DNA from: an uncultured Acidobacteriota bacterium
Lineage (GTDB): Bacteria > Acidobacteriota > UBA6911
Direction of reading: 5' to 3'
NCBI GenBank assembly: GCA_963809485.1
Contig: CAWEJX010000007.1
Coordinates: forward strand, 1-64,000
Length of the DNA: 64,000 nucleotides
The position numbers and the translations under genes were made by a program. Numbering within the stretch: the stretch's first letter is position 1; each line of letters opens with the position of its first letter. Positions 1-64,000 of this stretch are shown piece by piece. The notes beneath the pieces are model-generated. The model was given only the letters and a program-made list of their open reading frames with translations, was not told the DNA's origin and ran no database searches.

Positions 1-7
1 CTCTGGC

Positions 8-2390
8 CTCGCTGTACCCCACAGGTGAGACTGTGGCTCAAGGGCCAGCCCTCACTCCATGGATCTGTAGAGCCAGCCGATAGCCTTGCGCCATGCTTGG
101 CAGACGGCCCAGCCCCCTCCACATACATGTTGTACCCGGATTGTCAGTTTTCCCTCTGCTCAGCCAACCACCCAGTTTGCCAATCCAGTGCATCGCCTGT
201 TTGGTACTGGGAACTGTATCGGCAATCTTGCCTGTTGCCCAGGCGCTCAGCACATGCCATTCATCTTCACTGAGTATTTGATTGCACGGTGTCTCCGGTT
301 TTTCTCGGCCCACCATAGTAAGCCAGTAGACTCGCCAAGCCACCACAAGGTCGATTGCTAGGCAAGCCTGAATGCTCTCGGCATCATCCAACCGACGATC
401 CTCGATACGGCATCCGCTTTTTATCGTGCGATGATATACTTCAATTCCCCAACGTCGGGCATACCAACTCAGTCGCTCGCAAGCATCTTCAAAGCTCTCT
501 GTCTTGACTGAAGTCAAAAGCATCCAATCAATAGGTTCTTTGACTTCGACGCCATAGTCGACTTCCCGCGCATACACCGCCCATACGCTCAAGGCTGGGA
601 GCTTGCTTTTTGACGGTGGGTTGAGCATTATTCGGGAAAACCTCACTTGAATCTTAGCTGTCCGAGCTGGGCTCGAACCTCGACGCGGGACTGCGACATC
701 GACCAATCCGGCTACGGGCTCTCCCTCCATCTTCTTCCACAGTTCTTCCTTATTGTCCTCCTCGATGACCGCTCGATTTCGAGCGCGATCGGCACGGATT
801 AGCAGCTTCGCACCTGATGTATCCTGTGCGGCTTCATGGAACAGCTCGTAGATGTCGGCCTCTCGATCGCCGACGCTCACAAGCATCGTATCCGAGCAGA
901 TCTTTTGTACCTCGCTTACGGCTCGGTAACTCACCAGCCATTTCTTGCTTTCTTTGGCTTCGATCGGCAGTTGGTGGCGGCGGCGCTTTTTGCCCACGTC
1001 GTTCGGATCCCGCGCCCAACATTGCACGTCGAGCAGTCCCAGCGGTATGCCCTCGGGAGTAAACGCCATCGTGTCGTGAAGCTCCAGCCCCATGGCGCTA
1101 TTCTGACTGTTATTGATTGGACCGACTCCCTCAGGTGGGTGCGCGGTGTAGTTCAGCGAACTCGTGTCCTGTACCGCCAGTATCACCTTATGCGTACGCA
1201 GCCGTTCAATGGTCGACTCAATGTGCGGTCTGAGTAGCTTCTGCATATCCACGTTGTCATTCTGAAAAAATCGGTACGCTGCTTTTGTCTTTGCTTTCGA
1301 GCCGCTGGATGCCTGCGGAATCAGTTCCCCAGGTTGCGCAAAAAAATCCGCCGCCAACGTGAACAGCCGGGATTTGAGCCGTTGATCGAAAAACTGCACC
1401 CGCCCGAATTCTTCTTCGGTCCAGTCGTCTGGGGCTTCGAACTGCGGCGTGTTTCCCAGCACTACCTTCGGCTCCGTACTTAGCACCTTTTGCCAATCGC
1501 CACGGAGCGGATACAAGTAGATGTCTTTGGGCCCTTTTGCTACCTTCCCGTTGGGATACGCCGTATCCTCCGCCGCTGTCTGCCCGACATGCAACCAATT
1601 AGCCGCTCGATAGCACGTCCCGACAAAACGGCTCGGGTCCACAAAGGTCTCGACCAACACCGGCCGGTAATTATAGCGGTCTACCCAGTCATCCGCCAGC
1701 CGGCCCAGACACTGGCTCAGTACATGCGAAGCCAGGTTCGGAACGTGCACGCCGGGCAAAATCAGAAATCGGCTATTACAAACAACCAGATTCAGATTGG
1801 CACGTCGAGCTGCCTCGGTCCAGCCAATATATTTATCTCGTTTCTTCAACCGCCACTGTGCAGCGCTGAAAGCCAGTGCTCCAACAAACCCATGTTCTGA
1901 ACTCTCTACCAAGTAGCGAATCTGTGCGCCGCACAGAGGCCCTTTGCCCAAATAATGGAATTGCTCCACGAGAGTATTCCATATCTTCGACGCCTTGCTG
2001 TAGCGGCTGGAGACAGGAGCAATGCTTATCTTACCGAGTTCATCCAGAGTGCATTCTAGCTCAGACACATCAGCCATTAGATCAGGCGGCGGCTTGGAGC
2101 TAGATCGATTGAAACAGGATTCCGCAGCCGCCGGCAGATTGAGAAAACCGCGGCGGTGCAATTCAAGCAGCGCTTTTCTGCAACTAACCTCCTTGATTTT
2201 GCCGTTAGGCGATTTCCACTGCAGAAGCTCGCAAACGCGCTGAGACAGGGCACAACGAGACAAAGAGGGATTGGCACTCAAGATCCCTCCAATCTGGGCA
2301 ATTACCTCCGCGCTGAACTCGCGCCCACACAGTCGCATGGGTTATGTATAGCATCAAACACCCACAGTGTCAACTGTGTCCCGCAGCGAG
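8..2390 (-). mobile_element. IS4-family (IS50/Tn5-like) insertion sequence, copy 1, 2383 bp
   Basis: Imperfect terminal IRs (CTCGCTGTACCCCACAG at 8; CTGTGTCCCGCAGCGAG ending at 2390). TSD GGCTCTGGC at 2391-2399, with its last 7 nt (CTCTGGC) at 1-7, cut by the window edge. Near-identical to 51360-53742. Confidence 0.95.
38..2338 (-). CDS. IS4-family transposase with N-terminal DUF4338 (DruA-like) domain, 766 aa
   Basis: Tn5-like motifs: DQRLKSRL, KAAYRFF, LAVQDTS, VGDREADIYEL, WYARRWGIEVYHRTIKSGC, LGGWL..PG. N-terminal ~290 aa has HYLG, NSRFLILP, VETFVDP..GTCYRAANW. Confidence 0.93.
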   Translation of the reverse strand: MRLCGREFSAEVIAQIGGILSANPSLSRCALSQRVCELLQWKSPNGKIKEVSCRKALLELHRRGFLNLPAAAESCFNRSSSKPPPDLMADVSELECTLDELGKISIAPVSSRYSKASKIWNTLVEQFHYLGKGPLCGAQIRYLVESSEHGFVGALAFSAAQWRLKKRDKYIGWTEAARRANLNLVVCNSRFLILPGVHVPNLASHVLSQCLGRLADDWVDRYNYRPVLVETFVDPSRFVGTCYRAANWLHVGQTAAEDTAYPNGKVAKGPKDIYLYPLRGDWQKVLSTEPKVVLGNTPQFEAPDDWTEEEFGRVQFFDQRLKSRLFTLAADFFAQPGELIPQASSGSKAKTKAAYRFFQNDNVDMQKLLRPHIESTIERLRTHKVILAVQDTSSLNYTAHPPEGVGPINNSQNSAMGLELHDTMAFTPEGIPLGLLDVQCWARDPNDVGKKRRRHQLPIEAKESKKWLVSYRAVSEVQKICSDTMLVSVGDREADIYELFHEAAQDTSGAKLLIRADRARNRAVIEEDNKEELWKKMEGEPVAGLVDVAVPRRGSSPARTAKIQVRFSRIMLNPPSKSKLPALSVWAVYAREVDYGVEVKEPIDWMLLTSVKTESFEDACERLSWYARRWGIEVYHRTIKSGCRIEDRRLDDAESIQACLAIDLVVAWRVYWLTMVGREKPETPCNQILSEDEWHVLSAWATGKIADTVPSTKQAMHWIGKLGGWLSRGKTDNPGTTCMWRGLGRLPSMAQGYRLALQIHGVRAGP

Positions 2391-2749
2391 GGCTCTGGCG
2401 GGGGACTCAAAGAGTTTGACAGCTCCGTATTTTGAAACGCTGACAAACGCCGATTTGTTCGGCGAGGGTCGGCGAGCAAAAGCCGATGAGGCGCTTCCGA
2501 TGGAGTTTTCTGCGGCGGCACTGTGGCAAGCGCCGTGCGGCAAGGAGATGAAGGGTATGAGAAACCGGGCATTTGCCACAGTGCCGCCGCAGAAAACTGT
2601 CCAGCGCGGAGCGCTGGCCCCTGCGGGGATCGGAAGCGCCTCATCGGCTTTTGCCCGCGTAAGTCAGCGTTCAAGACCGGCGTAACTCCTCCAACCGCTT
2701 TGAGTGGTTCAAATCTTTCAAGCCTCCGGTTTTGCCGGAGGCACCTGAC
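2391..2749 (+). mobile_element. Non-autonomous IS200/IS605-end element (PATE/MITE), copy A, long form
   Basis: Left end GGCTCTGGCGGGGGACTCAAAGAGTTTGACAGC and right end AACCGCTTTGAGTGGTT...AAGCCTCCGGTTTTGCCGGAGGCACCTGAC resemble IS200 tnpA element ends. Nested 26-bp IRs inside. No transposase. Four further copies in the window. Confidence 0.8.
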
Positions 2750-2762
2750 AGCCTGCCATCTT

Positions 2763-4052
2763 CTACATTTCCTGTTCGCGGAATTCGCCGGCCAGCCGGG
2801 TGAATAGCGCCAGGATGGCGATGCCCACGATTGTGTGCAGCGCCAGCATATACCACAGGTACTCGGGATGCCCCTGGTCGGTGAAGCGGCCGTAGAGGGT
2901 CGTGTAGGTCACGCCGCTCAATGTGCCCCCGATCATGGTCGCAAGGAAGTTCATTCCCATGTAAAGCCCCGCCTTTTCCCGCGGAGCTATCCACGTGATG
3001 TATTCCTGGATACGGGGAGAGGAAATCATCTCACCGACTGCAAAAAGAAATATTCCCAGGAATATCAGAGCCGGGACCGAAATCCGGGAATAGCCTATGA
3101 CACAGAATCCGGCGGTCGCCAGCAGAAGGCCGAAAAGGAAAGTCGGCATGGGCTTGCGTTTTTCAAAGATCCGGGACACCAGGAACTGGAAGATCATGAT
3201 GATGTATCCGGTGTGCGAAATTGTCTCGCCCAGGACCCTGCGCGTGCCGTCCTCGCCCTGGCTGGAAAAAAGCCCTGCCAGTGTAGGGCCGAGAACGGAT
3301 TCCATGCTGCGGTAAAGCCGGACAGTGTCCAGGCTGGCATCGACGTAGAGGGCGCAGAGGTTGAAGAAACTCCAGAACGGAAGCCAGAAAAAAAGGCCGA
3401 GCAGGATCAAAAATGCGGTCAATTTGAAATCGCAAAGAGCGGTGCCGATGTCCCGGAATTTCTGTTTAAGCGTCGTTCCCTCGATCTCCCTTTGCGGTTC
3501 CTTGTAGAAGAAGATCGTGATCAGCAGCATCAGAGTGACACATACAGCGCCCGCGAAAAACGCATAGTTCCAGGAGATCGCCCTGAGGTTGCCCATGACC
3601 ATTGGCCCGAAAGAGCCGCCGACATTCACCATCTGGTAAAAAATGCCGAACCCGAGGGACTTGTTGGTGCCGTCGGTGACGGCGCGCACCGTCCCGGCCA
3701 CCAGCGGCTTGAAAATACCTGCTGCAAGGCCGATGGAGAGCATCGTCAGAGCAATGCCCGAGAACGACCGGGTCACGATGAGCAGGAGAATCGAGGGCAG
3801 ATAGGCAAGATAGGAAATGATCAGGACCTTTTTAAAACCGAAGCGGTCGGCGAAGCTTCCGGAGATTACGGGGATGCCGTACGACAGCAAGAGAAAGATG
3901 CTCTGCACGATACCGAGTTGGGCCCGCGTGAAGCCCAGGGAAGCCATATAGATCCCGAAACCGAAATACACGCCGTAATAGGCGAATCGCTCCAGAACCT
4001 CGATGAAGTTGGCAATCCAGAAGACCCGGGGGAAAGGGGTGCGTTTGCTCAT
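2763..4052 (-). CDS. MFS transporter, POT/PTR peptide:H+ symporter-like
   Basis: EVLERFAYYG motif, ADRFG, GFGIFYQMVNVG, about 12 hydrophobic segments. GGAGG RBS before the ATG at 4052. Confidence 0.88.
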   Translation of the reverse strand: MSKRTPFPRVFWIANFIEVLERFAYYGVYFGFGIYMASLGFTRAQLGIVQSIFLLLSYGIPVISGSFADRFGFKKVLIISYLAYLPSILLLIVTRSFSGIALTMLSIGLAAGIFKPLVAGTVRAVTDGTNKSLGFGIFYQMVNVGGSFGPMVMGNLRAISWNYAFFAGAVCVTLMLLITIFFYKEPQREIEGTTLKQKFRDIGTALCDFKLTAFLILLGLFFWLPFWSFFNLCALYVDASLDTVRLYRSMESVLGPTLAGLFSSQGEDGTRRVLGETISHTGYIIMIFQFLVSRIFEKRKPMPTFLFGLLLATAGFCVIGYSRISVPALIFLGIFLFAVGEMISSPRIQEYITWIAPREKAGLYMGMNFLATMIGGTLSGVTYTTLYGRFTDQGHPEYLWYMLALHTIVGIAILALFTRLAGEFREQEM

Positions 4053-4332
4053 GCGTGCCTCCGTCGGAACGCTGCCATAATAAATCAAACCTGCCCCGGC
4101 CTGTCATTATTTGTGCGAAGACGCAGCGATTCCGCATCGGTGGGCGTAAGCGCTCCAAAAAGCTTCATTTGGGTCTGATTGGGGAATCTTCTGGATTCGC
4201 AATGGTTTTTTTATGGCTTCAAGCGGGACGGGCATCGTGGATTTTATCGATTGGGACCCCAAGAGTGGAAACCTCTCCCTGAGGCGAGTGGCGAATCCAA
4301 AGAGCTTGGGGGGAAAGCTCCTGCGCGCCGTT

Positions 4333-5553
4333 TCACGGAGCACGGACATGCTTGTTCTTCACGCCACTTGGGTAGATTTCTGAGATAAAGATCCGGATCC
4401 AGAAAAGTTCGGTTTTGCCTTTGCGGTCCCCCTTGAGGTTAAGGACAATAAAGGCATGGAAGAGATTGAAGGCTATGAAGACGAGCAGATAAAGCGCTTC
4501 GATGGCGTCGGGATCATGCTTATAGACATGGTCTGCATGCCAACCGTTGACCAGTTCGTTGAAACCGTAGTTCTCGATGTCCCACCGAGCATGGCCCAGA
4601 CGAACGACCAACTCCGTGCTCGTTAGGGATGGCGGGAGATTGGTGACCCACATCCACTCGCTGGTTTCCAGACTGAGCTCTTTTGTCGCCTGGCGCCGTA
4701 CATAATAGGATTCCTGAGAGCGCACCACACGCATCGGGCTTGTTACCTGCGGCCACGTGGTCAGATCCTGAAAATCCCACCAGCGGCATTTCCTCTTTCG
4801 ATAACTTCCCTCGCGCGGTTTATGGATCGTACATAAACCCAAAACATCTTGGTGAAGATCTCTCCGTTTATCCTTCAGGACCACCAGAATGTACTTGTGA
4901 TGAGACCATAAGAAATTGATGAAGGGAGCTTCACAGTAAGCCGCGTCAGCCAAGACCGCTTGGAAGGCACGCGGGTAATCTGACAAGACTCGGCTGAGCA
5001 GGCGCGTTGCTGTCGCCACTTCATCTTCTCCTGGCTTTTGTGGCTCCATATCCAGGAGAAGCCGAAGCCGCCCGGCCAACAGCATCAAAGTCACATTGCG
5101 ATGATAGTACTGGATCCTGTCTCCCGCCGCAGTGTGCACGATTCGTTGCAGGCATCCCGGACAATGACGCAAATAGCTGGCGTGTGTTTCATGCCCATCC
5201 AATACGGCGATGGTTAATCCCGCAATCCCTCCCAGCGCTTTGTTCCGTTTCAAACGCGCATAAATGTGATGCAATCCCTGTCTCAGCGCATCTCGATCTA
5301 CCTGCGCATAAACCCGCCCAGCACTGTCGGCGCTCGGCATCTCTGTTCCCAGCCACTTCTTCCAAAAGCGCGATTCTGCGCTCTCCACCAACGCATTCAA
5401 ACTGCCGAGCCGAACCCAAAACATCCCCAACCCTGCTTTAGCAAATACCGACGTCCGAATCCGGGGCGCAGGCCGCCTGTCCGACACGGGTCCAATCACC
5501 TGCTTGGACAAACCAAAGACTTTTTCCGCGTAGCCAATCAGCCTGCGGAGAAT
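4333..5553 (-). CDS. DDE transposase (start uncertain: ATT 5553, TTG 5511, or read-through from the upstream ORF)
   Basis: AVLDGHE, VLADAAY and ARWDIENYGFNEL DDE-type motifs. The frame is open back to the TAG at 5557-5559. Confidence 0.85.
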   Translation of the reverse strand: MLRRLIGYAEKVFGLSKQVIGPVSDRRPAPRIRTSVFAKAGLGMFWVRLGSLNALVESAESRFWKKWLGTEMPSADSAGRVYAQVDRDALRQGLHHIYARLKRNKALGGIAGLTIAVLDGHETHASYLRHCPGCLQRIVHTAAGDRIQYYHRNVTLMLLAGRLRLLLDMEPQKPGEDEVATATRLLSRVLSDYPRAFQAVLADAAYCEAPFINFLWSHHKYILVVLKDKRRDLHQDVLGLCTIHKPREGSYRKRKCRWWDFQDLTTWPQVTSPMRVVRSQESYYVRRQATKELSLETSEWMWVTNLPPSLTSTELVVRLGHARWDIENYGFNELVNGWHADHVYKHDPDAIEALYLLVFIAFNLFHAFIVLNLKGDRKGKTELFWIRIFISEIYPSGVKNKHVRAP

Positions 5554-5556
5554 GAC

Positions 5557-5880
5557 CTACCCCTTTCTCTCCTTAAGACGCTTCCATTCGAGTTCTGAGA
5601 CCTCTTCCACCAATTTCTGTAATTCCTGATAGTCCGTTACCGCTCGGCGCACACGTTCTTCCCATTCCTTCGGCACAAAGACCTGACGTGGCTTGCCCTT
5701 TTGGCTTTGCACGACGTAAAGCGATACATGCAGCTCGCCGCGAGCACAGCGGCAACCGGCCTTGCCGCACCGGCGGCTTCGAATGGTAAGGGTCCCACGC
5801 ATGAGCCGGCTGGAGGAACTCAGTTGCGCAACGCGAGAGCGCCGGGAGCGTTCAATGGTGGGAAATTCAGTTCGATTCAC
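5557..5880 (-). CDS. Small IS accessory protein, DUF6788-like, putative Zn-binding
   Basis: LMRGTL..RRCGKAGCRCARGELH motif with a C-terminal helix. AGGAGG RBS before the GTG at 5880. Lies inside the IS. Confidence 0.8.
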   Translation of the reverse strand: MNRTEFPTIERSRRSRVAQLSSSSRLMRGTLTIRSRRCGKAGCRCARGELHVSLYVVQSQKGKPRQVFVPKEWEERVRRAVTDYQELQKLVEEVSELEWKRLKERKG

Positions 5881-5888
5881 AGCCCCTC

Positions 5889-5934
5889 CTATATCTGGTA
5901 TATTATAAATATACCAGATATAGCCCACTGTCAA
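5889..5934 (-). promoter_or_regulatory. IS promoter region with a perfect 16-bp inverted repeat
   Basis: Minus strand reads TTGACA...TGGTATATTTATAAT...AGGAGG. Palindrome CTATATCTGGTATATT-ata-AATATACCAGATATAG at 5889-5923. Confidence 0.7.
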
Positions 5935-6048
5935 GTACAAAAATCGAATGCGAATTTGCTCAAGTTGCCAGATTATGGTTCAACTGACTGTGGAAATTCG
6001 TGTTGCAGAAGGGTAAAAATCACCGATGCGGAATCGCTGGCGAAGACG

Positions 6049-6220
6049 TATCGATCAGCGCGATGTTACGATGGTTTGAGCGACAGTGAGACCTCGCGTC
6101 CAGCTAGTTGCAACGACTGACGGAAGCATGATTCGCATAGACTCGATATAGGAAGCGACAGTGCACAATCTCAGCCTCCTGATGGCCTTTGCCGGCGACC
6201 TGGCGATTTTGGCACTGTGA
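6049..6220 (+). pseudogene. Duplicated leader plus first codons of the cation:proton antiporter gene (remnant)
   Basis: Closely similar to about 22586-22740. GTG at 6161 gives VHNLSLLMAFAGDLA versus VHNLSLLMTFAGGLA at 22698, then stops at 6220. Confidence 0.85.
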
Positions 6221-6300
6221 CAGGGAAAACCGCAGGTGGCAATCGAGAGCCTTGCAGTTGCTTCCCGCCGGTTTTGGGCTACTCCAAGCCAAGATTTTGA

Positions 6301-6547
6301 AGTCAGGCACCTCCGGCAAAGCCTGAGGTTTGAAAGATTTGAACCGCTCAAAGCGGTTGGACTAGTTACGCTGGCCTTGAACGCTGACTTACGCGGGCAA
6401 AAGCCGATGAGGCGCTTCCGATCCCCGACTCTCGCCGAACAAATCGGCGTTTGTCAGCGCTTTGGTCAGCGTATCTCAGCGTTTCAAAATACGGAGCTGT
6501 CAAACTCTTTGAGTCCCCCGGCAGAGCGGGAGGCTTACCAATGTAGT
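6301..6547 (-). mobile_element. IS200-end PATE/MITE, copy B (lacks the inner module)
   Basis: Reverse complement of copies A and E with both terminal hairpins. Only one arm of the outer 26-bp IR is kept. Confidence 0.8.
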
Positions 6548-6590
6548 TACAATCCTTGAAAATTGCCCAATGGCCTGGTAATATTCAAGA

Positions 6591-7751
6591 ATGTTATTGA
6601 GGCGACAAACTCTTCTCCAGAAGATCTGTCACAATATAGATAACTACCCCGTCACCCTTCTTCTCGGTCCGAGACAGTGCGGCAAGACTACCCTTGCGAG
6701 AGAGGTTTTCAAGGCCAGAGAGGGCGCCTATTTTGACCTGGAAGACCCTGAGACGCCTTTGAGAGGCGAAGCGGCGAATCTTGTCCTTCGCGACCTCAAA
6801 GGCCTGATAGTAATTGACGAAATTCAAAGGCAGCCTGACCTCTTTTCTCTTCTAAGAGTGCTTGCGGACCGCACCGCTCTGCCGGCGAGATTCCTCATAC
6901 TCGGGAGTGCTTCACCGCAATTGGTGAAGGGCGCATCGGAATCGCTGGCGGGAAGGGCAGCCCACATCCACATGGAAGGCTTTGACCTCGGAGAAGTTGG
7001 GGCTGAGCAGCATGACCGCCTTTGGGTGCGCGGAGGGCTTCCACTTTCATTTCTGGCCGACGACGAAAACCTGAGTTACGAGTGGCGCGGCAATTTCATC
7101 CAGGCTCTTCTTGAACGGGACATGCCTCAATTGGGCGTACTCGTGCCGGCGCCGGTTTTACGCCGATTCTGGCTCATGCTCGCGCATTATCACGGCAACA
7201 TCTGGAACGCCTCCGAGCTTGCCCGCTCGATGGGGACCAAGCAAGACACGGCACGACGCTATTTGGACATCCTGACAGGAGCTTTCCTGACGCGGCAACT
7301 CACGCCTTGGTTCGAGAATCTGGGCAAACGGCTGGTGAAGTCCCCGAAAATTTACATAAGGGATTCCGGCATTCTCCACTCGCTTCTTGGATTGAAAACA
7401 AAACTGCAGGTTCAAAGCCACCCCAAGCTGGGTTTTTCCTGGGAAGGGTTTGCTCTCGAACAGGTGATAGGGCTTCTTGGCGCCGAGAATGATTGCTATT
7501 TCTATCAAACCCATGGCGGCGCGGAGCTTGATTGCCTGATAGTCCGGGATGGCCGGAAATACGGATTTGAATTCAAATATGAGGACACACCCCGGCCCGC
7601 CAAATCCATGCACGTGGCCGTTGCCGACCTGGGATTGGAAAAACTGTGGATAGTCCACCCGGGAACTCAGAGATACCCGCTGCATGCCCGGATGGACGCC
7701 GTCCCGCTCGTTCAGATCGCGGAAGCAATGAAAGACGCCGGGATCAGATAA
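6591..7751 (+). CDS. AAA+ ATPase (AAA_14 + DUF4143 type)
   Basis: Walker A GPRQCGKTT, Walker B IVIDEIQ, ILGSAS, ESLAGR, KSPKIYIRDSG, C-terminal ELD..GFEFK. Confidence 0.92.
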   Translation: MLLRRQTLLQKICHNIDNYPVTLLLGPRQCGKTTLAREVFKAREGAYFDLEDPETPLRGEAANLVLRDLKGLIVIDEIQRQPDLFSLLRVLADRTALPARFLILGSASPQLVKGASESLAGRAAHIHMEGFDLGEVGAEQHDRLWVRGGLPLSFLADDENLSYEWRGNFIQALLERDMPQLGVLVPAPVLRRFWLMLAHYHGNIWNASELARSMGTKQDTARRYLDILTGAFLTRQLTPWFENLGKRLVKSPKIYIRDSGILHSLLGLKTKLQVQSHPKLGFSWEGFALEQVIGLLGAENDCYFYQTHGGAELDCLIVRDGRKYGFEFKYEDTPRPAKSMHVAVADLGLEKLWIVHPGTQRYPLHARMDAVPLVQIAEAMKDAGIR

Positions 7752-7769
7752 GGGATTTTGTTGCCGATA

Positions 7770-7855
7770 GGATCCTGCTCGCCTTTGCGCTGTGCGCCTC
7801 TCGCACACCCCTCGGCGGCCGGCCGATGCTCTCCCGCGCCTTTCCGGAAGATTGA
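7770..7855 (+). pseudogene. Remnant 3' end of a membrane Ser/Thr kinase paralog
   Basis: Translates ILLAFALCASRTPLGGRPMLSRAFPED*, matching AIVIYAFRTSLGGRPLLASSRFDD* of 17118-19805. Confidence 0.65.
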
Positions 7856-7881
7856 TGAAGCCGTGGGTTCAGCAATGCGCT

Positions 7882-8529
7882 TCAATCTTCCCTGGGAGTT
7901 GCCCGGGCATTGTTCCACAAGTGGTGATATTCCGCGCGGACGCTGGAATCGAGTTTCTCCTCAAACTCCAAGGGCAGATTCAAGCGAATAATCAATTCCT
8001 GAACGTCCGACAAATCCCTCAGACGATGTGGCGCGGTCAGCCCTGATGCCAGTTTGAGCTCGACAAGCTTTTCGAGCGTTATGAGCCATAATCCCTCTTT
8101 TTTAATGCGCGCTTCGGAAGGATTCGGGAAACTTATCGCTTTGGGCTTTCCATCCCCTGGATATTCCCCGGAAGTGACGATATCGATTCGGACGCCGGTT
8201 TGTGTGTTCCGAAAGGAACTGGTTGCTCCTGCGAAGGCCGGCGCGTAACCACGTCCCAGGAGGGATTCCCGAAAGAGCCGTAGCGCTTCTGCGGTCATCA
8301 GAACGTCGATATCTTCGGTGAACCGGCGATAGCCGTAGGCCACCAGAGCCATGCCACCTATGATTGCGTAGTCGAGTTCCTTCCTGTCCAATTCTACGAC
8401 AAGCATCTCCAGTGTTGCGTAGATATCCCCTGCTCCCATAAAGAAGCGGCTCCCTTCGTGGTAGCTATGCCATATGGCGTCTGAAACATATGAGGATTCC
8501 GGATCTCGCTTTAATGTCATTGATGCCAA
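7882..8529 (-). CDS. Pol-beta-superfamily nucleotidyltransferase (AbiEii/DUF6036-like)
   Basis: YAIIGGMAL..YGYRRFTEDIDVL signature, LVELKL..G, RLRDLSDV. Confidence 0.8.
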   Translation of the reverse strand: MASMTLKRDPESSYVSDAIWHSYHEGSRFFMGAGDIYATLEMLVVELDRKELDYAIIGGMALVAYGYRRFTEDIDVLMTAEALRLFRESLLGRGYAPAFAGATSSFRNTQTGVRIDIVTSGEYPGDGKPKAISFPNPSEARIKKEGLWLITLEKLVELKLASGLTAPHRLRDLSDVQELIIRLNLPLEFEEKLDSSVRAEYHHLWNNARATPRED

Positions 8530-8552
8530 TATACCCCCAAATAGATCTGGAT

Positions 8553-8606
8553 GCCTAATCTTCCAGCCTAATCTTCCAGCCTAATCTTTCAGCCTAATCT
8601 TCCAGC
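8553..8606. repeat. 13-bp tandem repeat (GCCTAATCTTCCA) x4
   Basis: Units at 8553, 8566, 8579 (one mismatch) and 8592. They duplicate the LED-stop end of the kinase remnant. Confidence 0.95.
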
Positions 8607-8770
8607 GAAGCGCTGCCAAACATCGGTTGGCCGACGAGGGATTGGCGGAAGGCGTAGAGAACCGTAGCTGCGAATATTGCAGGCGCAAAATAGCCGTAGC
8701 CGGCATACCACGCGGAGCTTTCAAGCGTAAAAGGAAAATAAATGACGACGGAAAGCGCGAACCGTGCAAG
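8594..8770 (-). pseudogene. Remnant 3' end (~55 codons) of a membrane Ser/Thr kinase paralog
   Basis: FPFTLESSAWYAGYGYFAPAIFAATVLYAFRQSLVGQPMFGSASLED* aligns with FPASLDVSAWYAGYGYAALALFAAIVIYAFRTSLGGRP of 17118-19805. Confidence 0.85.
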
Positions 8771-8981
8771 CACTACAGACCATCCCGGCGAAAAACGCCA
8801 TCTGCTGCAAAAAGCCTGCCCGTCCTTCATATGCGGGCTGCATCTGCCCCAGCTGATTTCACAGTGTTTTGGATATTCTTGGCTACACATGCCCGTCCGA
8901 ATTGGCTACAATGCACCCAAGCACTTTATCGAGAATTGCCAGGCAGGAATAGCATGTAACTACCTCCCAACGGAGGGACGC

Positions 8982-11758
8982 ATGCCTGAAATCGGTCAAA
9001 CCGTTTCGCACTTTAGGATCCTCGAGAAGATCGGCCGCGGAGGCATGGGCGTCGTCTATAAAGCCGAGGATACGCGGCTGGGACGGCATGTTGCGCTGAA
9101 GTTTTTGTCGGAAGCGCTGGCTAACGACCGCCAGGCGCTGGAGCGCTTCAAGCGGGAGGCGCGGGCGGCTTCGGCTCTCAATCACCCCAATATCTGCACG
9201 GTTCACGATATCGTTGAATTCAACGGGCAAACCTTCATTGCGATGGAGCTGCTCGAAGGACGCACTCTTGCAGGCAGAACGACGCCTGCCGGCATCGACG
9301 ACCTGGTCGATATCGCGATTCAGGTCGCCGATGCCCTGGATGCAGCCCACGCAAAAGGAATCGTTCACCGCGACATCAAGCCGGCCAACATCTTCGTCAC
9401 TGAAAGAGGGCAGGCCAAAATACTGGATTTCGGCCTGGCCAAGCTGCCGTCATCCAAAGCGCAAACCATGGAAACAGCCGCTACCACGCAGGAACCGGTC
9501 ACGAATCCGGGGAGCGCATTGGGCACCGTCGCCTACATGTCGCCCGAGCAGGCGCGCGGGGAAGATCTGGACGCCCGGACGGACCTGTTTTCCCTCGGGG
9601 TGGTTCTTTATGAGATGGCCACCGGAAGGCAGGCTTTCACCGGAAGCACCTCCGCCGTGATTTTCAATGCCATCCTCACAAAAGCTCCCACATCGCCGGT
9701 GCGGTTGAATCCCGAGATTCCCGATCAGCTGGAACAAATCATCAACAAGGCGCTGGAGAAGGACCGAAAGCTGCGCTACCAGAGCGCCTCAGAAATAAAA
9801 GTGGATTTACAGCGTCTGAAGCGGGACAGCGATTCGAAGCGTTCGGCTGCCGCCGTTGCAGCGGCCCCGCCCAAAAAGAGCCGTCGAATAAAAATCGCCG
9901 CCCTGGCGGTTATTGCCATTATGGCGCTGGCGGCAGGCGGATATTTCTATTTCAACCGCGCGCCGAAATTAACCGAGAAGGATTCCATAATTCTCGCCGA
10001 TTTCACAAACACGACCGGCGATCCTGTATTCGACGGAACGCTGCGGCAGGGTCTTTCCGCGCAGCTCGAACAATCCCCCTTCCTAAGGATCATTTCGGGC
10101 GACCTCATTGCCCAGACGTTGCGCCTGATGGAAAAGCCGCCCGACACGCGTCTCACGCAGGATGTTGCCCGCCAGGTCTGCCAACGCGTGAATGCGACAG
10201 TGACAATCGAAGGCTCGATCGCAACCCTCGGCAATCAGTATGTCCTCGGCCTCAACGCCGTGAACTGCAGCACCGGGGAGACTTTCGCCCGGGAGCAGGT
10301 CACGGCCGAAGGAAAGGAAAAGGTCCTCGATGTGCTGGGCGACGCTGCATCCAGGCTGCGGTCGAAACTCGGCGAATCCCATGCTTCGCTCGAAACTCAC
10401 AATGTACGCTGGCTCGGGCGACCACATCCTCTCTGGAGGCGCTGCAAGCTTTCAGCCGTGGCGAGCAGTGTTTTTTCAGAAGCGAACTCAATTCGGCGAT
10501 ACCATTCCTGGAACGGGCTATCAGTTTGGATCCAACTTTCGCCAAAGCCTATTCCTTGCTTGGAAGCCTTCAGTTGAACACAGGCAAAAGCGGCGATGAG
10601 GCACTCAAGAACATTAAGAGAGCTTATGAGCTGCGAGGTCGCGTCAGTGATGCTGAGAACTATTCTATTTCCTTCGTTTATTACCGCGATGCCATAGGGG
10701 ACTTGGAGAAGGCACTTGAGATTGAACAGCGATGTAAACAAGCCTATCCAAACAAGGCATTGACCTTTTTTGAAATCGGTTACCTTCAAAGCATGCTTGG
10801 CCGACACGAAGAAGCTCTCGCGTCGACGCTCGAATCCATCAGGCTGGAGCCAACGGTCATTTCCTATTTAAGGGCTATGTCCAACTACCTTGCACTGAAT
10901 CGATTGGATGAAGCCCGGGCAATGATTCAGGAGGCTCGGGCGCGAAAGATGGACCAACCTGCGTACTACCCATATATCCTGTATTTGATTGCCTTCAATC
11001 AAAAGAATAAGGCTGAGATGGCGGCAAATGAAACGGCAGCGCTCCGATATGTGAAACCTGAGGTACTGGAAATTAATCATGATGTTTATAGGGGCCGCCT
11101 GTCTTCTCTCCGGCATTCCCTGCCGCGTAATACAATGTCGCTATCAAATATGACTTGGGGTGCTCGGACATTGGCTTTGGTGGGTTACGCCGCCGAAGCA
11201 AAGGCCGCTGCGATCAATATTAGCAAAATGTCCAAGGATAGGGACCATTGGGGAAATGCAGCCATCACTTTGGGCCTCGCTAGAGATAAGGAAGGAGCGC
11301 AGAATCTGGCTGCTGATTTGAGCAAGCGCTTTCCTGAATCCACCTATGTCCGATTTTGCTTTGTGCCCTCCGTCCGAGCGCTTTTGGCTTTAGAGGAGGG
11401 GAAACCACACGAGGCTATCGATATTCTTGCTGAAACTGTTCCATATGAAATGATGCAGAACATGATTACCGTGTACCTTCGCGGTAAAGCTTACCTTGCA
11501 GCGCAACAGGGTGTAAAAGCCGCCGCCGAGTTCCAGAAGATGCTTGAGCACCACACCATCCAATTTTGGGACATTCTTCGGAACATACTACCTCATCTTG
11601 GTCTTGCCCGCGCCTACGCGCTGCAGGGCGACACGGCAAAGGCGCGCAAGTCGTACCAGGATTTCCTGACGCTGTGGAAGGACGCCGATCCCGACATTCC
11701 AATCCTGAAGCAGGCGAAAGCGGAGTATGCAAAGCTGCAGGAAGGGAATCTGCCATGA
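8982..11758 (+). CDS. Hanks-type Ser/Thr kinase with a TM segment and C-terminal TPR region; one frameshift near 10407
   Basis: [36 protein letters not shown] before ATG 8982. Adding one base at GTA-C(C)G-CTG gives ...[17 protein letters not shown]..., in frame with ORF 10526-11758. Confidence 0.88.
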
Positions 11759-13062
11759 TCGGAAAAACTCTCGCTCATTACGAAATCACATCCCAGCTTG
11801 GCAAAGGCGGCATGGGGGAAGTGTATCAGGCGAAGGACCTGAAGCTTGGGCGGGATGTGGCGATCAAGGTCTTGCCGGAAGAATTCGCAAAGGATGCCGA
11901 TCGTGTCGCGCGGTTCCAGCGCGAAGCCAAGCTGCTCGCGTCTCTGAATCACCCAAACATCGCAGCTATCTATGGCCTGGAGGAGTCCGGCGGAACCAAT
12001 TTCCTTGTCCTCGAGCTGGTCGAAGGCGAAACATTGACGGACCGGATCAAGGCTGGACCTATCCCGGTCGAGGAATCCCTGAAGCTTGCGCTGCAGATTG
12101 CGGAAGCCATCGAGGCCGCGCACGAGAAGAGCGTGATCCATAGGGATCTAAAGCCCGCAAACATCAAAGTAACTCCGGACGGCAAGGTCAAAGTGCTCGA
12201 CTTCGGGCTGGCGAAGGCATTCACCGGCGATCCCGAGGACATGAATCTTTCGAATTCGCCAACCCTCAGCGTAGCTGCTACTCAGCGAGGCATGATCCTT
12301 GGTACTGCTGCGTATATGTCGCCGGAGCAGGCCAAAGGAAAAAGCGTAGGCAAACAAACGGACATCTGGGCTTTCGGCAGTCTTTTGTACGAAATGCTGA
12401 CGGGGCAAGCCGCGGACGGCACAGGGAAGGTCGAATTGCTTGCTTCTTTAGCGGACCGTCAAATCTTTCCAGGCTCTTGGTCCAAGAACGGAAATATCCT
12501 GACCCTGAATGGGACGCCAACCGCAGGTGCTACTGGTCGAGCCGATATCTATACACTATCCGTGGATGGTGAAAAAGCCGTGAAACCGCTTCTACAGGAA
12601 GATTATTCAGAGATGCAGCCTGAGATTTCTCCCGATGGGCGATGGATGGCCTATGTATCCGATGAGTCTGGCCGAAGAGAGATCTACGTGCGTCCGTTTC
12701 CCGAGGTTAACAAGGGCAAGTGGCCTGTTTCCACCAGCGGCGGCGACAACCCTCTATGGTCGCCGGATGGCCTGGAGCTCTATTTCAGAAATGATGATTC
12801 CATAATGGCAGTTTCTGTGAAAACTGAACCCACATTCACGCCGGGGAAACCTCAAAAGCTTTTCAGCGGAAGATATGTTGCCTCATCGGCAAGCGGAGAT
12901 ATTCCGCCTTGGGATATCAGCCGGGACGGCAAACGCTTTCTCTTGATAAAACCGGTGGAGCTGACAGGAACATCGAACACAGCCGAAGCCCCGCGCAAAA
13001 TGGTCGTTATCGTGAATTGGTTTGAAGAACTGAAACGGCTGACGCCGGAAAGCAATAGGTAA
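11755..13062 (+). pseudogene. Ser/Thr kinase with a TolB-like/PD40 propeller tail; large in-frame internal deletion
   Basis: The kinase stops after subdomain IX (DIWAFGSLLYEMLTGQ) and runs straight into AADGTG...SPDGRWMAY, WSPDG repeats. No subdomains X-XI and no TM. ATGA overlap with the upstream gene. Confidence 0.8.
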
Positions 13063-13071
13063 TATATTAAA

Positions 13072-15779
13072 ATGAAACCAGCGCGGATGATTCAGTGCCC
13101 GAAATGTTCGGCGCAGATCCCGCCGGAGAGCAGGTTCTGCAAGTCCTGTGGACAGCCTCGTCAGTTCGCCTTCCCAGATGCCTACGGTAGAGTCGCCTGC
13201 AGCGGATGCCCCGAAAGCTGCAGCGAAACGCCCCACGTTGCCAGGATAATTTCGTCCGACTCGATTCCTGCCGGAGGATTCACTCCCGGAACGATCCTGG
13301 CCGACCGCTACCGCATCATCGGGCTGCTCGGCCGCGGCGGCATGGGCGAAGTCTATCGCGCCGACGATCTGAAGCTGGGCCAGCCAGTGGCATTGAAGTT
13401 CCTTCCGCCCAAAGCTTGCCGAGGATCCCGTGCGCCGCGAGCGCTTTTTTGCCGAAGTGAGGATCACGCGCCAGCTGTCTCATCCGAATATCTGCCGCGT
13501 TTACGACATAGGAGAGATTGACGGGCGGCATTTCCTCTCGATGGAGTTCATCGACGGCGAGGACCTCGCTTCGCTGCTCAAGCGCATCGGGCATCTCACG
13601 AATGAAAAGGCGCTGGACATCGCGCGACAGCTCGCAGCGGGACTGGCGGCCGCGCATGAACGCGGAGTGCTGCACCGCGATCTCAAGCCGGCCAACATCA
13701 TGCTCGACGGGCATGGCCGCGTCCGCATCACCGATTTCGGTCTCGCCATCGCAGCAGGAAGACGAAACTCAGGCGGCCGAGATCGCCGGAACGCCGGCCT
13801 ACATGGCGCCGGAGCAACTGGCGGGCAAGGGCGCGACAGTCCGGAGCGACATGTACTCGCTGGGACTGGTGCTGTACGAAATCTACACCGGCAAGAAGGC
13901 CTTCACGGCCACAACGCTTGCCGAACTGCGGCAGCAGAAGGAAACGCACACTCCAAGAGCGATATCGGAATTGCGCGAAGGAATGGATCCGGTTGTGGAG
14001 CGGCTCATCCGCCGCTGCATGGAGCGCGATCCGAATGCGCGGCCCTCATCGGTGGCGCAACTGGCGCTCGCGCTGCCGGGCGGCGATCCACTGGCCGCCG
14101 CGCTCGCTGCCGGCGAGACTCCATCTCCCGAAATGGTAGCTGCATCCGGCGGGAAGGAAGGGCTTCGTCCTGCCGTGGCGTGGGGACTCCTCGCATTCAT
14201 AATCGTGGGGACGCTGGCAATAATGGCGATGAACGATCGCGTCATGCTGCACCGGCGCATCCCCTTTGAAAAACCTCCGGATGCTCTGGTCGAGCGTTCC
14301 CAGGAGTTCATTAAGAAGGCGGGATATTCGGAGAAATTTGCAGACAGTGACTATGGTTTTATACGTCAATTCCGATCTGCTGCGCTATATCGAAAACTCG
14401 GACAAAACAGCCGATCGGTGGAAGAATCTCGATGCGCAGGCAATCCTTTTCTGGTACCGGCAGAGCCCGCGTCCGCTTGAAAACAATTATGTATTTAGCA
14501 CTAATATGGATCCTCCTCTGCAGTATTCGGGAGAGGTCGATGTCCATTTGGACACCGAAGGGCACCTGCTGGCATTCTATGCCGTGCCCCCCGAAGTGCC
14601 GCCATCCACCGGAACCGCATCATCCCCCGATTGGACGGCTTTCTTTGCCGAGGCGGGCCTAGATATCTCTCAATGGACGCCTGTGGATGCTCGATGGAGT
14701 CCATGGTACTTTGCCGACACGAGAATTGCCTGGCAAGGTTCGCTGCCGAATCAGCCTGACACTATCGCCCGGATAGAAGCAGCAGCGTTTCAGGGAAAGG
14801 CGGTCTTTTTTAGGATCATCAGGCCGTGGACCCGGGCTGTACAGATGGAACCTGTCCGGCAGATGACCGGCCAGCACTTCGTTACTGCTGTCTCCGCTGT
14901 GATTGGTGTCTCTTTGATCGCGTGCGCGATTTTCTTTGCCCTCAGAAACCTGCGTCTTGGCCGGGGGGACCGCCGCAGCGCAACTCGCCTTGCCTTTTTA
15001 ATCGCGGGCATAGCTATGATCTCATGGATTCTTAGCTGGCATCATGTTCAAACGTACTGGGAGTTTACGCAGTTCTTTTTATATATCAGCGCGTCCCTCA
15101 TTACCGCTGGCGTATTCTGGCTTCTCTACATAGCGATTGAGCCTTTCGTGCGTCGCCGCTGGCCGCGGGTCCTGGTTTCCTGGACACGTCTCTTGTCGGG
15201 AGACTGGCGAGACCCTCTTGTCGCGCGCGACGCATTGATCGGCTGCTCGTTCGGTGTCTTGATTTGCGGCATCTATAATTCAGCGCACTTTCTATTTCCG
15301 TCGTGGTTTGGCATTGCAGAACCCCGTCCGCCGTTGGCATTCGCTTTGAGAACTGTATTAGGGGCCAATTTTTTCATTTCCGAGATCCTGGATTTGATCT
15401 TTGCTGCCATCGGGGCAGGTTTGATGGCGATTGGTCTATTATTTTTGCTGAGCGTCTTGCTGAGGAATCAGAAAGCTGCCATTGCCGCATGTGTCCTCAT
15501 TTTGGCTTTGATAGAAGGTCCCAATTATTGGGGCATCGCGATAGGCCTGGTTGTCTATCCAGTCGGGTTCTTTGTGCTTATGCGTTTCGGACTTGTAGCG
15601 GGAATACTCAGTTTTGCTTTGGAATACCTGATTGAGAGATTCCCAATCGGCCTTGACACCTCCGCCTGGTATTCCGGCACAGGCTACGCCGCGCGATGCT
15701 CGCCGTGGTTGCTCTCTATGCTTTCCGTTTCTCGCTCGGCGGCCGCCCGCTCCTCGCCTCCTCCCGCTTTGACGACTGA
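13072..15779 (+). pseudogene. Zn-ribbon/Ser-Thr kinase/multi-pass membrane protein, paralog A, about 5 frameshifts
   Basis: Colinear with 17118-19805. Frame breaks near 13155, 13412, 13753, 14360 and 15690. Same terminal codons ...CGCTTTGACGACTGA. Confidence 0.85.
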
Positions 15780-15864
15780 CTTTCGCCGGGGGATGCTTTA
15801 TTGGATGCAGGCGATTTGGCCCTGTGGTACTATATGCAAGCAGATTGGCATATGGTAGCACTAT

Positions 15865-17031
15865 ATGACTAATACCAGGCAGATGGTCCAAAGACAATTC
15901 TGGCTCGCCCGGATCCATTCGGCGTGGAAACGGCGTTCCGTGCTCTGGCTATCGGGCGTACGAAGGGTTGGGAAAACAGTCCTTTGCCAAAGCCTGCCTG
16001 GAATTGAATACTTTGATTGCGAGCTTCCGCGGGTTCGAAGGATGATGGAGGATCCGGAAGGCTTTCTGGACGGCCTGCGCAAAAAAACCCTGGTTCTCGA
16101 TGAAATCCACCGGCTGGGAAATCCTTCGGAGCTGCTCAAAATCGCTGCCGATCACTATCCGGACATCCGCATTCTGGCTACGGGATCTTCCACATTGGGC
16201 GCCTCGGCAAAATTCCGGGACAGCCTGGCCGGGCGAAAAACGGAGCTGTGGCTGACCCCCATGACCGCTGCGGATCTCGAAGACTTCGGCAATGGCGACT
16301 TGAAGCATCGATTCCTTCATGGAGGCCTGCCTCCCTTTTTCCTCGAAGAGCGAATTCCGGAGCGATTATTTCAGGAATGGATCGATGCCTATTGGGCAAA
16401 GGACATTCAGGAGCTCTTCCGGCTGGAAAAACGTCACTCATTTGTTCGATTTCTTGAGCTGCTGGCCATCCGGAGCGGGGGAATGTTCGAGGCAACCGCC
16501 TATGCACGCGATTGCGAGGCCAGCCGGGGAACCATCGCAAACTATCTCCACGTTCTGGAATCTACGTATATCGTTCACGTGCTGAGGCCATACAGCACGC
16601 ACCGCTCAAGGGAAATCGTCGCGGCGCCCAAGATCTATGCGTTTGATACCGGCTTTGTCTGCTACTATCGCGGCTGGAATGAACTGCGAAGGGAAGATAT
16701 GGGATTGCTGTGGGAACATTTCGTTCTGAACGAGATCTTTGCATATCTGCAGTCCCGGACCATTCGTTATTGGAGGGACAAACGAGGCCATGAGGTCGAT
16801 TTTGTCGTAGCCGGGCGGGGCAAGTCGCCGATGGCAATTGAGTGCAAGTGGTCGGCGGCGAACTTCAATGGAACAAACCTTCGTTCATTCCGGGCGGAGT
16901 ATCCCCAAGGCCGGAATATTGTTGTTGCCCAGGACGTAAAGCAGCCCTTCCAGCGGCTGTATGGCCCGATCAAGGTGGAGTTTCTCGGCTTATCCGGACT
17001 GACCAAAATACTGCCCGGCCATTTCGATTAG
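15865..17031 (+). CDS. AAA+ ATPase (AAA_14 + DUF4143 type)
   Basis: GVRRVGKT, LVLDEIH, ATGSS, DSLAGR, PKIYAFDTG, EVDFV..AIECK. Confidence 0.92.
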   Translation: MTNTRQMVQRQFWLARIHSAWKRRSVLWLSGVRRVGKTVLCQSLPGIEYFDCELPRVRRMMEDPEGFLDGLRKKTLVLDEIHRLGNPSELLKIAADHYPDIRILATGSSTLGASAKFRDSLAGRKTELWLTPMTAADLEDFGNGDLKHRFLHGGLPPFFLEERIPERLFQEWIDAYWAKDIQELFRLEKRHSFVRFLELLAIRSGGMFEATAYARDCEASRGTIANYLHVLESTYIVHVLRPYSTHRSREIVAAPKIYAFDTGFVCYYRGWNELRREDMGLLWEHFVLNEIFAYLQSRTIRYWRDKRGHEVDFVVAGRGKSPMAIECKWSAANFNGTNLRSFRAEYPQGRNIVVAQDVKQPFQRLYGPIKVEFLGLSGLTKILPGHFD

Positions 17032-17117
17032 GAATGCCGGCGCTTCCGATAAACCGCATAGCATGCTTTCCTTCCCGCAGGTTATTGCATATAATCCGTG
17101 ATATTCGATAAATTCCC

Positions 17118-19805
17118 ATGACTTCGCCATCGATGGTGCAGTGCCCGAAGTGTTCGGCGCAGATTCCAGCAGAGAGCAAGTTCTGCCTCTCTTGCGGTCA
17201 GGCTGTCAGCTCGCCGTCCCAGATGCCCACGGCTGAAGCTATTCAAATGGGGCCGGGGCTCCAAACCCGGCCAGACGGCTCTGGAGCGCCGTCACCACAC
17301 GTCGCACGGATAATCTCATCAGACTCGGTCCCTGCCGGAGGCTTTACGCCCGGCACAATCCTGGCCGATCGGTATCGGATCATCGGGCTGCTTGGGCGTG
17401 GCGGCATGGGGGAGGTCTATCGCGCCGACGACCTCAAGCTGGGACAGCCCGTCGCCTTGAAATTTCTCCCTCCCAAGCTCGCCGAGGATCCCGTTCGTCG
17501 GGAGCGCTTTTTCGCCGAAGTGCGAATCACACGGCAGTTATCGCATCCGAATATCTGCCGCGTGTACGACATCGGCGAAATTGATGGGCGCCAATTCCTC
17601 TCGATGGAGTTCATCGACGGCGAAGATCTGGCATCGCTGCTGAAACGCATCGGGCATCTCACAAACGAAAAGGCCTTGGACATCGCGCGTCAGCTCACGG
17701 CGGGACTTGCGGCCGCGCACGAACGGGGAGTGCTGCATCGCGACTTAAAACCCGCCAACATCATGCTCGACGGGCATGGGCGAGTCCGCATCACCGATTT
17801 CGGTCTCGCCATCGCACAGGAAGATGAATCTCAAGCGGCTGAAATCGCGGGAACTCCGGCCTATATGGCGCCGGAGCAGCTGGCGGGCAAAGGGGCCACC
17901 GTCCGCAGCGATATGTACTCCCTTGGACTGGTGCTTTACGAGATCTACACCGGCAGGAAAGCCTTCACAGCCACGACGCTGGCCGAGTTGCGTGAGCAGA
18001 AAGAAACGCACACTCCACGAGCCATATCTGAACTGCGCGAAGGAATGGACCCGGTAGTGGAGCGTCTCATTCGCCGCTGCATGGAGAAGGATCCGAATTC
18101 ACGGCCTGCGTCGGTGGCCCAACTGGCGCAGGCACTTCCGGGAGGGGACCCTCTTGCTGCTGCGCTTGCTGCAGGCGAGACTCCCTCTCCCGAGATGGTT
18201 GCCGCATCCGGATCGCGGGAAGGGCTTCGTCCGGGCATCGCCTGGGCGCTCCTCGCATTAATCTTTCTGGGGACGCTTGGCGTAATCTGGATGTACGATC
18301 GCACAATGCTGCACCGTAGGATCCCCTTCGATAAGCCGCCGGAAGCGCTGGCCGAACGGGTTCGACTTTTTCTCAAAAAGGTGGGTTGCTTGAATGATTC
18401 CGATTATCGTGTGTATGGCTATGTGGCTAACAACGATCTCTTGAACTACATTGAAAACTTCGACAAAAAATCAGACCGATGGAAAAAACTGGATGCGAAG
18501 GCAGTCCTTTTCTGGTATCGCCAGAGCCCGCGCTGGCTCATAAACCCACTGGATCGGCTTGCACCGGATAATCCCCCTATGCAATTCCCGGGAGAAGTTC
18601 TGGTCGTGCTGGATAGCGAAGGGCGCCTGGTATCATTTCGCGCTATCCCACAGTCGCAGCCGTCGCCTCCAGGATCCGATCATGCACTTGATTGGGCCGA
18701 TTTCCTCTCTGAAGCGGAAGTGGACATGTCACAGTGGAAGCAGGTCGAAACGCGATTCAAGCCGTTCCTATATGCAGACTCGAGATCCGCGTGGCAAGGC
18801 TCGCTTGGAAATTGGTCCGGCGAGCCCGCGTGGATCGAGGCGGCATCGCTTCACGGAGATCCAATCAGTTTTGAAGTCATGGGGCCCTGGTCAGTGGAAG
18901 CGAAGAACAAGCCTTCTCAGCCCCCAATGAGGGAACGCGTCATTGCAATAGGCCAGGGGCTGGTCCTAATCCCTGCCATTGTGGGCGGAATCTTCTTTGC
19001 CAGGAGAAACCTTCGGCTTGGCCGAGGCGACCGCAGCAGGGCTAAGCGACTGGGGCTTTTGACTCTGGGCATGCTGCTGGCAGCATGGCTGTTTGCTGTT
19101 CCTCGCTCGGCAGGCGTCGGGCTGCTCTTTTTCCCTTACCTGGCAGGCTTGATTTGGATTCTTTACATAGCGATCGAGCCCTTTGTACGCCGCCGGTGGC
19201 CGCAGGTCCTGGTTTCCTGGACGCGTTTGCTGTCAGGGGATTGGAGGGATCCCCGCGTTGCCCGGGATGCCTTGGCCGGTTGTGCGCTGGGAGTATTGAT
19301 AAACTGTATATTGCGTCTTGCGGATCTCCTGGTTCCAGTGCGGCGACCTGCGCTGCTCGATTTCGAAGCCATCATAGGAGTTCGCTTTTTCATCTCTGAG
19401 CTTTTGATAAGTCTGACTATCAGTCCACTTCTTTGGTCGTTGGCAGTGATGTGCCTCTTGTTTCTTTTGGCACTACTGATAAGAAATCAGAAAGCTGCCT
19501 TTGCCGCATTCATCCTAATTCTCATGTGGGTGAATTGGAGGGGAGATATCTGGAGCTTGGCGACGAACCCGGTAAATTGTTTCCTATATCTGTTCGTGTT
19601 AATGCGGTTTGGGTTGCTTGCGATCGCCGTCGGCACGATGGTCGGCGTCATTTCCGGGTATTTTCCTGCATCCCTGGATGTGTCCGCCTGGTATGCCGGC
19701 TACGGTTACGCAGCTCTTGCGCTATTTGCCGCCATTGTTATCTATGCCTTCCGCACCTCGCTCGGCGGCCGCCCGCTCCTCGCCTCCTCCCGCTTTGACG
19801 ACTGA
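17118..19805 (+). CDS. Zn-ribbon/Ser-Thr kinase/multi-pass membrane protein, paralog B, intact, 895 aa
   Basis: CPKC..CLSC ribbon; [28 protein letters not shown]. Then a TM, a ~210-aa soluble domain and about 8 hydrophobic helices. Confidence 0.92.
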   Translation: MTSPSMVQCPKCSAQIPAESKFCLSCGQAVSSPSQMPTAEAIQMGPGLQTRPDGSGAPSPHVARIISSDSVPAGGFTPGTILADRYRIIGLLGRGGMGEVYRADDLKLGQPVALKFLPPKLAEDPVRRERFFAEVRITRQLSHPNICRVYDIGEIDGRQFLSMEFIDGEDLASLLKRIGHLTNEKALDIARQLTAGLAAAHERGVLHRDLKPANIMLDGHGRVRITDFGLAIAQEDESQAAEIAGTPAYMAPEQLAGKGATVRSDMYSLGLVLYEIYTGRKAFTATTLAELREQKETHTPRAISELREGMDPVVERLIRRCMEKDPNSRPASVAQLAQALPGGDPLAAALAAGETPSPEMVAASGSREGLRPGIAWALLALIFLGTLGVIWMYDRTMLHRRIPFDKPPEALAERVRLFLKKVGCLNDSDYRVYGYVANNDLLNYIENFDKKSDRWKKLDAKAVLFWYRQSPRWLINPLDRLAPDNPPMQFPGEVLVVLDSEGRLVSFRAIPQSQPSPPGSDHALDWADFLSEAEVDMSQWKQVETRFKPFLYADSRSAWQGSLGNWSGEPAWIEAASLHGDPISFEVMGPWSVEAKNKPSQPPMRERVIAIGQGLVLIPAIVGGIFFARRNLRLGRGDRSRAKRLGLLTLGMLLAAWLFAVPRSAGVGLLFFPYLAGLIWILYIAIEPFVRRRWPQVLVSWTRLLSGDWRDPRVARDALAGCALGVLINCILRLADLLVPVRRPALLDFEAIIGVRFFISELLISLTISPLLWSLAVMCLLFLLALLIRNQKAAFAAFILILMWVNWRGDIWSLATNPVNCFLYLFVLMRFGLLAIAVGTMVGVISGYFPASLDVSAWYAGYGYAALALFAAIVIYAFRTSLGGRPLLASSRFDD

Positions 19806-19823
19806 CTTTCACCGGGGGATGCA

Positions 19824-20045
19824 TTTTTCCTCGAAGAGCGAATTCCGGATCGATTATTTCATGAATGGACCGATGCATATTGGGCAAAGGACATTCAGGA
19901 ACTCTTCCGGCTGGAAAAACGTCACTCATTACTTCGATTTCTTGAGCTGCTGGCCATCCGGAGCGGGGGAATGTACGGGGCAACCGCCTGTACACGCGAT
20001 TGCGAGGCCAGCCGGGGAACCATCACAAACTATCTCCACGTTCTG
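19824..20045 (+). pseudogene. Internal fragment of the AAA+ ATPase gene
   Basis: 222-bp diverged copy of 16336-16557, directly after the paralog B stop. Confidence 0.9.
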
Positions 20046-20273
20046 CACCTTAGGTGTATTTATAATTCCTATCCAAAACCTCCAACCTATTGTAAAATCA
20101 AGCTATTACAAATAAATCGGCAAGGTCGGATGTCCGAAAGCTACATAATGGCTCCTATCAGAAACAGCGTAGAAGGCATACGGGGACCGGAATAGATGCC
20201 TGCCAGGCAAAACGGCAGCTTATGCTTCTTAGCCATCAAAACTGATTGTAAATCGATGTTAAGGAGGTCAGGT

Positions 20274-22283
20274 ATGAAAAGCAAAAGGAATTTGTTTGTG
20301 ATGATTTCACTTGTTTTTCTCTTTCTCTTGGGCCTGGCGAGCTTTGCCACTGGCGTCGCACCTGCAAAAAACGCAAATAAGGTAAAGCCGGGACAGTTTG
20401 CCGTTGGAGATCCAACACTTATTTGCCTTGGATTTGAATGGAGTATTGACGGCGATGATAACCGCAACGCCGCTGTGGCGGTCCAGTACCGCAAAAAGGG
20501 GACTACGTCCTGGAAAGAAGCGCTGCCGCTTCTTCGCCTCCAAAATGAGGAAGCCGGCGGGAGTTTGTCTCGCCCTCATGTGGTTCCCAACATGTTTGCA
20601 GGAAGCATATTAGATTTGGAGCCTGATACGGAGTATGAGTGCAGGTTTCAAATGTCCGATCCGGACGGCGTGGATGGAATGAAACAGAAGATGGCAACTG
20701 TGCGCACCCGTCCTGAACCAAAACCTTTCGCGGGCGGACGGATCTTGCACGCATACGCAGCCGACTATAAAGGATCCAAGGAAAAGCAGTCCTTTATGGG
20801 CATTGCAGGGGCTTTCGGGGCGGCTGAACCCGGGGATACTATCCTGGTGCATGCCGGCGTTTATCAGATTGATCGTACTCAATACAATCTGCGGATGAGA
20901 ACCGGAATGGGATCAGACGTGTTTGGAACGACCTGGATTACCAAGAGCGGCACGCCCGACAAGCCTATTGTAATAAAGGGCGCGGGAGATGGCGAGGTTA
21001 TTTTCGATGGCGGCGGCTGCGCCATCCTCTTCGATGTCAGTGGGGCAGATTATATATACTTCGAGGGCCTTACTTTCCGCAATACCGATGCGGCTATTTT
21101 CACGGGTGTAAATAACCTGCGTGGCAACAGCGGATTGACAATTAAGAGATGCCGGTTTGAAGACGTATCCATGGCCATCTGGGGCACATACCAGGGATCA
21201 AAAAACTATTATATTGCCGATAACGTGGCCAGCGGCCGCTTCAATCCCAAGGTAATGATGGGTCAGATTGGCAGTGACGTTATTCCGTATAAAAAGCTGC
21301 CCGGTTTTCCTCCGAAAATGAGCGGCCCCGGGGGCTCCTTCTATGGGATCACCATTGCAGGGTCGGGCCACGTTTTGTGTTACAACCGTGTTGAGAATTT
21401 TGAAGATGGAATATCCCTTTTTCAAGGAGGCAGCGCGGCAGCGACAAAACACGGGGGCCCGCAATCCAACGTCGACTTTTACAATAACTACATTAGTAAT
21501 ACGTACGACAATTTTTTCGAAACCGACACTGGCTCGCACAACCTCCGTGTCATGCGCAACCTTGGCATCAACAACGGACATGGCGGCTTGAGCTCACAGC
21601 CTGTTTATGGGGGACCGGCGTATTTTATACGCAATATCGTTTACCATGTCCCGGACCGGGGAGCTATCAAGATGTTTGACAGGCCGGCAGGCGTGATCTT
21701 CTATCACAATACACTCTGCGGCGAAATTTACGTCGGGCAACCTTCCGCCAATTTAAATGGCCGCGAAGGCGCTTCGAACATGCATTTCCGCAACAACCTC
21801 ATGCTGGGAGAAAATCCCGATTCGATGAGGAATTACCGTACCAAGGAATTTGGAGGTATTTACTTTATGGATACCTATACCTCCTATACAACCTCTGACT
21901 ACAACGGATTCCGTCCCAATGAAGGGTATGAGGACCAATTCATGTGGCTTATACCTGCCGGCGGTGCGGTCCGCGACTTCAAGAATCCCAGGGAGATGCA
22001 TTCCTTCAAAACGCTCCAGGAACTCTGCAATGCACTGGGACAGGAGTGCCATGGGATTATGATAGACTACGACATATTTCAGAACGTGAAGAAGGCGGAT
22101 ATAAAGGAATTTTCAAGGGTTTATGCACGCGACGAATTGGATTTCCAGCTTAAGCCGAATTCCGTCGCCGTGGATGCGGGGTGCCCGCTTCCCAACATTA
22201 ACGAGGGTTTTAATGGGAAGGCTCCGGATCTCGGGGCATTGGAGGTTGGGCTGCCCGTGCCGATATATGGACCTCGGCCGTAA
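20274..22283 (+). CDS. Secreted right-handed parallel beta-helix (pectin-lyase-fold) protein
   Basis: AAGGAGG RBS, signal peptide, PGDTILVHAGVY, SGTPDKPIVIKG, Asn-rich beta repeats, C-terminal AVDAG..APDLGALE. Confidence 0.75.
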   Translation: MKSKRNLFVMISLVFLFLLGLASFATGVAPAKNANKVKPGQFAVGDPTLICLGFEWSIDGDDNRNAAVAVQYRKKGTTSWKEALPLLRLQNEEAGGSLSRPHVVPNMFAGSILDLEPDTEYECRFQMSDPDGVDGMKQKMATVRTRPEPKPFAGGRILHAYAADYKGSKEKQSFMGIAGAFGAAEPGDTILVHAGVYQIDRTQYNLRMRTGMGSDVFGTTWITKSGTPDKPIVIKGAGDGEVIFDGGGCAILFDVSGADYIYFEGLTFRNTDAAIFTGVNNLRGNSGLTIKRCRFEDVSMAIWGTYQGSKNYYIADNVASGRFNPKVMMGQIGSDVIPYKKLPGFPPKMSGPGGSFYGITIAGSGHVLCYNRVENFEDGISLFQGGSAAATKHGGPQSNVDFYNNYISNTYDNFFETDTGSHNLRVMRNLGINNGHGGLSSQPVYGGPAYFIRNIVYHVPDRGAIKMFDRPAGVIFYHNTLCGEIYVGQPSANLNGREGASNMHFRNNLMLGENPDSMRNYRTKEFGGIYFMDTYTSYTTSDYNGFRPNEGYEDQFMWLIPAGGAVRDFKNPREMHSFKTLQELCNALGQECHGIMIDYDIFQNVKKADIKEFSRVYARDELDFQLKPNSVAVDAGCPLPNINEGFNGKAPDLGALEVGLPVPIYGPRP

Positions 22284-22301
22284 TCAACCCGAAAGGAATT
22301 G

Positions 22302-22341
22302 AGAGCTCTTGCGTCGTTTCCCAACGCAGGAGCTCTTTTTT
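22302..22341 (+). terminator. Rho-independent terminator
   Basis: AGAGCTCTTGCGT...ACGCAGGAGCTCT stem followed by a T-tract, just after the 22283 stop. Confidence 0.85.
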
Positions 22342-22544
22342 GCTCCTGATTTGATGAAATGTATACAGTTATCTAAATAGTGCCACCATAAAAAACGAAC
22401 ACGGTGCCGGCGTTGATGGTAGCATCACGATCATGGTGAGAAGCATAACAGGGACAAGATGCTACGATAGGCCATTTTGCCCTTCATCATAGGAACACCT
22501 CCATTTATTACACCGATTAACGGTAACAGATGATCTGAGCCCCA

Positions 22545-22697
22545 TAAATAATCTGTCCCGGTCCGTCATTATTTGTGCGAAGACGTATCGATCAGCGCGA
22601 TGCTATGATGGATTGAGCGACAGTGAGACCTCGCGTCCAGCTAGTTGCTACGACTGACGGAAGCATGATTCGCATTGACTGGATATAGGAGCCGACC
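22545..22697 (+). promoter_or_regulatory. Conserved 5' leader of the antiporter gene (candidate cis-regulatory region)
   Basis: A second copy survives at about 4080-4123 plus 6049-6160. Function is not established. Confidence 0.35.
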
Positions 22698-24395
22698 GTG
22701 CACAACCTCAGCCTGCTGATGACCTTTGCCGGTGGCTTGGCCGCAGCGCTTGTCCTCGGCTTCCTCGCACATAAGATAAAGGTCTCCCCGATTGTCGGTT
22801 ATCTGCTGGCCGGCATTGTGGTCGGGCCTTTCACGCCCGGCTACGTAGCCGACCTGGCTATTGCCGAGCAATTGGCCGAAATCGGCATCATCCTGATGCT
22901 CTTCGGGGTCGGATTGCGATTTCAGCTGGGCGAAATGGCCGCGGTGTGGCAAATCGCCGTGCCGGGTGCGCTGATCCAGAGCTCGCTGTCTACGGCTTCG
23001 CTGGCCTTGCTGCTGCACCTTCTGGGCTGGAGTTGGACCTCCGGGATTATCCTCGGCATGGCGATCTCGGTCGCCAGCACGGTCGTGATGGCTATGGTGC
23101 TGGGCGAACGCAACGACTTATATGCGAAGATCGGCCATATCGCCATTGGCTGGACCGTGGTGGAGGACATTCTCACTGTAGTGATGCTGCTTCTTCTGCC
23201 CGTCATCTTTGCGCCCGCAGGAAACGCAAACCAGGGTGCCGGATCACTGCTGGGACTCGCTGCACTGAAAATTCTGGGGTTGCTTGCCGTCGTGGTTCTC
23301 CTCGCCCGGTGGGTCATCCCCAGGGCGCTGGAAGGGATCGTAAGGACACGATCACGGGAACTGTTTACCCTGGCTGTGCTGGTCCTGGCCGTGGGAATCG
23401 CCGTCGGATCGGCCGGGCTTTTCGACGTTTCGATAGCGCTGGGAGCCTTTTTGGCCGGGCTTGCCGTCGGCCGCTCGGAGTTCGCCATCAGAGCCGCCGG
23501 AGATGCGGTGACGATGCGCGACGCTTTCTCCGTACTGTTTTTCATTTCCGTCGGGATGCTGTTCGATCCCCGGAGCATCCTGCAGTCGCCGATGGCAATC
23601 CTTATGGTGCTGGCGGTGGTGGTGGTCGGCAAACCGCTCGCCGCTACGCTGACGGTGAGGCTCCTGGGTGTGCCCATGGCCACTGCAATTCCTGTCGGAG
23701 CCGCTTTCTCGCAGGTCGGCGAGTTCAGCTTCATCCTCTGTGAAGTTGCACGCAACCTGGGACTGGTCAATGACACCGCCTGGAACGCCCTTGTGGCCGC
23801 CTCAATCATTTCCATAGCAGGGAATCCTTCCATTTATCGCTGGGCACGCGACCGGTCTTCGAGGCGCAAGGGACAAGCCCCCATTTCGGAAGATCGGGGT
23901 CTTGCCGTCGATCCCAACCGTTGCGTCCTGGTCGGCTATGGGCCTGTCGGAAAGATAGTGCATCGTCTTTTAGCGGACCGGGGCGCCGACATCACGGTGG
24001 TCGACTTGAACCTCGAAACCGTGCGCCGCCTGCGTTCGGAAAAACACAAAGCCGTTTATGGAGACATTCTCAGGCATGGCACCCTCGAGGAAGCCGGAGT
24101 AGCGACCGCGGGCAGTCTCATTCTGAGCGCGGAGGTCGAGGATGCGGTCGAAATCATCCGGCAGGCGCGCCACCTCAATCCTGATTTGCGCATCCTCGTG
24201 CGCTGCAACCGTCTTAACGACGCAGCAGCGCTTCGCCGGGCGGGAGCCACTGTGGTCGCCGCAGGCGAGGCCGAGGTCGGCGTCGCACTGGCTGAGGCCG
24301 TAATGGCGGATGAGCTCATGGACCATGGCGCGGCCGCGGAACACCGTGAATCCATCCGAAGCCGTCTTTACGATACGCCGGATGCCGGATTGTAG
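22698..24395 (+). CDS. CPA2-family cation:proton antiporter with a TrkA-N/RCK domain (YbaL/Kef-like)
   Basis: SPIVGYLLAG, AEIGIILMLFGVGL, SVASTVV, VEDI, LGAFLAG, SQVGEFSF, VLVGYGPVG. Confidence 0.93.
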   Translation: MHNLSLLMTFAGGLAAALVLGFLAHKIKVSPIVGYLLAGIVVGPFTPGYVADLAIAEQLAEIGIILMLFGVGLRFQLGEMAAVWQIAVPGALIQSSLSTASLALLLHLLGWSWTSGIILGMAISVASTVVMAMVLGERNDLYAKIGHIAIGWTVVEDILTVVMLLLLPVIFAPAGNANQGAGSLLGLAALKILGLLAVVVLLARWVIPRALEGIVRTRSRELFTLAVLVLAVGIAVGSAGLFDVSIALGAFLAGLAVGRSEFAIRAAGDAVTMRDAFSVLFFISVGMLFDPRSILQSPMAILMVLAVVVVGKPLAATLTVRLLGVPMATAIPVGAAFSQVGEFSFILCEVARNLGLVNDTAWNALVAASIISIAGNPSIYRWARDRSSRRKGQAPISEDRGLAVDPNRCVLVGYGPVGKIVHRLLADRGADITVVDLNLETVRRLRSEKHKAVYGDILRHGTLEEAGVATAGSLILSAEVEDAVEIIRQARHLNPDLRILVRCNRLNDAAALRRAGATVVAAGEAEVGVALAEAVMADELMDHGAAAEHRESIRSRLYDTPDAGL

Positions 24396-24462
24396 AATTC
24401 CTCAGGCAGAGCCGGAGTCTTTACGGTTGCCGGCCCCAAAAGAGGCCTGATAGAGGAAGACT

Positions 24463-25239
24463 CTACTCGCGGGCGCGGGCCGCGGGCCAGCCGACGGAAG
24501 CCATGTATAGTACTGTTTCAGCAGTTCCATCCACGCCTATGAGAGCATTCGCCGGATCGTCAAAAAAAGCCCCAATTCCGCAGACGCCCAGTCCCTCCGC
24601 CGTGCCTGCAAGATAAAGATTCTGAGCAATGTGGCCGGCATCCAGATAGATGTATCGATAGGCCCTTTGCCGGTATTTCCACTTGCTCCTTTCAACGATG
24701 GCCGTCCAGATGAATGTGACCTGAGCATCGGCAACCATGCTCTGCCCGAGAGCGGCTTTGGCAAGATCCCTGGAGAAATCGCCGGGCTTGATGAATTCAA
24801 GGTCAAAAGCATAGGGCCTGAAGTGATAGAAACCTTGCGGCAAACCCTCCACACTTCTTGCCATCAGGTATGTCTCGATCGGATAGAGCCCGCCGGCTGA
24901 GGGAACCGACCTGAACTGGTATCCCCCGCCCTCCGCAGTGATGCCCTGTGTAGCCCAGAGCAGGGCCGATAGAGTTCCCAGAGACAAGGCCATTTCTGAC
25001 GAGTAATTTCGAACAGATCTCCGCCGAATGATGTTTTCCCAAAGGCTGGCATCCTTGCTGAATTGCGCCCCGGGCAATTTGACCCGCGCAGTTGAATCCG
25101 GATAGCTTTTATAGCGTTCGGGCATGTTATCCCAGTCGAGATAGTGTCCGCCCATCCGATCCGGGGCGTATTTTGTCTCTTCCTGGAAGCTCTCCCCGAT
25201 CCCGCGTCTTGCCGACCCCTCTTTGCCACTTTCTTTCAC
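24463..25239 (-). CDS. SagB/ThcOx-family nitroreductase-like dehydrogenase
   Basis: RRRSVRNY, RSVPSAGGLYPIE, KYRQRAYRYIYLDAGHIAQN, GIGAFFD. Confidence 0.92.
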   Translation of the reverse strand: MKESGKEGSARRGIGESFQEETKYAPDRMGGHYLDWDNMPERYKSYPDSTARVKLPGAQFSKDASLWENIIRRRSVRNYSSEMALSLGTLSALLWATQGITAEGGGYQFRSVPSAGGLYPIETYLMARSVEGLPQGFYHFRPYAFDLEFIKPGDFSRDLAKAALGQSMVADAQVTFIWTAIVERSKWKYRQRAYRYIYLDAGHIAQNLYLAGTAEGLGVCGIGAFFDDPANALIGVDGTAETVLYMASVGWPAARARE

Positions 25240-25317
25240 AGATTCCTCCCTTGGTCCGCCTCCCCAGGTAGAATATGTTCAGTATATCCGAATTCCGAAA
25301 TGCCGAGGGACACTCGA

Positions 25318-26079
25318 ATGTATCGCGCATTCCTTTACCTGATGTATGAAGTAATTCTCCTCATTTCATTCATGCATGCCGGCGATGAACAAACGAAAAG
25401 TATATTCGGCCGGCTTCCTAAGTCCTTTGATCCGCCCTTCGCTCCCCAAAACATCGATCCTTCCACTGCCACAATCGCCCTCTCACCGGGATTCGAAAAC
25501 GGACACTACGATATTCACATCTCTTTGAGCGAAACAACCCTGTATGATGCTTCGCATCAGCCCGGAGGGAACTATCAGGGCGAATTGTTACTGCAGAATA
25601 TCAAACTTCCTACAGACGACTTCCAAAAACTGACCGGCAGAGAGTTCAAAAATGCGGCCGATGAGCAGTCCTATGCCTTAATCGAGTTCACACAAATTGC
25701 CCGCCGGGATGAAAAAGTTCCAAGGCTGTCGGCACAGCAATACCCGGTCGTCCTCCAGTCCCTGCGCTTCGGCCCTGTTCACCGCTATGTTGTCTATGCG
25801 GAGCTTTTCTTTCAGGTCGACTTTGCCGCCGTGGGACCGCCCAATCCGTGGACAAAAATGGCATCCTTGAATCCGTATCAACAGGCTCGCATGCGCGCGA
25901 AATATCCCGATTATGTTTCGAATCATCCCGGGTATTCAAAAGCGGAATGGGAGGCATTCTGCGCCCTTGTCAGGGAAACCGAGTCCCGGTGGAGCAAAGC
26001 CAAATATTCCACCAATATCCGGTTTCTTCTTAATCATCGCTATGAATCATCCAGTGGCATGAACACGCACGAAAGATGA
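25318..26079 (+). CDS. Hypothetical protein, possible N-terminal signal/anchor
   Basis: Long ORF with a hydrophobic N-terminus after GAGG. No family recognised. Confidence 0.55.
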   Translation: MYRAFLYLMYEVILLISFMHAGDEQTKSIFGRLPKSFDPPFAPQNIDPSTATIALSPGFENGHYDIHISLSETTLYDASHQPGGNYQGELLLQNIKLPTDDFQKLTGREFKNAADEQSYALIEFTQIARRDEKVPRLSAQQYPVVLQSLRFGPVHRYVVYAELFFQVDFAAVGPPNPWTKMASLNPYQQARMRAKYPDYVSNHPGYSKAEWEAFCALVRETESRWSKAKYSTNIRFLLNHRYESSSGMNTHER

Positions 26080-26211
26080 TCCTCCGCCGCTGCGAGCCAA
26101 ATTTCCGAAACATCGAAATCGGGGCAGTGACGCCGACCTACGCTGGCGAACATTGAATAAATGCGAGTTTTTTTCAGCGTGCGTCGGCGTCCGTTCCGCG
26201 TGGGTCAGCGT

Positions 26212-27039
26212 TTACCAGAGACGCCTTTGCGCCGACCGATCGCCGGTGGGAGGCGGAGCGCGATCGGTCGCAGCCGGCGGGCCGAGCAGTTCCATGAAAA
26301 TCGGCTTCAATGCATTCGCCCAGACCTGGTACCCCTTGACCGTAAGATGAAGCTTGTCCGCAGGATTCATCATGCCATCGAAGATCAGGCTGTTTTGGTC
26401 TGCGAGTTTGTCGTTGATGTTCAAGTAGCGGACCTTTTGGCCGTCCGCGTAGGCGGAGATCCTGTCGTTGATCCTCTGGATTAAGGGCATCACCGCCATA
26501 TTGTCGTTTCGGGGGAAGATTCCCATCAGGATTATATTGGCGTCCGGCGCTTTTGCTCGCATGGTGTCCAGTATCGCCTTAATGCCTCCGGCGATGTCCG
26601 ATGCCTTTGCTTCCTCTGCGCCCGCGGGCGCGGTATTTCCAACATTATTCGTGCCGGCGAGTAGGACGATGACTCTCGGATGAACGCCGTCGAGTTCTCC
26701 GTTTTTAAGCCTCCACAGAATGTTCCGGGTCGTGTCGCCGCCCCAGCCGAAATTGGCGGCATTCCAGCCGAAAAAATTGCCCTGCCAGTTGGCCAGCAGC
26801 TCCGGGTAATCGGCCGCACCCCAACGGCGCGTAATCGAGTCGCCCTCAAAGTAGACGTCAATTCCGCCCCTGCGCGCCTTATCCAGCAACTGGGAATGAG
26901 CGGCCCGTGAGTTCGGGTCTTCACGGGGTACCGGCTGATCGGCCGCAACGGCCGGATCTGCACCCTGTCCTGACGCCTCGAGCGGCAGCGCTCCGGCAGC
27001 CCACAAGAGCGCAAATGCCAGGGTTAAAGCAATCTTCAT
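26212..27039 (-). CDS. Secreted SGNH/GDSL esterase (PAF-acetylhydrolase-like)
   Basis: FEGDSIT, GWGGD, LAGTNN, DKLH. The signal peptide starts at MKIALTLAF (27039). Confidence 0.9.
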   Translation of the reverse strand: MKIALTLAFALLWAAGALPLEASGQGADPAVAADQPVPREDPNSRAAHSQLLDKARRGGIDVYFEGDSITRRWGAADYPELLANWQGNFFGWNAANFGWGGDTTRNILWRLKNGELDGVHPRVIVLLAGTNNVGNTAPAGAEEAKASDIAGGIKAILDTMRAKAPDANIILMGIFPRNDNMAVMPLIQRINDRISAYADGQKVRYLNINDKLADQNSLIFDGMMNPADKLHLTVKGYQVWANALKPIFMELLGPPAATDRAPPPTGDRSAQRRLW

Positions 27040-27077
27040 AATTATCCCGGAATGCCGGTGAAACGCTGCCGGCAGAT

Positions 27078-28508
27078 TCAGCGGAGGGGCGGCGTGCGCC
27101 CGAAAAATTGATTGGCCCAGGGGATGAAATATTTCCAGTTCGGGCCATCCGTATGCCCGCCGTCGTGCTGCCGCCAGGCCAGCTGGCCGTCCAGCAGGCC
27201 CACATTTACGGCCGGCATCTTTTCCTTCATATAGTCGTCGGAAGTACCCAGGTCTTTCGCGCCCAGGAGCCGGAACACCGGGCCCGCCGCGACTGCGGCC
27301 ATAAAGCTGCCCTGCTGATCGAGCCATTTGGCATCGCCTTTCTCCGGCACTCCGTAGCTGATAAACGTCGGGCGCGGTGCGCACAATGCGATCAGCTGAT
27401 GAGCATCCACCGGGATATCGCCGGCATTCATACTGCCGAAGTCGGCTTCCGCGGCGCCGTATTTCAAAAAGTTGCCTGCCATCCAGTGGTATTCGCCCGA
27501 TCCGGTAAGGTTCTCCACCGCCTCTCCCCAGTTGCGGCGGTGCAGCTTGGCGCCCCCCTCGCCGGAAGAGCCGACCAGGACAACTGCGAACCGCGTATCG
27601 AATGCCATGGTCACGAGCGCGGCCTTGCCATAGCGGGAAACGCCTTCGATCCCGACCTGTTTGGCGTTGACCGCCTTGTCGGTTTGCACATAATCCAGAC
27701 CGCGCGAAGCGCCCCAGGCCCAAGCCCGGAGCGAACCCCAATCGTCCGGCTTTCGAGGCTGCCCCTTATTGACCAGGCCGATGATGCCCCGGGTCAACCC
27801 GGCGCCGTTGTCCGCCTGAATGCTGTTGGGAATAATGGTCGCATATCCCCAGCCGTCGGCAATCAGCTGCTGTGTCGCAGGCGGATCGTCGCCCATCCCG
27901 AACCCCGCCGGCGGGGCGCCGGCCTTCGGCTTAAAGACGCCGCCGAAGGTAAACATCATCATCACCGGTACCGGACGCTTTGCATCGGCCGGTGTAACCA
28001 GCGTCATCTGGATATCGACATCGATCGCGGGGCAGGAGGAATTGTCTACGTGGCCGACGAGCTTCTTTTCTATGACGGGATAAGTGCCTTCGCTTCTTTG
28101 AACTGTCTCCTGGACCGTCCATGTCACCCTGGGAACATTGGGCGGCACCCGGCCCAAAACTTCCCGCTCGAAATCCTCCACGATTTCAGGCCTGCGTTTG
28201 TTCCACCAATCCTTCGCGCCGGCAACCTTTTTCCCATTCTTCAGTGTCAACACTTCAGGCAGTATGGGGAAAGGATTCGCAACCGCTTCGTCATAATTAG
28301 CGGCATTCGGAGCTTTCTCATCGCCGCTCGGACCGGGGCGGAGCTTCTTTATTCCGAGCCGATTCATCATATCCTGATGGTCTTCGGCCGTAGTCCAATT
28401 TTGGGGTTCGGGAACGGAAGACTGCCGGCCGTAGAGGCCGGCGGCAGTCAGAAGGACTAAGAGGGAAACCGGCCAAAGCAAGCTCGACGCAACAGCTGGG
28501 CGTTTCAT
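27078..28508 (-). CDS. CE15-like glucuronoyl/acetylxylan esterase
   Basis: WGSLRAWAWGASR, GVSRYGKAAL, SSGEGG, PVDAHQLIALCAPRP, HDGGH. Signal peptide. Confidence 0.88.
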   Translation of the reverse strand: MKRPAVASSLLWPVSLLVLLTAAGLYGRQSSVPEPQNWTTAEDHQDMMNRLGIKKLRPGPSGDEKAPNAANYDEAVANPFPILPEVLTLKNGKKVAGAKDWWNKRRPEIVEDFEREVLGRVPPNVPRVTWTVQETVQRSEGTYPVIEKKLVGHVDNSSCPAIDVDIQMTLVTPADAKRPVPVMMMFTFGGVFKPKAGAPPAGFGMGDDPPATQQLIADGWGYATIIPNSIQADNGAGLTRGIIGLVNKGQPRKPDDWGSLRAWAWGASRGLDYVQTDKAVNAKQVGIEGVSRYGKAALVTMAFDTRFAVVLVGSSGEGGAKLHRRNWGEAVENLTGSGEYHWMAGNFLKYGAAEADFGSMNAGDIPVDAHQLIALCAPRPTFISYGVPEKGDAKWLDQQGSFMAAVAAGPVFRLLGAKDLGTSDDYMKEKMPAVNVGLLDGQLAWRQHDGGHTDGPNWKYFIPWANQFFGRTPPLR

Positions 28509-28711
28509 CGTATCGATATCTCCACTCGCGGGATTTTTGCGTGTTCGTCTTTCGGGCGGCTCTGGAAAGCCGTCCTCACCCGATTAAGATTAACTGCTGA
28601 GAATATGGTATTTCTTTATTATTTTTCAGCGTGCGTCAGCGTTAAAATTTATGGACGGGCCTCCAGAGTCGGCCTCACCACCCATTCAAGAGATCCCGTA
28701 AAAGCCCTACA

Positions 28712-29743
28712 TCATAAATCGATGTGGGTCAGACCGGCTGAAAGCGCCCAGGAGCGCGCCTGATTCCACTCTTGTTCGTTGATGCGTCGCGAAATTTCAG
28801 GATAGTCAAAAGCCTTGTGTTCAGGGTGATACTGCGCCATGAGATTTACGCGCGTAGCCGAAGTGAGCTCTTTGGCCACCCACCGCACGAAACGATCGGT
28901 TCCAGCGATATTCGCCGGCATCACCAGATGCCGGATGATGAGCCCCCGGCGCGCCACTCCCCTGGAGTCCACCTCGAGCTCGCCCACCTGCCGGTGCATC
29001 TCTTTGATTGTGTCGGCGGCGGCCTCGGGATAATCCAGCGCCCCGCTCGAATATTTCCCTGCCAGGGCGCCTTCCTGGTATTTGAAATCGGGCAGATAGA
29101 TGTCGACAATCCCGTCCAGCATCCGGATCACTTCTATGTTGTCATACCCGCCGTTGTTGTAGACGAGCGGCAGCACCAATCCTTTCTTTATGGCCAGCCG
29201 CAGGGCTTTGACGATATGCGGCACAACGTGAGTTGGAGTAACCAGGTTGATATTGTGGCAGCCGCGCCGCTGCAGAGAGAGCATCATGCCGGCGAGCTCG
29301 TCATGACTGACGAAGTTGCCGTCTCCCCGGTGGTTGATTTCCCAGTTCTGGCAGAAACAGCAAAGCAGGTTGCAGTTGGAAAAGAAAATGGTTCCCGATC
29401 CGCCGCTACCGACCAGGGGGCGCTCCTCGCCGACGTGCGGCCCAAACGATGCCACCTTGAGCCGGGCAGTTGAGGAACAGAAGCCCTTCTCGCCCTTGAT
29501 GCGGTTCACGCCGCACCTGCGCGGGCAAAGGCGGCAGCTCTGAAATATCTCCCAGAGTTCCCTTTCCAGATTTGCCAGGCTCCCCTCACGCTCCGCTCTC
29601 AGATAGGCAGCCTCAAATTTCAAATCCGTTGCTTTCATGCTTGTCGGTGCCTGCTCCGGCGAGCGGCGGCATTGCGTCCGGGTCCAAACAAAGGGAGCAG
29701 CCGGAACCGTCCTGTAAATGAATTCACGCCGCGAAAGATCCAT
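28712..29743 (-). CDS. Radical SAM protein, PflX-like
   Basis: CRLCPRRCGVNR, GSGTIFFSNCNLLCCFCQN, HNINLVTPTH, DIYLPDFKY, IIRHLVMP. Confidence 0.92.
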   Translation of the reverse strand: MDLSRREFIYRTVPAAPFVWTRTQCRRSPEQAPTSMKATDLKFEAAYLRAEREGSLANLERELWEIFQSCRLCPRRCGVNRIKGEKGFCSSTARLKVASFGPHVGEERPLVGSGGSGTIFFSNCNLLCCFCQNWEINHRGDGNFVSHDELAGMMLSLQRRGCHNINLVTPTHVVPHIVKALRLAIKKGLVLPLVYNNGGYDNIEVIRMLDGIVDIYLPDFKYQEGALAGKYSSGALDYPEAAADTIKEMHRQVGELEVDSRGVARRGLIIRHLVMPANIAGTDRFVRWVAKELTSATRVNLMAQYHPEHKAFDYPEISRRINEQEWNQARSWALSAGLTHIDL

Positions 29744-29940
29744 GGCGGTCTCCGCCTTCGGATGATCTGCAGATAGTTTGCCCTAAACCTGGCCGGTTGG
29801 CAGCAAAAAAATCGGTGATAAAATGCTGCTAAAGAAAATTCTGTTTGCGGTATATATAGTCAGCATTACCCAGTAAATAAAAGGTGGAAGAAACATCATC
29901 GGCGGGAGAATAACATTTCACGTTCTCCAAGGGATATTCC

Positions 29941-31356
29941 ATGAATAGAAACTCTGCCTGGGCGATCCTTCTCTTTGTTATTCTCTTGAGCTGTTCCTCC
30001 GCATCTGTATCCGGTGAGGCGCAATCAGATGCGAATTCCCCGCACAGGCAGCTGGCGCGGGATATTTTCAAGGAATTGATCGAGATCAACACGACCGATT
30101 CGATCGGCAATACGACGGAAGCCGCGGAAGCAATGGCGGCGCGGCTCAAAACCGCAGGCTTTCCCGCTTTGGATGTCCAGGTACTGGGCCCGAATCCGCG
30201 AAAAGGCAACCTTGTTGCGCGCCTGCGTGGAACCGGCCAACGCAAGCCTGTCCTGCTTATTGCCCATTTGGATGTTGTCGAAGCCCGCCGTGAGGACTGG
30301 TCGGTCGATCCCTTCAAGTTTTTGGAAAAGGATGGCTACTTTTATGGCCGTGGCACGCAGGACATCAAGTGCGGGGACGCCATTCTGGTCGCGAACCTGA
30401 TCCGGCTGAAGCAGGAAGGATTCCGGCCGGATAGGGATCTCGTTGTTGCACTGACTGCCGACGAAGAAGGGGGCGATTTCAATGGAGTCGACTGGCTGCT
30501 GAAAAACCACCGGGACCTGATCGATGCAGATTATTGCCTGAACGTGGATGGAGGCGGCGGTCAGATCAAAAACGGCCGGTATTTACTTAACGAGCTTCAG
30601 ACCAGCGAGAAGGTGTATTTGAGCTTCATGCTGGAAGTCACAAACCGTGGCGGGCACAGCTCCTTGCCTGTTGCGGACAACGCGATCTATCGTCTCGCCG
30701 ATGGGCTGGCGCGCCTGGCTCATTTTGACTTCCCGGTGATGTTGAATGAAACCACACGGTCCTATTTCGAGAAGATGTCGGACATCGAGGGAGAGCAGAC
30801 TGGCCGCGACATGAAGGCGCTGCTGGTAACTCCTCCAGACCCGCAGGTTCTGGCGCGCCTTGCCGCGGACCCTCACTATAACGCGTCGATGCGAACCACT
30901 TGTGTGCCGACGAAGCTGGAAGCCGGACACGCTGAAAACGCCCTGCCGCAGCGGGCGCGCGCTATCGTGAACTGCCGCCTGCTTCCGGAGGATTCGCCTG
31001 AAGGGGTGCAAAAGAAGCTCGTTGAGGTCTTGAAAGACGGTCAAATCAAAGTTGATCCATTGCGCCAGTCTATCCCGGCTCCGCGTTCCGCATTGATGCC
31101 AGAGGTTGCGGAAGCGGCGCAAAGGATAACGACGGAGCTCTGGCCCGGCGTGCCTGTCGTTCCAATAATGTCCACCGGCGGCACGGACGGCACCTATCTG
31201 CGCATGGCAGGGATGCCCACATACGGCGTTTCCGGCATTTTCTACGATATGGATGATGTGCGGATACACGGAAGGGATGAACGCATAGGCGCCAAACAAT
31301 TTTTCGACGGTCTGGAGTTCATGTATCGTCTGGTTAAGGCTGTATCAATTCCTTGA
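29941..31356 (+). CDS. M20/M25/M40-family metallohydrolase, secreted
   Basis: AHLDVV, YGRGTQDIK, ADEEGG, GGHSS, GGTDG, IHGRDE. Confidence 0.93.
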   Translation: MNRNSAWAILLFVILLSCSSASVSGEAQSDANSPHRQLARDIFKELIEINTTDSIGNTTEAAEAMAARLKTAGFPALDVQVLGPNPRKGNLVARLRGTGQRKPVLLIAHLDVVEARREDWSVDPFKFLEKDGYFYGRGTQDIKCGDAILVANLIRLKQEGFRPDRDLVVALTADEEGGDFNGVDWLLKNHRDLIDADYCLNVDGGGGQIKNGRYLLNELQTSEKVYLSFMLEVTNRGGHSSLPVADNAIYRLADGLARLAHFDFPVMLNETTRSYFEKMSDIEGEQTGRDMKALLVTPPDPQVLARLAADPHYNASMRTTCVPTKLEAGHAENALPQRARAIVNCRLLPEDSPEGVQKKLVEVLKDGQIKVDPLRQSIPAPRSALMPEVAEAAQRITTELWPGVPVVPIMSTGGTDGTYLRMAGMPTYGVSGIFYDMDDVRIHGRDERIGAKQFFDGLEFMYRLVKAVSIP

Positions 31357-31363
31357 CCGCGTT

Positions 31364-32270
31364 TCAGAGCTCTCCAAGATCAGGAACCGTCTTCGCTGAA
31401 ATAGCTCGATAGGAAACAAAACCTTCCACGGCGAACATAATCAGCGCAACCCAGATGATTCCGAATCCAAAAGCCTGAGTAGAGCTGAAGGCTTCCCCAT
31501 AAACCAGGACTCCGAGCAGGAACTGGCAGGTCGGGGTAATGTAGTGCATGATGCCGATGACGGTGAGCGGAATGCGCCGCGCGGCGGAAGCGAACATCAG
31601 CAGGGGAACGGTTGTGATGACGCCGGCTCCCGTCATCAACAGATCCGATACCGCTCCGGTGTGAAGGAAAGCGCCCCGGCCCAGCCAGTCCTGGTAAGAC
31701 AGGAAAACCACTGCTGGGACAAAAAGAATGCCGGTTTCCAGGGTCAGGCCGTGCAATGCGTTGAGCGGGGCTGTCTTTTTGATCAGCCCGTAAAAGCCGA
31801 AGGTGAAGGCGAGTCCGAGAGAAATCCACGGAGGACGGCCATAGGCGATGGTAAGATAGGCCACTCCGGCGGTGGCCAATCCCACGGAGATCCACTGGAA
31901 CCTGTGCAGGTGTTCCCGCAGAAAAACCACACCCAGGAGCACGCTCAGAAGCGGATTGATGAAGTACCCCAAACTGGCTTCAACGATATATCCTGCATTC
32001 ACCGACCAGACATAGATAAACCAGTTTGCACCAACCAGCAGGGCGGCAATGAAATAAATTCGCTGCACTTTGCGGTCGGATGCCAGTGCGCGCAATGCCG
32101 ACAGGTTGCGGCAGGCAAAGAGGATGACAGCGAGCAGGATGAACGACCAGGCGATGCGATGCCCCAGCAGTTGTATTGCAGGCACGTGCCTGAAGCCACT
32201 TCCAGTAGATCGGGAACAAGCCCCAGATTAAATAGGCGCCCGCGGCGTAAAATAAACCTTTCCTGTCCAT
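31364..32270 (-). CDS. rarD: EamA/DMT transporter RarD, frameshift near 32185
   Basis: GLFYAAGAYLIWGLFPIYWK in one frame continues as HRIAWS..EASLGYFINPL in another. One extra G in CAGG-CAC. Confidence 0.9.
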
Positions 32271-32711
32271 AATAGTGGCCGGGATTCATTTCAATCTGCG
32301 GACGTGTCCATTCCGCAAACGCGTTCCATCCCCGGCGTTCGCCTTTCCTGCCTTTCCGAACTCCGCCAAGGATTGGACGGAACAGGAATTCAAAAATCCG
32401 GATGAAACCTATTGCCCATACCGCTTTTTATAAAACTCGATCTGCTGCTCGATTTGCTCCCGCGTCAGCCCATCGATTCATTTGTGATGGTCGGACTTCA
32501 TCAGGTCCGATGTAATTCCGGGCATTGGACGCATTGGCTGCCTTCCCTGGAAATTGCAGGCTTCGAGCCCGATTCCAGTGCTTGCCCGCATAAAAGTGGA
32601 ACAGACAGGAACAAAACGCAAAAGGCCGGGAAAGGAATTCTTTTCATCAGCAAGCCCCTCAATTATTCCGGCCATTTCTAACGCATTCAATCTTTCGGCA
32701 CAAGGGAATAT

Positions 32712-32787
32712 AAAAAAACAGCCGCGCATTCCACGAATTTCGCTGCATCCCTCACGGGATCAGCGAAATTCGTGGAATGCGCGGCTG
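32712..32787 (-). terminator. Long hairpin / terminator downstream of the TonB-dependent receptor
   Basis: Perfect 27-bp stem (32719-32745 / 32761-32787), followed on the minus strand by T7. Confidence 0.8.
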
Positions 32788-32821
32788 CCTTTAAAACCCT
32801 TCTAAAACAAATCCGATCGCT

Positions 32822-35800
32822 TTAGAAGTTCACGCGCGCGGTTATCTGGAAGGTGCGGGTGCCGACCTTGTTATCCAGATAGCCGAATGGGTTGGCATTG
32901 TTGATATCCACAATCGGGGGCTGAGCGACGATGATGCGCATGCCCGAACCGAACGACTGGTATGATGGTACCGGATGGTTGAAAAGGTTGTTCGCATCCA
33001 AACGGATCTGGAAATTGGTGCTCTCCGTGATCCGGACTCCCTTGGACATCGCCATGTCCAGGGTCCATTCTCCGGGCCCATCCATCCTGTTCCGGCCGAA
33101 ATTGCCCTGTGTGCCGGGCTTGGGATTTTGGAAAATGACCTGACCAGTGTCATCGGCGATCGCCTGGAGCGTACAGATCGATTGCAGATCCGCGGAGATA
33201 GAAGAGCACTGCGGATCCTTAATGGTGTGGTATTTATTGGCGAAATAGTTGCCCGCCGCGGCGCCATGCGGCCAATATACACCCACGGAGTCAAAGTCGA
33301 ATTGCCCGACCATGTCCGGAACCCCATTGGCATAAAGCATACTCTGCGCTGTCACGCTAAGGGGTGTCCCAGTCCTGAGGTTGAGAATCCAGCTTCCCTC
33401 CCAATTCTCGATAAGTTTCGCCAGAACTCCGGTACTGCTGCTTCCGAACTTCTGACCCGGACCAAAGGGCAATTGGAAAGTGCCATAGGTGACAAACACA
33501 TGGCTGCGGTTGCCCGCCAGTACCGTATAGTCGCCGCGCCTGTTCAAAGGATCCGTTTCAGTTCCCGCATAGCCCAGGTTTTTCGACCATGTGTATGTTC
33601 CCGTTAAGCTTATGCCGTGAGTCGGGCGCAGGGTAACCTGAGCCTGTAACGAATGGTAATTTGCACTGTCGGAGTTGGACCGATAGTTTGCGTTGTTGAA
33701 CTGCGGATTGGTCTTGATGTAATTCTCCGGGTAATTCCCGCTGCCTCTCAACCAATCGCCGGGAGTAGCGCCCAGGTAATTGATCGAGTTGGCAAGGCTG
33801 GCATAGTTTCCGTTTGCGAGAAGATTCCGGACAAAACTATAGACCCCGATCTGATAGGCCATGTCCCAGGAGTTTCGCAGGAATGAGGCCCCGCTCTGAG
33901 CGCCCCGCACCGAGGACAACATGTCGTCCAGCAGCGCGGATTCGCCGCCGGCGCGCGCCGAATCGAATGCCTGGCGCAGCCCATTAGTCGTGAAATTGGG
34001 AGGATTGATGTTTGTGGTTCCCAACATCTTGCGGCTTAGGGTTCCGATGTACTTGAAGTCTACCGCCAGGTTTGAAGTGATGTTGCGCGAAATAGCCAGA
34101 GTCAGGTTCTGGATGTACGGCGTTTTATAGTTCGGGTCAAAGGCGGAAATATTCATGGCCCGGTCTGTGAGTGGAATCGGTGTCATCGGCGCGATACCCG
34201 CAGGGATCGGCACCGGACTGACCAGCGATGCCAAGTTCAGGTACGGTTTCGTCACCGGATCGCCGGAATAGCTCGCCATATAGGTGCTGCCCGGCGGTGT
34301 GCCGAGCGTATCCGCTATATTCGAAACACGGGCAGCCGGCATATAGCTGATCTGATAGCCTCCGCGAACAGTCGTTTGGCCCTTGCCAAGCCAGGGAAGC
34401 TGCCAGGCAAAGCCTATCGCGGGACCGAAATTATTCATGTCCTTCTCATAAACGCTCATGTCGGAATTGGGTGAGTTTGGCCCGACAAAGATCGACCGGG
34501 TCAAATCGGAGCGATCGCCGGGCTGCCAGAAAGCTTCCTCCCAGCTTCGTCCCGAGATTCCAAAAAGCGCAGCGCCTCCGCCTTCGAGACCGGCCGTCAT
34601 TCCTGATTTGATAAAGGGGACTCCATAGTAATCCCAACGGAGCCCGAGGTTGAGCGTAAGATCGGGGTGGATTTTCCAATCATCTTTGAAGAAGAAAGCC
34701 CACTCGTTCTGATGGAAGTCGCGAATAGGATAATCCTCTTCCAGGTAGTTGCTCCAATCGGTCTGGGTAGGCGAGTTCAGGTAATAATACTGCCTCATGC
34801 TCGCAATGGACCCGGACAGGAAATTCAGGAGACTCCCCATGTTTTGCTGGTTCCCCGCGTAAATGCCTGCAAGTCCCGGGATCAGGAATGGCGTGATTCC
34901 ATTCGGAGAGTATGGCGAAGCCCCGCCCGCCGCGAATGGCGTAGGAACAAGGCTCTGCCACGACGCGTTCATCACCCAGCCGACGGCTCCGTAAGAACCG
35001 GAGGAGCGGTACTCACCGCCGAACTTGAATGAATGCTCGCCCTTTGTCCAGGTGAGCGTGTCGCCGAATGTCCACCTCGAGCTTGTGTCGAAGCCGTCAT
35101 AGGAGAGCATGCCCCGGCCGCCGAAGGGGTTGCTTGGCGTACCGGCCGCCGCGTTGGGCGGACAATAGGGGAAACAGTCCGGGCTGAAATTGACGTTGGT
35201 GTCTCCCGGACCGACGATCATCGGCTGGCCGTTGACCTTGGGCAGGAGCGCGATCATCTTGTCCTTGACATCGGGATTCTTCAACGGCGAGAGGATGTTG
35301 TTCCCATTCCTCATCATTCCGGCACGGGCTTCATTGAGCAGCGTCGGCCTGAATGTGGATACCAGATTGACCGTGAAGACCTGTGGCCGGCGTTCGACCT
35401 TGCCTCCATAGGAGTTTTCAGGCCAGTTGGCAAACGTGTCGTCCGCCCAGTTGTTTTCATAGCTCCACGATCCGTTGACCCTGTGGTTCTGATTGAAATT
35501 GTGATCGATGCGGACGTTGATCTGCTTGCGCTGGGTGTCCTCGCCGACTCCGTAGAGGTTGTCGGCTCCTCTTATTGTCTGATTCCAGCGGGATCCCGCC
35601 GTATTCAAACCATCTCCAACCTCGTAGTTGTTCACCTTGGGCATAATGTTTATGAAATTGGAGATGTATCCGGTCGGATCCATGCCGTTCCGGTAGGCAT
35701 CCCAGGGTGCGCCTTGCACCACGGCGTCCGAGCAGTCCGGCTGGGTGGGTGTGTTCATAAGGGGCCCAAACACACTGGCATAGCGAAGAATGCCATTGTG

Positions 35801-36943
35801 AGGCCCGCTGTTCGGATCGCTGGGATTGAGATACGGTATGTATTGGGCTGTCGGCGTTCCGTCGGCATTGACGACTCTGACCGTCGGATTGCTGCCACCG
35901 GTCGTAGCTTGGAAGACGTTCCCGTTGCTCCAGTTGTCGTAATACCTGAAGATCCCTCTCTGCGCGCAGGGCGTTAGCGAAAGCGATTGCCTTGCATAAC
36001 GCTGGCGAGCAAACTGCTGATCCCAGAGCGCGAAGAAAAACGTCTTGTTTTTGACAATGGGTCCGCCGATGCTAAGGGTGTATTCCTGCAGGTTCCTCCA
36101 CGGGGCATTGATGCCGCTGCGATTGTTCGACCATGTATTTGGATCCAGGAATGAGTTTTGCCCGTTGTAGGCTATCGCTCCGTGGTACTCGTTCGATCCG
36201 GCTTTTGTTTGAACCTGAACCTGACCGTTGCCTCGTCCCGCTTCGGCGTCAACCGGCGCGAGAACCATGCGAACCTCGCCAACCAGGTCGGGATTAAGCC
36301 TCGTGGCGGAATTGATGCCGGTTGGCCAGCGGACATCGCTCATCGGGATGCCGTCCCTTTGAACGTTAACCATCGCAGGGCTGACTCCGGCGAAGGTTGT
36401 GCCTCCGCCTCCCAATCCCATGCCTTCTCCAAATATGGCGTCGTTGGTCTGAATGACTCCGCCCATCACCTTTGACAGGTCGAGCACGTTCTGGCTTGTC
36501 AGGGGCAGCTGTCGTACTTCGTTTTCAGGAAGAACGTCGCCAACCGATGAGCTGGATTCCAGCAGCAGCCGGTCTCCTGCAACACTGACTTCAACCGTTT
36601 CCTGTATTTGCCCTACGTCCAGTTTGAAGTTAAGTCTTAACTGGGCAGCGTTACCCAACTGGACATCCGTGAATGTCCGAGTCTGAAAGCCTTTCATCTC
36701 GGCACTGACCTTGTAAACTCCCGGCAGGAGGCTGGAAAAATTATAGACTCCCGCGCTGTTCGAAACAGCGTTCACGACAACGCCCGTCGCAGTGTTTGCG
36801 GCTGTTACCGTCACTCCGGGCAAAACACCTCCCGAAGGATCCGTAACAGTCCCACTAATGCTGGCATTGCTCGACTGGCCGAACGCCTGGGTGGCTGTCA
36901 CAAGCAAAAAGAGCGAAAGCAACGCTCCAAGAAAACGTTTCAT
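32822..36943 (-). CDS. TonB-dependent receptor with a carboxypeptidase-regulatory-like N-domain (Oar-like)
   Basis: Signal peptide; SISGTVTDPSGGVLPGVTV, LTLNLGLRWDY, NNFGPAIGFAW, TTVRGGY; C-terminal RVNF. GGAGG RBS. Confidence 0.92.
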   Translation of the reverse strand: MKRFLGALLSLFLLVTATQAFGQSSNASISGTVTDPSGGVLPGVTVTAANTATGVVVNAVSNSAGVYNFSSLLPGVYKVSAEMKGFQTRTFTDVQLGNAAQLRLNFKLDVGQIQETVEVSVAGDRLLLESSSSVGDVLPENEVRQLPLTSQNVLDLSKVMGGVIQTNDAIFGEGMGLGGGGTTFAGVSPAMVNVQRDGIPMSDVRWPTGINSATRLNPDLVGEVRMVLAPVDAEAGRGNGQVQVQTKAGSNEYHGAIAYNGQNSFLDPNTWSNNRSGINAPWRNLQEYTLSIGGPIVKNKTFFFALWDQQFARQRYARQSLSLTPCAQRGIFRYYDNWSNGNVFQATTGGSNPTVRVVNADGTPTAQYIPYLNPSDPNSGPHNGILRYASVFGPLMNTPTQPDCSDAVVQGAPWDAYRNGMDPTGYISNFINIMPKVNNYEVGDGLNTAGSRWNQTIRGADNLYGVGEDTQRKQINVRIDHNFNQNHRVNGSWSYENNWADDTFANWPENSYGGKVERRPQVFTVNLVSTFRPTLLNEARAGMMRNGNNILSPLKNPDVKDKMIALLPKVNGQPMIVGPGDTNVNFSPDCFPYCPPNAAAGTPSNPFGGRGMLSYDGFDTSSRWTFGDTLTWTKGEHSFKFGGEYRSSGSYGAVGWVMNASWQSLVPTPFAAGGASPYSPNGITPFLIPGLAGIYAGNQQNMGSLLNFLSGSIASMRQYYYLNSPTQTDWSNYLEEDYPIRDFHQNEWAFFFKDDWKIHPDLTLNLGLRWDYYGVPFIKSGMTAGLEGGGAALFGISGRSWEEAFWQPGDRSDLTRSIFVGPNSPNSDMSVYEKDMNNFGPAIGFAWQLPWLGKGQTTVRGGYQISYMPAARVSNIADTLGTPPGSTYMASYSGDPVTKPYLNLASLVSPVPIPAGIAPMTPIPLTDRAMNISAFDPNYKTPYIQNLTLAISRNITSNLAVDFKYIGTLSRKMLGTTNINPPNFTTNGLRQAFDSARAGGESALLDDMLSSVRGAQSGASFLRNSWDMAYQIGVYSFVRNLLANGNYASLANSINYLGATPGDWLRGSGNYPENYIKTNPQFNNANYRSNSDSANYHSLQAQVTLRPTHGISLTGTYTWSKNLGYAGTETDPLNRRGDYTVLAGNRSHVFVTYGTFQLPFGPGQKFGSSSTGVLAKLIENWEGSWILNLRTGTPLSVTAQSMLYANGVPDMVGQFDFDSVGVYWPHGAAAGNYFANKYHTIKDPQCSSISADLQSICTLQAIADDTGQVIFQNPKPGTQGNFGRNRMDGPGEWTLDMAMSKGVRITESTNFQIRLDANNLFNHPVPSYQSFGSGMRIIVAQPPIVDINNANPFGYLDNKVGTRTFQITARVNF

Positions 36944-37551
36944 CGCTAAATCCCTCCACTTGTGAACAACACGTATCCATGTCTGCTTAGACACAGAGGC
37001 TAACCTGTATTCAGATCCGTCTCACGGGCATTGGAACCGACCGCGTCGTGGGGAATTGCGGAATTATAGAACCGGATTTTGCGGTGTTTAACCCGTACTC
37101 TGCCACGAATCTGAAAAGGCAGATAATCCAATTCGTACGAGCTGCGCGGCCAGGAAAGCGCGGCAAATACAATGGTTTAAAGACAACCCTTCTAGGCAAA
37201 TCGATCGAAAACCGCGGCGGAACCGCCGGTTTATCACAGTCTCTCTTCGGCAGAGTTCCGTTCGAGCTTTCGATTAAATAGTTTACGCGCTAGAAATATC
37301 CTTACCCTGTCGCAAAAACAAGCATATTCGCTTAACATTTTGGTGAATTTCTAACATTTTAGTTGATTCTGCCATCCTTGTGCAGCATTTCGGAGGAAAT
37401 TGTATTTATTACGGCGTTTGGGTTGAGAATTTCAGCGAGCAGCATTCGGTTCGTGCGGGGCAATATTGATCGTTTTTAATGCTGAAATGCTCCCACTCAG
37501 GCCCTCAAGAAACCAGTGTGAGGCCGCTCTGTTGTCGGCGTAAATCCAGCC

Positions 37552-38049
37552 TTACCACCAGATCGGGTGGTTCTTCCAGCCTTCCATCGACCGGCCCGGA
37601 CCCTCGAACCAGTACTCTTTGCCGTCCATGACCTTATGGAACCGCGGGCCGAGGTGAATCGCCTGGAATACAAGTGGTTTGTTTACCACCCTGAAATTCA
37701 GCGGCGTGTGCAGGAATCCCTTGGGTATGAAAACAAAGGTGGGCTTGGTGATGAGGTGCTTCTCCCTCTCCGGACCCAGCCAGAGGTCGATTTCGGCATC
37801 GAAACTGCTGAAAACATCCGGGAACTGAGCGCCCAGGAAGGCGAAATATTCGTCGCAATCGTGATAGTGCGGCGCTCTTTCCATGAATGTGGGCTTGGCG
37901 ATCACTTGCCAACCCATGTTGATGTTGGCTCCGGGAATCTGGTGTGCGCCTCTGAAGTATGCCGAAGGACTGGCGAGGTAGTCGATCGCCAGATGCATTT
38001 CGTCTTTTATTCCGGTAAACAGCAGATGTGAGTATTTCAGTTCCGCCAC
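37552..38049 (-). CDS. Cupin-fold hypothetical protein
   Basis: PHYHDCDEYFAF and VFIPKGFLHTP cupin-type motifs. GGAGG RBS. Confidence 0.7.
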   Translation of the reverse strand: MAELKYSHLLFTGIKDEMHLAIDYLASPSAYFRGAHQIPGANINMGWQVIAKPTFMERAPHYHDCDEYFAFLGAQFPDVFSSFDAEIDLWLGPEREKHLITKPTFVFIPKGFLHTPLNFRVVNKPLVFQAIHLGPRFHKVMDGKEYWFEGPGRSMEGWKNHPIWW

Positions 38050-38280
38050 TGTGCCCTCCTTTGTATGTATGATGAGACCAATGTCTACAAACTATACTCG
38101 GTCCCGGTCAAAAACAAGCCGGCTTTTGGGGATTGAAGGAATTGCTGCCTTCCGGCAAGGCCCGGCGGATGTGCTATTCCGGCTATGGTGTTTATTGGGA
38201 TTCGTTCGGCTGAGGCGCCCGTCGAAATCCGAAAAGCTGTCAGGTTCCCGGGCTATGGTACGGCAGGGGGGATGCGCGCT

Positions 38281-41232
38281 TTACCTTGTCAAAGATTTAA
38301 GCTCGTTCCATTTTTGCCGGAAATTCTCGGCACTCTGGGCATCGGGAAACTTGAAGCTTTGGAACTGCCGGCTGTCCGAAGCGTATAGCAGATCCAAGGA
38401 TTTTCCTTCGCTGCGGGCTTTGAGCTGGCTGAAAGGAACCCGGAATCCATGCGATCCCGAGGATGGTTTGAACGACACGTCTGAATAGCTGATGGACAGC
38501 ACTCCGCGGCAGTTGCCCCTCAGGATGCCGTGAGGGTGATCCACGGCATAGCGGTAGACAGCCTCCATGGCATTTCTCAGACTCAGCAGTTCCCTGTCCG
38601 CTTCGGCCATCGGGCGCATGTTTTTTTTGGCCAAGTCGTATACCAGCGACACCCCCTGGTTCTCAAAAAATTCCTGGTTCCTGGAAACCACGATGTTGCC
38701 GTCGGACTCGATGGCGATGGTATGGCTGCCAATTGCGATACTCTCGCTGCCTATTTCCCCGTCGTTGCCAACCGGCTTTCCATCCAGAAGAAGTGTCCCT
38801 CTGCCTCCGAGTCGGTACACTGTCAGCGTGGCCCTGGCCGTCGCTCTCCGCGCTTCGACCTGCCTGCGCAGTTCGGCGATACCCGGATCTGCGGGATTGA
38901 TCCGCTCCACAGCGGCAAGGGCGCCCAAGGCGTCCTGATAGCGGCTTTCCGCCATCGCCGTCGAATATGCCCTCAAGCCGCGTTGTATTTCCTGGACCCG
39001 CCCATTGAAATCCCGCGCGCGGAAGCTGCCGGGATCTTCTGCCATCCAGCCGCTCAGCGCACTGCCGGCTTCATTGTACTTCCCAAGGGCAAAGAGCTCG
39101 GTTACTTTTTGGTTCCATTCCTCTTCCCGCTTCTGAATGGCCTTTTGCTGTTCCTCTTCCTGTCGTGCCCGTTCCTGCATTTCACTGGCGTTTTTGGATT
39201 GCCAGCGCCTGCGCAGCGCGATCACTTCGCGCGAATTCGGATATGCCCGCTGCAGCTTATCAAGTTCCGCTTTTGCGGGAGGCAGCTTGCCGGTGCTGAT
39301 GAGAGAGGAAATCCGGGCAATCTGTTTTTGCAGCGCCGGATCGGCGGCATTCTCCCGATTCGCCCCCTGGGATTCCTCGATCTCTTTCAAAGCAGCACCG
39401 GCAGCTTCGTTGCCGGGATCAATCTCCAGGATCCTCCGAAGAAGGACCTTGCTCTCCTCGAGGCGGTTCATGGACGCCAATGTGCGAGCCTCACTCATCA
39501 ATATAGATACCGCGTTTCGATCTGAGGACTGCTGTGTTGCGTCCGACGCCGGTCCGGCTCCTGCCGATTGAAGCGCCGCCTGCTGGGCCCCCGTCGAATC
39601 CGCCGATGTCCGGGCGTTCTGTATGCGCCCCGAAAAAACCTTTTGCAGAGACGCAGCCGCGCCGTTTCTGAGAGCGACATATATCGTCAATGCAATTAAT
39701 ATGATAAACAGCAGCGCTATGGCCGAACGATAGATTAGCCGTGGAAGGCTTCCGTCCTTCCACGAAAACAGGGGTTCCGGAGCGTTGTCCTCATCCGGCG
39801 CGTCCACCGGATTCTGCAAACCCTCCTCCGGCGACACCGGGTCAGCTTCGCGTAGCTCCGCGGAGGCCTTGTTCACCTCTTCCCTCAAAATTGCGGGAAT
39901 GTCTGCAGGCCGGCTGGGTTCGGGGGCTGCACCGGGTATGCTTCCCGGAGGAAGGGCAGCGTCTTCGGGCGTTTCGTTTCCACTCTGTTGAACTTGCGCC
40001 GTTTCGGGCGGTTCAGCAGCCGTCGCCGGAACGGCAAAAACCGGCATGCCCTCGTTGGGCGGTTCCTGCTCCTCCCCATCACACGGCAGCCCGGGTGGAG
40101 GCGGATTTTCCATGGGAGGCGCAACAGGATCCTCAGCCTTCGCGGAAAACCGGATATGTTCCGGCACCAGCGCCTGAGGAGCAACGGCAGCTTCCTGAAT
40201 TGCGGGGTACTGCCCGATCAGGTCCGTCATCAAGCGGTCCAGAGAGGCATAGTCGGGAGATTCCTGCCCGTTCAACAGCCTGGTTGCGTCCCGCAGAAGC
40301 TTGACGGTGCTTTCGGAAGCGTTCGTTTGTGCCGCCGCTTTTTTCAAAGGAGCCAGGGAGGCGTGAAGTTCGGCAAGCATGAGCCGTGTGTCCTCGGCAA
40401 GATCTTTTACAAGATCTCTGCAAGCCATGGAAACTTCGTCCATGTCCCTATAGCGGTCCTTGGGATCCCTTTCCAGGCATTTTTTCAATATCGGCCAAAT
40501 GCCCGGGGGCTCATCGGGGAACTGTTCGAAGGTAGGGATCTCCGTATCCTGCAGAATGTTGTCCAGGGCCTTATTGCTGTTGGGATCGTGAAACGGGTGA
40601 AGGTATGTGATCAGCTCGTAGAAGATGGTGCCCGCAGAGAAGATCTCGGACCGCTCATCGCACCCCTTGTTTTGTATCTGCTCCGGAGACAGGTAGATGG
40701 GCACGCCGTAGCGGACGCCGGGATGAGGGAGGTGTTTCGCCAGGGCATCGGCCACGGCAAAATCCCTAATTTTCACACCGCCGTCGGCAGTCAGGTGAAT
40801 TTTGGCCGGAGTCAGGTTGCGGTGCAGAACTCCGTTCTTATGCGCGTGGCATAACCCTTCTGCCACCTGGATCATTATCGAAAGCTTCGCCTCCACAGAC
40901 ATGGCGGGCTTTCGCGTGATCAGGCTCTGAAGGCTGTTGCTGCCGAGAGACTCCATCACAATGTACGGAGCGTGCTCCTCTTTGCCGAATTCGTATACGG
41001 CAGCAATGTTCACATGCCGCAGGGCTGCAATAGACCGGCACTCCCGGAAGAAGATTTCCTCGGCTTTTTCGTTCCATTTGGTGCCATCCCATAGGGTTCG
41101 AACCACAACAGCCCGGCCAAGATCCGGATCCAGACCTCTGTAAACCGGACCCAGGGAACCTTCTCCCACTTTTTCCATGAGCATATATTTCCCGAAGTTA
41201 CGGGTAGGCTCGGCTAGGGCGGATATCCCCAT
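38281..41232 (-). CDS. Membrane pseudokinase with Pro-rich linker, TPR-like helices and a PEGA-like region
   Basis: Kinase fold with GEGSLG, VVVR, HRNLTPAK, DFA, YLSPE. One TM near residue 500. Confidence 0.85.
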   Translation of the reverse strand: MGISALAEPTRNFGKYMLMEKVGEGSLGPVYRGLDPDLGRAVVVRTLWDGTKWNEKAEEIFFRECRSIAALRHVNIAAVYEFGKEEHAPYIVMESLGSNSLQSLITRKPAMSVEAKLSIMIQVAEGLCHAHKNGVLHRNLTPAKIHLTADGGVKIRDFAVADALAKHLPHPGVRYGVPIYLSPEQIQNKGCDERSEIFSAGTIFYELITYLHPFHDPNSNKALDNILQDTEIPTFEQFPDEPPGIWPILKKCLERDPKDRYRDMDEVSMACRDLVKDLAEDTRLMLAELHASLAPLKKAAAQTNASESTVKLLRDATRLLNGQESPDYASLDRLMTDLIGQYPAIQEAAVAPQALVPEHIRFSAKAEDPVAPPMENPPPPGLPCDGEEQEPPNEGMPVFAVPATAAEPPETAQVQQSGNETPEDAALPPGSIPGAAPEPSRPADIPAILREEVNKASAELREADPVSPEEGLQNPVDAPDEDNAPEPLFSWKDGSLPRLIYRSAIALLFIILIALTIYVALRNGAAASLQKVFSGRIQNARTSADSTGAQQAALQSAGAGPASDATQQSSDRNAVSILMSEARTLASMNRLEESKVLLRRILEIDPGNEAAGAALKEIEESQGANRENAADPALQKQIARISSLISTGKLPPAKAELDKLQRAYPNSREVIALRRRWQSKNASEMQERARQEEEQQKAIQKREEEWNQKVTELFALGKYNEAGSALSGWMAEDPGSFRARDFNGRVQEIQRGLRAYSTAMAESRYQDALGALAAVERINPADPGIAELRRQVEARRATARATLTVYRLGGRGTLLLDGKPVGNDGEIGSESIAIGSHTIAIESDGNIVVSRNQEFFENQGVSLVYDLAKKNMRPMAEADRELLSLRNAMEAVYRYAVDHPHGILRGNCRGVLSISYSDVSFKPSSGSHGFRVPFSQLKARSEGKSLDLLYASDSRQFQSFKFPDAQSAENFRQKWNELKSLTR

Positions 41233-41368
41233 AATGTATGCACTCCTTCTTTATAGATTGCGTCTTATTAGTTTTCGGCCGGCATGAGTTAGAGATTGGT
41301 GACGGCCATCACTTCTTCGAAAACCAGTTATTGGGGGCCTTTTCCCGTTTTCATTGTGGAAAACCATC

Positions 41369-41573
41369 AGTCAGGTACCTCCGGCAAAGCCGGAGGCTTG
41401 AAAGATTTGAACCGCTCAAAGCGGTTGGAGGAGTTACGCCGGCCTTGAATGCTGACTTACGCGGGCAAAAGCCGACCTTCGCCGAAGAAATCGGCGTTTG
41501 TCAGCGTTTTAAAATACGGAGCTGTCAAACTCTTTAAGTCTCCCGGCAGAGCCGGGGGTTTGCCAATGTAATT
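41369..41573 (-). mobile_element. IS200-end PATE/MITE, copy C (shortest complete form)
   Basis: CCTCCGGCAAAGCCGGAGG, AACCGCTCAAAGCGGTT and CCCGGCAGAGCCGGG hairpins. Interior reduced. Confidence 0.8.
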
Positions 41574-41580
41574 AAAAACA

Positions 41581-41617
41581 AAAAACGCCGCAGATTACGC
41601 GGATCCGCGGCGTTTTT
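41581..41617. terminator. Bidirectional-type terminator after the SDR gene
   Basis: AAAAACGCCGC ... GCGGCGTTTTT. Confidence 0.7.
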
Positions 41618-41647
41618 GGCTTTTCCTGATTGTCGATCGCTGACCGT

Positions 41648-42559
41648 CTATCCGATATTTTGGGCGGCCTTCCTGGTTTTTCTCAGTTCCTCGCGACGCG
41701 ACCGCTCAAATTCCAGTCTGGGGGCGGGAGCCTCCTCATCCGGGAGCGAATCCAGGGCTTCATCGAATATCTCGCGCAGCTCTTCCTTGAATTCCGGATG
41801 ACTGAAAATGTAGAGTGCATTGCGCCGGATACCCGCCAGCACCTTCTCGCCTGCCTCTTCGGGATCCATTCCGGCCTTGTGTATCTCGGGCAGTACATCC
41901 ATGGTTTTTTGGCTCCTTGCGGTGTTTTCCGGGGACGCGAGACGCTTCGGGCGGGTTTTTTCGCTTTCATAGATCGCACTATTAATCAGCCCCGGACAGA
42001 AAACGGAGACACCAATGTTATATCGATAGAGGCTGAACCTGAGCGCCTCGCTGAGTCCGCGCACTCCAAATTTCGAGGCCGTATAGATGCCGGCGCCCGC
42101 ACTGGGCAGAAAGGCAGCCATGGAGGCGGTGTTCACGATATGGCCGCCCTCGCCGTGTTTTCGGATGCGAGGCACGAAAGTCATGACTCCGTTGACCACT
42201 CCGCCAAAATTAACGCCCATGACCCAGTCCCAATCGTTGTAAGTGCACTCCTCGATCGGCACGAAGAGGTTGACACCGGCGTTGTTGCACACGACGTGGA
42301 CCTTGCCGAACACGCGTTCCGCCTCGTCCGCCGCCCGCGAAAAAGCCTGGCGATCGGTAACGTCAAGGCGCACGGCGTGGATATTCCGGTTGTTGCCGAA
42401 ATAGGCCATCGCTCGGTCGAGACTGTCCTGCCGGATATCGGCAATCACGACCTTCATGCCGTTCTTCAGGAATGCCTTCGCCATCCCGAAGCCCGTGCCG
42501 TTGGCGCCACCTGTCACAAATGCCAGTTTGCCTTCCACATTCTTCATGAGATCCTCCAT
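41648..42559 (-). CDS. SDR-family oxidoreductase
   Basis: TGGANGTG, NNAGV, NTASMA, YTASK. Confidence 0.95.
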   Translation of the reverse strand: MEDLMKNVEGKLAFVTGGANGTGFGMAKAFLKNGMKVVIADIRQDSLDRAMAYFGNNRNIHAVRLDVTDRQAFSRAADEAERVFGKVHVVCNNAGVNLFVPIEECTYNDWDWVMGVNFGGVVNGVMTFVPRIRKHGEGGHIVNTASMAAFLPSAGAGIYTASKFGVRGLSEALRFSLYRYNIGVSVFCPGLINSAIYESEKTRPKRLASPENTARSQKTMDVLPEIHKAGMDPEEAGEKVLAGIRRNALYIFSHPEFKEELREIFDEALDSLPDEEAPAPRLEFERSRREELRKTRKAAQNIG

Positions 42560-43025
42560 GCTGCAAAGCCATGTGGCTTAGATATTTTTAAAATTGTAGC
42601 ATATTTAAAAATAACAGGATCCGGAGCAAGCCTTCCAAATTCAGAGCCCGGGTTGGCTGATTTCAGGCATAGTGAATGGATTCGTTTTAAGCAATGTATC
42701 GCCGGAAATTCAGTACCGCAATATATGGTTGATTGTGGAGCGAAACAGAGGCATTAATTACTTCTCTTCGGGCTTGGACCTGACCATTGTCCCGGTTCTG
42801 CAGGCATAAGGCAACGCCGCCCGCATCCGACCCGGGATTCAAGCCGGATTCCGGTTTTTGGGGCGATGACCTGGTATCGCTATTGGATGTTGGTTAATGC
42901 AAACCCTGCCGCCGAAGGCCTTGGGGGTAGGTCTTCCGGAAGGAAGGGGATATTCCGGGGGAATGATCTGGTTTTCATCGTCAACCCATTCAGGCCCGCG
43001 GACGATCGGTCGAAAGGAGCAACCT

Positions 43026-44624
43026 ATGAAACGCTTAAGTTTAGTAGTGCTGGTTTTTAGTCTATTCTGTATATCCGCCGCCATCTCTGCGGCGCAGTCC
43101 AATCCGCAGGCGCCGGCCTCGAGCGTCATCAGCAAGTCCACCAAAGCCATCGGCTACGATGTCGGGGGCGGTTCGACCAAAGTCAGCATGAAGGCAACGA
43201 GTTTGATGCCTCGAAGCTCCGGAGAGGCCAAGGTCGAAGCCAAAAAGGGAATCACCAATATCGAGCTCAAAATCCTTGGCCTGGACCAGCCAACCAGGCT
43301 GGGCACGGAGATGTTGACCTACGTGCTTTGGGCCGTGTCTCCCGACGGGCGCACAAGCAATATAGGCGAGCTTCTGATCGATAAAAACGGGAAGGGCGAA
43401 TTAAAAGCCACGACGCAGCTTCAGACATTCTCACTGATTGTCACAGCCGAGCCCTACTTCGCGGTTCGCAGGCCCAGCGAGCTTGTGGTGCTGGAGAATG
43501 AAGTGCTGAAGAAAACAGAGGGCAAGATTTTCCCGGTCAACGATTACCAACTGATGAAGCAAAACCAGTACAAGAAGATGGGCAATCCTCTGGCCCTGTC
43601 TCTGGATTTGAAGAATGTCCCCCTGGAGATGTATGAAGCGCGCAACGCGGTGGATATTGCAAAATCAAACCATGCAGATACGGACGCTTCCGAGATTTTC
43701 ACCAAAGCCGAAGCCAGCCTGAAAATGGCGGAAAATGCACTGACCCGAAAAGCCGATAAACAGGAAATTATCACCAGGGCGAGGGAAGCAGTCCAGTTTT
43801 CGGAAGACGCCCGAGCGCTTGCAGTCGAACGGCAGGAGGAAAAACTCATAGCGGCAGAGAAGGAAGCGGCAGCGGCGAAGGCCAAAGCGGCCGCCGAAGC
43901 CAAGGCGGCGGCGGAGGCGGCAGAAGCCAAACGAAAAGCTGATGAGGAGGCCCGCCGGCAAGCTGAATTGGCTGCGGCGAGGGAAGCTCAGATGAAGGCG
44001 GAAGCGGAAGCGGCGGCCCTGAAGGCCAAGGCAGAAGCCGACGCGGCGGCAGCCAAGGCTGAGGCAGAACAGGCGGCTCTAAAAGCCAAGGCCGAAACAG
44101 AACAGGCAGCCTTAAGAGCCCAGGAAGAAGCTGCCAAGGCGGAAGCCGACAAGGCCCGTCAAGAAGCGGAGAGAGCCGAGCGCGAAAAGCAGGAGCTTCG
44201 CGCCAAGCTTCTGGATCAGTTCAACCGCATCCTGGAAACAAAAGATACCCCGCGGGGGCTGGTAGTCACGATGGCCGACGTTTTATTCGACACCGGCAAG
44301 TATAATCTCCGGTCCGAAGCGCGCGAGAAGCTGGCCCGCCTCTCCGGCATAGTCCTGGCTCATCCCGGGCTCATCCTGCAGGTGGAGGGGCACACCGACA
44401 GTACAGGCGGCGACGAACTCAACCAGAAGCTGTCGGAACAGCGGGCCGAAGCCACCCGGGATTATCTGATTCAGCAGGGATTGGCTGCGGACAACATCAC
44501 CGCGGTCGGTTTCGGCAAAACCATGCCCGTGGCGGACAATAGCACAGCCGCCGGACGGCAGAAAAACCGGCGCGTCGAGATCATCGTCGGGGGAGAGGTG
44601 ATCGGGGCGAAAATCGGCCGATAG
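43026..44624 (+). CDS. OmpA-family peptidoglycan-binding protein with an Ala/Glu/Lys coiled coil
   Basis: AAGGAG RBS, signal peptide, DVLFDTG, VEGHTDS, NQKLSEQRA, GRQKNRRVEI. Confidence 0.93.
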   Translation: MKRLSLVVLVFSLFCISAAISAAQSNPQAPASSVISKSTKAIGYDVGGGSTKVSMKATSLMPRSSGEAKVEAKKGITNIELKILGLDQPTRLGTEMLTYVLWAVSPDGRTSNIGELLIDKNGKGELKATTQLQTFSLIVTAEPYFAVRRPSELVVLENEVLKKTEGKIFPVNDYQLMKQNQYKKMGNPLALSLDLKNVPLEMYEARNAVDIAKSNHADTDASEIFTKAEASLKMAENALTRKADKQEIITRAREAVQFSEDARALAVERQEEKLIAAEKEAAAAKAKAAAEAKAAAEAAEAKRKADEEARRQAELAAAREAQMKAEAEAAALKAKAEADAAAAKAEAEQAALKAKAETEQAALRAQEEAAKAEADKARQEAERAEREKQELRAKLLDQFNRILETKDTPRGLVVTMADVLFDTGKYNLRSEAREKLARLSGIVLAHPGLILQVEGHTDSTGGDELNQKLSEQRAEATRDYLIQQGLAADNITAVGFGKTMPVADNSTAAGRQKNRRVEIIVGGEVIGAKIGR

Positions 44625-44664
44625 CAGGGGCATAATCCGCAAATGAAATGAACCCGGATTATTG

Positions 44665-44833
44665 TACCAATTCGGCCCGCAGCACCGGACCGGCTCTCTT
44701 TGCGGGAGGCTGGGCATTGCAGCAACTCTGGCTCTTTTGGGTAGCGCCGATCATAGGCGCCGCTCTCGCGGGATTCGCCTATAGAGCCATAGCGTCTGAG
44801 CCCGCCGCGGCCGAAAAGGCCAAAGCGGCGTAA
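44665..44833 (+). pseudogene. aqpZ: Aquaporin Z C-terminal fragment
   Basis: [35 protein letters not shown] matches the AqpZ second NPA box and last helix. The rest of the gene is missing. Confidence 0.85.
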
Positions 44834-44973
44834 TTCTTATATCCGGGATCGGGATCCAGGCCGCGGACTGCGCGAAATTTGCATGCCATGTATATTTTGT
44901 GCAAACACGCGCCATCCGCGGCCTTTTTCTTGACAGACCCGAGAATTGTGACTTCACTGCGGCAAACGATCTG

Positions 44974-45798
44974 CTATTTCCTGCGGAAGCACCTGCAGAT
45001 GGAGAATACAGTCAGTCCTGCCAGCAACAGGCCTAAGGTAGCCGGTTCCGGCACGACAAGATCGCTCATATGCGGATATATGACAAAGGGAGGATAGTAA
45101 TCATAGGGCTCAACCGGCGGAGGTAATATCGGCAGATTGGTAGTGATGGGAGGAATTGCCGGAGCATCCAAGGGAGAAAATTCCTTTAGTTCCAATCCGG
45201 ACTCCGGCAGGATTTCCACTCTTGGTGGTTCGTATGGCTGAACAACCGCAATTTCAAAGATCGCGACATCCGGTTCTTCATCGGATACGGGCGCCTGGGG
45301 CAATACTGAGATTCTATTTCCACAGCGGGCGCGCGCAAAATCGCGGCCGTCAGTCATCAAGGCTTCCCCCTTGGCAACTTTGATGGTTTTCTTAGTCCAG
45401 AAAACCTTGTCCCCCAAACGATAGGAGACATGAACCATCTTGTCCGCCTCGGATCTTACAGCCCTGGCTTGATTGACAGCGAAATCGGCAAAATGATTGG
45501 CGACAACCCGGTCCTCGCCCATTCTGGCTGCCAGTTCCTGCCGGCTGTAGGCCCCTCCGGGTATTACGGAATAGGGGTAAACAACGCGTTCGTATTTCGC
45601 GGGCTGGAGCCCGGGAGCCGTTTCCGGGACTGTAATTGCGGGCGGAGCAGCGAGTCTCATCGATATGGGAAATTTTCTGAATCCTTCTGTAAACAAACAC
45701 CAGAGAAAGCAGACAGATGCGCCCACCAGGAAAAGCACGAGCACTTTGTGCTTTTGAAAAAAGTTCCGTCTTCTGGCTACCCTCTTCCGAACGTACAC
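44974..45798 (-). CDS. PEP-CTERM sorting-domain protein
   Basis: C-terminal VPEPATLGLLLAGLTVFSICRCFRRK after a Pro-rich linker. Confidence 0.85.
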   Translation of the reverse strand: MYVRKRVARRRNFFQKHKVLVLFLVGASVCFLWCLFTEGFRKFPISMRLAAPPAITVPETAPGLQPAKYERVVYPYSVIPGGAYSRQELAARMGEDRVVANHFADFAVNQARAVRSEADKMVHVSYRLGDKVFWTKKTIKVAKGEALMTDGRDFARARCGNRISVLPQAPVSDEEPDVAIFEIAVVQPYEPPRVEILPESGLELKEFSPLDAPAIPPITTNLPILPPPVEPYDYYPPFVIYPHMSDLVVPEPATLGLLLAGLTVFSICRCFRRK

Positions 45799-45864
45799 CG
45801 CTTTCCTTGCCTCGGCCGTCGTACGGTTATAGGCCCCATAACCGTTGATTAAGCCTCAAATGGA

Positions 45865-45880
45865 TGCAAACCCTGCCCCA
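45865..45880 (-). promoter_or_regulatory. Possible sigma-54 -24/-12 promoter
   Basis: TGGGGCAGGGTTTGCA has the GG-N10-GC spacing, about 67 nt upstream of the PEP-CTERM gene. Imperfect match to TGGCAC. Confidence 0.3.
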
Positions 45881-46042
45881 CCCATTCTTATTATTAAATA
45901 TCGGTAAGTTGCAGCAGGCAATCCAACAAAATCCGCAACAATCCCGTCCTTTTCCAAATAGCCTGGACGTTTAATTTATCTAATCTAGGGCCTGTCCCAT
46001 CCCGATAAGAATAGACATAACGACCAGACTAAGGGTTCGCGT

Positions 46043-46822
46043 ATGAGAGTTGGGCATTCACTCAAGGCGCTTGCAAAACTGCTTCTGGCTGCCGGTCTAT
46101 GCATTCCACCAGCCTGCCCATGGCTTTGTGCTCCTGGGTTCTGCGCTGAGGGGCTGGCCAACCCTGCAATCGCGCTGGACCCTGAACCGGAGCAGTCTCT
46201 GGAGCAGGAGTTGCTCACACTGACCAATCAAAAGAGAGCCGAGCAGGGGCTCCCGGCCTTGATCCCGGATGAGGCGCTTGTGCGGATTGCCCGCCAGCAT
46301 TCCATCGGCATGGCAGAACAAGGATTCATCAGCCACGAACTGCCATTTGGCGATCTCAGGACAAGAATGAGCCGGGCCGGCTACCCGCATCTGGTCGCCA
46401 GAGAAAATGTCGCAGTTGCCCCTACAGTTCTTAAAGCCCAAAATGCCCTGGTCGAGAGCCCCGGACATAAAAACAACATACTCGCCCGGGATGTTACGCG
46501 TGTGGGCATCGGCATCGCTCGGTGCAAGCCGCCATTCGAAAAAGAACTCTTTATCACCGAAATCTTTGCGGACCCGCGAGAGGAACTGCAGGCAGCCGCA
46601 TTGCAGAATCTTTATATGAACCAGGTCCAGGACTCTGCCCATCAAATGGGAGCCCATCAAATGGGAGCCCATCGAATGGGAGCCCAGCCAATCCGTTCAC
46701 CCGGACCCCAGAGAAGTTCTTTTACAATTTTTGACTTTGATTTGACATTGGCATTCCAGCACTCTGCTATAAATAATATAGGTCCAGACCCCGGAATGGT
46801 GCGGGTGAGGGAATCCTTCTAA
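46043..46822 (+). CDS. CAP/SCP-domain protein, C-terminus probably degenerate
   Basis: TNQKRAEQGL, ARQHSIGM, ISH, RENVA, SPGHKNNIL, VGIG. Confidence 0.85.
   Translation: MRVGHSLKALAKLLLAAGLCIPPACPWLCAPGFCAEGLANPAIALDPEPEQSLEQELLTLTNQKRAEQGLPALIPDEALVRIARQHSIGMAEQGFISHELPFGDLRTRMSRAGYPHLVARENVAVAPTVLKAQNALVESPGHKNNILARDVTRVGIGIARCKPPFEKELFITEIFADPREELQAAALQNLYMNQVQDSAHQMGAHQMGAHRMGAQPIRSPGPQRSSFTIFDFDLTLAFQHSAINNIGPDPGMVRVRESF
46637..46686. repeat. 15-bp tandem repeat (GCCCATCAAATGGGA) x3.3
   Basis: Units at 46637, 46652 and 46667, each containing the CCCAT/ATGGG palindrome. Encodes AHQMG repeats. Confidence 0.95.
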
Positions 46823-46893
46823 TAAAAGGATGCGCCACTTCCGGGGCGGATCCAATTACTCGCAAATCCCCTTCCGATTCCATATTTCGCGAT

Positions 46894-46923
46894 TAAATAT
46901 CTTCCGGCAGAGCCGGAGGCTTT
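46894..46923 (-). repeat. Solo IS200-type end hairpin (REP-like)
   Basis: TAAATATCTTCCGGCAGAGCCGGAGGCTTT. Related solo hairpins at about 24399-24422 and 54608-54630. Confidence 0.65.
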
Positions 46924-47020
46924 CCCATGGGAGTCAATTTGCCGGACTGCCGGGTGCCCGGCATATCCTCCTCTTCGCGCAGAAAAAAAACGGCGACACG
47001 GCCCGGCGCTTGTGCGTCCG

Positions 47021-47620
47021 CTACAGTTTGCCTTTGCCCTGCCTCACGAGGACAGGCTCTTCCTCTGTAAGGTCGATGATCGTCGAGGGCTCCAAACCTC
47101 CGGGTCCCGTATCAAGGAAAAGATCCACAATATGCGTGAAGGTTTTGGCGATTTCTTCCGGATCGCTGAGAAAACTCTGATCCTGCAGCGAAGCGCTTGT
47201 GCTGATGATGGGCCGTCCGAATTCGGCAAGCAACGCCTGGCATACCACATTGTCCGGCACCCGGATGCCTACGGTCTTTCTTTTTTCCAGCAGGATCCTG
47301 GGAACCTGTTTGGTGGCATTCAGAATGAACGTATAGGGACCCGGGAGGAGATGGCGCATGATCTTGTATGCGGAATTGGACACATACGCGTACTCCGAAA
47401 TGTGCTGAAGATCGGGGCAGATGAAGCTGAGCAGCTTGCGTTTGTCGTTTCCTTTGTTTTGATAAATCTTCTCGACAGCATTCTTGTTGAGAAGATCACA
47501 GCCCAGCCCATAAACGGAATCTGTAGGATAGATGAGAAGCCCGCCATTGCTCAGAACATCGGCCGCCATCTTCAGGTACCGGCCCTGCGGATTCTGCGGA
47601 TGAATTTGTAATCTTTTCAT
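47021..47620 (-). CDS. Sua5/YciO/YrdC-family protein (threonylcarbamoyl-AMP synthase-like)
   Basis: IHPQNPQ, IYPTDSVYGLGC, LPGPYTFIL, TVGIRVP, ISTSA, PSTIIDL, VRQGKG. Confidence 0.93.
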   Translation of the reverse strand: MKRLQIHPQNPQGRYLKMAADVLSNGGLLIYPTDSVYGLGCDLLNKNAVEKIYQNKGNDKRKLLSFICPDLQHISEYAYVSNSAYKIMRHLLPGPYTFILNATKQVPRILLEKRKTVGIRVPDNVVCQALLAEFGRPIISTSASLQDQSFLSDPEEIAKTFTHIVDLFLDTGPGGLEPSTIIDLTEEEPVLVRQGKGKL

Positions 47621-47964
47621 AAGGGTCAATAGTTTAATCCAGGGGCCGCATTCCTGGCACTCACAAAATGGCATTTCAGGATTTCCGCCGCACAAAAATA
47701 TCACAGCACGGCCGATGTTGGACCGGCATTCTTCGGCATCCCGGGCACTTTTGTGATGTCGCATTCCAATCCGCCAGGGGCTTGGAGAATTGTCCTGAGG
47801 CCGCCGGTGCGTAAGACAGCCTGTGAATTCGCGATGAGCTGAACCGGCCGGCCTTCTCGTGACGGTGATGGGAAAGACTGCCGAAGTGCCCATTTCCCGT
47901 GTCTTACGCTTGGGGCCCATGCCCGCCTCCGGCACCCTGTGCAAAGGCTGCAGGAAAACGCCTG

Positions 47965-48612
47965 CTAATCGCCCTGCTTCCAGTCCCGGATGAAGTGCCG
48001 CTGGTCTTCAGTTTCCGGAGAGGCGATACGAGCATGGGCTTCATTGCGCCGGAGCTTCGCGATCAAGCGGATTGCATCCTGGCCGGACGCAATCCCATGC
48101 CGGACGAGCCAGCATCCCACGACCGTCCCTGTTCTCCCTATCCCTCCCAGGCAGTGGACGTATGCAGGAAAACCGCTGATGATGGCGCCGTCGACAGCGT
48201 CCAGGATCTCCTCCATCTCCGAACGCGATGGAGTGCTCAGGTCGGCGACCGGCATGCGGCGGCATATAATCCGGAAGCGTCTGCCTACGAATTGCGTGAG
48301 CAGATCCACGTACGGGATCAGGGGCTGGCCGAATAAATTGCGGTCTCCCTCCATGGTCAGATCCACAAAACATCGGATCCCCGCAGCAAGGAATGCGCGC
48401 AGCTTTTTTTCAGCTTCCGGAATAACCGGATCGCCCGGATAGGCGCCGGCCAGGAATCTTCCGGAAAGGACCCAGTAGGACCGGTCGAACGGCGTGGGCG
48501 CCGTCTCCAGGCTGGCGGCTTTGAGCACCTCTGCAGACAGGGAGCTTTCCCGGGCAGCGTCCCCTGCGGCCCGGCCCGAAAGGCATCCGCGATCGCCTTG
48601 CGCCGTATTCAT
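47965..48612 (-). CDS. Dual-specificity / protein-tyrosine phosphatase family
   Basis: VHCLGGIGRTG CX5R loop, FLAGAYP, PETEDQ. Confidence 0.9.
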   Translation of the reverse strand: MNTAQGDRGCLSGRAAGDAARESSLSAEVLKAASLETAPTPFDRSYWVLSGRFLAGAYPGDPVIPEAEKKLRAFLAAGIRCFVDLTMEGDRNLFGQPLIPYVDLLTQFVGRRFRIICRRMPVADLSTPSRSEMEEILDAVDGAIISGFPAYVHCLGGIGRTGTVVGCWLVRHGIASGQDAIRLIAKLRRNEAHARIASPETEDQRHFIRDWKQGD

Positions 48613-48780
48613 ATCGAATTTCCTATAGTATCAAAGAAAGGGGGAACCCCTGGCGTTTGTTCAACAGCTATTACTGCCGCAGCATCCGTTTTGTTTCATC
48701 CCTGACAAAATCCTGGGGCGCGGGAGTCCATCAACTTCCTGTTTGCATTTCCGCGGTGTTGTGCGGGATACTGAACCGGA

Positions 48781-49845
48781 GTGAACCTTATGTCCGCGGA
48801 ACAGAAAACCGTACTCGTACTCTATAATCAAATCGAAAAGGACGAATACGAGGAATTGCGCCAGATCGATCCGGCGTCGCTCGACTTCACGCCGCATTAT
48901 ACCATTCACGTGGCAACCGTGCAGGAAGAGTACGACGCGATCGTGAATGCGCTGCGCCGGGAAGGCTTCGACGCAAACGGCGTCAATCTCAAAGATGACC
49001 TGGCCGAGCTTCTTGCGCGGCTCACCAGGAATCCTCCCGATGTCGTGTTCAACCTGGTCGAATTCTTTCACAACGATTTGAACCATGAATCAGCCATCGC
49101 GAGCTTCTATGACCTCTTCCGCGTGCGCTATACGGGCGCCTCGGCCTTCTGCCTCTCGCTGTGCAGACGCAAGGGATTGACAAAGCAGGTGCTGCTCCAA
49201 AGCGGAATGGCGACGCCGCATTTTCGAATACTCAAAGAACCGTCCATGGATCGCAGCCATGGCTTGCGCTATCCGCTGATTATCAAGCCGGCCCGCCAGG
49301 ATGGAAGCACGGGGGTGGACACCAATTCCGTCGTTTACGACTACACTCACCTGCGACCCCAGCTTGAAAACGTTTATGCCCGCTTCGGGGCACCGATACT
49401 CGTAGAGGAATTCATCCAGGGAAAAGAGCTGCATGTTTCGGTGCTGGGAAACAATCCGCCGGAGGTGCTGCCGGTCCTCGAATACGACTTTTCGGAGCTC
49501 CTCGAGGGCCATCCGCCTCTGATCACCTACGACGTGAAGTGGAATCCCCTTGCCGCGGCGTACCACCGGGTGCACTCGCGCTGCCCTGCCGAAATAGACG
49601 GCAGGACTGAAATGCTCGTAAGGGACCAAGCGCTCGCAGCTTACGCCGCCACCTATTGCCGCGATTACGCCCGTCTCGACCTGCGGCTGGGCAGCGACGG
49701 CGTGCCGTACATCCTGGAGGTGAACCCCAACCCGGATCTTACCGAAGGTGTTTCTTTCATGCAGTCCGCGGAGAAAGCCGGCCTCGGCTTTTCGGAGACG
49801 CTTCGCCGGATCGTCTCTTTTGCTTTCGACAGGGGAATGGAATAG
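48781..49845 (+). CDS. D-Ala-D-Ala ligase-like ATP-grasp protein
   Basis: DVVFNLVE, YTGA, YPLIIKP..DGSTG, LVEEFIQGKE, DYARLDLR, ILEVNPNP. Confidence 0.9.
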   Translation: MNLMSAEQKTVLVLYNQIEKDEYEELRQIDPASLDFTPHYTIHVATVQEEYDAIVNALRREGFDANGVNLKDDLAELLARLTRNPPDVVFNLVEFFHNDLNHESAIASFYDLFRVRYTGASAFCLSLCRRKGLTKQVLLQSGMATPHFRILKEPSMDRSHGLRYPLIIKPARQDGSTGVDTNSVVYDYTHLRPQLENVYARFGAPILVEEFIQGKELHVSVLGNNPPEVLPVLEYDFSELLEGHPPLITYDVKWNPLAAAYHRVHSRCPAEIDGRTEMLVRDQALAAYAATYCRDYARLDLRLGSDGVPYILEVNPNPDLTEGVSFMQSAEKAGLGFSETLRRIVSFAFDRGME

Positions 49846-50049
49846 CCTTTACGGGATTCCGCTCCAAGCGTCCGTTTGCGCGTCACTCGATTGAGCCGCT
49901 GATATGTGCCGGCATGAGCCCATGAGGTGCTTCCGATGCCGCAAGAGAGTGGTCCCTGTCTATGGGCACAACAGCAACCGATGAAAGATAAAATCAATTT
50001 CATGCGTCATAAATATTCCTGCAGCTTTGGGAGCCGCATAATATCGAAT

Positions 50050-51162
50050 GACGAATTCCCCCTCACAACCTCCGGCCTGGTCTGCTTTGAGGCGGGGACA
50101 ACATCTCCGGCCAATGTAAACGTAGCCTGCGAAGGGGAACGTTACGGATACACGAAAAACAACGCCGGATTCGAGGCTGGATACCGGCTCACCCCCGGAA
50201 ACCGCCTGAGCGCAAACTACGATTACCTGGATATCAACCGCGACAGGTTCGACTCCGAGGAAACCGGGGAAAATAAGGTTTTCGTGCAATGGTCCAACAC
50301 GTCGCTGGATGCCTTGACAGCGCGCTTCAAATATCAATACACCCGCCGGCGGTCCGAATTCCTTACGGATAACGCCGGCTTCGACGCCAACTCCCCTTAC
50401 TACCTGGAGCGCTTCAACCGCTCCTTCGATGTCGCCAACCTGAATCAGCACCTCGTCAAGGCATACTTCGACTGGACGCCCGTGAAGTTCCTCGATTTCG
50501 GCTTTGAAGCCTACTACAAGAAAAACGATTACCAGGACTTCGTTCTGGGCAGGATGAACGACCACCGGAAGGAGTTCTACGGCAGCATCTCTTATGGCGA
50601 TCCGGAGAAATTCCGTTTAACCCTGTTCGGTGACATCGAGTTCATCAACTACGACTCGTACCATCGGACTGTCAACGCCGGCACATGCCCGCCAACCTCT
50701 CCCGACTGCTTTGATCCGAACACCCCTCCGACCACAACCGCGTTTAACTGGGGCGCGAAGCTCAAGGACAAAAACTGGACGGTGGAGTTCGGCGCCGACT
50801 GGCCGGTGATGGAAAAACTCATTCTCAGGGGTTCCGCGATTTACCAGGAGACCCGGGGCTGGGTGGATTTCCAGTCTCAGACGCTCGCGGATGGCACGCC
50901 GGCCGCCCTGTTGTATCCGATCAACGCTTACGACAACACTCAGCGCTGGTCGGTCAATCCGCGCGCCGTCATCAGCATCGTCCGGAATGTCGAGCTGACC
51001 TTGGGTTACGCGTTCGACAAGTACGATTACAAAGACACGCAATTGGAGGGGTACCAGTACACGATCGGCACGGGAACGACCACGAGCTATCTGAACGGCG
51101 TCTACGCGTTCCCCAACTACACGGCGCATATTGCATACGGCACGATGCGGTATCGCTTCTAG
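50050..51162 (+). pseudogene. MtrB/PioB-like outer-membrane beta-barrel, C-terminal part only (5' boundary approximate)
   Basis: Alternating aromatic beta strands, RSFDVAN, NDYQD..LG, terminal YRF. No signal peptide, and shorter than full family members. Confidence 0.6.
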
Positions 51163-51190
51163 TTCGAACATCTTTGGGGGATTTCGAGGT

Positions 51191-51359
51191 TCAACCGCTC
51201 AAAGCGGTTGAAGGAGTTACGCTGGTCTTGAACGCTGACTTACGCGGGCAAAAGCCGATGAGGCGCTTCCGATCCCCGCCGAACAGATCGGCGTTTGTCA
51301 GCGTATCTCAGCGTTTCAAAATACGGAGCTGTCAACTCTATGAGACCCCCGGCAGAGCC
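51191..51359 (-). mobile_element. IS200-end PATE/MITE, copy D, interrupted by IS4 copy 2 (continues 53743-53770)
   Basis: Same body as copy B. The terminal hairpin CCCCCGGCAGAGCC|AGGGG is split by the IS. The outermost right-end hairpin is absent. Confidence 0.8.
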
Positions 51360-53742
51360 CTCGCTGCGGGACACAGTTGACACTGTGGGTGTTTGATGCT
51401 ATACATAACCCATGCGACTGTGTGGGCGCGAGTTCAGCGCGGAGGTAATTGCCCAGATTGGAGGGATCTTGAGTGCCAATCCCTCTTTGTCTCGTTGTGC
51501 CCTGTCTCAGCGCGTTTGCGAGCTTCTGCAGTGGAAATCGCCTAACGGCAAAATCAAGGAGGTTAGTTGCAGAAAAGCGCTGCTTGAATTGCACCGCCGC
51601 GGTTTTCTCAATCTGCCGGCGGCTGCGGAATCCTGTTTCAATCGATCTAGCTCCAAGCCGCCGCCTGATCTAATGGCTGATGTGTCTGAGCTAGAATGCA
51701 CTCTGGATGAACTCGGTAAGATAAGCATTGCTCCTGTCTCCAGCCGCTACAGCAAGGCGTCGAAGATATGGAATACTCTCGTGGAGCAATTCCATTATTT
51801 GGGCAAAGGGCCTCTGTGCGGCGCACAGATTCGCTACTTGGTAGAGAGTTCAGAACATGGGTTTGTTGGAGCACTGGCTTTCAGCGCTGCACAGTGGCGG
51901 TTGAAGAAACGAGATAAATATATTGGCTGGACCGAGGCAGCTCGACGTGCCAATCTGAATCTGGTTGTTTGTAATAGCCGATTTCTGATTTTGCCCGGCG
52001 TGCACGTTCCGAACCTGGCTTCGCATGTACTGAGCCAGTGTCTGGGCCGGCTGGCGGATGACTGGGTAGACCGCTATAATTACCGGCCGGTGTTGGTCGA
52101 GACCTTTGTGGACCCGAGCCGTTTTGTCGGGACGTGCTATCGAGCGGCTAATTGGTTGCATGTCGGGCAGACAGCGGCGGAGGATACGGCGTATCCCAAC
52201 GGGAAGGTAGCAAAAGGGCCCAAAGACATCTACTTGTATCCGCTCCGTGGCGATTGGCAAAAGGTGCTAAGTACGGAGCCGAAGGTAGTGCTGGGAAACA
52301 CGCCGCAGTTCGAAGCCCCAGACGACTGGACCGAAGAAGAATTCGGGCGGGTGCAGTTTTTCGATCAACGGCTCAAATCCCGGCTGTTCACGTTGGCGGC
52401 GGATTTTTTTGCGCAACCTGGGGAACTGATTCCGCAGGCATCCAGCGGCTCGAAAGCAAAGACAAAAGCAGCGTACCGATTTTTTCAGAATGACAACGTG
52501 GATATGCAGAAGCTACTCAGACCGCACATTGAGTCGACCATTGAACGGCTGCGTACGCATAAGGTGATACTGGCGGTACAGGACACGAGTTCGCTGAACT
52601 ACACCGCGCACCCACCTGAGGGAGTCGGTCCAATCAATAACAGTCAGAATAGCGCCATGGGGCTGGAGCTTCACGACACGATGGCGTTTACTCCCGAGGG
52701 CATACCGCTGGGACTGCTCGACGTGCAATGTTGGGCGCGGGATCCGAACGACGTGGGCAAAAAGCGCCGCCGCCACCAACTGCCGATCGAAGCCAAAGAA
52801 AGCAAGAAATGGCTGGTGAGTTACCGAGCCGTAAGCGAGGTACAAAAGATCTGCTCGGATACGATGCTTGTGAGCGTCGGCGATCGAGAGGCCGACATCT
52901 ACGAGCTGTTCCATGAAGCCGCACAGGATACATCAGGTGCGAAGCTGCTAATCCGTGCCGATCGCGCTCGAAATCGAGCGGTCATCGAGGAGGACAATAA
53001 GGAAGAACTGTGGAAGAAGATGGAGGGAGAGCCCGTAGCTGGATTGGTCGATGTCGCAGTCCCGCGTCGAGGTTCGAGCCCAGCTCGGACAGCTAAGATT
53101 CAAGTGAGGTTTTCCCGAATAATGCTCAACCCACCGTCAAAAAGCAAGCTCCCAGCCTTGAGCGTATGGGCGGTGTATGCGCGGGAAGTCGACTATGGCG
53201 TCGAAGTCAAAGAACCTATTGATTGGATGCTTTTGACTTCAGTCAAGACAGAGAGCTTTGAAGATGCTTGCGAGCGACTGAGTTGGTATGCCCGACGTTG
53301 GGGAATTGAAGTATATCATCGCACGATAAAAAGCGGATGCCGTATCGAGGATCGTCGGTTGGATGATGCCGAGAGCATTCAGGCTTGCCTAGCAATCGAC
53401 CTTGTGGTGGCTTGGCGAGTCTACTGGCTTACTATGGTGGCCCGAGAAAAACCGGAGACACCGTGCAATCAAATACTCAGTGAAGATGAATGGCATGTGC
53501 TGAGCGCCTGGGCAACAGGCAAGATTGCCGATACAGTTCCCAGTACCAAACAGGCGATGCACTGGATTGGCAAACTGGGTGGTTGGCTGAGCAGAGGGAA
53601 AACTGACAATCCGGGTACAACATGTATGTGGAGGGGGCTGGGCCGTCTGCCAAGCATGGCGCAAGGATATCGGCTGGCTCTACAGATTCATGGAGTGAGG
53701 GCTGGCCCTTGAGCCACAGTCTCACCTGTGGGGTACAGCGAG
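51360..53742 (+). mobile_element. IS4-family insertion sequence, copy 2, 2383 bp
   Basis: Same IRs as copy 1. 9-bp TSD GGCAGAGCC at 51351-51359 and 53743-53751. Confidence 0.96.
51412..53712 (+). CDS. IS4-family transposase with N-terminal DUF4338-like domain, 766 aa
   Basis: Matches copy 1. The only protein difference I found is MVAREK versus MVGREK, plus a few silent changes. Confidence 0.93.
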   Translation: MRLCGREFSAEVIAQIGGILSANPSLSRCALSQRVCELLQWKSPNGKIKEVSCRKALLELHRRGFLNLPAAAESCFNRSSSKPPPDLMADVSELECTLDELGKISIAPVSSRYSKASKIWNTLVEQFHYLGKGPLCGAQIRYLVESSEHGFVGALAFSAAQWRLKKRDKYIGWTEAARRANLNLVVCNSRFLILPGVHVPNLASHVLSQCLGRLADDWVDRYNYRPVLVETFVDPSRFVGTCYRAANWLHVGQTAAEDTAYPNGKVAKGPKDIYLYPLRGDWQKVLSTEPKVVLGNTPQFEAPDDWTEEEFGRVQFFDQRLKSRLFTLAADFFAQPGELIPQASSGSKAKTKAAYRFFQNDNVDMQKLLRPHIESTIERLRTHKVILAVQDTSSLNYTAHPPEGVGPINNSQNSAMGLELHDTMAFTPEGIPLGLLDVQCWARDPNDVGKKRRRHQLPIEAKESKKWLVSYRAVSEVQKICSDTMLVSVGDREADIYELFHEAAQDTSGAKLLIRADRARNRAVIEEDNKEELWKKMEGEPVAGLVDVAVPRRGSSPARTAKIQVRFSRIMLNPPSKSKLPALSVWAVYAREVDYGVEVKEPIDWMLLTSVKTESFEDACERLSWYARRWGIEVYHRTIKSGCRIEDRRLDDAESIQACLAIDLVVAWRVYWLTMVAREKPETPCNQILSEDEWHVLSAWATGKIADTVPSTKQAMHWIGKLGGWLSRGKTDNPGTTCMWRGLGRLPSMAQGYRLALQIHGVRAGP

Positions 53743-53790
53743 GGCAGAGCCAGGGGTCTACCAATAGAATCAACTCCCGGAACTATAAAA

Positions 53791-54504
53791 ATGCGTTTGA
53801 TGATCAGTGTTGTGTCGGGGGCGGAAGCGCGCGAAGCCCTCTCGGGAGGCGCCGAGATCCTGGACGTCAAGAATCCCGCAGAAGGCTCGCTGGGCGCCCA
53901 ATCCCCCCGGATTATTCGCGAGATCAGGGATCTATGCCGCGGGAAAGCAGATCTCAGCGCGGCGATCGGCGACATGCCCAATCTGCCCGGCACGGCAGCA
54001 CTTGCAGCCCTGGGGGCCGCAGCATGCGGTGCCGATTATGTTAAGGTCGGCCTGTTTGGGCCGCGCAACGAAACGGAAGCCCTCACGATGCTCGGCGAAG
54101 TGAAGCTGGCCGTGGCGGAGCTGCCGGTATCGGTCATCGCCGCAGCGTACGCCGACTTCGGCCGCGCCGGCACCCTGGATCCGGAATGCCTGCCGCGCCT
54201 GGCTGCGAAGGCGGGCATCCGAGGGTGTCTGCTGGATACGGCCATCAAAGACGGACACACGCTACTGGATTTTCTTGCGCCGGAAACGCTGCGCCGCCTG
54301 GCGGATCAAGCCCATGAAGCCGGCCTGCTGTTCGCGCTGGCCGGAGCTCTGCGCGAACAGGATCTTTCCCTGGCCTGTGAATTGGGGGCGGACATAGCGG
54401 GGTTGCGTACCGCCGCATGCCGGGATAATCAGCGCGACGGAATCCTCGATGCGCACCGCGTTCGGCGGCTGCACCAGGCCATTCGCGGGCGGGCAGCTAC
54501 TTAA
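53791..54504 (+). CDS. mfnB: (5-formylfuran-3-yl)methyl phosphate synthase (methanofuran biosynthesis)
   Basis: MRLMISV..EA..A..GGAEILDVKNPAEGSLGA, SAAIGD, DYVKVGL, LLDTAIKDG, ALAGAL. Confidence 0.9.
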   Translation: MRLMISVVSGAEAREALSGGAEILDVKNPAEGSLGAQSPRIIREIRDLCRGKADLSAAIGDMPNLPGTAALAALGAAACGADYVKVGLFGPRNETEALTMLGEVKLAVAELPVSVIAAAYADFGRAGTLDPECLPRLAAKAGIRGCLLDTAIKDGHTLLDFLAPETLRRLADQAHEAGLLFALAGALREQDLSLACELGADIAGLRTAACRDNQRDGILDAHRVRRLHQAIRGRAAT

Positions 54505-54698
54505 CCACAATCCTTAACGCGAATTTTCCCTCAACATTTCCATGAGCAGCTCGTATTTGAGCCTGTCTGCTTGCGCAACCGGGCGCAGGTTTGGAGCAAT
54601 AATGGGTATCCTCCGGCAGAGCCGGTAGATCTCCTAACGCATTAGCGTTCACCGGCGTCTGTTTCAGCGCATGTCGGCGTCGCCTGGTCTTTGAGCAG

Positions 54699-55403
54699 TC
54701 AGACTGTGTGAGCCTCCAGAGAAGCTGGGGGAATCGCTGATGTATTTATGCAGGTACCGGTTGTCCGGCCCGTATCCATCAGTTCAACCAACCGTTCGGG
54801 ATGCAAACCGCTGACCACCCATGTTTCGAGCGGAGTGCGGGCCAGGAAACGGGACAGCTGCCGGTCCACTCCCCCGTCAATCCTTGCCAGTTGATCCACG
54901 GTCAATTCCGCAATCAGCTCATCCGGGTGACCTGATGAATTTTTGTCCTTCAAAATTCCATCGACATCCTTGAGCAAAACAAGCCGCCGGCAGCCGGTCG
55001 CATACGCCACCCACGCGGCAATCGTGTCGGAGGTGACCTCCCAGGAATGCGGAAGCGGGTCGGCATGAATGATCTCCGCAGAAGGCAGCAGGATCGACGG
55101 ACTGCCGGACTCGGCAATCCGTCGGGCTTCGGCCAGATTCTTCACCCTCGAGCTGCCTGGGATCAGCTGACTCAAAACATATCCGTACTGGTCCATGGCA
55201 AGCAATGCCATGCAATGAGCGGTGCTTTCAGAGAGAGTGTACCGGGCGTAAATCTTCCGGACCAGGTCGGCGAATTCGCCTCCGCCCGGCACGACCAGCA
55301 GCGGACGGCGCTGGCCCAGGCGCGATATTTCCAGGCACAGGGCGGCCAGCCCATTGCCGCGGCTCAAACTGCCTCCAATTTTTAAAATCGCGTCCAGGCT
55401 CAT
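54699..55403 (-). CDS. mfnE: Amino-acid-kinase-family protein, MfnE-like
   Basis: LKIGGSL, VPGGGEFAD, AHCMALLAMDQ, LPHSWEVTSDTIA, LKDVDG. Cluster context. Confidence 0.8.
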   Translation of the reverse strand: MSLDAILKIGGSLSRGNGLAALCLEISRLGQRRPLLVVPGGGEFADLVRKIYARYTLSESTAHCMALLAMDQYGYVLSQLIPGSSRVKNLAEARRIAESGSPSILLPSAEIIHADPLPHSWEVTSDTIAAWVAYATGCRRLVLLKDVDGILKDKNSSGHPDELIAELTVDQLARIDGGVDRQLSRFLARTPLETWVVSGLHPERLVELMDTGRTTGTCINTSAIPPASLEAHTV

Positions 55404-56450
55404 AATGCTTCTGCTTTCATATGCCCGGCCAGCAGGTATGCCGCTGCAAGACAGGGAGCAACCGACAACTCCTCCGCTCCCCAATTACCCGCCGGATGCC
55501 GGATTTCAAGCCCAAGGCCGGCCGCAGCAGCTCTGGCAAGAAACGCCCCCGAACCCAGCGCCACCACGGGATGATGGCGCAATCCCGGCAGCCGGCCGAT
55601 GACCTGGCTCAAGCCCTCCTGAATCTGAACCACCTGCCGGGCGTGAATATATCTGGCCAATTCGTCGATCTCAGTTTCCGAAAGCATTTCCGTGTCAGCA
55701 CATACTAGGCGCGCAAGGCGTCTGCGGGATGAGTCAAGGGAAGGCGGTTTCCCATCGGGTGTCGGGCAGGTATAGTCCTTCGTGAGCAAATGACCCAGTA
55801 TCAGGTTCACATCCCCGCTGATCGCAAAGTATTCAGAGGATACACGGCAGAAGCTGCCTGCGACCGGAACAGAGTGAACGATCGCCGCCAGGTTTGTGCG
55901 TAAAGCGCCCGTATAGACAAGCTCGCCCGACGACAGGCGCTCCAGGTCCGTCCGTCCGATGACTTTCACCTGGCCGTCCAGGACAGGCAGTATGTCGGTG
56001 GTGGTGCTGCCCACGTCCACAATCAGGCAATCGGGGAATCGAATTCCGATCCATTGAGCGGACGCCAGCCAGTTCGATGCCGCAAAATCCAGCGGGCGGG
56101 TTCCGCGCTTCGTCCAGGGAGACGAATTCACCGGAGAGGCTCAGCGCATAGCAAGCAATCCCGGGAGAGCAGGTTTCCGCGCAATCCAGCACGAAAAGCA
56201 CTCCCTCGCGCTTTGTGGCAAATATGTCCGACAACTCGGCTGTCATGGTTACGGCAGCCGCTCGAGGCGGAGCACCTGCGGATATTTCAGTGAAGATCCC
56301 GCGCATCGCCTCAGCAAGCCTTTCCTTTTCACGCCAGATCTCGAGCGGCTGCACGGCGGTCCGCATCAGGTCCGGCTGACCCCGCTCCAGCCCTAAAAAT
56401 GCGGCTTTGACATTAGCCGCCCCGATATCCCAACCAACATAGCCGATCAT
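55400..56450 (-). CDS. mfnF: Hydantoinase-A-like H4MPT/MFR biosynthesis protein (MfnF/Orf9-like), frameshift near 56099
   Basis: GWDIGAANVK, TMTAELSD.F.TKREGV in one frame; AASNW, VDVGSTTTDI, ELVYTGALRT in the next. One extra C in AACCCGCCCG. Confidence 0.8.
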
Positions 56451-56465
56451 TGCAGTCCGCCGCCA

Positions 56466-57539
56466 TTATTTGTTCGCTGATAAATCCCAGGAAGCTGGAT
56501 CGTCCTTTTTTATCACAGCCCGGCCCACAAGCGGAACGCGATCGGGCAGGCTTCCTTGCATGCACGAGTCCCATATTGCGCGGGCCAGATTGATCCCCGC
56601 AACCCGGCGAAGCCCGATGTATGAAGTCGTAAGGCGCGGATTGATCTCAATCAGCCAGGCACCTCTGTCTTTCAGCACAAGGTCAACGCCGGCATATCCC
56701 TTCATGCCCGGGATCAGTCTTGCGGCCGAACAGGCCAGCTCCAGGGCATACTCGTCCGCGGTATGATTAAGGGGCACTTCGCTCCCCAGGTACCGGAACA
56801 CGGCTCCGTTTTCGATCAGCTGGCGGTTCAGGCTCAAAGGCAGGCAGCGGTCCCCGGCAATCAACATAGACACGCTGGCATGGATCCCGCTCATCATGGA
56901 TTGTAGTAGAATCTGCCTGCGGCGTGTCACCCGGCGGATCAGCGCCAGGGCAGCAGGCATGTCTGAAAAGGAGTCAATCCGGCAGACGCCCTCGCAGCCG
57001 ACGCCGTCCAATGGCTTTATTACCAGGGGCAAACACATTTGCTCCGCTATGCGGCGGGCGGAGGCAAAGCTGGCGGCATGGCTTTCAGGTGCCGGCAACT
57101 CTGCGTCGCGGAAAATCCTGGCGCAGGACCCCTTATCTCCCGCCACGGCGACCGCCGCGGAACTGGAACCCAGCACAGAAATTCCAACCCTTTCCGCATG
57201 CGCCGTAAGCTTTTTCAGGATGCCGTTTGTTTCCGGAGCTATAATAATTACGGCATCGCAGCGCTGGAGCAGGGAGAGATAGACGGTTTCGTAATCGCCG
57301 GGGGAAACCCCAACCACCTCGTCAGCCGGCAGAGTCGCCCGGTTCAGGTTTGGGATTTGTTCCTCGAAACGAGGATCGAGGACACTGATTGTGCGCACTG
57401 CTCCCCAACGGCTAAAATCCGTCAGGACGGCCCAGAGCATGCCCAGCGCTTCGGAGGCCAGCCCGGGGGTCAAGCTCCCTTCCGGACAGCCTCCTCCGGT
57501 GAAGAATTCATAAACCAGGACCCTTGCAGGAGCAGTCAT
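56466..57539 (-). CDS. mfnD: ATP-grasp ligase, MfnD (tyramine-glutamate ligase)-like
   Basis: VLVYEFFTGG, IIAPETNG, VIKPLDGVGCEG, LSLNRQ, GYAGVDL, IEINPRLTTSY. Confidence 0.8.
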   Translation of the reverse strand: MTAPARVLVYEFFTGGGCPEGSLTPGLASEALGMLWAVLTDFSRWGAVRTISVLDPRFEEQIPNLNRATLPADEVVGVSPGDYETVYLSLLQRCDAVIIIAPETNGILKKLTAHAERVGISVLGSSSAAVAVAGDKGSCARIFRDAELPAPESHAASFASARRIAEQMCLPLVIKPLDGVGCEGVCRIDSFSDMPAALALIRRVTRRRQILLQSMMSGIHASVSMLIAGDRCLPLSLNRQLIENGAVFRYLGSEVPLNHTADEYALELACSAARLIPGMKGYAGVDLVLKDRGAWLIEINPRLTTSYIGLRRVAGINLARAIWDSCMQGSLPDRVPLVGRAVIKKDDPASWDLSANK

Positions 57540-58287
57540 GCGTCTTATTCCCGTCATCGATTTGCTGGATGGCCAGGCTGTGCACGCCGTTATAGGCAAG
57601 CGAGAGCATTACAGGCCCGTGAAGAGTGTGCTATGCGATACACCCGATCCTTTTGAAGTCGCTACGGCTTTCCGCGACCGTCTGGGATTGAACGAGATCT
57701 ACATCGCCGACCTGGATGCCATTCAGGGCGCCCGACAGGTCAATCATCGCGAAATGATTGCAGCTCTTGCCGGCGAAGAAGACCTTAATATTATCCTGGA
57801 TGCGGGAGTTTCAGATGTGGAAAATACAAGGACCTGGCTCGATCTTGGCGTCCGCAAAGTTGTGATCGGGGCCGAAACACTTCGCACCTGGGATGCGCTG
57901 CAGGATATTCCCGCAAAAGTCGACAGAGACCGCCTGATCTTCAGCCTGGATTCCCATGCCGGCAAGATCCTGTCTCAATCCCCGGCACTGGCCGCACTGT
58001 CTCCCATGAAAGCGCTCGAGCATTTACAGGCTGCGGGCTGGCAGGAGGTGCTTCTGCTGGACCTCAGGCTTGTGGGAAGCGGGGAAGGTGTGGATCGAAA
58101 GCTGGCATCGGAAGCACGCAGGAATTTCCCGGATCTGAGCCTCCTGGTCGGGGGAGGGTTAGCCCGGCCCGAGGAACTGGCCGAGCTGGAAGCCATGGGA
58201 GTAGCGGGGGTTCTCGCGGCGACCGCTCTTCACTATGGGACGATTACGGCGCAACACTTGGCCGCTCTGGTCCGGAATCCCTCCTGA
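57538..58287 (+). CDS. HisA/HisF-related TIM-barrel protein of H4MPT clusters (Orf17-like)
   Basis: MRLIPVIDLLDGQAVHAV.G.REHYRP, YIADLDAI, LDL..VGSGEG, VGGG. Confidence 0.85.
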   Translation: MRLIPVIDLLDGQAVHAVIGKREHYRPVKSVLCDTPDPFEVATAFRDRLGLNEIYIADLDAIQGARQVNHREMIAALAGEEDLNIILDAGVSDVENTRTWLDLGVRKVVIGAETLRTWDALQDIPAKVDRDRLIFSLDSHAGKILSQSPALAALSPMKALEHLQAAGWQEVLLLDLRLVGSGEGVDRKLASEARRNFPDLSLLVGGGLARPEELAELEAMGVAGVLAATALHYGTITAQHLAALVRNPS

Positions 58288-58358
58288 TAGACGTTCCCCA
58301 CCTTCGCCTGCTTTTCGGTCCGGGCAGGCAAATGTGGAGAACGTCACCGGATAATTCC

Positions 58359-58871
58359 TTATTTGTACGCAGCAAAAGGATGCGCTACTTCGCCCTTCTT
58401 TTTCAGGATTTCAGCGACCTTCGGCTCTCCGGCCACCGCCCGCTGAATAGCAAGTTTGGTCGCTTCGTAGTTGTATTTCTGGATTTTGGCGTCATCCTTC
58501 GCTTCCCAATGGATGAACACGCCTACGAGGATAAACACATTCTCCGCCTCTGCTTTGGTGATCGTGCCTTCCTCGACGCAATCGGCAACCGCCATGGCCA
58601 CCGCCCGCTGCGCCGGGCCGAACATCTGAACCGCCTGAGTGGCGTTTTTGATGGTGACTTTGTTGAACATCACGGTGTGAGGCTTGCACACCAGGTTCGG
58701 TGCAATCACTGCCAGCAGAGCCGTGAAACCATCCTTGTTGTTGGTGAGGGTATTGCAGAACGCCGTCTCGGCAGCGCTGCCGCGCGGCCCCATCAACAGG
58801 TCGATATGAGCGACTTCATTCCCCTCGCCGACCAGGGCTTCTCCTACCATCACCTGAGTTACTTTTGCCAT
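58359..58871 (-). CDS. fae: Formaldehyde-activating enzyme
   Basis: [57 protein letters not shown]. Confidence 0.97.
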
Positions 58872-58989
58872 GCTTCTATCCTCCTATAATATGGAATGAG
58901 ACTGGATTGGACCCGGCCATCCAAAGAACTATCCAAGAGAACTATTTTACGGCTTGGTGCAGGATCTATATATCGATCGGCATTTTTTG

Positions 58990-59847
58990 TCAACACGAAA
59001 CCCGCCCTTCAAACAATGCGAGGAAGATAGCCGCGGCAGTCAGATCAGCGGCAGTCCCGGGATTCAGTTCGTGGGCCGGATCGCGCAGTCCCCGGTCCAT
59101 TTCCGCCAGTTCCGCCCGACCCCCGGGAGTGAAGACGCCGCCCCGCGCCAGAACTTCTCCGGCCCAGAGGGAAACCCGCCGCGCTTCCTCAATGCCCTTT
59201 TTGCGCGCGATGAGGGTATCCGGAACCCGGCTGAGAACGGTCAGGAAGGCTTGCACAACCGCAGCGGAAAAACCAGCTCCGCGGGATGAGGCTTCTTTCA
59301 GGGCCGGAAGGCCGATTTCAAATGTGATTGCATAGCCGGTGACATATTCCCGGGCTACCGCATCGCGCTCCCGGGCCAGAGACATGGCCTGCAACAAGGT
59401 AACCGACGGTTCTTCTGCGATGTCTGCTTGCGGGACATGGCCCAGACCCGCAGGCTGCGCAAGCCTGATGGCGGCGTATGCAAGCCGGGCATCTTCCACG
59501 GTAAGCGAATCCAGGACAGCGCCCAGGTTCTGCCGGAGATCCTGCACGCAGTCTGCCGATGCCATGCAGGCCTTGACGAGCGGAACCAGCAACAGGACCA
59601 TGCCCAGGTTCGTGTTGGATCGCACACTCCTGCGCGTATCTGCAACGGCCTGAAGGACTGTGTGCCCGACCCCCATCGGGCCCGCATTCTCGAGCGCCGG
59701 CCCGATGGCAATGGCGCTGACAAGAAAATCTTCCAGCGTCGTGTCCGGAAAATCATGCGAGCGGTTTACGTTGCCGGGCTTGGGCGCACAGGCCTCCAAA
59801 ATGCAGGCCATTTGCGCAAGCCGGGAGATCCGTTTCTCAGTATTCAT
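58990..59847 (-). CDS. CitG-like triphosphoribosyl-dephospho-CoA synthase family protein of H4MPT clusters (Orf7-like)
   Basis: ACILEACAPKPGNV, NTNLGMVLLL, PDTLIARK, NPGTAADL. Confidence 0.85.
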   Translation of the reverse strand: MNTEKRISRLAQMACILEACAPKPGNVNRSHDFPDTTLEDFLVSAIAIGPALENAGPMGVGHTVLQAVADTRRSVRSNTNLGMVLLLVPLVKACMASADCVQDLRQNLGAVLDSLTVEDARLAYAAIRLAQPAGLGHVPQADIAEEPSVTLLQAMSLARERDAVAREYVTGYAITFEIGLPALKEASSRGAGFSAAVVQAFLTVLSRVPDTLIARKKGIEEARRVSLWAGEVLARGGVFTPGGRAELAEMDRGLRDPAHELNPGTAADLTAAAIFLALFEGRVSC

Positions 59848-60245
59848 AATTACATTGGTAAACCCCCGGCTCTGCCATGGGACTCAAAGAGTTTGACAGC
59901 TCCGTATTTTGAAACGCTGAGAAACGCTGATAAAAGCGCTGACAAACGCCGATTTGTTCGGCGAGGGTCGGCGAGCAAAAGCCGATGAGGCGCTTCCGAT
60001 GGAGTTTTCTGCGGCGGCACTGTGGCAAACGCCCGGTTTCTCATCCCCTTCATCTCCTTGCCGCACGGCGCTTGCCACAGTGCCGCCGCAGAAAACTGTC
60101 CAGCGCGGAGCGCTGGCCCCTGCGGGGATCGGAAGCGCCTCATCGGCTTTTGCCCGCGTAAGTCAGCGTTCAAGACCGGCGTAACTAGTCCAACCGCTTT
60201 GAGCGGTTCAAATCTTGCCTACGGCTTTGCCGGAGGTACCTGACT
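59848..60245 (+). mobile_element. IS200-end PATE/MITE, copy E, long form
   Basis: Colinear with copy A except that the 43-bp core is inverted. Fills the whole gap between the RimK-like stop and the citG-like start. Confidence 0.82.
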
Positions 60246-61126
60246 CATGGGCAAGTGGTCCGGCGCAACACGAAATCGACGATCCGCCCGGCGATATCCT
60301 GGCCCGTGGTTTTTTGCAGCCCGCGCCAGCCGGGGATGCTGTTGATTTCCACGACGTAGGTCCGGCCGTCTTCAGCCCTCATCAGATCCACCCCGGCGTA
60401 ATCCAAATCAAGGCAGCGCGCCGCCTCAAGCGCCATCCCCTTCATCTCGGCGCCAAGCTCTAACGCTTCCACCTTTGCGCCCTGCGAGCAATTGGTCTTC
60501 CATCCTGTCCCGCGGCGGACCATGGCGGCCACGATCTCGCCTCCCACAATAAAAGCTCGCACATCCTCCTGGAAGTGCGGCAGGTACTCCTGGAGATAAT
60601 AGATGAACCGGTTCAGTTCCCACGCCCGCAGCACGCGATAGGCGGTCTCCTCGTCCGATATCCTCACCATTCCTTTTCCCTCGGATCCGAACAGAGGTTT
60701 CAGGATGACATCTCCCATTTCATGGAAAGCGGAAAGAGCCGATTCGAAATCCTCCGTCACGACAGTGCGCGGAGTCGGAATGCCCGCATCGGCCAGAAGG
60801 AAGGAGGTGTAGTATTTGTCCACCGTGCGTTCGATTGATGAAGCGGAATTAACCACCCGTACGCCGAGGTTTTCCAGACGATGCAACGCGTCCATGCGGA
60901 AGATGATCTGTTCGAGGGAGCCCGTCGGGATGGTGCGGACAAGAATAGTTCGGCAGTCCTCCAGGCATTCTCCGCGGGCACCGAGAGCCGGCCGCCCGCC
61001 GATGCGTCCGGCCAGCCGCGCGATCGGGAAAAAGGCCGCCTCGCACCCCCGGCTGCGAATGGCGCCCTCGAGAGCCTGCACGTGATAGCCCCGTTGGGAT
61101 GAAACAATTCCTATTTTAGCCGGCAT
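60245..61126 (-). CDS. RimK-family ATP-grasp glutamate ligase (Orf5/MptN-like)
   Basis: VRTIPTGSLEQIIFRMDAL, DKY, KPLFGSEGKG, DYAGVDL, EINSIPGW. Confidence 0.88.
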   Translation of the reverse strand: MPAKIGIVSSQRGYHVQALEGAIRSRGCEAAFFPIARLAGRIGGRPALGARGECLEDCRTILVRTIPTGSLEQIIFRMDALHRLENLGVRVVNSASSIERTVDKYYTSFLLADAGIPTPRTVVTEDFESALSAFHEMGDVILKPLFGSEGKGMVRISDEETAYRVLRAWELNRFIYYLQEYLPHFQEDVRAFIVGGEIVAAMVRRGTGWKTNCSQGAKVEALELGAEMKGMALEAARCLDLDYAGVDLMRAEDGRTYVVEINSIPGWRGLQKTTGQDIAGRIVDFVLRRTTCP

Positions 61127-61129
61127 GGC

Positions 61130-62092
61130 TCAACCTTCCACCAGGGAAGCCCTGAGCAAAGAAGGATTCATATGGCCGGCACGGAAAATGCGGCCGGATT
61201 TCAGGTTGTTGATCTCAACCCGGGCAGGGCTGAAAAGCATGGGGTCGATCTGAAAGAAATCTCCGTTATACCGCTTAAAGAGTTCATGGAAGGGCGTGCC
61301 ATAGTCCCGGGACCCTGTCGAAGGAACTCTATCGACCAAGGCTGCCAGCTCCTCATCATCGGCAAGAACAGTGAAATAGACCTGACTGCCATAGAGGATG
61401 GCGTCATTGGTCCGCCCGATGGCACGAAGGTCGTCTGAGGCTACCGGCGCCAAAGGGCACAGGCCGAATGCCGCTGTTACCTTCCGGACATCAAAACCCA
61501 GCTCCACAAGCTTGTGCAAACCCGTCTCCAAGGCTCGTGCAGCGATCTGTATGGAACCCACCAGGGAGGCCGTCGGAGCAATCAACAGGATTGTTTGCTC
61601 CGGCTTCACTCCGCACTTCTCCGCCACGAAGGCAGCCACATTCTCGCCCGGCAGCTCGCGCCCTTCCATTGTCAATACCGCCACCTCGGCCCGGTCCCGA
61701 TATCCCAGCTTCTGATAGATATCCTCGCCGGCGTAAAGCGCGCGCGCCGGGCCCGATCCGATGGCGAAGTAACCGCCTTGTTTGATGGCCCACCCTGCGT
61801 ACTGCGAAGCCATGCAGGCGATGTGTGGAAGACTTGCCGTAACCGCCACGGCCGGGAGACGGAAGCCGTCATCCCCGATTCCATAAGACTGCTGCGTGAA
61901 GGCAACCTGGCCCAACCCTCCCATGCTTACACGGGCGAACAGGCGACCGGCCTCCATACTGCCGGGCGCATCGATCCCGGCATCAAGCACCGTGGAACCG
62001 TTCTTCAGGCGCCTCGAGCTGAGGCCGAGCGCTTCGCAATCATCAAGCATTTGTTGTACAATCGCGGCGGCCCGCTTGTTAACGCTGATCAT
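61130..62092 (-). CDS. mch: Methenyl-H4MPT cyclohydrolase
   Basis: MISVN, ACMASQYAGW, GSGPARAL, PTASLVGSIQIAAR.LE.G.HK, GRTND, SRDYG.PF, IDPMLFSPA. Confidence 0.96.
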   Translation of the reverse strand: MISVNKRAAAIVQQMLDDCEALGLSSRRLKNGSTVLDAGIDAPGSMEAGRLFARVSMGGLGQVAFTQQSYGIGDDGFRLPAVAVTASLPHIACMASQYAGWAIKQGGYFAIGSGPARALYAGEDIYQKLGYRDRAEVAVLTMEGRELPGENVAAFVAEKCGVKPEQTILLIAPTASLVGSIQIAARALETGLHKLVELGFDVRKVTAAFGLCPLAPVASDDLRAIGRTNDAILYGSQVYFTVLADDEELAALVDRVPSTGSRDYGTPFHELFKRYNGDFFQIDPMLFSPARVEINNLKSGRIFRAGHMNPSLLRASLVEG

Positions 62093-62888
62093 GGATCAGG
62101 ATCTCCCCTTTGCCCAGCCGGTTAAAATCTCCGCTGTAACGATGGAAACAGGCGCTCATGAAATTCTCTGGGACTGCCAGCTCCTGGTCCTTCAGATCCC
62201 GGAAAATCATTTTTAGAAAATCCGGCTGATACCTGCAATCATAGCGGTAGCCGGGCAGCAGCTCCGCCGGCCGGAAAGTAACGATGGTGCCGCGCACCAG
62301 GCCCGCACCGGGGCGGAGCCCCAGCTTGCCGAAAACAATTATGGATCCCGCGATCATGGCCAGGCCGGTGAAATCCCCCGCGTTGCCCTTAATGACAATG
62401 AGGCCCCGGCGCATCATGGCGCCCGTTTCGTTGCCGGCGCTGCCTTCGACCAGGATCAAACCTCGCCTCATCCCCCGCCGGCTGCCTCGCAGGGCGCCGC
62501 CCAGGGCATGGCCGGCATCCCCATGTATATGGATCTTCCCGCCCGTCATCTCCGCGCCGGCGCAATCTCCTGCATTCCCGAATACGTGGATTTCGCCCCC
62601 ATGCATTTCTGCGCCCAGGTGCGTCCCCACATGGCCATTGACCACAACTTTTCCCTGCGTCATACGGGCAGCGATGTTTTTGACGCGGCTCAGGTCGCCA
62701 TTCAGGACGATTTCGAGCGACCCGTCACCTGCCACATCGAAAAAATCCCCAAGGCGGGCCGGTTCATTGCCGTGCGCCACCATCAGGCGGGCAATTTCAG
62801 CAGCCTGCCTGCCGTCGAGATTTTCCGGCCTTATCGCTTCAGCCTCCAGCAGCGCCCGGGGCTGCGACCTAAGCGTCAAAACAGTCAT
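62079..62888 (-). CDS. fhcC: Formylmethanofuran dehydrogenase / Fhc subunit C
   Basis: LGDFFDV, GXXMXXG beta-helix repeats, GMRRG, GDFNRLGKGEI. Confidence 0.93.
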   Translation of the reverse strand: MTVLTLRSQPRALLEAEAIRPENLDGRQAAEIARLMVAHGNEPARLGDFFDVAGDGSLEIVLNGDLSRVKNIAARMTQGKVVVNGHVGTHLGAEMHGGEIHVFGNAGDCAGAEMTGGKIHIHGDAGHALGGALRGSRRGMRRGLILVEGSAGNETGAMMRRGLIVIKGNAGDFTGLAMIAGSIIVFGKLGLRPGAGLVRGTIVTFRPAELLPGYRYDCRYQPDFLKMIFRDLKDQELAVPENFMSACFHRYSGDFNRLGKGEILIHDQR

Positions 62889-63784
62889 CGCGAAGTTCCC
62901 TTTTCCAGAACCTTGTGAAGATGGAATTTATATTTACCCAGATTCCCCCCATAGTTTCCCGCCGCGATCCGGAGGATGCCGTCAATGCAGGCTGCCTGGA
63001 TTCCCACGCGCGTCGCCTGCTCGATCGCCGGGACGTCCAAACCGTCTATCACTATCTCCATCACCGAATTCACCTCTTCCGGAAGAGCCGAAGAAACCAG
63101 GCTGCGCAGGCTGGGGCAATAGGCGTCATTGGTTGAGGCTTTCAGAAATTTATAGCGCGAGCCGACTTTGCTTCCGCTGCGCACAATTCCTCCCGGGAAA
63201 GGCAGTATGACCCCCGGGACACGCTGCATCGCCTCCGCCGCGAGTTCCGCTGCACGCAGAGTAGCGGGAAGATCGCTGCCCAGGATCAGGATATTGCCGC
63301 CGCCGATCGCGCGTTGAACTCCAAATTTTTCTTCAACCAGGAACTCCCCCTCCATAACCGGGATGCGCCAGTACCGGCGGCCGCCAATGACTTTGCTGAT
63401 CTGGAAACTGTCCCCGAAAAAGCGCAGTTGCCCCCCGACGGAGACTTGCTCTTCCGCCTTCAGCCCGTTGAAGCAGGCTGTGGTCGGACATGTCAACACG
63501 CACTGCCCGATGCGGCTGACAAGGTGGCTCGCCAGCGCTTCTTTGGAGGGCGCGAACAGCAAGGCACTCACGCCGGGCCTGCCGTCGGGCGTCTGCTCCA
63601 ACTCCGACTCGATGCCGGCTTCGCATCCACAGCCGATGACGGAGGTGGCAAAACCCGTCATCCGGACTGCGGCCTCGCGTGCCCATTTTCCATTTATGGC
63701 TGTGATCAGGATACGTGCGCCCCACATGCCGAAGGCTTCGGCGAACGTATCCTCGATTTCCACTCCGTTTATGTGCTTTCCCAT
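62885..63784 (-). CDS. ftr: Formylmethanofuran-H4MPT N-formyltransferase (Ftr/FhcD)
   Basis: INGVEIEDTFAEAF, TGFATSVIGC, TPDGRPG, PFPGGIVRSGSKVGS, AGNYGGNLG. Confidence 0.97.
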   Translation of the reverse strand: MGKHINGVEIEDTFAEAFGMWGARILITAINGKWAREAAVRMTGFATSVIGCGCEAGIESELEQTPDGRPGVSALLFAPSKEALASHLVSRIGQCVLTCPTTACFNGLKAEEQVSVGGQLRFFGDSFQISKVIGGRRYWRIPVMEGEFLVEEKFGVQRAIGGGNILILGSDLPATLRAAELAAEAMQRVPGVILPFPGGIVRSGSKVGSRYKFLKASTNDAYCPSLRSLVSSALPEEVNSVMEIVIDGLDVPAIEQATRVGIQAACIDGILRIAAGNYGGNLGKYKFHLHKVLEKGTSR

Positions 63785-63943
63785 ATCCTTCCATCCCGAC
63801 AACTAACGGCTAACGCAGAGGCGGCCGGAAGGCCGTCGCAGTTGAAACGCCGGAGGATTTTCCCGGGCGGCCTTCGTACCGCCCGTAAGATAACCGATCA
63901 CGAGCTTTGGGGCAGTTCCCGGAGGAAATCCGTCTACCCATTA

Positions 63944-64000
63944 TTATGCCGTCACCGGGACTTGCCGCGGCCTCGGCAGGTAGTGCTCCGTTTGCACCGG
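63944..64000 (-). CDS. fhcA: C-terminal end of probable FhcA/FwdA (cut by the window edge)
   Basis: Reads PVQTEHYLPRPRQVPVTA*, resembling FwdA termini. Expected A-D-C gene order. Only 18 codons are visible. Confidence 0.55.
   Translation of the reverse strand, partial: PVQTEHYLPRPRQVPVTA

What the first reader, a model, noticed from the sequence alone, without database searches (positions are those of the whole stretch)
8..2399. IS4 element that targets the terminal hairpin of an IS200-derived MITE
Seen: both IS4 copies (8-2390 and 51360-53742) sit at the same position and in the same relative orientation inside the MITE left-end hairpin CCCCC-GGCAGAGCC-(A/G)GGGG. Each duplicates the central 9 bp (GCCAGAGCC and GGCAGAGCC). 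The two TSDs differ by one base, so these are independent insertions. Known: some IS elements target REP palindromes, but Tn5-like transposases are normally weakly specific. Inference: this IS uses another element's end as a renewable safe harbour. It would probably also immobilise that host copy by breaking the hairpin TnpA needs.
Basis: partly seen in the sequence, partly recalled or inferred. Interest (0 to 1): 0.8.

Follow-up and report, generated by a model that had tools for sequence, protein, structure and literature searches.

The report
Hairpin-seeking Tn5-like insertion sequence
A jumping gene related to Tn5 inserts precisely at the centre of a short GC-rich hairpin that marks the end of another, very abundant mobile element, an unusually exact landing site for this kind of transposase, although hairpin-targeting jumping genes of other kinds are already known.

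Summary
Confirmed and extended. The 2383-bp IS has 4 copies in the genome. All 4 split the same 19-nt hairpin (CCCCCGGC-AGA-GCCGGGGG) at its dyad, each with a 9-bp duplication. The hairpin is the left-end hairpin of a repeat with about 270 copies. Both ends of that repeat align to a tnpA-bearing IS200 in a related genome, so "IS200-derived MITE" holds. The insertions are independent. MITE flanks differ by about 6-14% and the IS copies by 0.04-0.17%. One copy carries a variant duplication on both sides.

In 38 relatives (49-86% aa identity) with usable flanks, 25 split a C-run/N9/G-run hairpin, against about 1.9% of control sites. The hairpin stem sequences differ between relatives. Some are IS200 left or right ends.

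The transposase is a complete Tn5-type enzyme with an extra N-terminal wHTH and a GNAT-like DUF4338/DruA domain. Shared orientation is not a rule.

An IS4-family element that targets REP palindromes, ISRm22, was described in 2006. I therefore rate this a new variant of a known kind.

The parts
1..7 (.). Partial second copy of the target-site duplication of IS copy 1. Only 7 of 9 nt are present because the contig begins here. It reads GCCAGAG on the minus strand.
8..2390 (-). IS copy 1, 2383 bp, 99.83% identical to copy 2. Terminal inverted repeats begin CTCGCTG.
38..2338 (-). Transposase ORF of 766 aa plus stop. It has a wHTH (about residues 1-62), a GNAT-like DUF4338/DruA domain (about 100-290) and a Tn5-type transposase (303-757). 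The DDE and YREK residues are kept.
2391..2399 (.). 9-bp target-site duplication of copy 1 (GCCAGAGCC on the minus strand). This is the variant target.
2391..2749 (+). Rest of the host MITE of copy 1 (long form). It runs from the broken left-end hairpin to the right end. The right-end hairpin cctccggttttgccggagg lies at about 2722-2740, and the element ends ...cacctgac at 2749.
51185..51359 (-). Host MITE of copy 2 (short form, right end degenerate), ending in the 5' half of the left-end hairpin plus the duplication GGCAGAGCC (51351-51359). The start coordinate is approximate.
51360..53742 (+). IS copy 2, 2383 bp.
51412..53712 (+). Transposase ORF of copy 2 (766 aa plus stop).
53743..53772 (-). 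Second duplication copy GGCAGAGCC (53743-53751), the 3' half of the hairpin (AGGGG) and the MITE left-end tail TCTACCAATAGAATCA. The end coordinate is approximate.
6301..6550 (-). Empty copy of the same MITE (unoccupied, decayed hairpin). Further empty copies lie at about 41404-41575 and about 59845-60240.

Best explanation
This is a 2383-bp cut-and-paste insertion sequence of the IS4 family, Tn5/IS50 type. Its transposase carries an extra N-terminal module of about 300 aa: a winged-helix-like domain followed by a GNAT-like DUF4338/DruA domain. It transposes with near site-specificity into a palindromic target of the form C-run(4-6) / 9 bp / G-run(4-6). The two staggered cuts lie 9 bp apart and symmetric about the dyad. 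As a result the loop and the three inner stem pairs are duplicated, and the outer stem arms end up on opposite sides of the element.

In this genome the only abundant sequence of that form is the subterminal left-end hairpin of an IS200-derived MITE with about 270 copies. All four IS copies therefore sit in MITE ends, which are gene-free and act as renewable landing sites.

Shown here: the precision of the site, the independence of the insertions, the IS200 origin of the MITE, the domain make-up of the transposase, and the same habit in relatives.

Inferred: a two-fold symmetric transposase dimer reads the two C/G arms, either in duplex or in extruded cruciform DNA. The N-terminal module may help in this. 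Insertion should disable the MITE copy for IS200 TnpA.
For: - Site precision. 4 of 4 genomic copies sit at the same nucleotide of the same hairpin, each with a 9-bp duplication. There are about 276 such ends in 6.04 Mb.
- Independence. Every pair of copies differs by 1-4 of 2383 nt in the IS. Their MITE flanks differ by about 6-14%, with indels and short versus long forms (Fisher p <= 1e-8 for each of 6 pairs). Copy 1 has the variant GCCAGAGCC on both sides, and an empty site with that variant exists at C21:178620.
- The MITE came first. Same-genus genome G006 carries the MITE, with 15 matches, but no match to the transposase at E <= 1e-30. None of the 29 same-genus genomes has a full-length match. 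Their matches cover only about residues 1-300.
- Relatives. Of 47 full-length loci, 43 got automatic end calls and 38 had at least 14 nt on both sides. Of those 38, 25 (23 of 36 distinct sites) pair at >= 4 of 5 outer stem positions across the IS. The control values are 1.8% of random 19-mers in this genome and 1.9% in the same loci's flanks. Stem sequences differ between lineages (GGC/GCC, CGC/GCG, AGC/GCT, TTT/AAA) while staying complementary. 11 of 38 have perfect 9/9 direct duplications.
- IS200 ends in relatives. 5 of 43 junctions lie next to IS200 left-end or right-end motifs.
- Other samples. Contigs of runs X1 and X2 show a 95-100%-alike IS joined to the same left-end hairpin.
- Transposase. 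It matches Tn5 transposase at E 1.7e-33 over residues 303-757, with D, D, E and Y-R-E-K aligned. The DruA Pfam hit scores 122.9 bits against a cut-off of 27. The N-terminal model has pLDDT 83 and a GNAT fold.
Against: - Nothing here measures transposition. All evidence comes from fixed copies.
- 13 of 38 relatives do not reach 4/5 outer pairs. Some of these are mis-called ends (L055, L061, L084) or duplications offset by one base. Others (L038, L072) show no clear hairpin on one side. Support thins in the 49-59% identity band, where only 2 of 7 pass.
- In 4 of 38 loci the two flanking 9-mers are reverse complements rather than direct repeats. This needs later inversion, recombination or mis-assembly to explain.
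- The N-terminal module cannot by itself be the hairpin reader. A 35%-identical IS with the same domains in complete genome G056 has CTAG-centred 8-9 bp duplications and no hairpin. A DUF4338-ISAs1-type element in this genome is not in hairpins either.
- Only 41 of the MITE left-end hairpins are perfect, and the three readable occupied sites are imperfect. A perfect stem is therefore not required.
- 2 of 3 occupied sites read AGGGG after the duplication, against 0 of the 184 empty sites (187 examined, 3 of them occupied left junctions). This is unexplained.
Confidence: 0.82

Rival explanations
1. Structure-specific reading. The transposase, through its wHTH/GNAT-like module, recognises an extruded cruciform or a single-stranded hairpin rather than duplex sequence. 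Any stable GC hairpin of the right geometry would then be a target.
For: - Inner stem triplets vary between lineages but stay complementary (GGC/GCC, CGC/GCG, AGC/GCT, TTT/AAA). 16 of 38 loci have >= 4/5 outer pairs plus 3/3 inner pairs, against 0.05% of control sites.
- At a hairpin with a 4-nt loop (L035) the duplication appears to be 10 bp, still symmetric about the loop.
Against: - The targets may be palindromic simply because abundant C5-N9-G5 sites in genomes are REP- or IS200-type hairpins. In this genome 45 of 63 C5-N9-G5 sites already have 3/3 inner pairs.
- The occupied sites here have imperfect stems.
- Tn5-type strand transfer uses duplex targets (established knowledge, recalled).
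- The same N-terminal domains occur in elements that do not hit hairpins.
Confidence: 0.25
2. One ancestral insertion was copied into other MITE copies by homologous recombination or gene conversion, with the MITE flanks serving as homology arms. No targeted transposition would be needed.
For: - The IS is flanked by repeated DNA on both sides.
- The rare AGGGG variant just outside the duplication is shared by 2 of 3 occupied sites and 0 of 184 empty ones. This could be a conversion tract running out of the IS.
Against: - Copy 1 has the variant 9-mer on both sides. Conversion from a GGCAGAGCC donor would not produce that.
- Homology on the left-end side is only about 30 bp.
- Relatives in unrelated hosts are in hairpins of quite different sequence, with their own perfect 9-bp duplications (11 of 38).
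Confidence: 0.04
3. Insertion is random, and only copies that landed in harmless MITE DNA have survived purifying selection.
For: MITEs are intergenic and dispensable. IS copies in genes would be lost.
Against: Selection cannot give single-nucleotide precision. The MITEs are about 190-400 bp, and several percent of the genome is intergenic. Even so, 4 of 4 copies here, and most relatives, are at the exact dyad of a 19-nt hairpin.
Confidence: 0.03
4. The MITE with the IS inside moved as one composite, mobilised by an IS200 TnpA. The IS would be a passenger rather than a targeter.
For: IS200/IS605 elements can carry passenger genes (established knowledge, recalled).
Against: - The IS breaks the left-end hairpin that TnpA binds.
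- MITE flanks of the four copies are 6-14% diverged and of different length classes, while the IS copies are nearly identical.
- The IS has its own 9-bp duplications.
- The only closely related tnpA found here has an in-frame stop.
Confidence: 0.01

Closest known systems
ISRm22 of Sinorhizobium meliloti (IS4 family, IS4Sa subgroup)
   Same: A DDE element of the IS4 family. All of its copies (10 of 10) are inserted in REP palindromes at the axis of the palindrome, with GC-rich palindromic consensus targets. Some copies have non-matching repeats, ascribed to recombination between copies. Source: passages of PMC1525189, and a passage of PMC2266710 for the subgroup.
   Different: - ISRm22 makes 6-bp repeats, not 9-bp ones.
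- It belongs to a different subgroup.
- Its only listed Pfam domain is Transposase_11 (Table 2 of PMC1525189), so no DUF4338 module is on record.
- Its targets are REPs, not the end of another transposon.
- I could not compare sequences, because no ISRm22 sequence was at hand.
IS50 / Tn5
   Same: - Residues 303-757 align to the whole Tn5 transposase (E 1.7e-33), with DDE and YREK kept.
- It has the Tnp_DNA_bind and Tn5 dimerisation domains.
- Its ends begin 5'-CT and it makes a 9-bp duplication. Both match the IS50 subgroup in Table 1 of PMC2266710 (passage read).
   Different: - It is 2383 bp against 1350-1550 bp for the subgroup.
- It has about 300 extra N-terminal residues (wHTH plus GNAT-like domain).
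- It is near site-specific, whereas Tn5 shows only a weak symmetric consensus (recalled, and as described in PMC1525189).
IS1397 / ISKpn1 (IS3 family) and IS621, ISPpu9, ISPpu10 (IS110 family)
   Same: Insertion sequences that land at a fixed position inside REP palindromes and so use an abundant repeat as a safe site (passages of PMC1525189; abstracts in the listing).
   Different: These are unrelated enzymes. The IS110 elements pick the site with a bridge or seek RNA (abstracts of PMC11208160 and PMC11187229, search listing only). Nothing like that was seen here: Rfam gave no hit in the window, and the IS is filled by one ORF.
IS231A inserting into the ends of Tn4430 (Bacillus thuringiensis)
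   Same: An IS4-family element that prefers the terminal repeats of another transposon. This is recalled. The only support seen here is a reference title on the 'structural association' of IS231 with Tn4430 in the reference list of PMC6199540.
   Different: Different subgroup (IS231), 10-12 bp repeats (Table 1 of PMC2266710), and a Tn3-family inverted repeat rather than an IS200 hairpin as target.

Membership tests
IS4 family, IS50 (Tn5-like) subgroup | DDE catalytic triad and Y-(2)-R-(3)-E-(6)-K signature | tested here: met
   The alignment to Tn5 transposase 1muh_A pairs query D391 with Tn5 D97 (my count along the printed alignment). The second D lies in 'vgDreadi'. 'YarRwgiEvyhrtiK' lines up with Tn5 'YthRwriEefhkawK'. 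NCBIfam IS4 family transposase NF033590 scores 394.6 bits against a cut-off of 160.
IS4 family, IS50 (Tn5-like) subgroup | Short terminal inverted repeats beginning 5'-CT, and an 8-9 bp target duplication | tested here: met
   The ends read CTCGCTG...CAGCGAG. Duplications of 9 bp are seen at 3 copies, plus 7 of 9 nt visible at the fourth. Subgroup features are taken from Table 1 of PMC2266710.
IS4 family, IS50 (Tn5-like) subgroup | Typical size of 1350-1550 bp with a transposase of about 450-480 aa | tested here: not met
   The element is 2383 bp and the transposase 766 aa. The excess is the N-terminal wHTH plus DUF4338 module. In the plasmid collection, 0 of 653 matching records cover 80% or more of the protein. 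The listed matches cover only about residues 293-763.
IS200/IS605-derived MITE (the host repeat) | Both ends homologous to the ends of an element that encodes a Y1 (IS200-type) transposase | tested here: met
   An element of about 660 bp in G060 (3 copies, 98-99% alike) encodes a Y1_Tnp protein (PF01797, 129 bits). Its left and right ends align to the MITE ends, including both hairpins and the neighbouring motifs AGAGTTTGACAG and CCGCTTTGAGCGG.
IS200/IS605-derived MITE (the host repeat) | Subterminal hairpins on the same strand at both ends, no terminal inverted repeats, no target duplication | tested here: met
   The left end reads T(A)ATTAC-ATTGGTAAA-CCCCCGGCTCTGCCGGGGG. The right end reads CCTCCGGCTTTGCCGGAGG-TACCTGAC. 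In 160 complete copies no direct repeat is enriched at any tested boundary (best result: 1 match).
IS200/IS605-derived MITE (the host repeat) | Mobilised in trans by a matching TnpA | not testable with these tools
   None of the 4 Y1_Tnp hits in the genome is flanked by MITE ends. The closest, at 58% aa identity to the G060 TnpA, has an in-frame TAG and a different hairpin. The assembly is 95.67% complete, so absence is not shown.
DruA / DUF4338 (PF14236) domain | Match to the Pfam model above its cut-off, and a GNAT-like fold | tested here: met
   122.9 bits against a cut-off of 27 over residues 61-255. The AlphaFold model (pLDDT 83.3) matches GNAT acetyltransferases such as SpeG at E 6e-6, TM about 0.6 normalised to the target. 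PMC10853773 calls DUF4338 a GNAT-like domain (passage read).
Druantia defence system | DruA encoded together with DruB-E (large helicase DruE) | tested here: not met
   The domain is fused inside a single-ORF IS bounded by inverted repeats and duplications. No room for partner genes exists inside the element. Neighbouring genes were not scanned for DruE.

The most novel reading that the evidence does not exclude
The wHTH plus GNAT-like DUF4338 module is a transferable DNA-shape reader, bolted onto different DDE transposases (Tn5-type here, ISAs1-type elsewhere in this genome). In this clade it steers a Tn5-type enzyme to the dyad of cruciform or hairpin DNA. The element would then be a specialised parasite of the TnpA-binding hairpins of IS200-type elements and of REP-like repeats, silencing those copies as it spreads. 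If so, the function of DruA in Druantia might also be recognition of hairpin or structured DNA.
Probability: 0.15. Interest if true: 0.85.

Novelty: new variant of a known kind. Interest (0 to 1): 0.6.

Why it matters
Tn5-type transposases are the standard example of near-random insertion and are widely used for that reason. This natural clade of the same enzyme type lands at one nucleotide position of a small palindrome.

The clade is large. 5764 homologues scored E <= 1e-20 among the 8000 candidates scored, and the best 120 all carry the three-domain architecture. Almost all are labelled 'hypothetical' by their sources.

It offers a tractable system for asking how a symmetric DDE transpososome acquires target specificity. 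It also gives a possible handle on the function of DUF4338/DruA, which is unknown. Finally, it is a clear case of one mobile element living inside the recognition hairpin of another. That bears on how IS200-derived MITEs and REP-like repeats are kept in check and why they persist.

Tried and rejected
- Rfam scan of the window: no family reached its threshold. No known guide RNA or structured RNA explains the targeting.
- Search for an autonomous partner of the MITE in this genome. None of the 4 Y1_Tnp hits is flanked by MITE ends. No TnpB (PF07282) hit was found. MITE end pairs more than 450 bp apart were listed but not examined further.
- My first two automatic end-finders for relatives failed or picked internal repeats. 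The third still mis-calls some ends (L055, L061, L084) and found none for L036, L075, L081 and L086. The counts use those calls uncorrected, so they are conservative. L039, L044, L052, L057 and L060 were dropped because a flank was shorter than 14 nt.
- Folding three decayed window copies of the hairpins as DNA gave weak, mostly non-significant energies (z -2.5, -0.3, -1.0). This says only that these particular copies are degraded.
- Plasmid collection: only the Tn5-like part matches, at <= 40% identity, and there is no fused form.
- Read laying: all four runs are Logan contigs. They show junctions but cannot show frequency, activity or absence. No joint across an empty site was reported.
- Literature. 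The search 'DUF4338' + 'transposase' gave 2 papers, and neither describes this element. 'IS4 family'+REP+palindrom+insertion site+transposase from 2007 on gave 12 papers, none on a DUF4338-Tn5 fusion judging by title and abstract. The DruA/Druantia search was used only as a listing. Supplementary alignments of PMC1525189 and PMC2266710 (ISRm22 sites, IS50 subgroup ends) were not opened and may bear on how close ISRm22's targets are.
- The taxon of the organism was not determined.
Full report
**Observation.** The window is the first 64 kb of contig C7 of a 6.04-Mb, 21-contig assembly. The element at 51360-53742 (+) is 2383 bp. It begins CTCGCTGCGGGACACAG, ends CTGTGGGGTACAGCGAG, and is flanked on both sides by GGCAGAGCC. 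The copy at 8-2390 (-) is 99.83% identical. It is followed by GCCAGAGCC (minus-strand reading of 2391-2399). On its other side only 7 nt remain before the contig end, and they read GCCAGAG. BLAST of the element against the whole genome finds exactly four copies, all full length and 99.83-100% identical. Oriented by the transposase gene, all four have the same left flank...GAG(T/A)CCCCC-G(G/C)CAGAGCC. The three readable right flanks read GGCAGAGCC-(A/G)GGG(G/A)-T(C/T)TAC(C/T)AAT....

**The host repeat.**
- Abundance and ends. The left flank is part of a very abundant repeat. A 175-nt query gives 703 BLAST pieces, 276 of which reach the hairpin end and 267 the other end. The consensus of one end is (A)GTCAGG(T/C)A-CCTCCGGCAAAGCCGGAGG-CTTGAAAGATTTGAACCGCTCAAAGCGG. 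The consensus of the other end is GAGT-CCCCCGGCAGAGCCGGGGG-TTTACCAATGTAATTA. Each hairpin has an 8-bp stem and a 3-nt loop.
- Size and boundaries. Paired ends fall into two size classes, about 150-250 bp and about 350-400 bp. In 160 complete copies the conserved sequence stops at T(A)ATTAC on one side and CCTGAC(T) on the other. No target duplication is enriched.
- IS200 origin. A genome of the same class (G060) has three 98-99%-identical elements of about 660 bp whose ends match the repeat. They encode a 137-aa frame that scores 129 bits on Y1_Tnp (IS200-like transposase). Alignments A2 and A3 show that the left-end hairpin with the following AGAGTTTGACAG, and the right-end CCGCTTTGAGCGG with its hairpin, are shared.
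- No intact partner found. In this genome I found no intact partner. None of the 4 Y1_Tnp hits is flanked by MITE ends. The closest, at 58% aa identity to the G060 TnpA, has an in-frame TAG, a different hairpin (CGCCGCC-TCT-GGCGGCG) and no recognisable right end. No TnpB was found. The assembly is 95.67% complete, so this means 'not found', not 'absent'.

**Independence of the insertions.**
- For all six pairs of copies the IS differs at 1-4 of 2383 positions. The adjoining MITE sequence differs at about 6-14%, with indels. Two copies lie in short-form MITEs and two in long-form MITEs (Fisher p between 1e-8 and 3e-27).
- Copy 1 has the variant 9-mer on both sides, and one empty MITE with exactly this variant hairpin exists at C21:178620. 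A copy made by recombination from a GGCAGAGCC donor would not have the variant on both sides.
- The same-genus genome G006 has the MITE (15 matches, 159 first-look candidates) but no transposase match. None of the 29 same-genus genomes has a full-length match. The IS therefore arrived after the MITE had spread.

**Relatives.**
- Sources. Genome and metagenome scans gave 5 and 58 loci that encode relatives. I analysed 47 loci that encode a full-length or nearly full-length relative (49-86% aa identity).
- Tally. Automatic end-calling succeeded for 43 of them, and 38 had at least 14 nt on each side. In 25 of those 38 (23 of 36 distinct sites), at least 4 of the 5 bases just outside the left 9-mer pair with the 5 bases just outside the right 9-mer. 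Seventeen distinct sites pair at 5 of 5. The control values are 1.8% for random sites in this genome and 1.9% for 52,697 sites in the flanks of the same loci.
- Arm composition. 28 of 38 left arms have at least 4 C, and 25 of 38 right arms have at least 4 G.
- Identity bands. The tally is 5 of 6 at 80% identity or above, 17 of 23 at 70-79%, 1 of 2 at 60-69% and 2 of 7 at 49-59%.
- Hairpin sequences. They differ between IS lineages: CCCCC-GGCTCTGCC-GGGGG, CCACC-CGCAGAGCG-GGTGG, (C)CCC-CGCACAGCG-GGG(C), CCCCCC-AGCTCTGCT-GGGGGG, CCCCC-TTTGAAAAA-GGGGG, CCTCC-CCTTCAGGG-GGAGG and CCCGGCC-GTCA-GGCCGGG.
- Duplications. Eleven loci have perfect 9/9 direct duplications. In four loci the two 9-mers are reverse complements of each other. 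Three of these have long inverted flanks, which points to inversion between copies or to mis-assembly.
- IS200 ends. Five of 43 junctions lie beside IS200 end motifs, three of the left-end type and two of the right-end type. These motifs occur 0 times in the remaining 52 kb of those loci.
- Other samples. Contigs of two coded soil-metagenome runs carry an IS 95-100% alike over the laid pieces. Its left end is preceded by TAATTACATTGGTAA in X2, and its right end is followed by GGC+TCTGTCGGGGGAC in X1. That is the same left-end hairpin in the opposite orientation to the four copies here. L041 and L073 also lie the other way round. Orientation is therefore not fixed.

**The transposase.**
- The 766-aa protein has three Pfam hits: DruA/DUF4338 (residues 61-255, 122.9 bits), Tnp_DNA_bind (305-363) and the Tn5 dimerisation domain (665-756).
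- Residues 303-757 align with essentially the whole Tn5 transposase (E 1.7e-33). The three acidic residues and the YREK signature are in register.
- An AlphaFold model of residues 1-300, built on 22 homologues (pLDDT 83.3), shows a three-helix winged-helix-like unit (about 1-62), a disordered linker (73-84) and an alpha/beta domain. The alpha/beta domain matches GNAT acetyltransferases (best E 5.9e-6). This agrees with the description of DUF4338 as GNAT-like in PMC10853773 (passage).
- The fused architecture is common in environmental data. 5764 proteins scored E <= 1e-20 among the 8000 candidates scored. The best 120 (72-100% identity) all carry the three Pfam domains, and most sit on contigs about the length of the IS. 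It was not found in the plasmid collection: 0 of 653 matching records cover 80% or more.

**Mechanism.** The data show a target of the form C-run / 9 bp / G-run that is cut symmetrically about its dyad. A Tn5-type transpososome is a two-fold symmetric dimer that makes 9-bp staggered joints (established knowledge). Symmetric reading of the two arms is thus the simplest model. Whether the arms are read in duplex DNA or in an extruded cruciform cannot be decided here.
- For structure reading: the inner stem varies in sequence but stays complementary, and at a hairpin with a 4-nt loop the duplication appears to be 10 bp.
- Against reading too much into this: abundant C5-N9-G5 sites are palindromes anyway, at 45 of 63 in this genome, of which 41 are GGCAGAGCC or its complement.
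- The N-terminal module is an obvious candidate for the extra specificity, but it is not sufficient. The 35%-identical element of complete genome G056 matches the transposase over nearly its whole length (query residues 14-755) and has 8-9-bp CTAG-centred duplications with no hairpin. A second element of this genome fuses DUF4338 to an ISAs1-type transposase and has ordinary 9-10-bp duplications.

**Consequences for the MITE.** The insertion separates the two arms of the hairpin by 2.4 kb. IS200/IS605 TnpA binds that hairpin at the left end (established knowledge of the family), so the occupied copy should no longer be mobilisable. This is inference. It has no present effect if the genome really lacks a working TnpA.

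**Comparison with what is known.**
- REP palindromes as IS targets were catalogued in 2006 (PMC1525189, passages read). The catalogue includes ISRm22, an IS4-family element with 10 of 10 copies at the palindrome axis and 6-bp repeats. The authors noted that Tn5 target sites tend to be palindromic.
- 'IS4 family goes genomic' (PMC2266710, passages read) places ISRm22 in subgroup IS4Sa. It lists the IS50 subgroup as 1350-1550 bp with 8-9-bp repeats and 5'-CT ends.
- The element here meets the catalytic, end and duplication criteria of the IS50 subgroup but not its size, because of the added module.
- My two literature searches for the fusion found no description of it.
- I therefore rate it a new variant of a known kind. 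The new elements are the enzyme architecture, the precision for a Tn5-type enzyme, and the use of IS200 end hairpins as targets.

**Verdict.** Interest 0.6.

Noticed in passing
window 53752-53756; G000:C20:244444-244448: In 2 of the 3 occupied sites with a readable right flank, the base just after the duplication is A (AGGGG). None of the 184 empty MITE left-end sites with GGCAGAGCC (187 examined) has AGGGG. This could be a conversion tract between IS copies, a target preference for a rare variant, or a repair footprint.
   Followed up: partly
G000:C20:1043419-1045762 and G000:C6:268328-270671: A second element of 2344 bp, in two 100%-identical copies. Its transposase fuses a DUF4338 domain (36% identical to the one here) to an ISAs1-type N-terminus. 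The frame is broken into 541 aa plus 160 aa. Its duplications are 9-10 bp and are not hairpins.
   Followed up: partly
L002 (G000:C15:224127-227471): A Y1_Tnp gene is surrounded by arrays of two alternating hairpins (CCGTCGC...GCGACGG and CCCGGCCTT..AAGGCCGGG). This looks like a REP-associated tyrosine transposase with its REPs, and it is distinct from the MITE hairpins.
   Followed up: no
window 2470-2650; also G000:C20:241800-241990: Long-form MITEs carry an extra internal segment of about 185 bp that is itself a long near-perfect palindrome. It includes an inverted copy of CAAAAGCCGATGAGGCGCTTCCGAT and an inner pair CAGTTTTCTGCGGCGGCACTGTGGCAA / its complement.
   Followed up: no
L001:1338-1900 (G000:C6:298384-298946): A degraded IS200 copy. 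Its left end is built like the MITE's (TAATT..GGTAAA + hairpin + ACTC.AAA) but with stem CGCCGCC/GGCGGCG. Its tnpA has an in-frame TAG, and no right end is recognisable.
   Followed up: partly
last 11 nt of G000:C11 and about 15-25 nt from the end of G000:C16: Two contig ends carry 9-11 nt identical to the right end of the IS (GGTACAGCGAG; CTCGCTGTA). This may be chance, or it may hint at further unassembled copies or solo ends.
   Followed up: no
L078, L043, L058 (whole loci): In these metagenome contigs the IS is flanked by inverted copies of the same flank over more than 70 nt, and the two 9-mers are reverse complements. The cause is either inversion by recombination between two oppositely oriented copies or an assembly fold-back.
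   Followed up: no
L008-L034 (relatives of the same genus and family): Stand-alone DUF4338 proteins of about 310 aa, 35-40% identical to the N-terminal module, occur in 12 of 29 same-genus genomes (that tally includes G000, whose own matches are full-length) and in several other genera. Several carry one in-frame TGA. Their neighbours were not examined.
   Followed up: no
L035:1435-1448 and 3829-3842: At a hairpin with a 4-nt loop (CCCGGCC-GTCA-GGCCGGG) the repeat flanking the 83%-identical relative is 10 nt (GCCGTCAGGC), not 9. It stays symmetric about the loop, although one base could belong to the IS ends.
   Followed up: partly

Follow-up and report, generated by a model that had tools for sequence, protein, structure and literature searches.

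Two sites in the window, the whole 64,000-nucleotide stretch of Acidobacteriota DNA analysed here, carry a short core in opposite orientations, enclosed at each site by nested inverted repeats. This raises the question of whether the core is part of a working invertible switch, belongs to a small mobile module that inserted either way round, or was inverted passively. An earlier note on this DNA put forward a miniature switch carried on a mobile element and named the other two readings as alternatives. The nested palindrome is carried as an insert within the long form of a ~395-bp non-coding mobile repeat, and the two orientations of its core probably go back to one or a few historical hairpin-loop inversions in this PATE-like repeat that were then copied by transposition.

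Anatomy of the repeat

The window contains long-form copies A and E of the repeat, short-form copies B, C and D, and two IS copies, the positions of which are given in Table 1 together with the parts of the nested palindrome.

Table 1. Positions in the window of the repeat copies, the parts of their nested palindromes, the target site of copy E and the IS copies.
Feature	Position	Strand	Remarks
Copy A, long form, core 'A'	2391..2750	+	Rest of left end beyond window start
Outer inverted repeat, left arm, copy A	2472..2501	+	Perfect over 2476-2501
Inner inverted repeat, left arm, copy A	2504..2529	+	Hairpin stem
Core, copy A	2530..2572	+	43 nt, hairpin loop region, 'A' orientation
Inner inverted repeat, right arm, copy A	2573..2598	+	
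Outer inverted repeat, right arm, copy A	2629..2658	+	Same arm also carried by short forms
Copy B, short form	6301..6544	-	Single outer arm, without inner palindrome
Copy C, short form	41369..41569	-	
Copy D, short form without right-end hairpin	51190..51359	-	Remainder at 53743-53767
TAATT target pentanucleotide	59847..59851	+	Directly 5' of copy E
Copy E, complete long form, core 'E'	59852..60245	+	394 bp
Outer inverted repeat, left arm, copy E	59971..60000	+	
Inner inverted repeat, left arm, copy E	60003..60028	+	
Core, copy E	60029..60071	+	43 nt, 'E' orientation
Inner inverted repeat, right arm, copy E	60072..60097	+	
Outer inverted repeat, right arm, copy E	60128..60157	+	
IS copy 1, IS4/Tn5-like	8..2390	-	2383 bp; 766-aa transposase at 38-2338
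IS copy 2	51360..53742	+	Inverted relative to copy 1; 2379/2383 bases identical

The architecture described in the earlier note is borne out. Copies A and E both contain an outer and an inner perfect 26-bp inverted repeat, of which the outer arms extend to 30 nt at 97% and the inner arms to 31 nt at 94-97%, and the number of matches expected by chance for either 26-mer is 0.00 (100 shuffles). The outer structure is a 179-bp nested palindrome and the inner module is 95 bp long. The core of copy A corresponds to the reverse complement of the core of copy E at 41 of 43 positions, and the ribosome binding site and start codon motif, AAGGAGATGAAGGG(T/G)ATG, is located within it. As in hairpin-associated small inversions, it is the loop between the two arms that is reversed. 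The flanking sequence remains colinear, and both copies have the same 30-nt piece on the right of their inner palindrome. As single-stranded DNA the element is predicted to fold into a long branched hairpin (-133 kcal/mol, z = -14).

Both IS copies sit in the loop of a left-end hairpin of the repeat: copy 1 breaks that of copy A at 2390/2391, and copy 2 splits that of copy D, with a 9-bp duplication, GGCAGAGCC. Copy E is inserted with the stop codon of a RimK-like gene on one side and the start codon of a CitG-like gene on the other. A promoter scan of this locus returned no promoter-like site, and a terminator scan returned two terminator-like hairpins, no more than in shuffled sequences. A search of the 64-kb window against Rfam gave 0 matches at the gathering thresholds; at E <= 1 there are generic long-hairpin matches to miRNA-precursor models, far below threshold.

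Genome-wide there are ~280 copies of the repeat, 102 of them long, with 282 left-end and 278 right-end anchors; these counts are approximate because genome completeness is 95.7% and contamination 7.3%. The 187 copies with both ends fall into two length groups, 370-409 bp (81 copies) and 170-299 bp (106 copies). The inner inverted repeats form 102 pairs, all but one (101) with a 43-nt spacer, and perfect arms are retained in 68 of the 102 copies. A limited, non-exhaustive literature search found no publication describing this Acidobacteriota repeat in the texts that it covered.

Ends, target site and strand bias

The ends of the repeat are sharp, with random sequence outside; they read TAATT followed by ACATTGGTAAAC on the left and CCTGACT on the right. 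The T(A/G)ATT directly 5' of the repeat is 78-97% conserved in 237 copies and is itself preceded by random sequence. Across the ~280 copies the left end carries the hairpin CCCCCGGC-TCT-GCCGGGGG and the right end the hairpin CCTCCGGC-TTT-GCCGGAGG, both of which form in single-strand fold prediction. There is no target duplication in the 187 complete copies, and flank k-mers are at chance for k >= 2.

Empty sites agree with this pattern. TAATT is present in both of the clean empty sites, and comparison with their occupied counterparts shows clean insertion of the repeat 3' of TAATT without target duplication. One was found among 17 loci of the independent assembly G006 and the other through synteny of the window with G006 contig C9; the TAATT of locus E stands in its empty G006 orthologue. 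Counterparts in G000 of the other G006 loci are mostly also occupied, rearranged or unmatched, and a third empty-site comparison (L016 with C12) was discarded as not clean. Classification as a classical DDE-derived MITE was rejected, given that there is no target duplication and that the resemblance between the ends is confined to their palindromic hairpins.

The repeat is inserted with a strong strand bias, with orientations of 4+/67- on contig C20 and 19+/0- on C6, and the predicted genes on C20 are strand-balanced (444/450). There is a correlation between orientation and GC skew (Spearman 0.59, p = 5e-4, 31 blocks), and on C7 the bias reverses at the single dnaA match, from 2+/14- on the left to 11+/2- on the right. 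Copies A and E break this rule, as they are the two '+' copies left of dnaA. Assuming that dnaA marks the origin, this reversal places the top strand on the lagging-strand template. IS608 follows the same lagging-strand-template rule, and insertion is 3' of a tetra- or pentanucleotide (TTAC for IS608), according to the available text of PMC5027513.

The repeat behaves like a non-autonomous element of the IS200/IS605 type (a PATE) that lacks a transposase of its own, and a Y1 enzyme acting from elsewhere would be the candidate for moving it. Y1_Tnp matches occur at four loci of the genome, and neither the repeat ends (short-word BLAST) nor the hairpins (pattern search) were found at any of them. 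Among 30 genomes from the genus, 25 have Y1_Tnp genes and two have the long module of the repeat, a distribution that is uninformative. There is no match to the TnpB-type domain PF07282 in the genome. Six left-right end pairs lie 1-6 kb apart and enclose apparently ordinary host frames, none of which, as judged by eye from ORF starts, looked like the transposase of an autonomous parent.

Core orientation and subfamilies

Tallied over all 102 long copies, the core is in the E orientation in 73 and in the A orientation in 29. Six columns of the flanks and two positions of the core distinguish the two groups. A tree was built without the core, from 99 rows and 277 columns of flank sequence; it requires 7 changes of orientation (6-7 in bootstraps), compared with 24.6 on average for shuffled labels, and none of 500 shuffles was as low as observed. 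The near-duplicate copy C21_178720_A and the truncated or long-branch copies C6_396594_E and C8_319234_E were left out of this tree, as were five alignment columns holding IS sequence; a branch uniting copy A with C20_241822_E, well supported on the first flank tree, rested on the IS sequence in these five columns and was discarded. The best reading of these data is that the core orientations mark two old subfamilies and are not the states of a working switch.

The number of loop inversions behind the subfamilies could be anywhere from one to about seven. The well-supported branches of the tree force at least two orientation changes, and the AU test does not reject a single E clade (p = 0.248). 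The flank pattern aaaeee occurs in both orientations, and the discordant A-oriented copies form a graded flank series (aaaeee, eaaeee, eeeeee). Some copies have mosaic flanks, which fit either repeated inversion or gene conversion. Copy A itself has E-type flanks and a core sequence of the E-subfamily type (GAAGGGT), yet its core is in the A orientation; among A-oriented copies it stands nearest to the E subfamily, and it may connect the two subfamilies or represent a rare re-inversion.

Orientation is the same at all three orthologous or duplicated loci that could be compared, at 1.4-11% divergence, as read from contigs in which minor orientations would not show. The copy at C20:675381 and its G006 orthologue are both E (89.4% identity over 8 kb), as are those on the metagenome contig L056 and at C8:341378 (93.5% identity), and copy A shares the A orientation with its near-duplicate at the contig end of C21 (98.55% over 1728 bp). 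All eight complete copies outside this genome are E, three of three in the independent assembly G006 and five of five on public metagenome contigs, and the A orientation was seen in this genome only. Among 24 sequencing runs listed, available as Logan contigs, the best contains 0.39 of the sampled words; four were compared, and the E form is present in contigs of these four as well. A run contig covering the E-type core has a depth of ~350 compared with ~10-16 on the flanks, values that, coming from contigs, give no per-locus orientation frequencies and bear on switching in neither direction. At locus E, runs X1, X2 and X6 contain a bridging contig in which 182 other letters replace 411.

The ribosome binding site and start codon of the core open a frame that has no coding signature. 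It remains open for at least 60 codons, to the end of the extracted stretch, in 62 of the 73 E copies, and is 45 aa long in 17 of the 29 A copies. Substitutions are spread evenly over the three codon positions (97/101/105 in the E arm, p = 0.85; 13/18/16 in the A arm, p = 0.67), and frame-shifting indels and stop codons interrupt the frame in several copies. On these grounds the core was rejected as a gene.

Origin of the inverted core and relation to known systems

In the mechanism that we propose, a Y1 (HUH) transposase would act in trans and move the repeat as single-stranded DNA at the replication fork. The loop of a source copy would have flipped a single time or, at most, a handful of times, either by a polymerase template switch between the complementary arms at the fork or by recombination between the arms, and transposition would then have multiplied each of the two orientation forms. 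From the earlier note, carriage on a mobile element stands and passive loop inversion, by whichever of these putative routes, becomes the best explanation, whereas the working switch is not supported.

An active phase-variable switch would have a recombinase flip the 43-bp core and redirect the ribosome binding site and ATG, with both orientations coexisting at each locus. It draws on the perfect 26-bp inverted repeats around a segment with an RBS-like AAGGAG and an ATG, on the four serine-recombinase matches in the genome (C8:595k, C7:637k, C20:1017k and C21:61k, found with a Resolvase domain that covers serine recombinases only), and on copy A, which looks as if flipped in place. None of the four matches falls in the window. 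Orientation clusters on the flank tree far beyond shuffled labels, the core sequence type follows it as well, the comparable loci have kept it (in contigs, not reads), the copies in other assemblies are uniformly E, and the frame behind the ATG is broken in several copies and free of codon-position bias. A spacer of 33-43 bp would in addition be too short for synapsis of two duplex sites, and we regard such a switch as very unlikely. A related view grants the flip a function: the two mirror-image subfamilies, with their outward-facing ribosome binding site and start codon, would be a portable translation-coupling device reading out of either end of the repeat, with the flip, either rare or induced during single-strand transposition, choosing the direction. 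The E-orientation frame runs to a TAA exactly at the left terminus of the repeat and the A-orientation frame runs toward the other end; at locus E, 2 nt separate this TAA from the start codon of the CitG-like gene, and the insertion has displaced the sequence that formerly lay upstream of that gene. We give this functional reading little credence.

If the inner 95-bp palindrome were instead a tiny mobile module that had inserted independently, in either orientation, into the larger repeat, its perfect inverted repeats would be its boundaries, and the existence of forms without it, both the short forms and four copies with a 16-nt spacer between the outer arms, would be expected. However, all 102 inner palindromes occupy one fixed position within a single kind of host element, and no others turned up in the genome, where the inner arms searched singly give 103 and 105 matches compared with the 102 pairs. 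In the four copies a pair of CTGCGG direct repeats bounds a clean deletion that removes the inner palindrome, and these are therefore losses and not empty sites. The ends of the module are palindromic, so a reversed reinsertion would be indistinguishable from a loop inversion. Independent insertion is disfavoured as highly improbable. Passive inversion might alternatively have been frequent, with some 6-7 or more template switches among 100 copies and orientation a fast-evolving, functionless character. The 7 changes required by parsimony, the at least two forced by supported branches, the occurrence of aaaeee flanks in both orientations and a case study of recurrent small inversion in plastid DNA, cited in the accessible part of PMC12371153, all speak for this. 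Against it, a single E clade is compatible with the tree, the graded A-oriented series fits one evolving source lineage, gene conversion can also produce mosaic flanks, and the orientation of orthologous copies has been stable from before the two species diverged; frequent inversion is thus unlikely. Palindromes and high-copy repeats assemble poorly, and the assembly carries contamination, so that a mis-assembled palindrome could in principle have given an inverted core. The 29 A and 73 E copies nonetheless each have their own substitutions and unique flanks, the E form recurs in independent assemblies and run contigs, and the A form has consistent diagnostic bases in core and flanks, leaving an artefact with a negligible chance.

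The preferred reading, of one or a few inversions followed by transposition, implies that a switch-like sequence can arise passively, through a single flip of the loop in a source copy that is then spread by transposition. A real switch would rank as the smallest known invertible element, a reading that the evidence speaks against. For annotation, the repeat adds an abundant element family, with a TAATT target and no target duplication, to an uncultured soil and wetland lineage of the Acidobacteriota. The direction of replication can be read from its orientation, which is of help in locating the origin. The repeat is, in addition, a natural system for the stability of long perfect palindromes, in which arms persist and clean deletions occur between short direct repeats.

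The Hin/hix, Gin and Fim systems and the invertible promoters of Bacteroides share with this locus inverted repeats flanking a segment that is found in both orientations, and hix sites, like the arms described here, are 26 bp long. The known invertible segments are, to our knowledge, an order of magnitude longer than this spacer. In contrast to the invertase switches, the repeat has no serine-recombinase match beside it in the window, and orientation is inherited with the subfamily sequence and does not vary freely. The REP/BIME, ERIC, Correia and BOX families are likewise abundant, mostly intergenic, palindromic and modular, and occur in long and short forms; for REPs, a link to Y1 (RAYT/TnpAREP) proteins is given in the available text of PMC6006769. 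The present repeat differs from REPs in being much longer, in not being clustered around a RAYT gene, and in having a defined TAATT target and strict strand asymmetry.

The closest parallels for its proposed transposition are PATEs and the IS200/IS605 family, which move by the peel-and-paste activity of a Y1/HUH TnpA. Like these, the repeat is non-coding, lacks classical terminal inverted repeats and target duplications, has end hairpins, and is inserted 3' of a fixed pentanucleotide, here TAATT, with one strand on the lagging-strand template. As with PATEs, copy number is high and the genome holds no parent element; PATE-like elements are mobilised in trans, as set out in the accessible text of PMC10055086. 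The repeat differs in that neither a TnpA with matching ends nor a TnpB-type domain was found in this genome. We know of no feature of the IS200/IS605 family that corresponds to its 155-bp nested perfect palindrome.

For the inversion itself, the nearest likeness is to a class of small inversions, 4-50 bp long, that accompany hairpins in the non-coding DNA of plastids (Kelchner & Wendel 1996, cited in the part of PMC12371153 available). As described there, a short loop is reversed (4-50 bp in plastids, 33-43 bp here) while stems and flanks stay colinear, in a passive mutational event favoured by hairpin structure. The setting is different: here the loop belongs to a multicopy bacterial mobile element, in which one inversion would have spread to dozens of loci and come to define a subfamily.

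Nested hairpins, ends and insertion sites of the repeat

Copies A and E, the two long-form copies of the repeat in the window, each contain an outer inverted repeat enclosing an inner one, and the nested perfect 26-bp arms that the earlier note reported in both are confirmed, lying within the longer imperfect arms listed in the table. The two 26-mers have four and six mismatch-free occurrences in the window, versus 0.00 in shuffles. Equally sound is the observation that the 43-nt cores are reverse complements of each other (41/43 positions) and the asymmetric flanks are colinear. As single-stranded DNA, copy E is predicted to form a single long branched hairpin on either strand (-133 kcal/mol, z = -14, and -134 kcal/mol, z = -15), and no match to Rfam families was found.

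Positions of the repeat features, IS copies and selected genes in the window
Feature	Position	Details
Outer inverted repeat, copy A	2472-2501 / 2629-2658	30 nt, 97%; contains perfect 26-mers
Inner inverted repeat, copy A	2504-2534 / 2568-2598	31 nt, 94%; contains perfect 26-mers
Core, copy A	2530-2572	
Outer inverted repeat, copy E	59971-60000 / 60128-60157	
Inner inverted repeat, copy E	60003-60033 / 60067-60097	
Core, copy E	60029-60071	
Copy E insertion site with junctions (element at 59852-60245)	59845-60247	
IS, IS4/Tn5-like	8-2390 (-)	2383 bp; also at C4:338k and C20:242k of the genome
IS, IS4/Tn5-like	51360-53742 (+)	2383 bp
DDE_Tnp_1 transposase gene	4333-5511 (-)	392 aa; just past MFS gene
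Ser/Thr protein kinase genes	8742-10577, 17118-19805, 38281-41232	
MtrB/PioB-type porin gene	49927-51162	
MCH cyclohydrolase gene (H4MPT-type cluster)	61130-62092	

A BLAST search of the source genome (G000; 6.04 Mb in 21 contigs, each 55-58% G+C) with copy A returns 856 HSPs, and the end anchors number 282 on the left and 278 on the right. Both ends were recognised in 187 copies, 81 of 370-409 bp and 106 of 170-299 bp. Window copies B, C and D, like the other short forms, have the right outer arm only; in the long form there are ~155 bp more, which begin with an inverted copy of that arm and enclose the inner palindrome. The genome-wide search for the inner repeat that the earlier note proposed yields 102 inner-repeat pairs, with a 43-nt spacer in 101, perfect arms in 68 and an identical position within the element in all 102. 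In four copies the outer arms are only 16 nt apart, reflecting an exact deletion between two CTGCGG direct repeats. Outside this genome, the inner 26-mer is present in a single other species-representative genome, the related G006.

Both ends of the element are sharp, with random sequence on the left followed by a conserved T(A/G)ATT and then ACATTGGTAAAC, and with CCTGACT on the right followed again by random sequence. The left end forms a hairpin, CCCCCGGC-TCT-GCCGGGGG, and the right end a similar one, CCTCCGGC-TTT-GCCGGAGG. At C20:734866-734909 a 44-bp remnant comprises one hairpin with both termini where G006 (locus L031) has a complete short element; it looks like a 'solo hairpin' left by a deletion in which the two similar end hairpins recombined. 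At copies with both ends, target duplications of at least 2 bp are absent. Two clean empty sites are available; each already contains TAATT, and the element is inserted on its 3' side. At locus E, G006 has TTCATAATT joined directly to CATGGGC, versus TTCATAATT, the 394-bp element and CATGGGC in G000; at C7:275k the roles are opposite, G006 being filled and G000 empty.

Copy E lies in an H4MPT-type cluster, inserted into the 3 nt that separate a RimK-like ATP-grasp gene (stop codon) from a CitG-like gene (start codon); the stop codon is rebuilt by the last T of the element, and the junction is uninterrupted in G006. Assembled contigs of related strains from three sequencing runs (X1, X2 and X6), with flanks 2-3% different, bridge window 59851-60263 with 182 other letters versus 411 in G000; the same TAATT site may be occupied there by a short form or by an oppositely oriented copy. 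Elsewhere the window is rich in Ser/Thr kinases, three large ones falling within 33 kb (a zinc ribbon in one, TPR repeats in another), and has CarboxypepD_reg-type outer-membrane barrels; together with the H4MPT-type cluster this content is loosely consistent with the Acidobacteriota assignment.

Core orientation and sequence lineage

The core lies in the E orientation in 73 of the 102 long copies and in the A orientation in 29, one of these being a near-duplicate of copy A on contig C21. Six flank columns distinguish the two groups, as does the core itself when read in the same sense, with GGAGGTT in most A copies versus GAAGGGT in E copies. Divergence from the group consensus is 3.3% in flanks and 6.0% in core for A copies, and 2.5% and 2.2% for E copies. 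On a maximum-likelihood tree built from flanks only, with the whole inner palindrome excluded (99 rows, 277 columns), orientation needs seven changes (bootstrap range 6-7) versus a mean of 24.6 for shuffled labels, and none of 500 shuffles is that low. Well-supported branches force a minimum of two changes, and a tree with all E copies together is not rejected (AU test, p = 0.248).

Discordant copies in the A orientation can be ranked by their flanks (aaaeee, eaaeee, eeeeee) into a graded series, and their cores are E-type or intermediate. Copy A is the extreme of this series: the scorable flank markers are all E-type or of neither type, its closest relative by flank sequence is an E copy (99% over 255 columns), and its core matches the reverse complement of the C4:204927 core exactly. 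A single source lineage undergoing stepwise change and one flip would look like this series, which is compatible as well with repeated flips or gene conversion.

Orientation is concordant at all three comparable loci. C20:675381 and its G006 orthologue are both E within 8 kb of colinear sequence (89.4% identity), C8:341291-342448 and a public metagenome contig (L056) are colinear at 93.5% and both E, and a near-duplicate of copy A at the end of contig C21 is likewise A (98.55% over 1728 bp, without the IS). This last segment, C21:178607-180334, repeats copy A and the adjacent MFS-transporter gene (window 2391-4117) with the left end intact, and is either from a second strain in the assembly (completeness 95.7%, contamination 7.3%) or a recent segmental duplication. 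Outside G000 the long copies are E in 3/3 cases in G006 and in all five complete copies on public metagenome contigs; the E-type core is present at high depth in assembled contigs of four runs, which are blind to minor orientations at a locus. As orientation is randomised neither with respect to lineage nor between species, flipping on ecological time scales, and with it the working switch suggested by the earlier note, is unsupported. Invertase synapsis of two duplex sites 33-43 bp apart seems sterically implausible. The ribosome binding site and start codons noted in the core are present and open frames of 45 codons rightwards in A copies and at least 63 leftwards in E copies, but there is no evidence for a peptide-coding role: inter-copy substitutions are spread evenly over codon positions, and the frames are disrupted by indels of 1, 2, 4, 10 and 23 nt and by stop codons.

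Chromosomal orientation and insertions into the hairpins

The strand of the element is strongly biased by contig (4+/67- on C20, 19+/0- on C6, 1+/20- on C1), predicted long reading frames on C20 are balanced (444/450), and the strands of neighbouring genes show no pattern. Across 31 blocks, each of 200 kb, element strand and GC skew are correlated (rho 0.59, p = 5e-4). On C7, the contig whose first 64 kb form the window, the counts are 2+/14- to the left and 11+/2- to the right of the genome's single dnaA match (454.6 kb; C7:454563-455039). Because orientation flips exactly there, the repeat could show how contigs lie with respect to the origin. Left of dnaA, the sole '+' copies are A and E.

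The transposase of the 2383-bp IS (766 aa) combines a DruA-like N-terminal domain with Tn5-type DNA-binding and dimerisation domains. All four genome copies lie at one and the same point in the left-end hairpin loop of the repeat, and wherever both sides are readable a 9-bp duplication flanks the IS; the two in the window are inverted relative to each other and bracket ~49 kb. In G006 (locus L028) the right-end hairpin loop contains a coding-free element of ~510 bp with similar ends, again flanked by a 9-bp duplication. The pattern looks like that of an IS whose targets are hairpins in another mobile element. The DDE_Tnp_1 transposase of the window is a second, unrelated one, and the end of C21 coincides with the start of an IS bearing it.

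Transposition, loop inversion and known systems

IS608 and ISDra2 are described as inserting 3' of a specific tetra- or pentanucleotide, with the active strand on the lagging-strand template (PMC5027513), and the repeat shares with them 3' insertion at a fixed pentanucleotide and lagging-strand orientation. Orientation bias by itself is not unique to this family (PMC3971601). PATEs, coding-free derivatives of IS200/IS605-type elements, are mobilised in trans (PMC10055086). There are four Y1_Tnp matches in G000, none with element ends beside it, and a TnpB-type domain was not found in that genome; across 30 genomes of the genus, Y1 genes are present in 25 and the long module in two. The transposition route of this PATE-like element is one that we largely infer.

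The complement of a perfect palindrome S-L-S' is S-rc(L)-S', so a template switch between the arms gives exactly the flipped-loop product. A polymerase would quit its template in one arm, copy the complementary template and return in the other arm; a double exchange between arms on sister duplexes would give the same product. An element that is partly single-stranded during its life, with stems of 26-31 bp, would provide good chances for such flips, and we infer that the core was flipped by a mechanism of this kind. The structure is a hairpin-loop inversion by which two subfamilies can be told apart in an abundant, apparently undescribed PATE-like mobile repeat, and both the element and the type of mutation belong to known kinds. 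The core flip is comparable to the hairpin-associated small inversions (4-50 bp) common in plastid DNA, for which the same kind of arm-to-arm explanation is described as accepted (PMC12371153).
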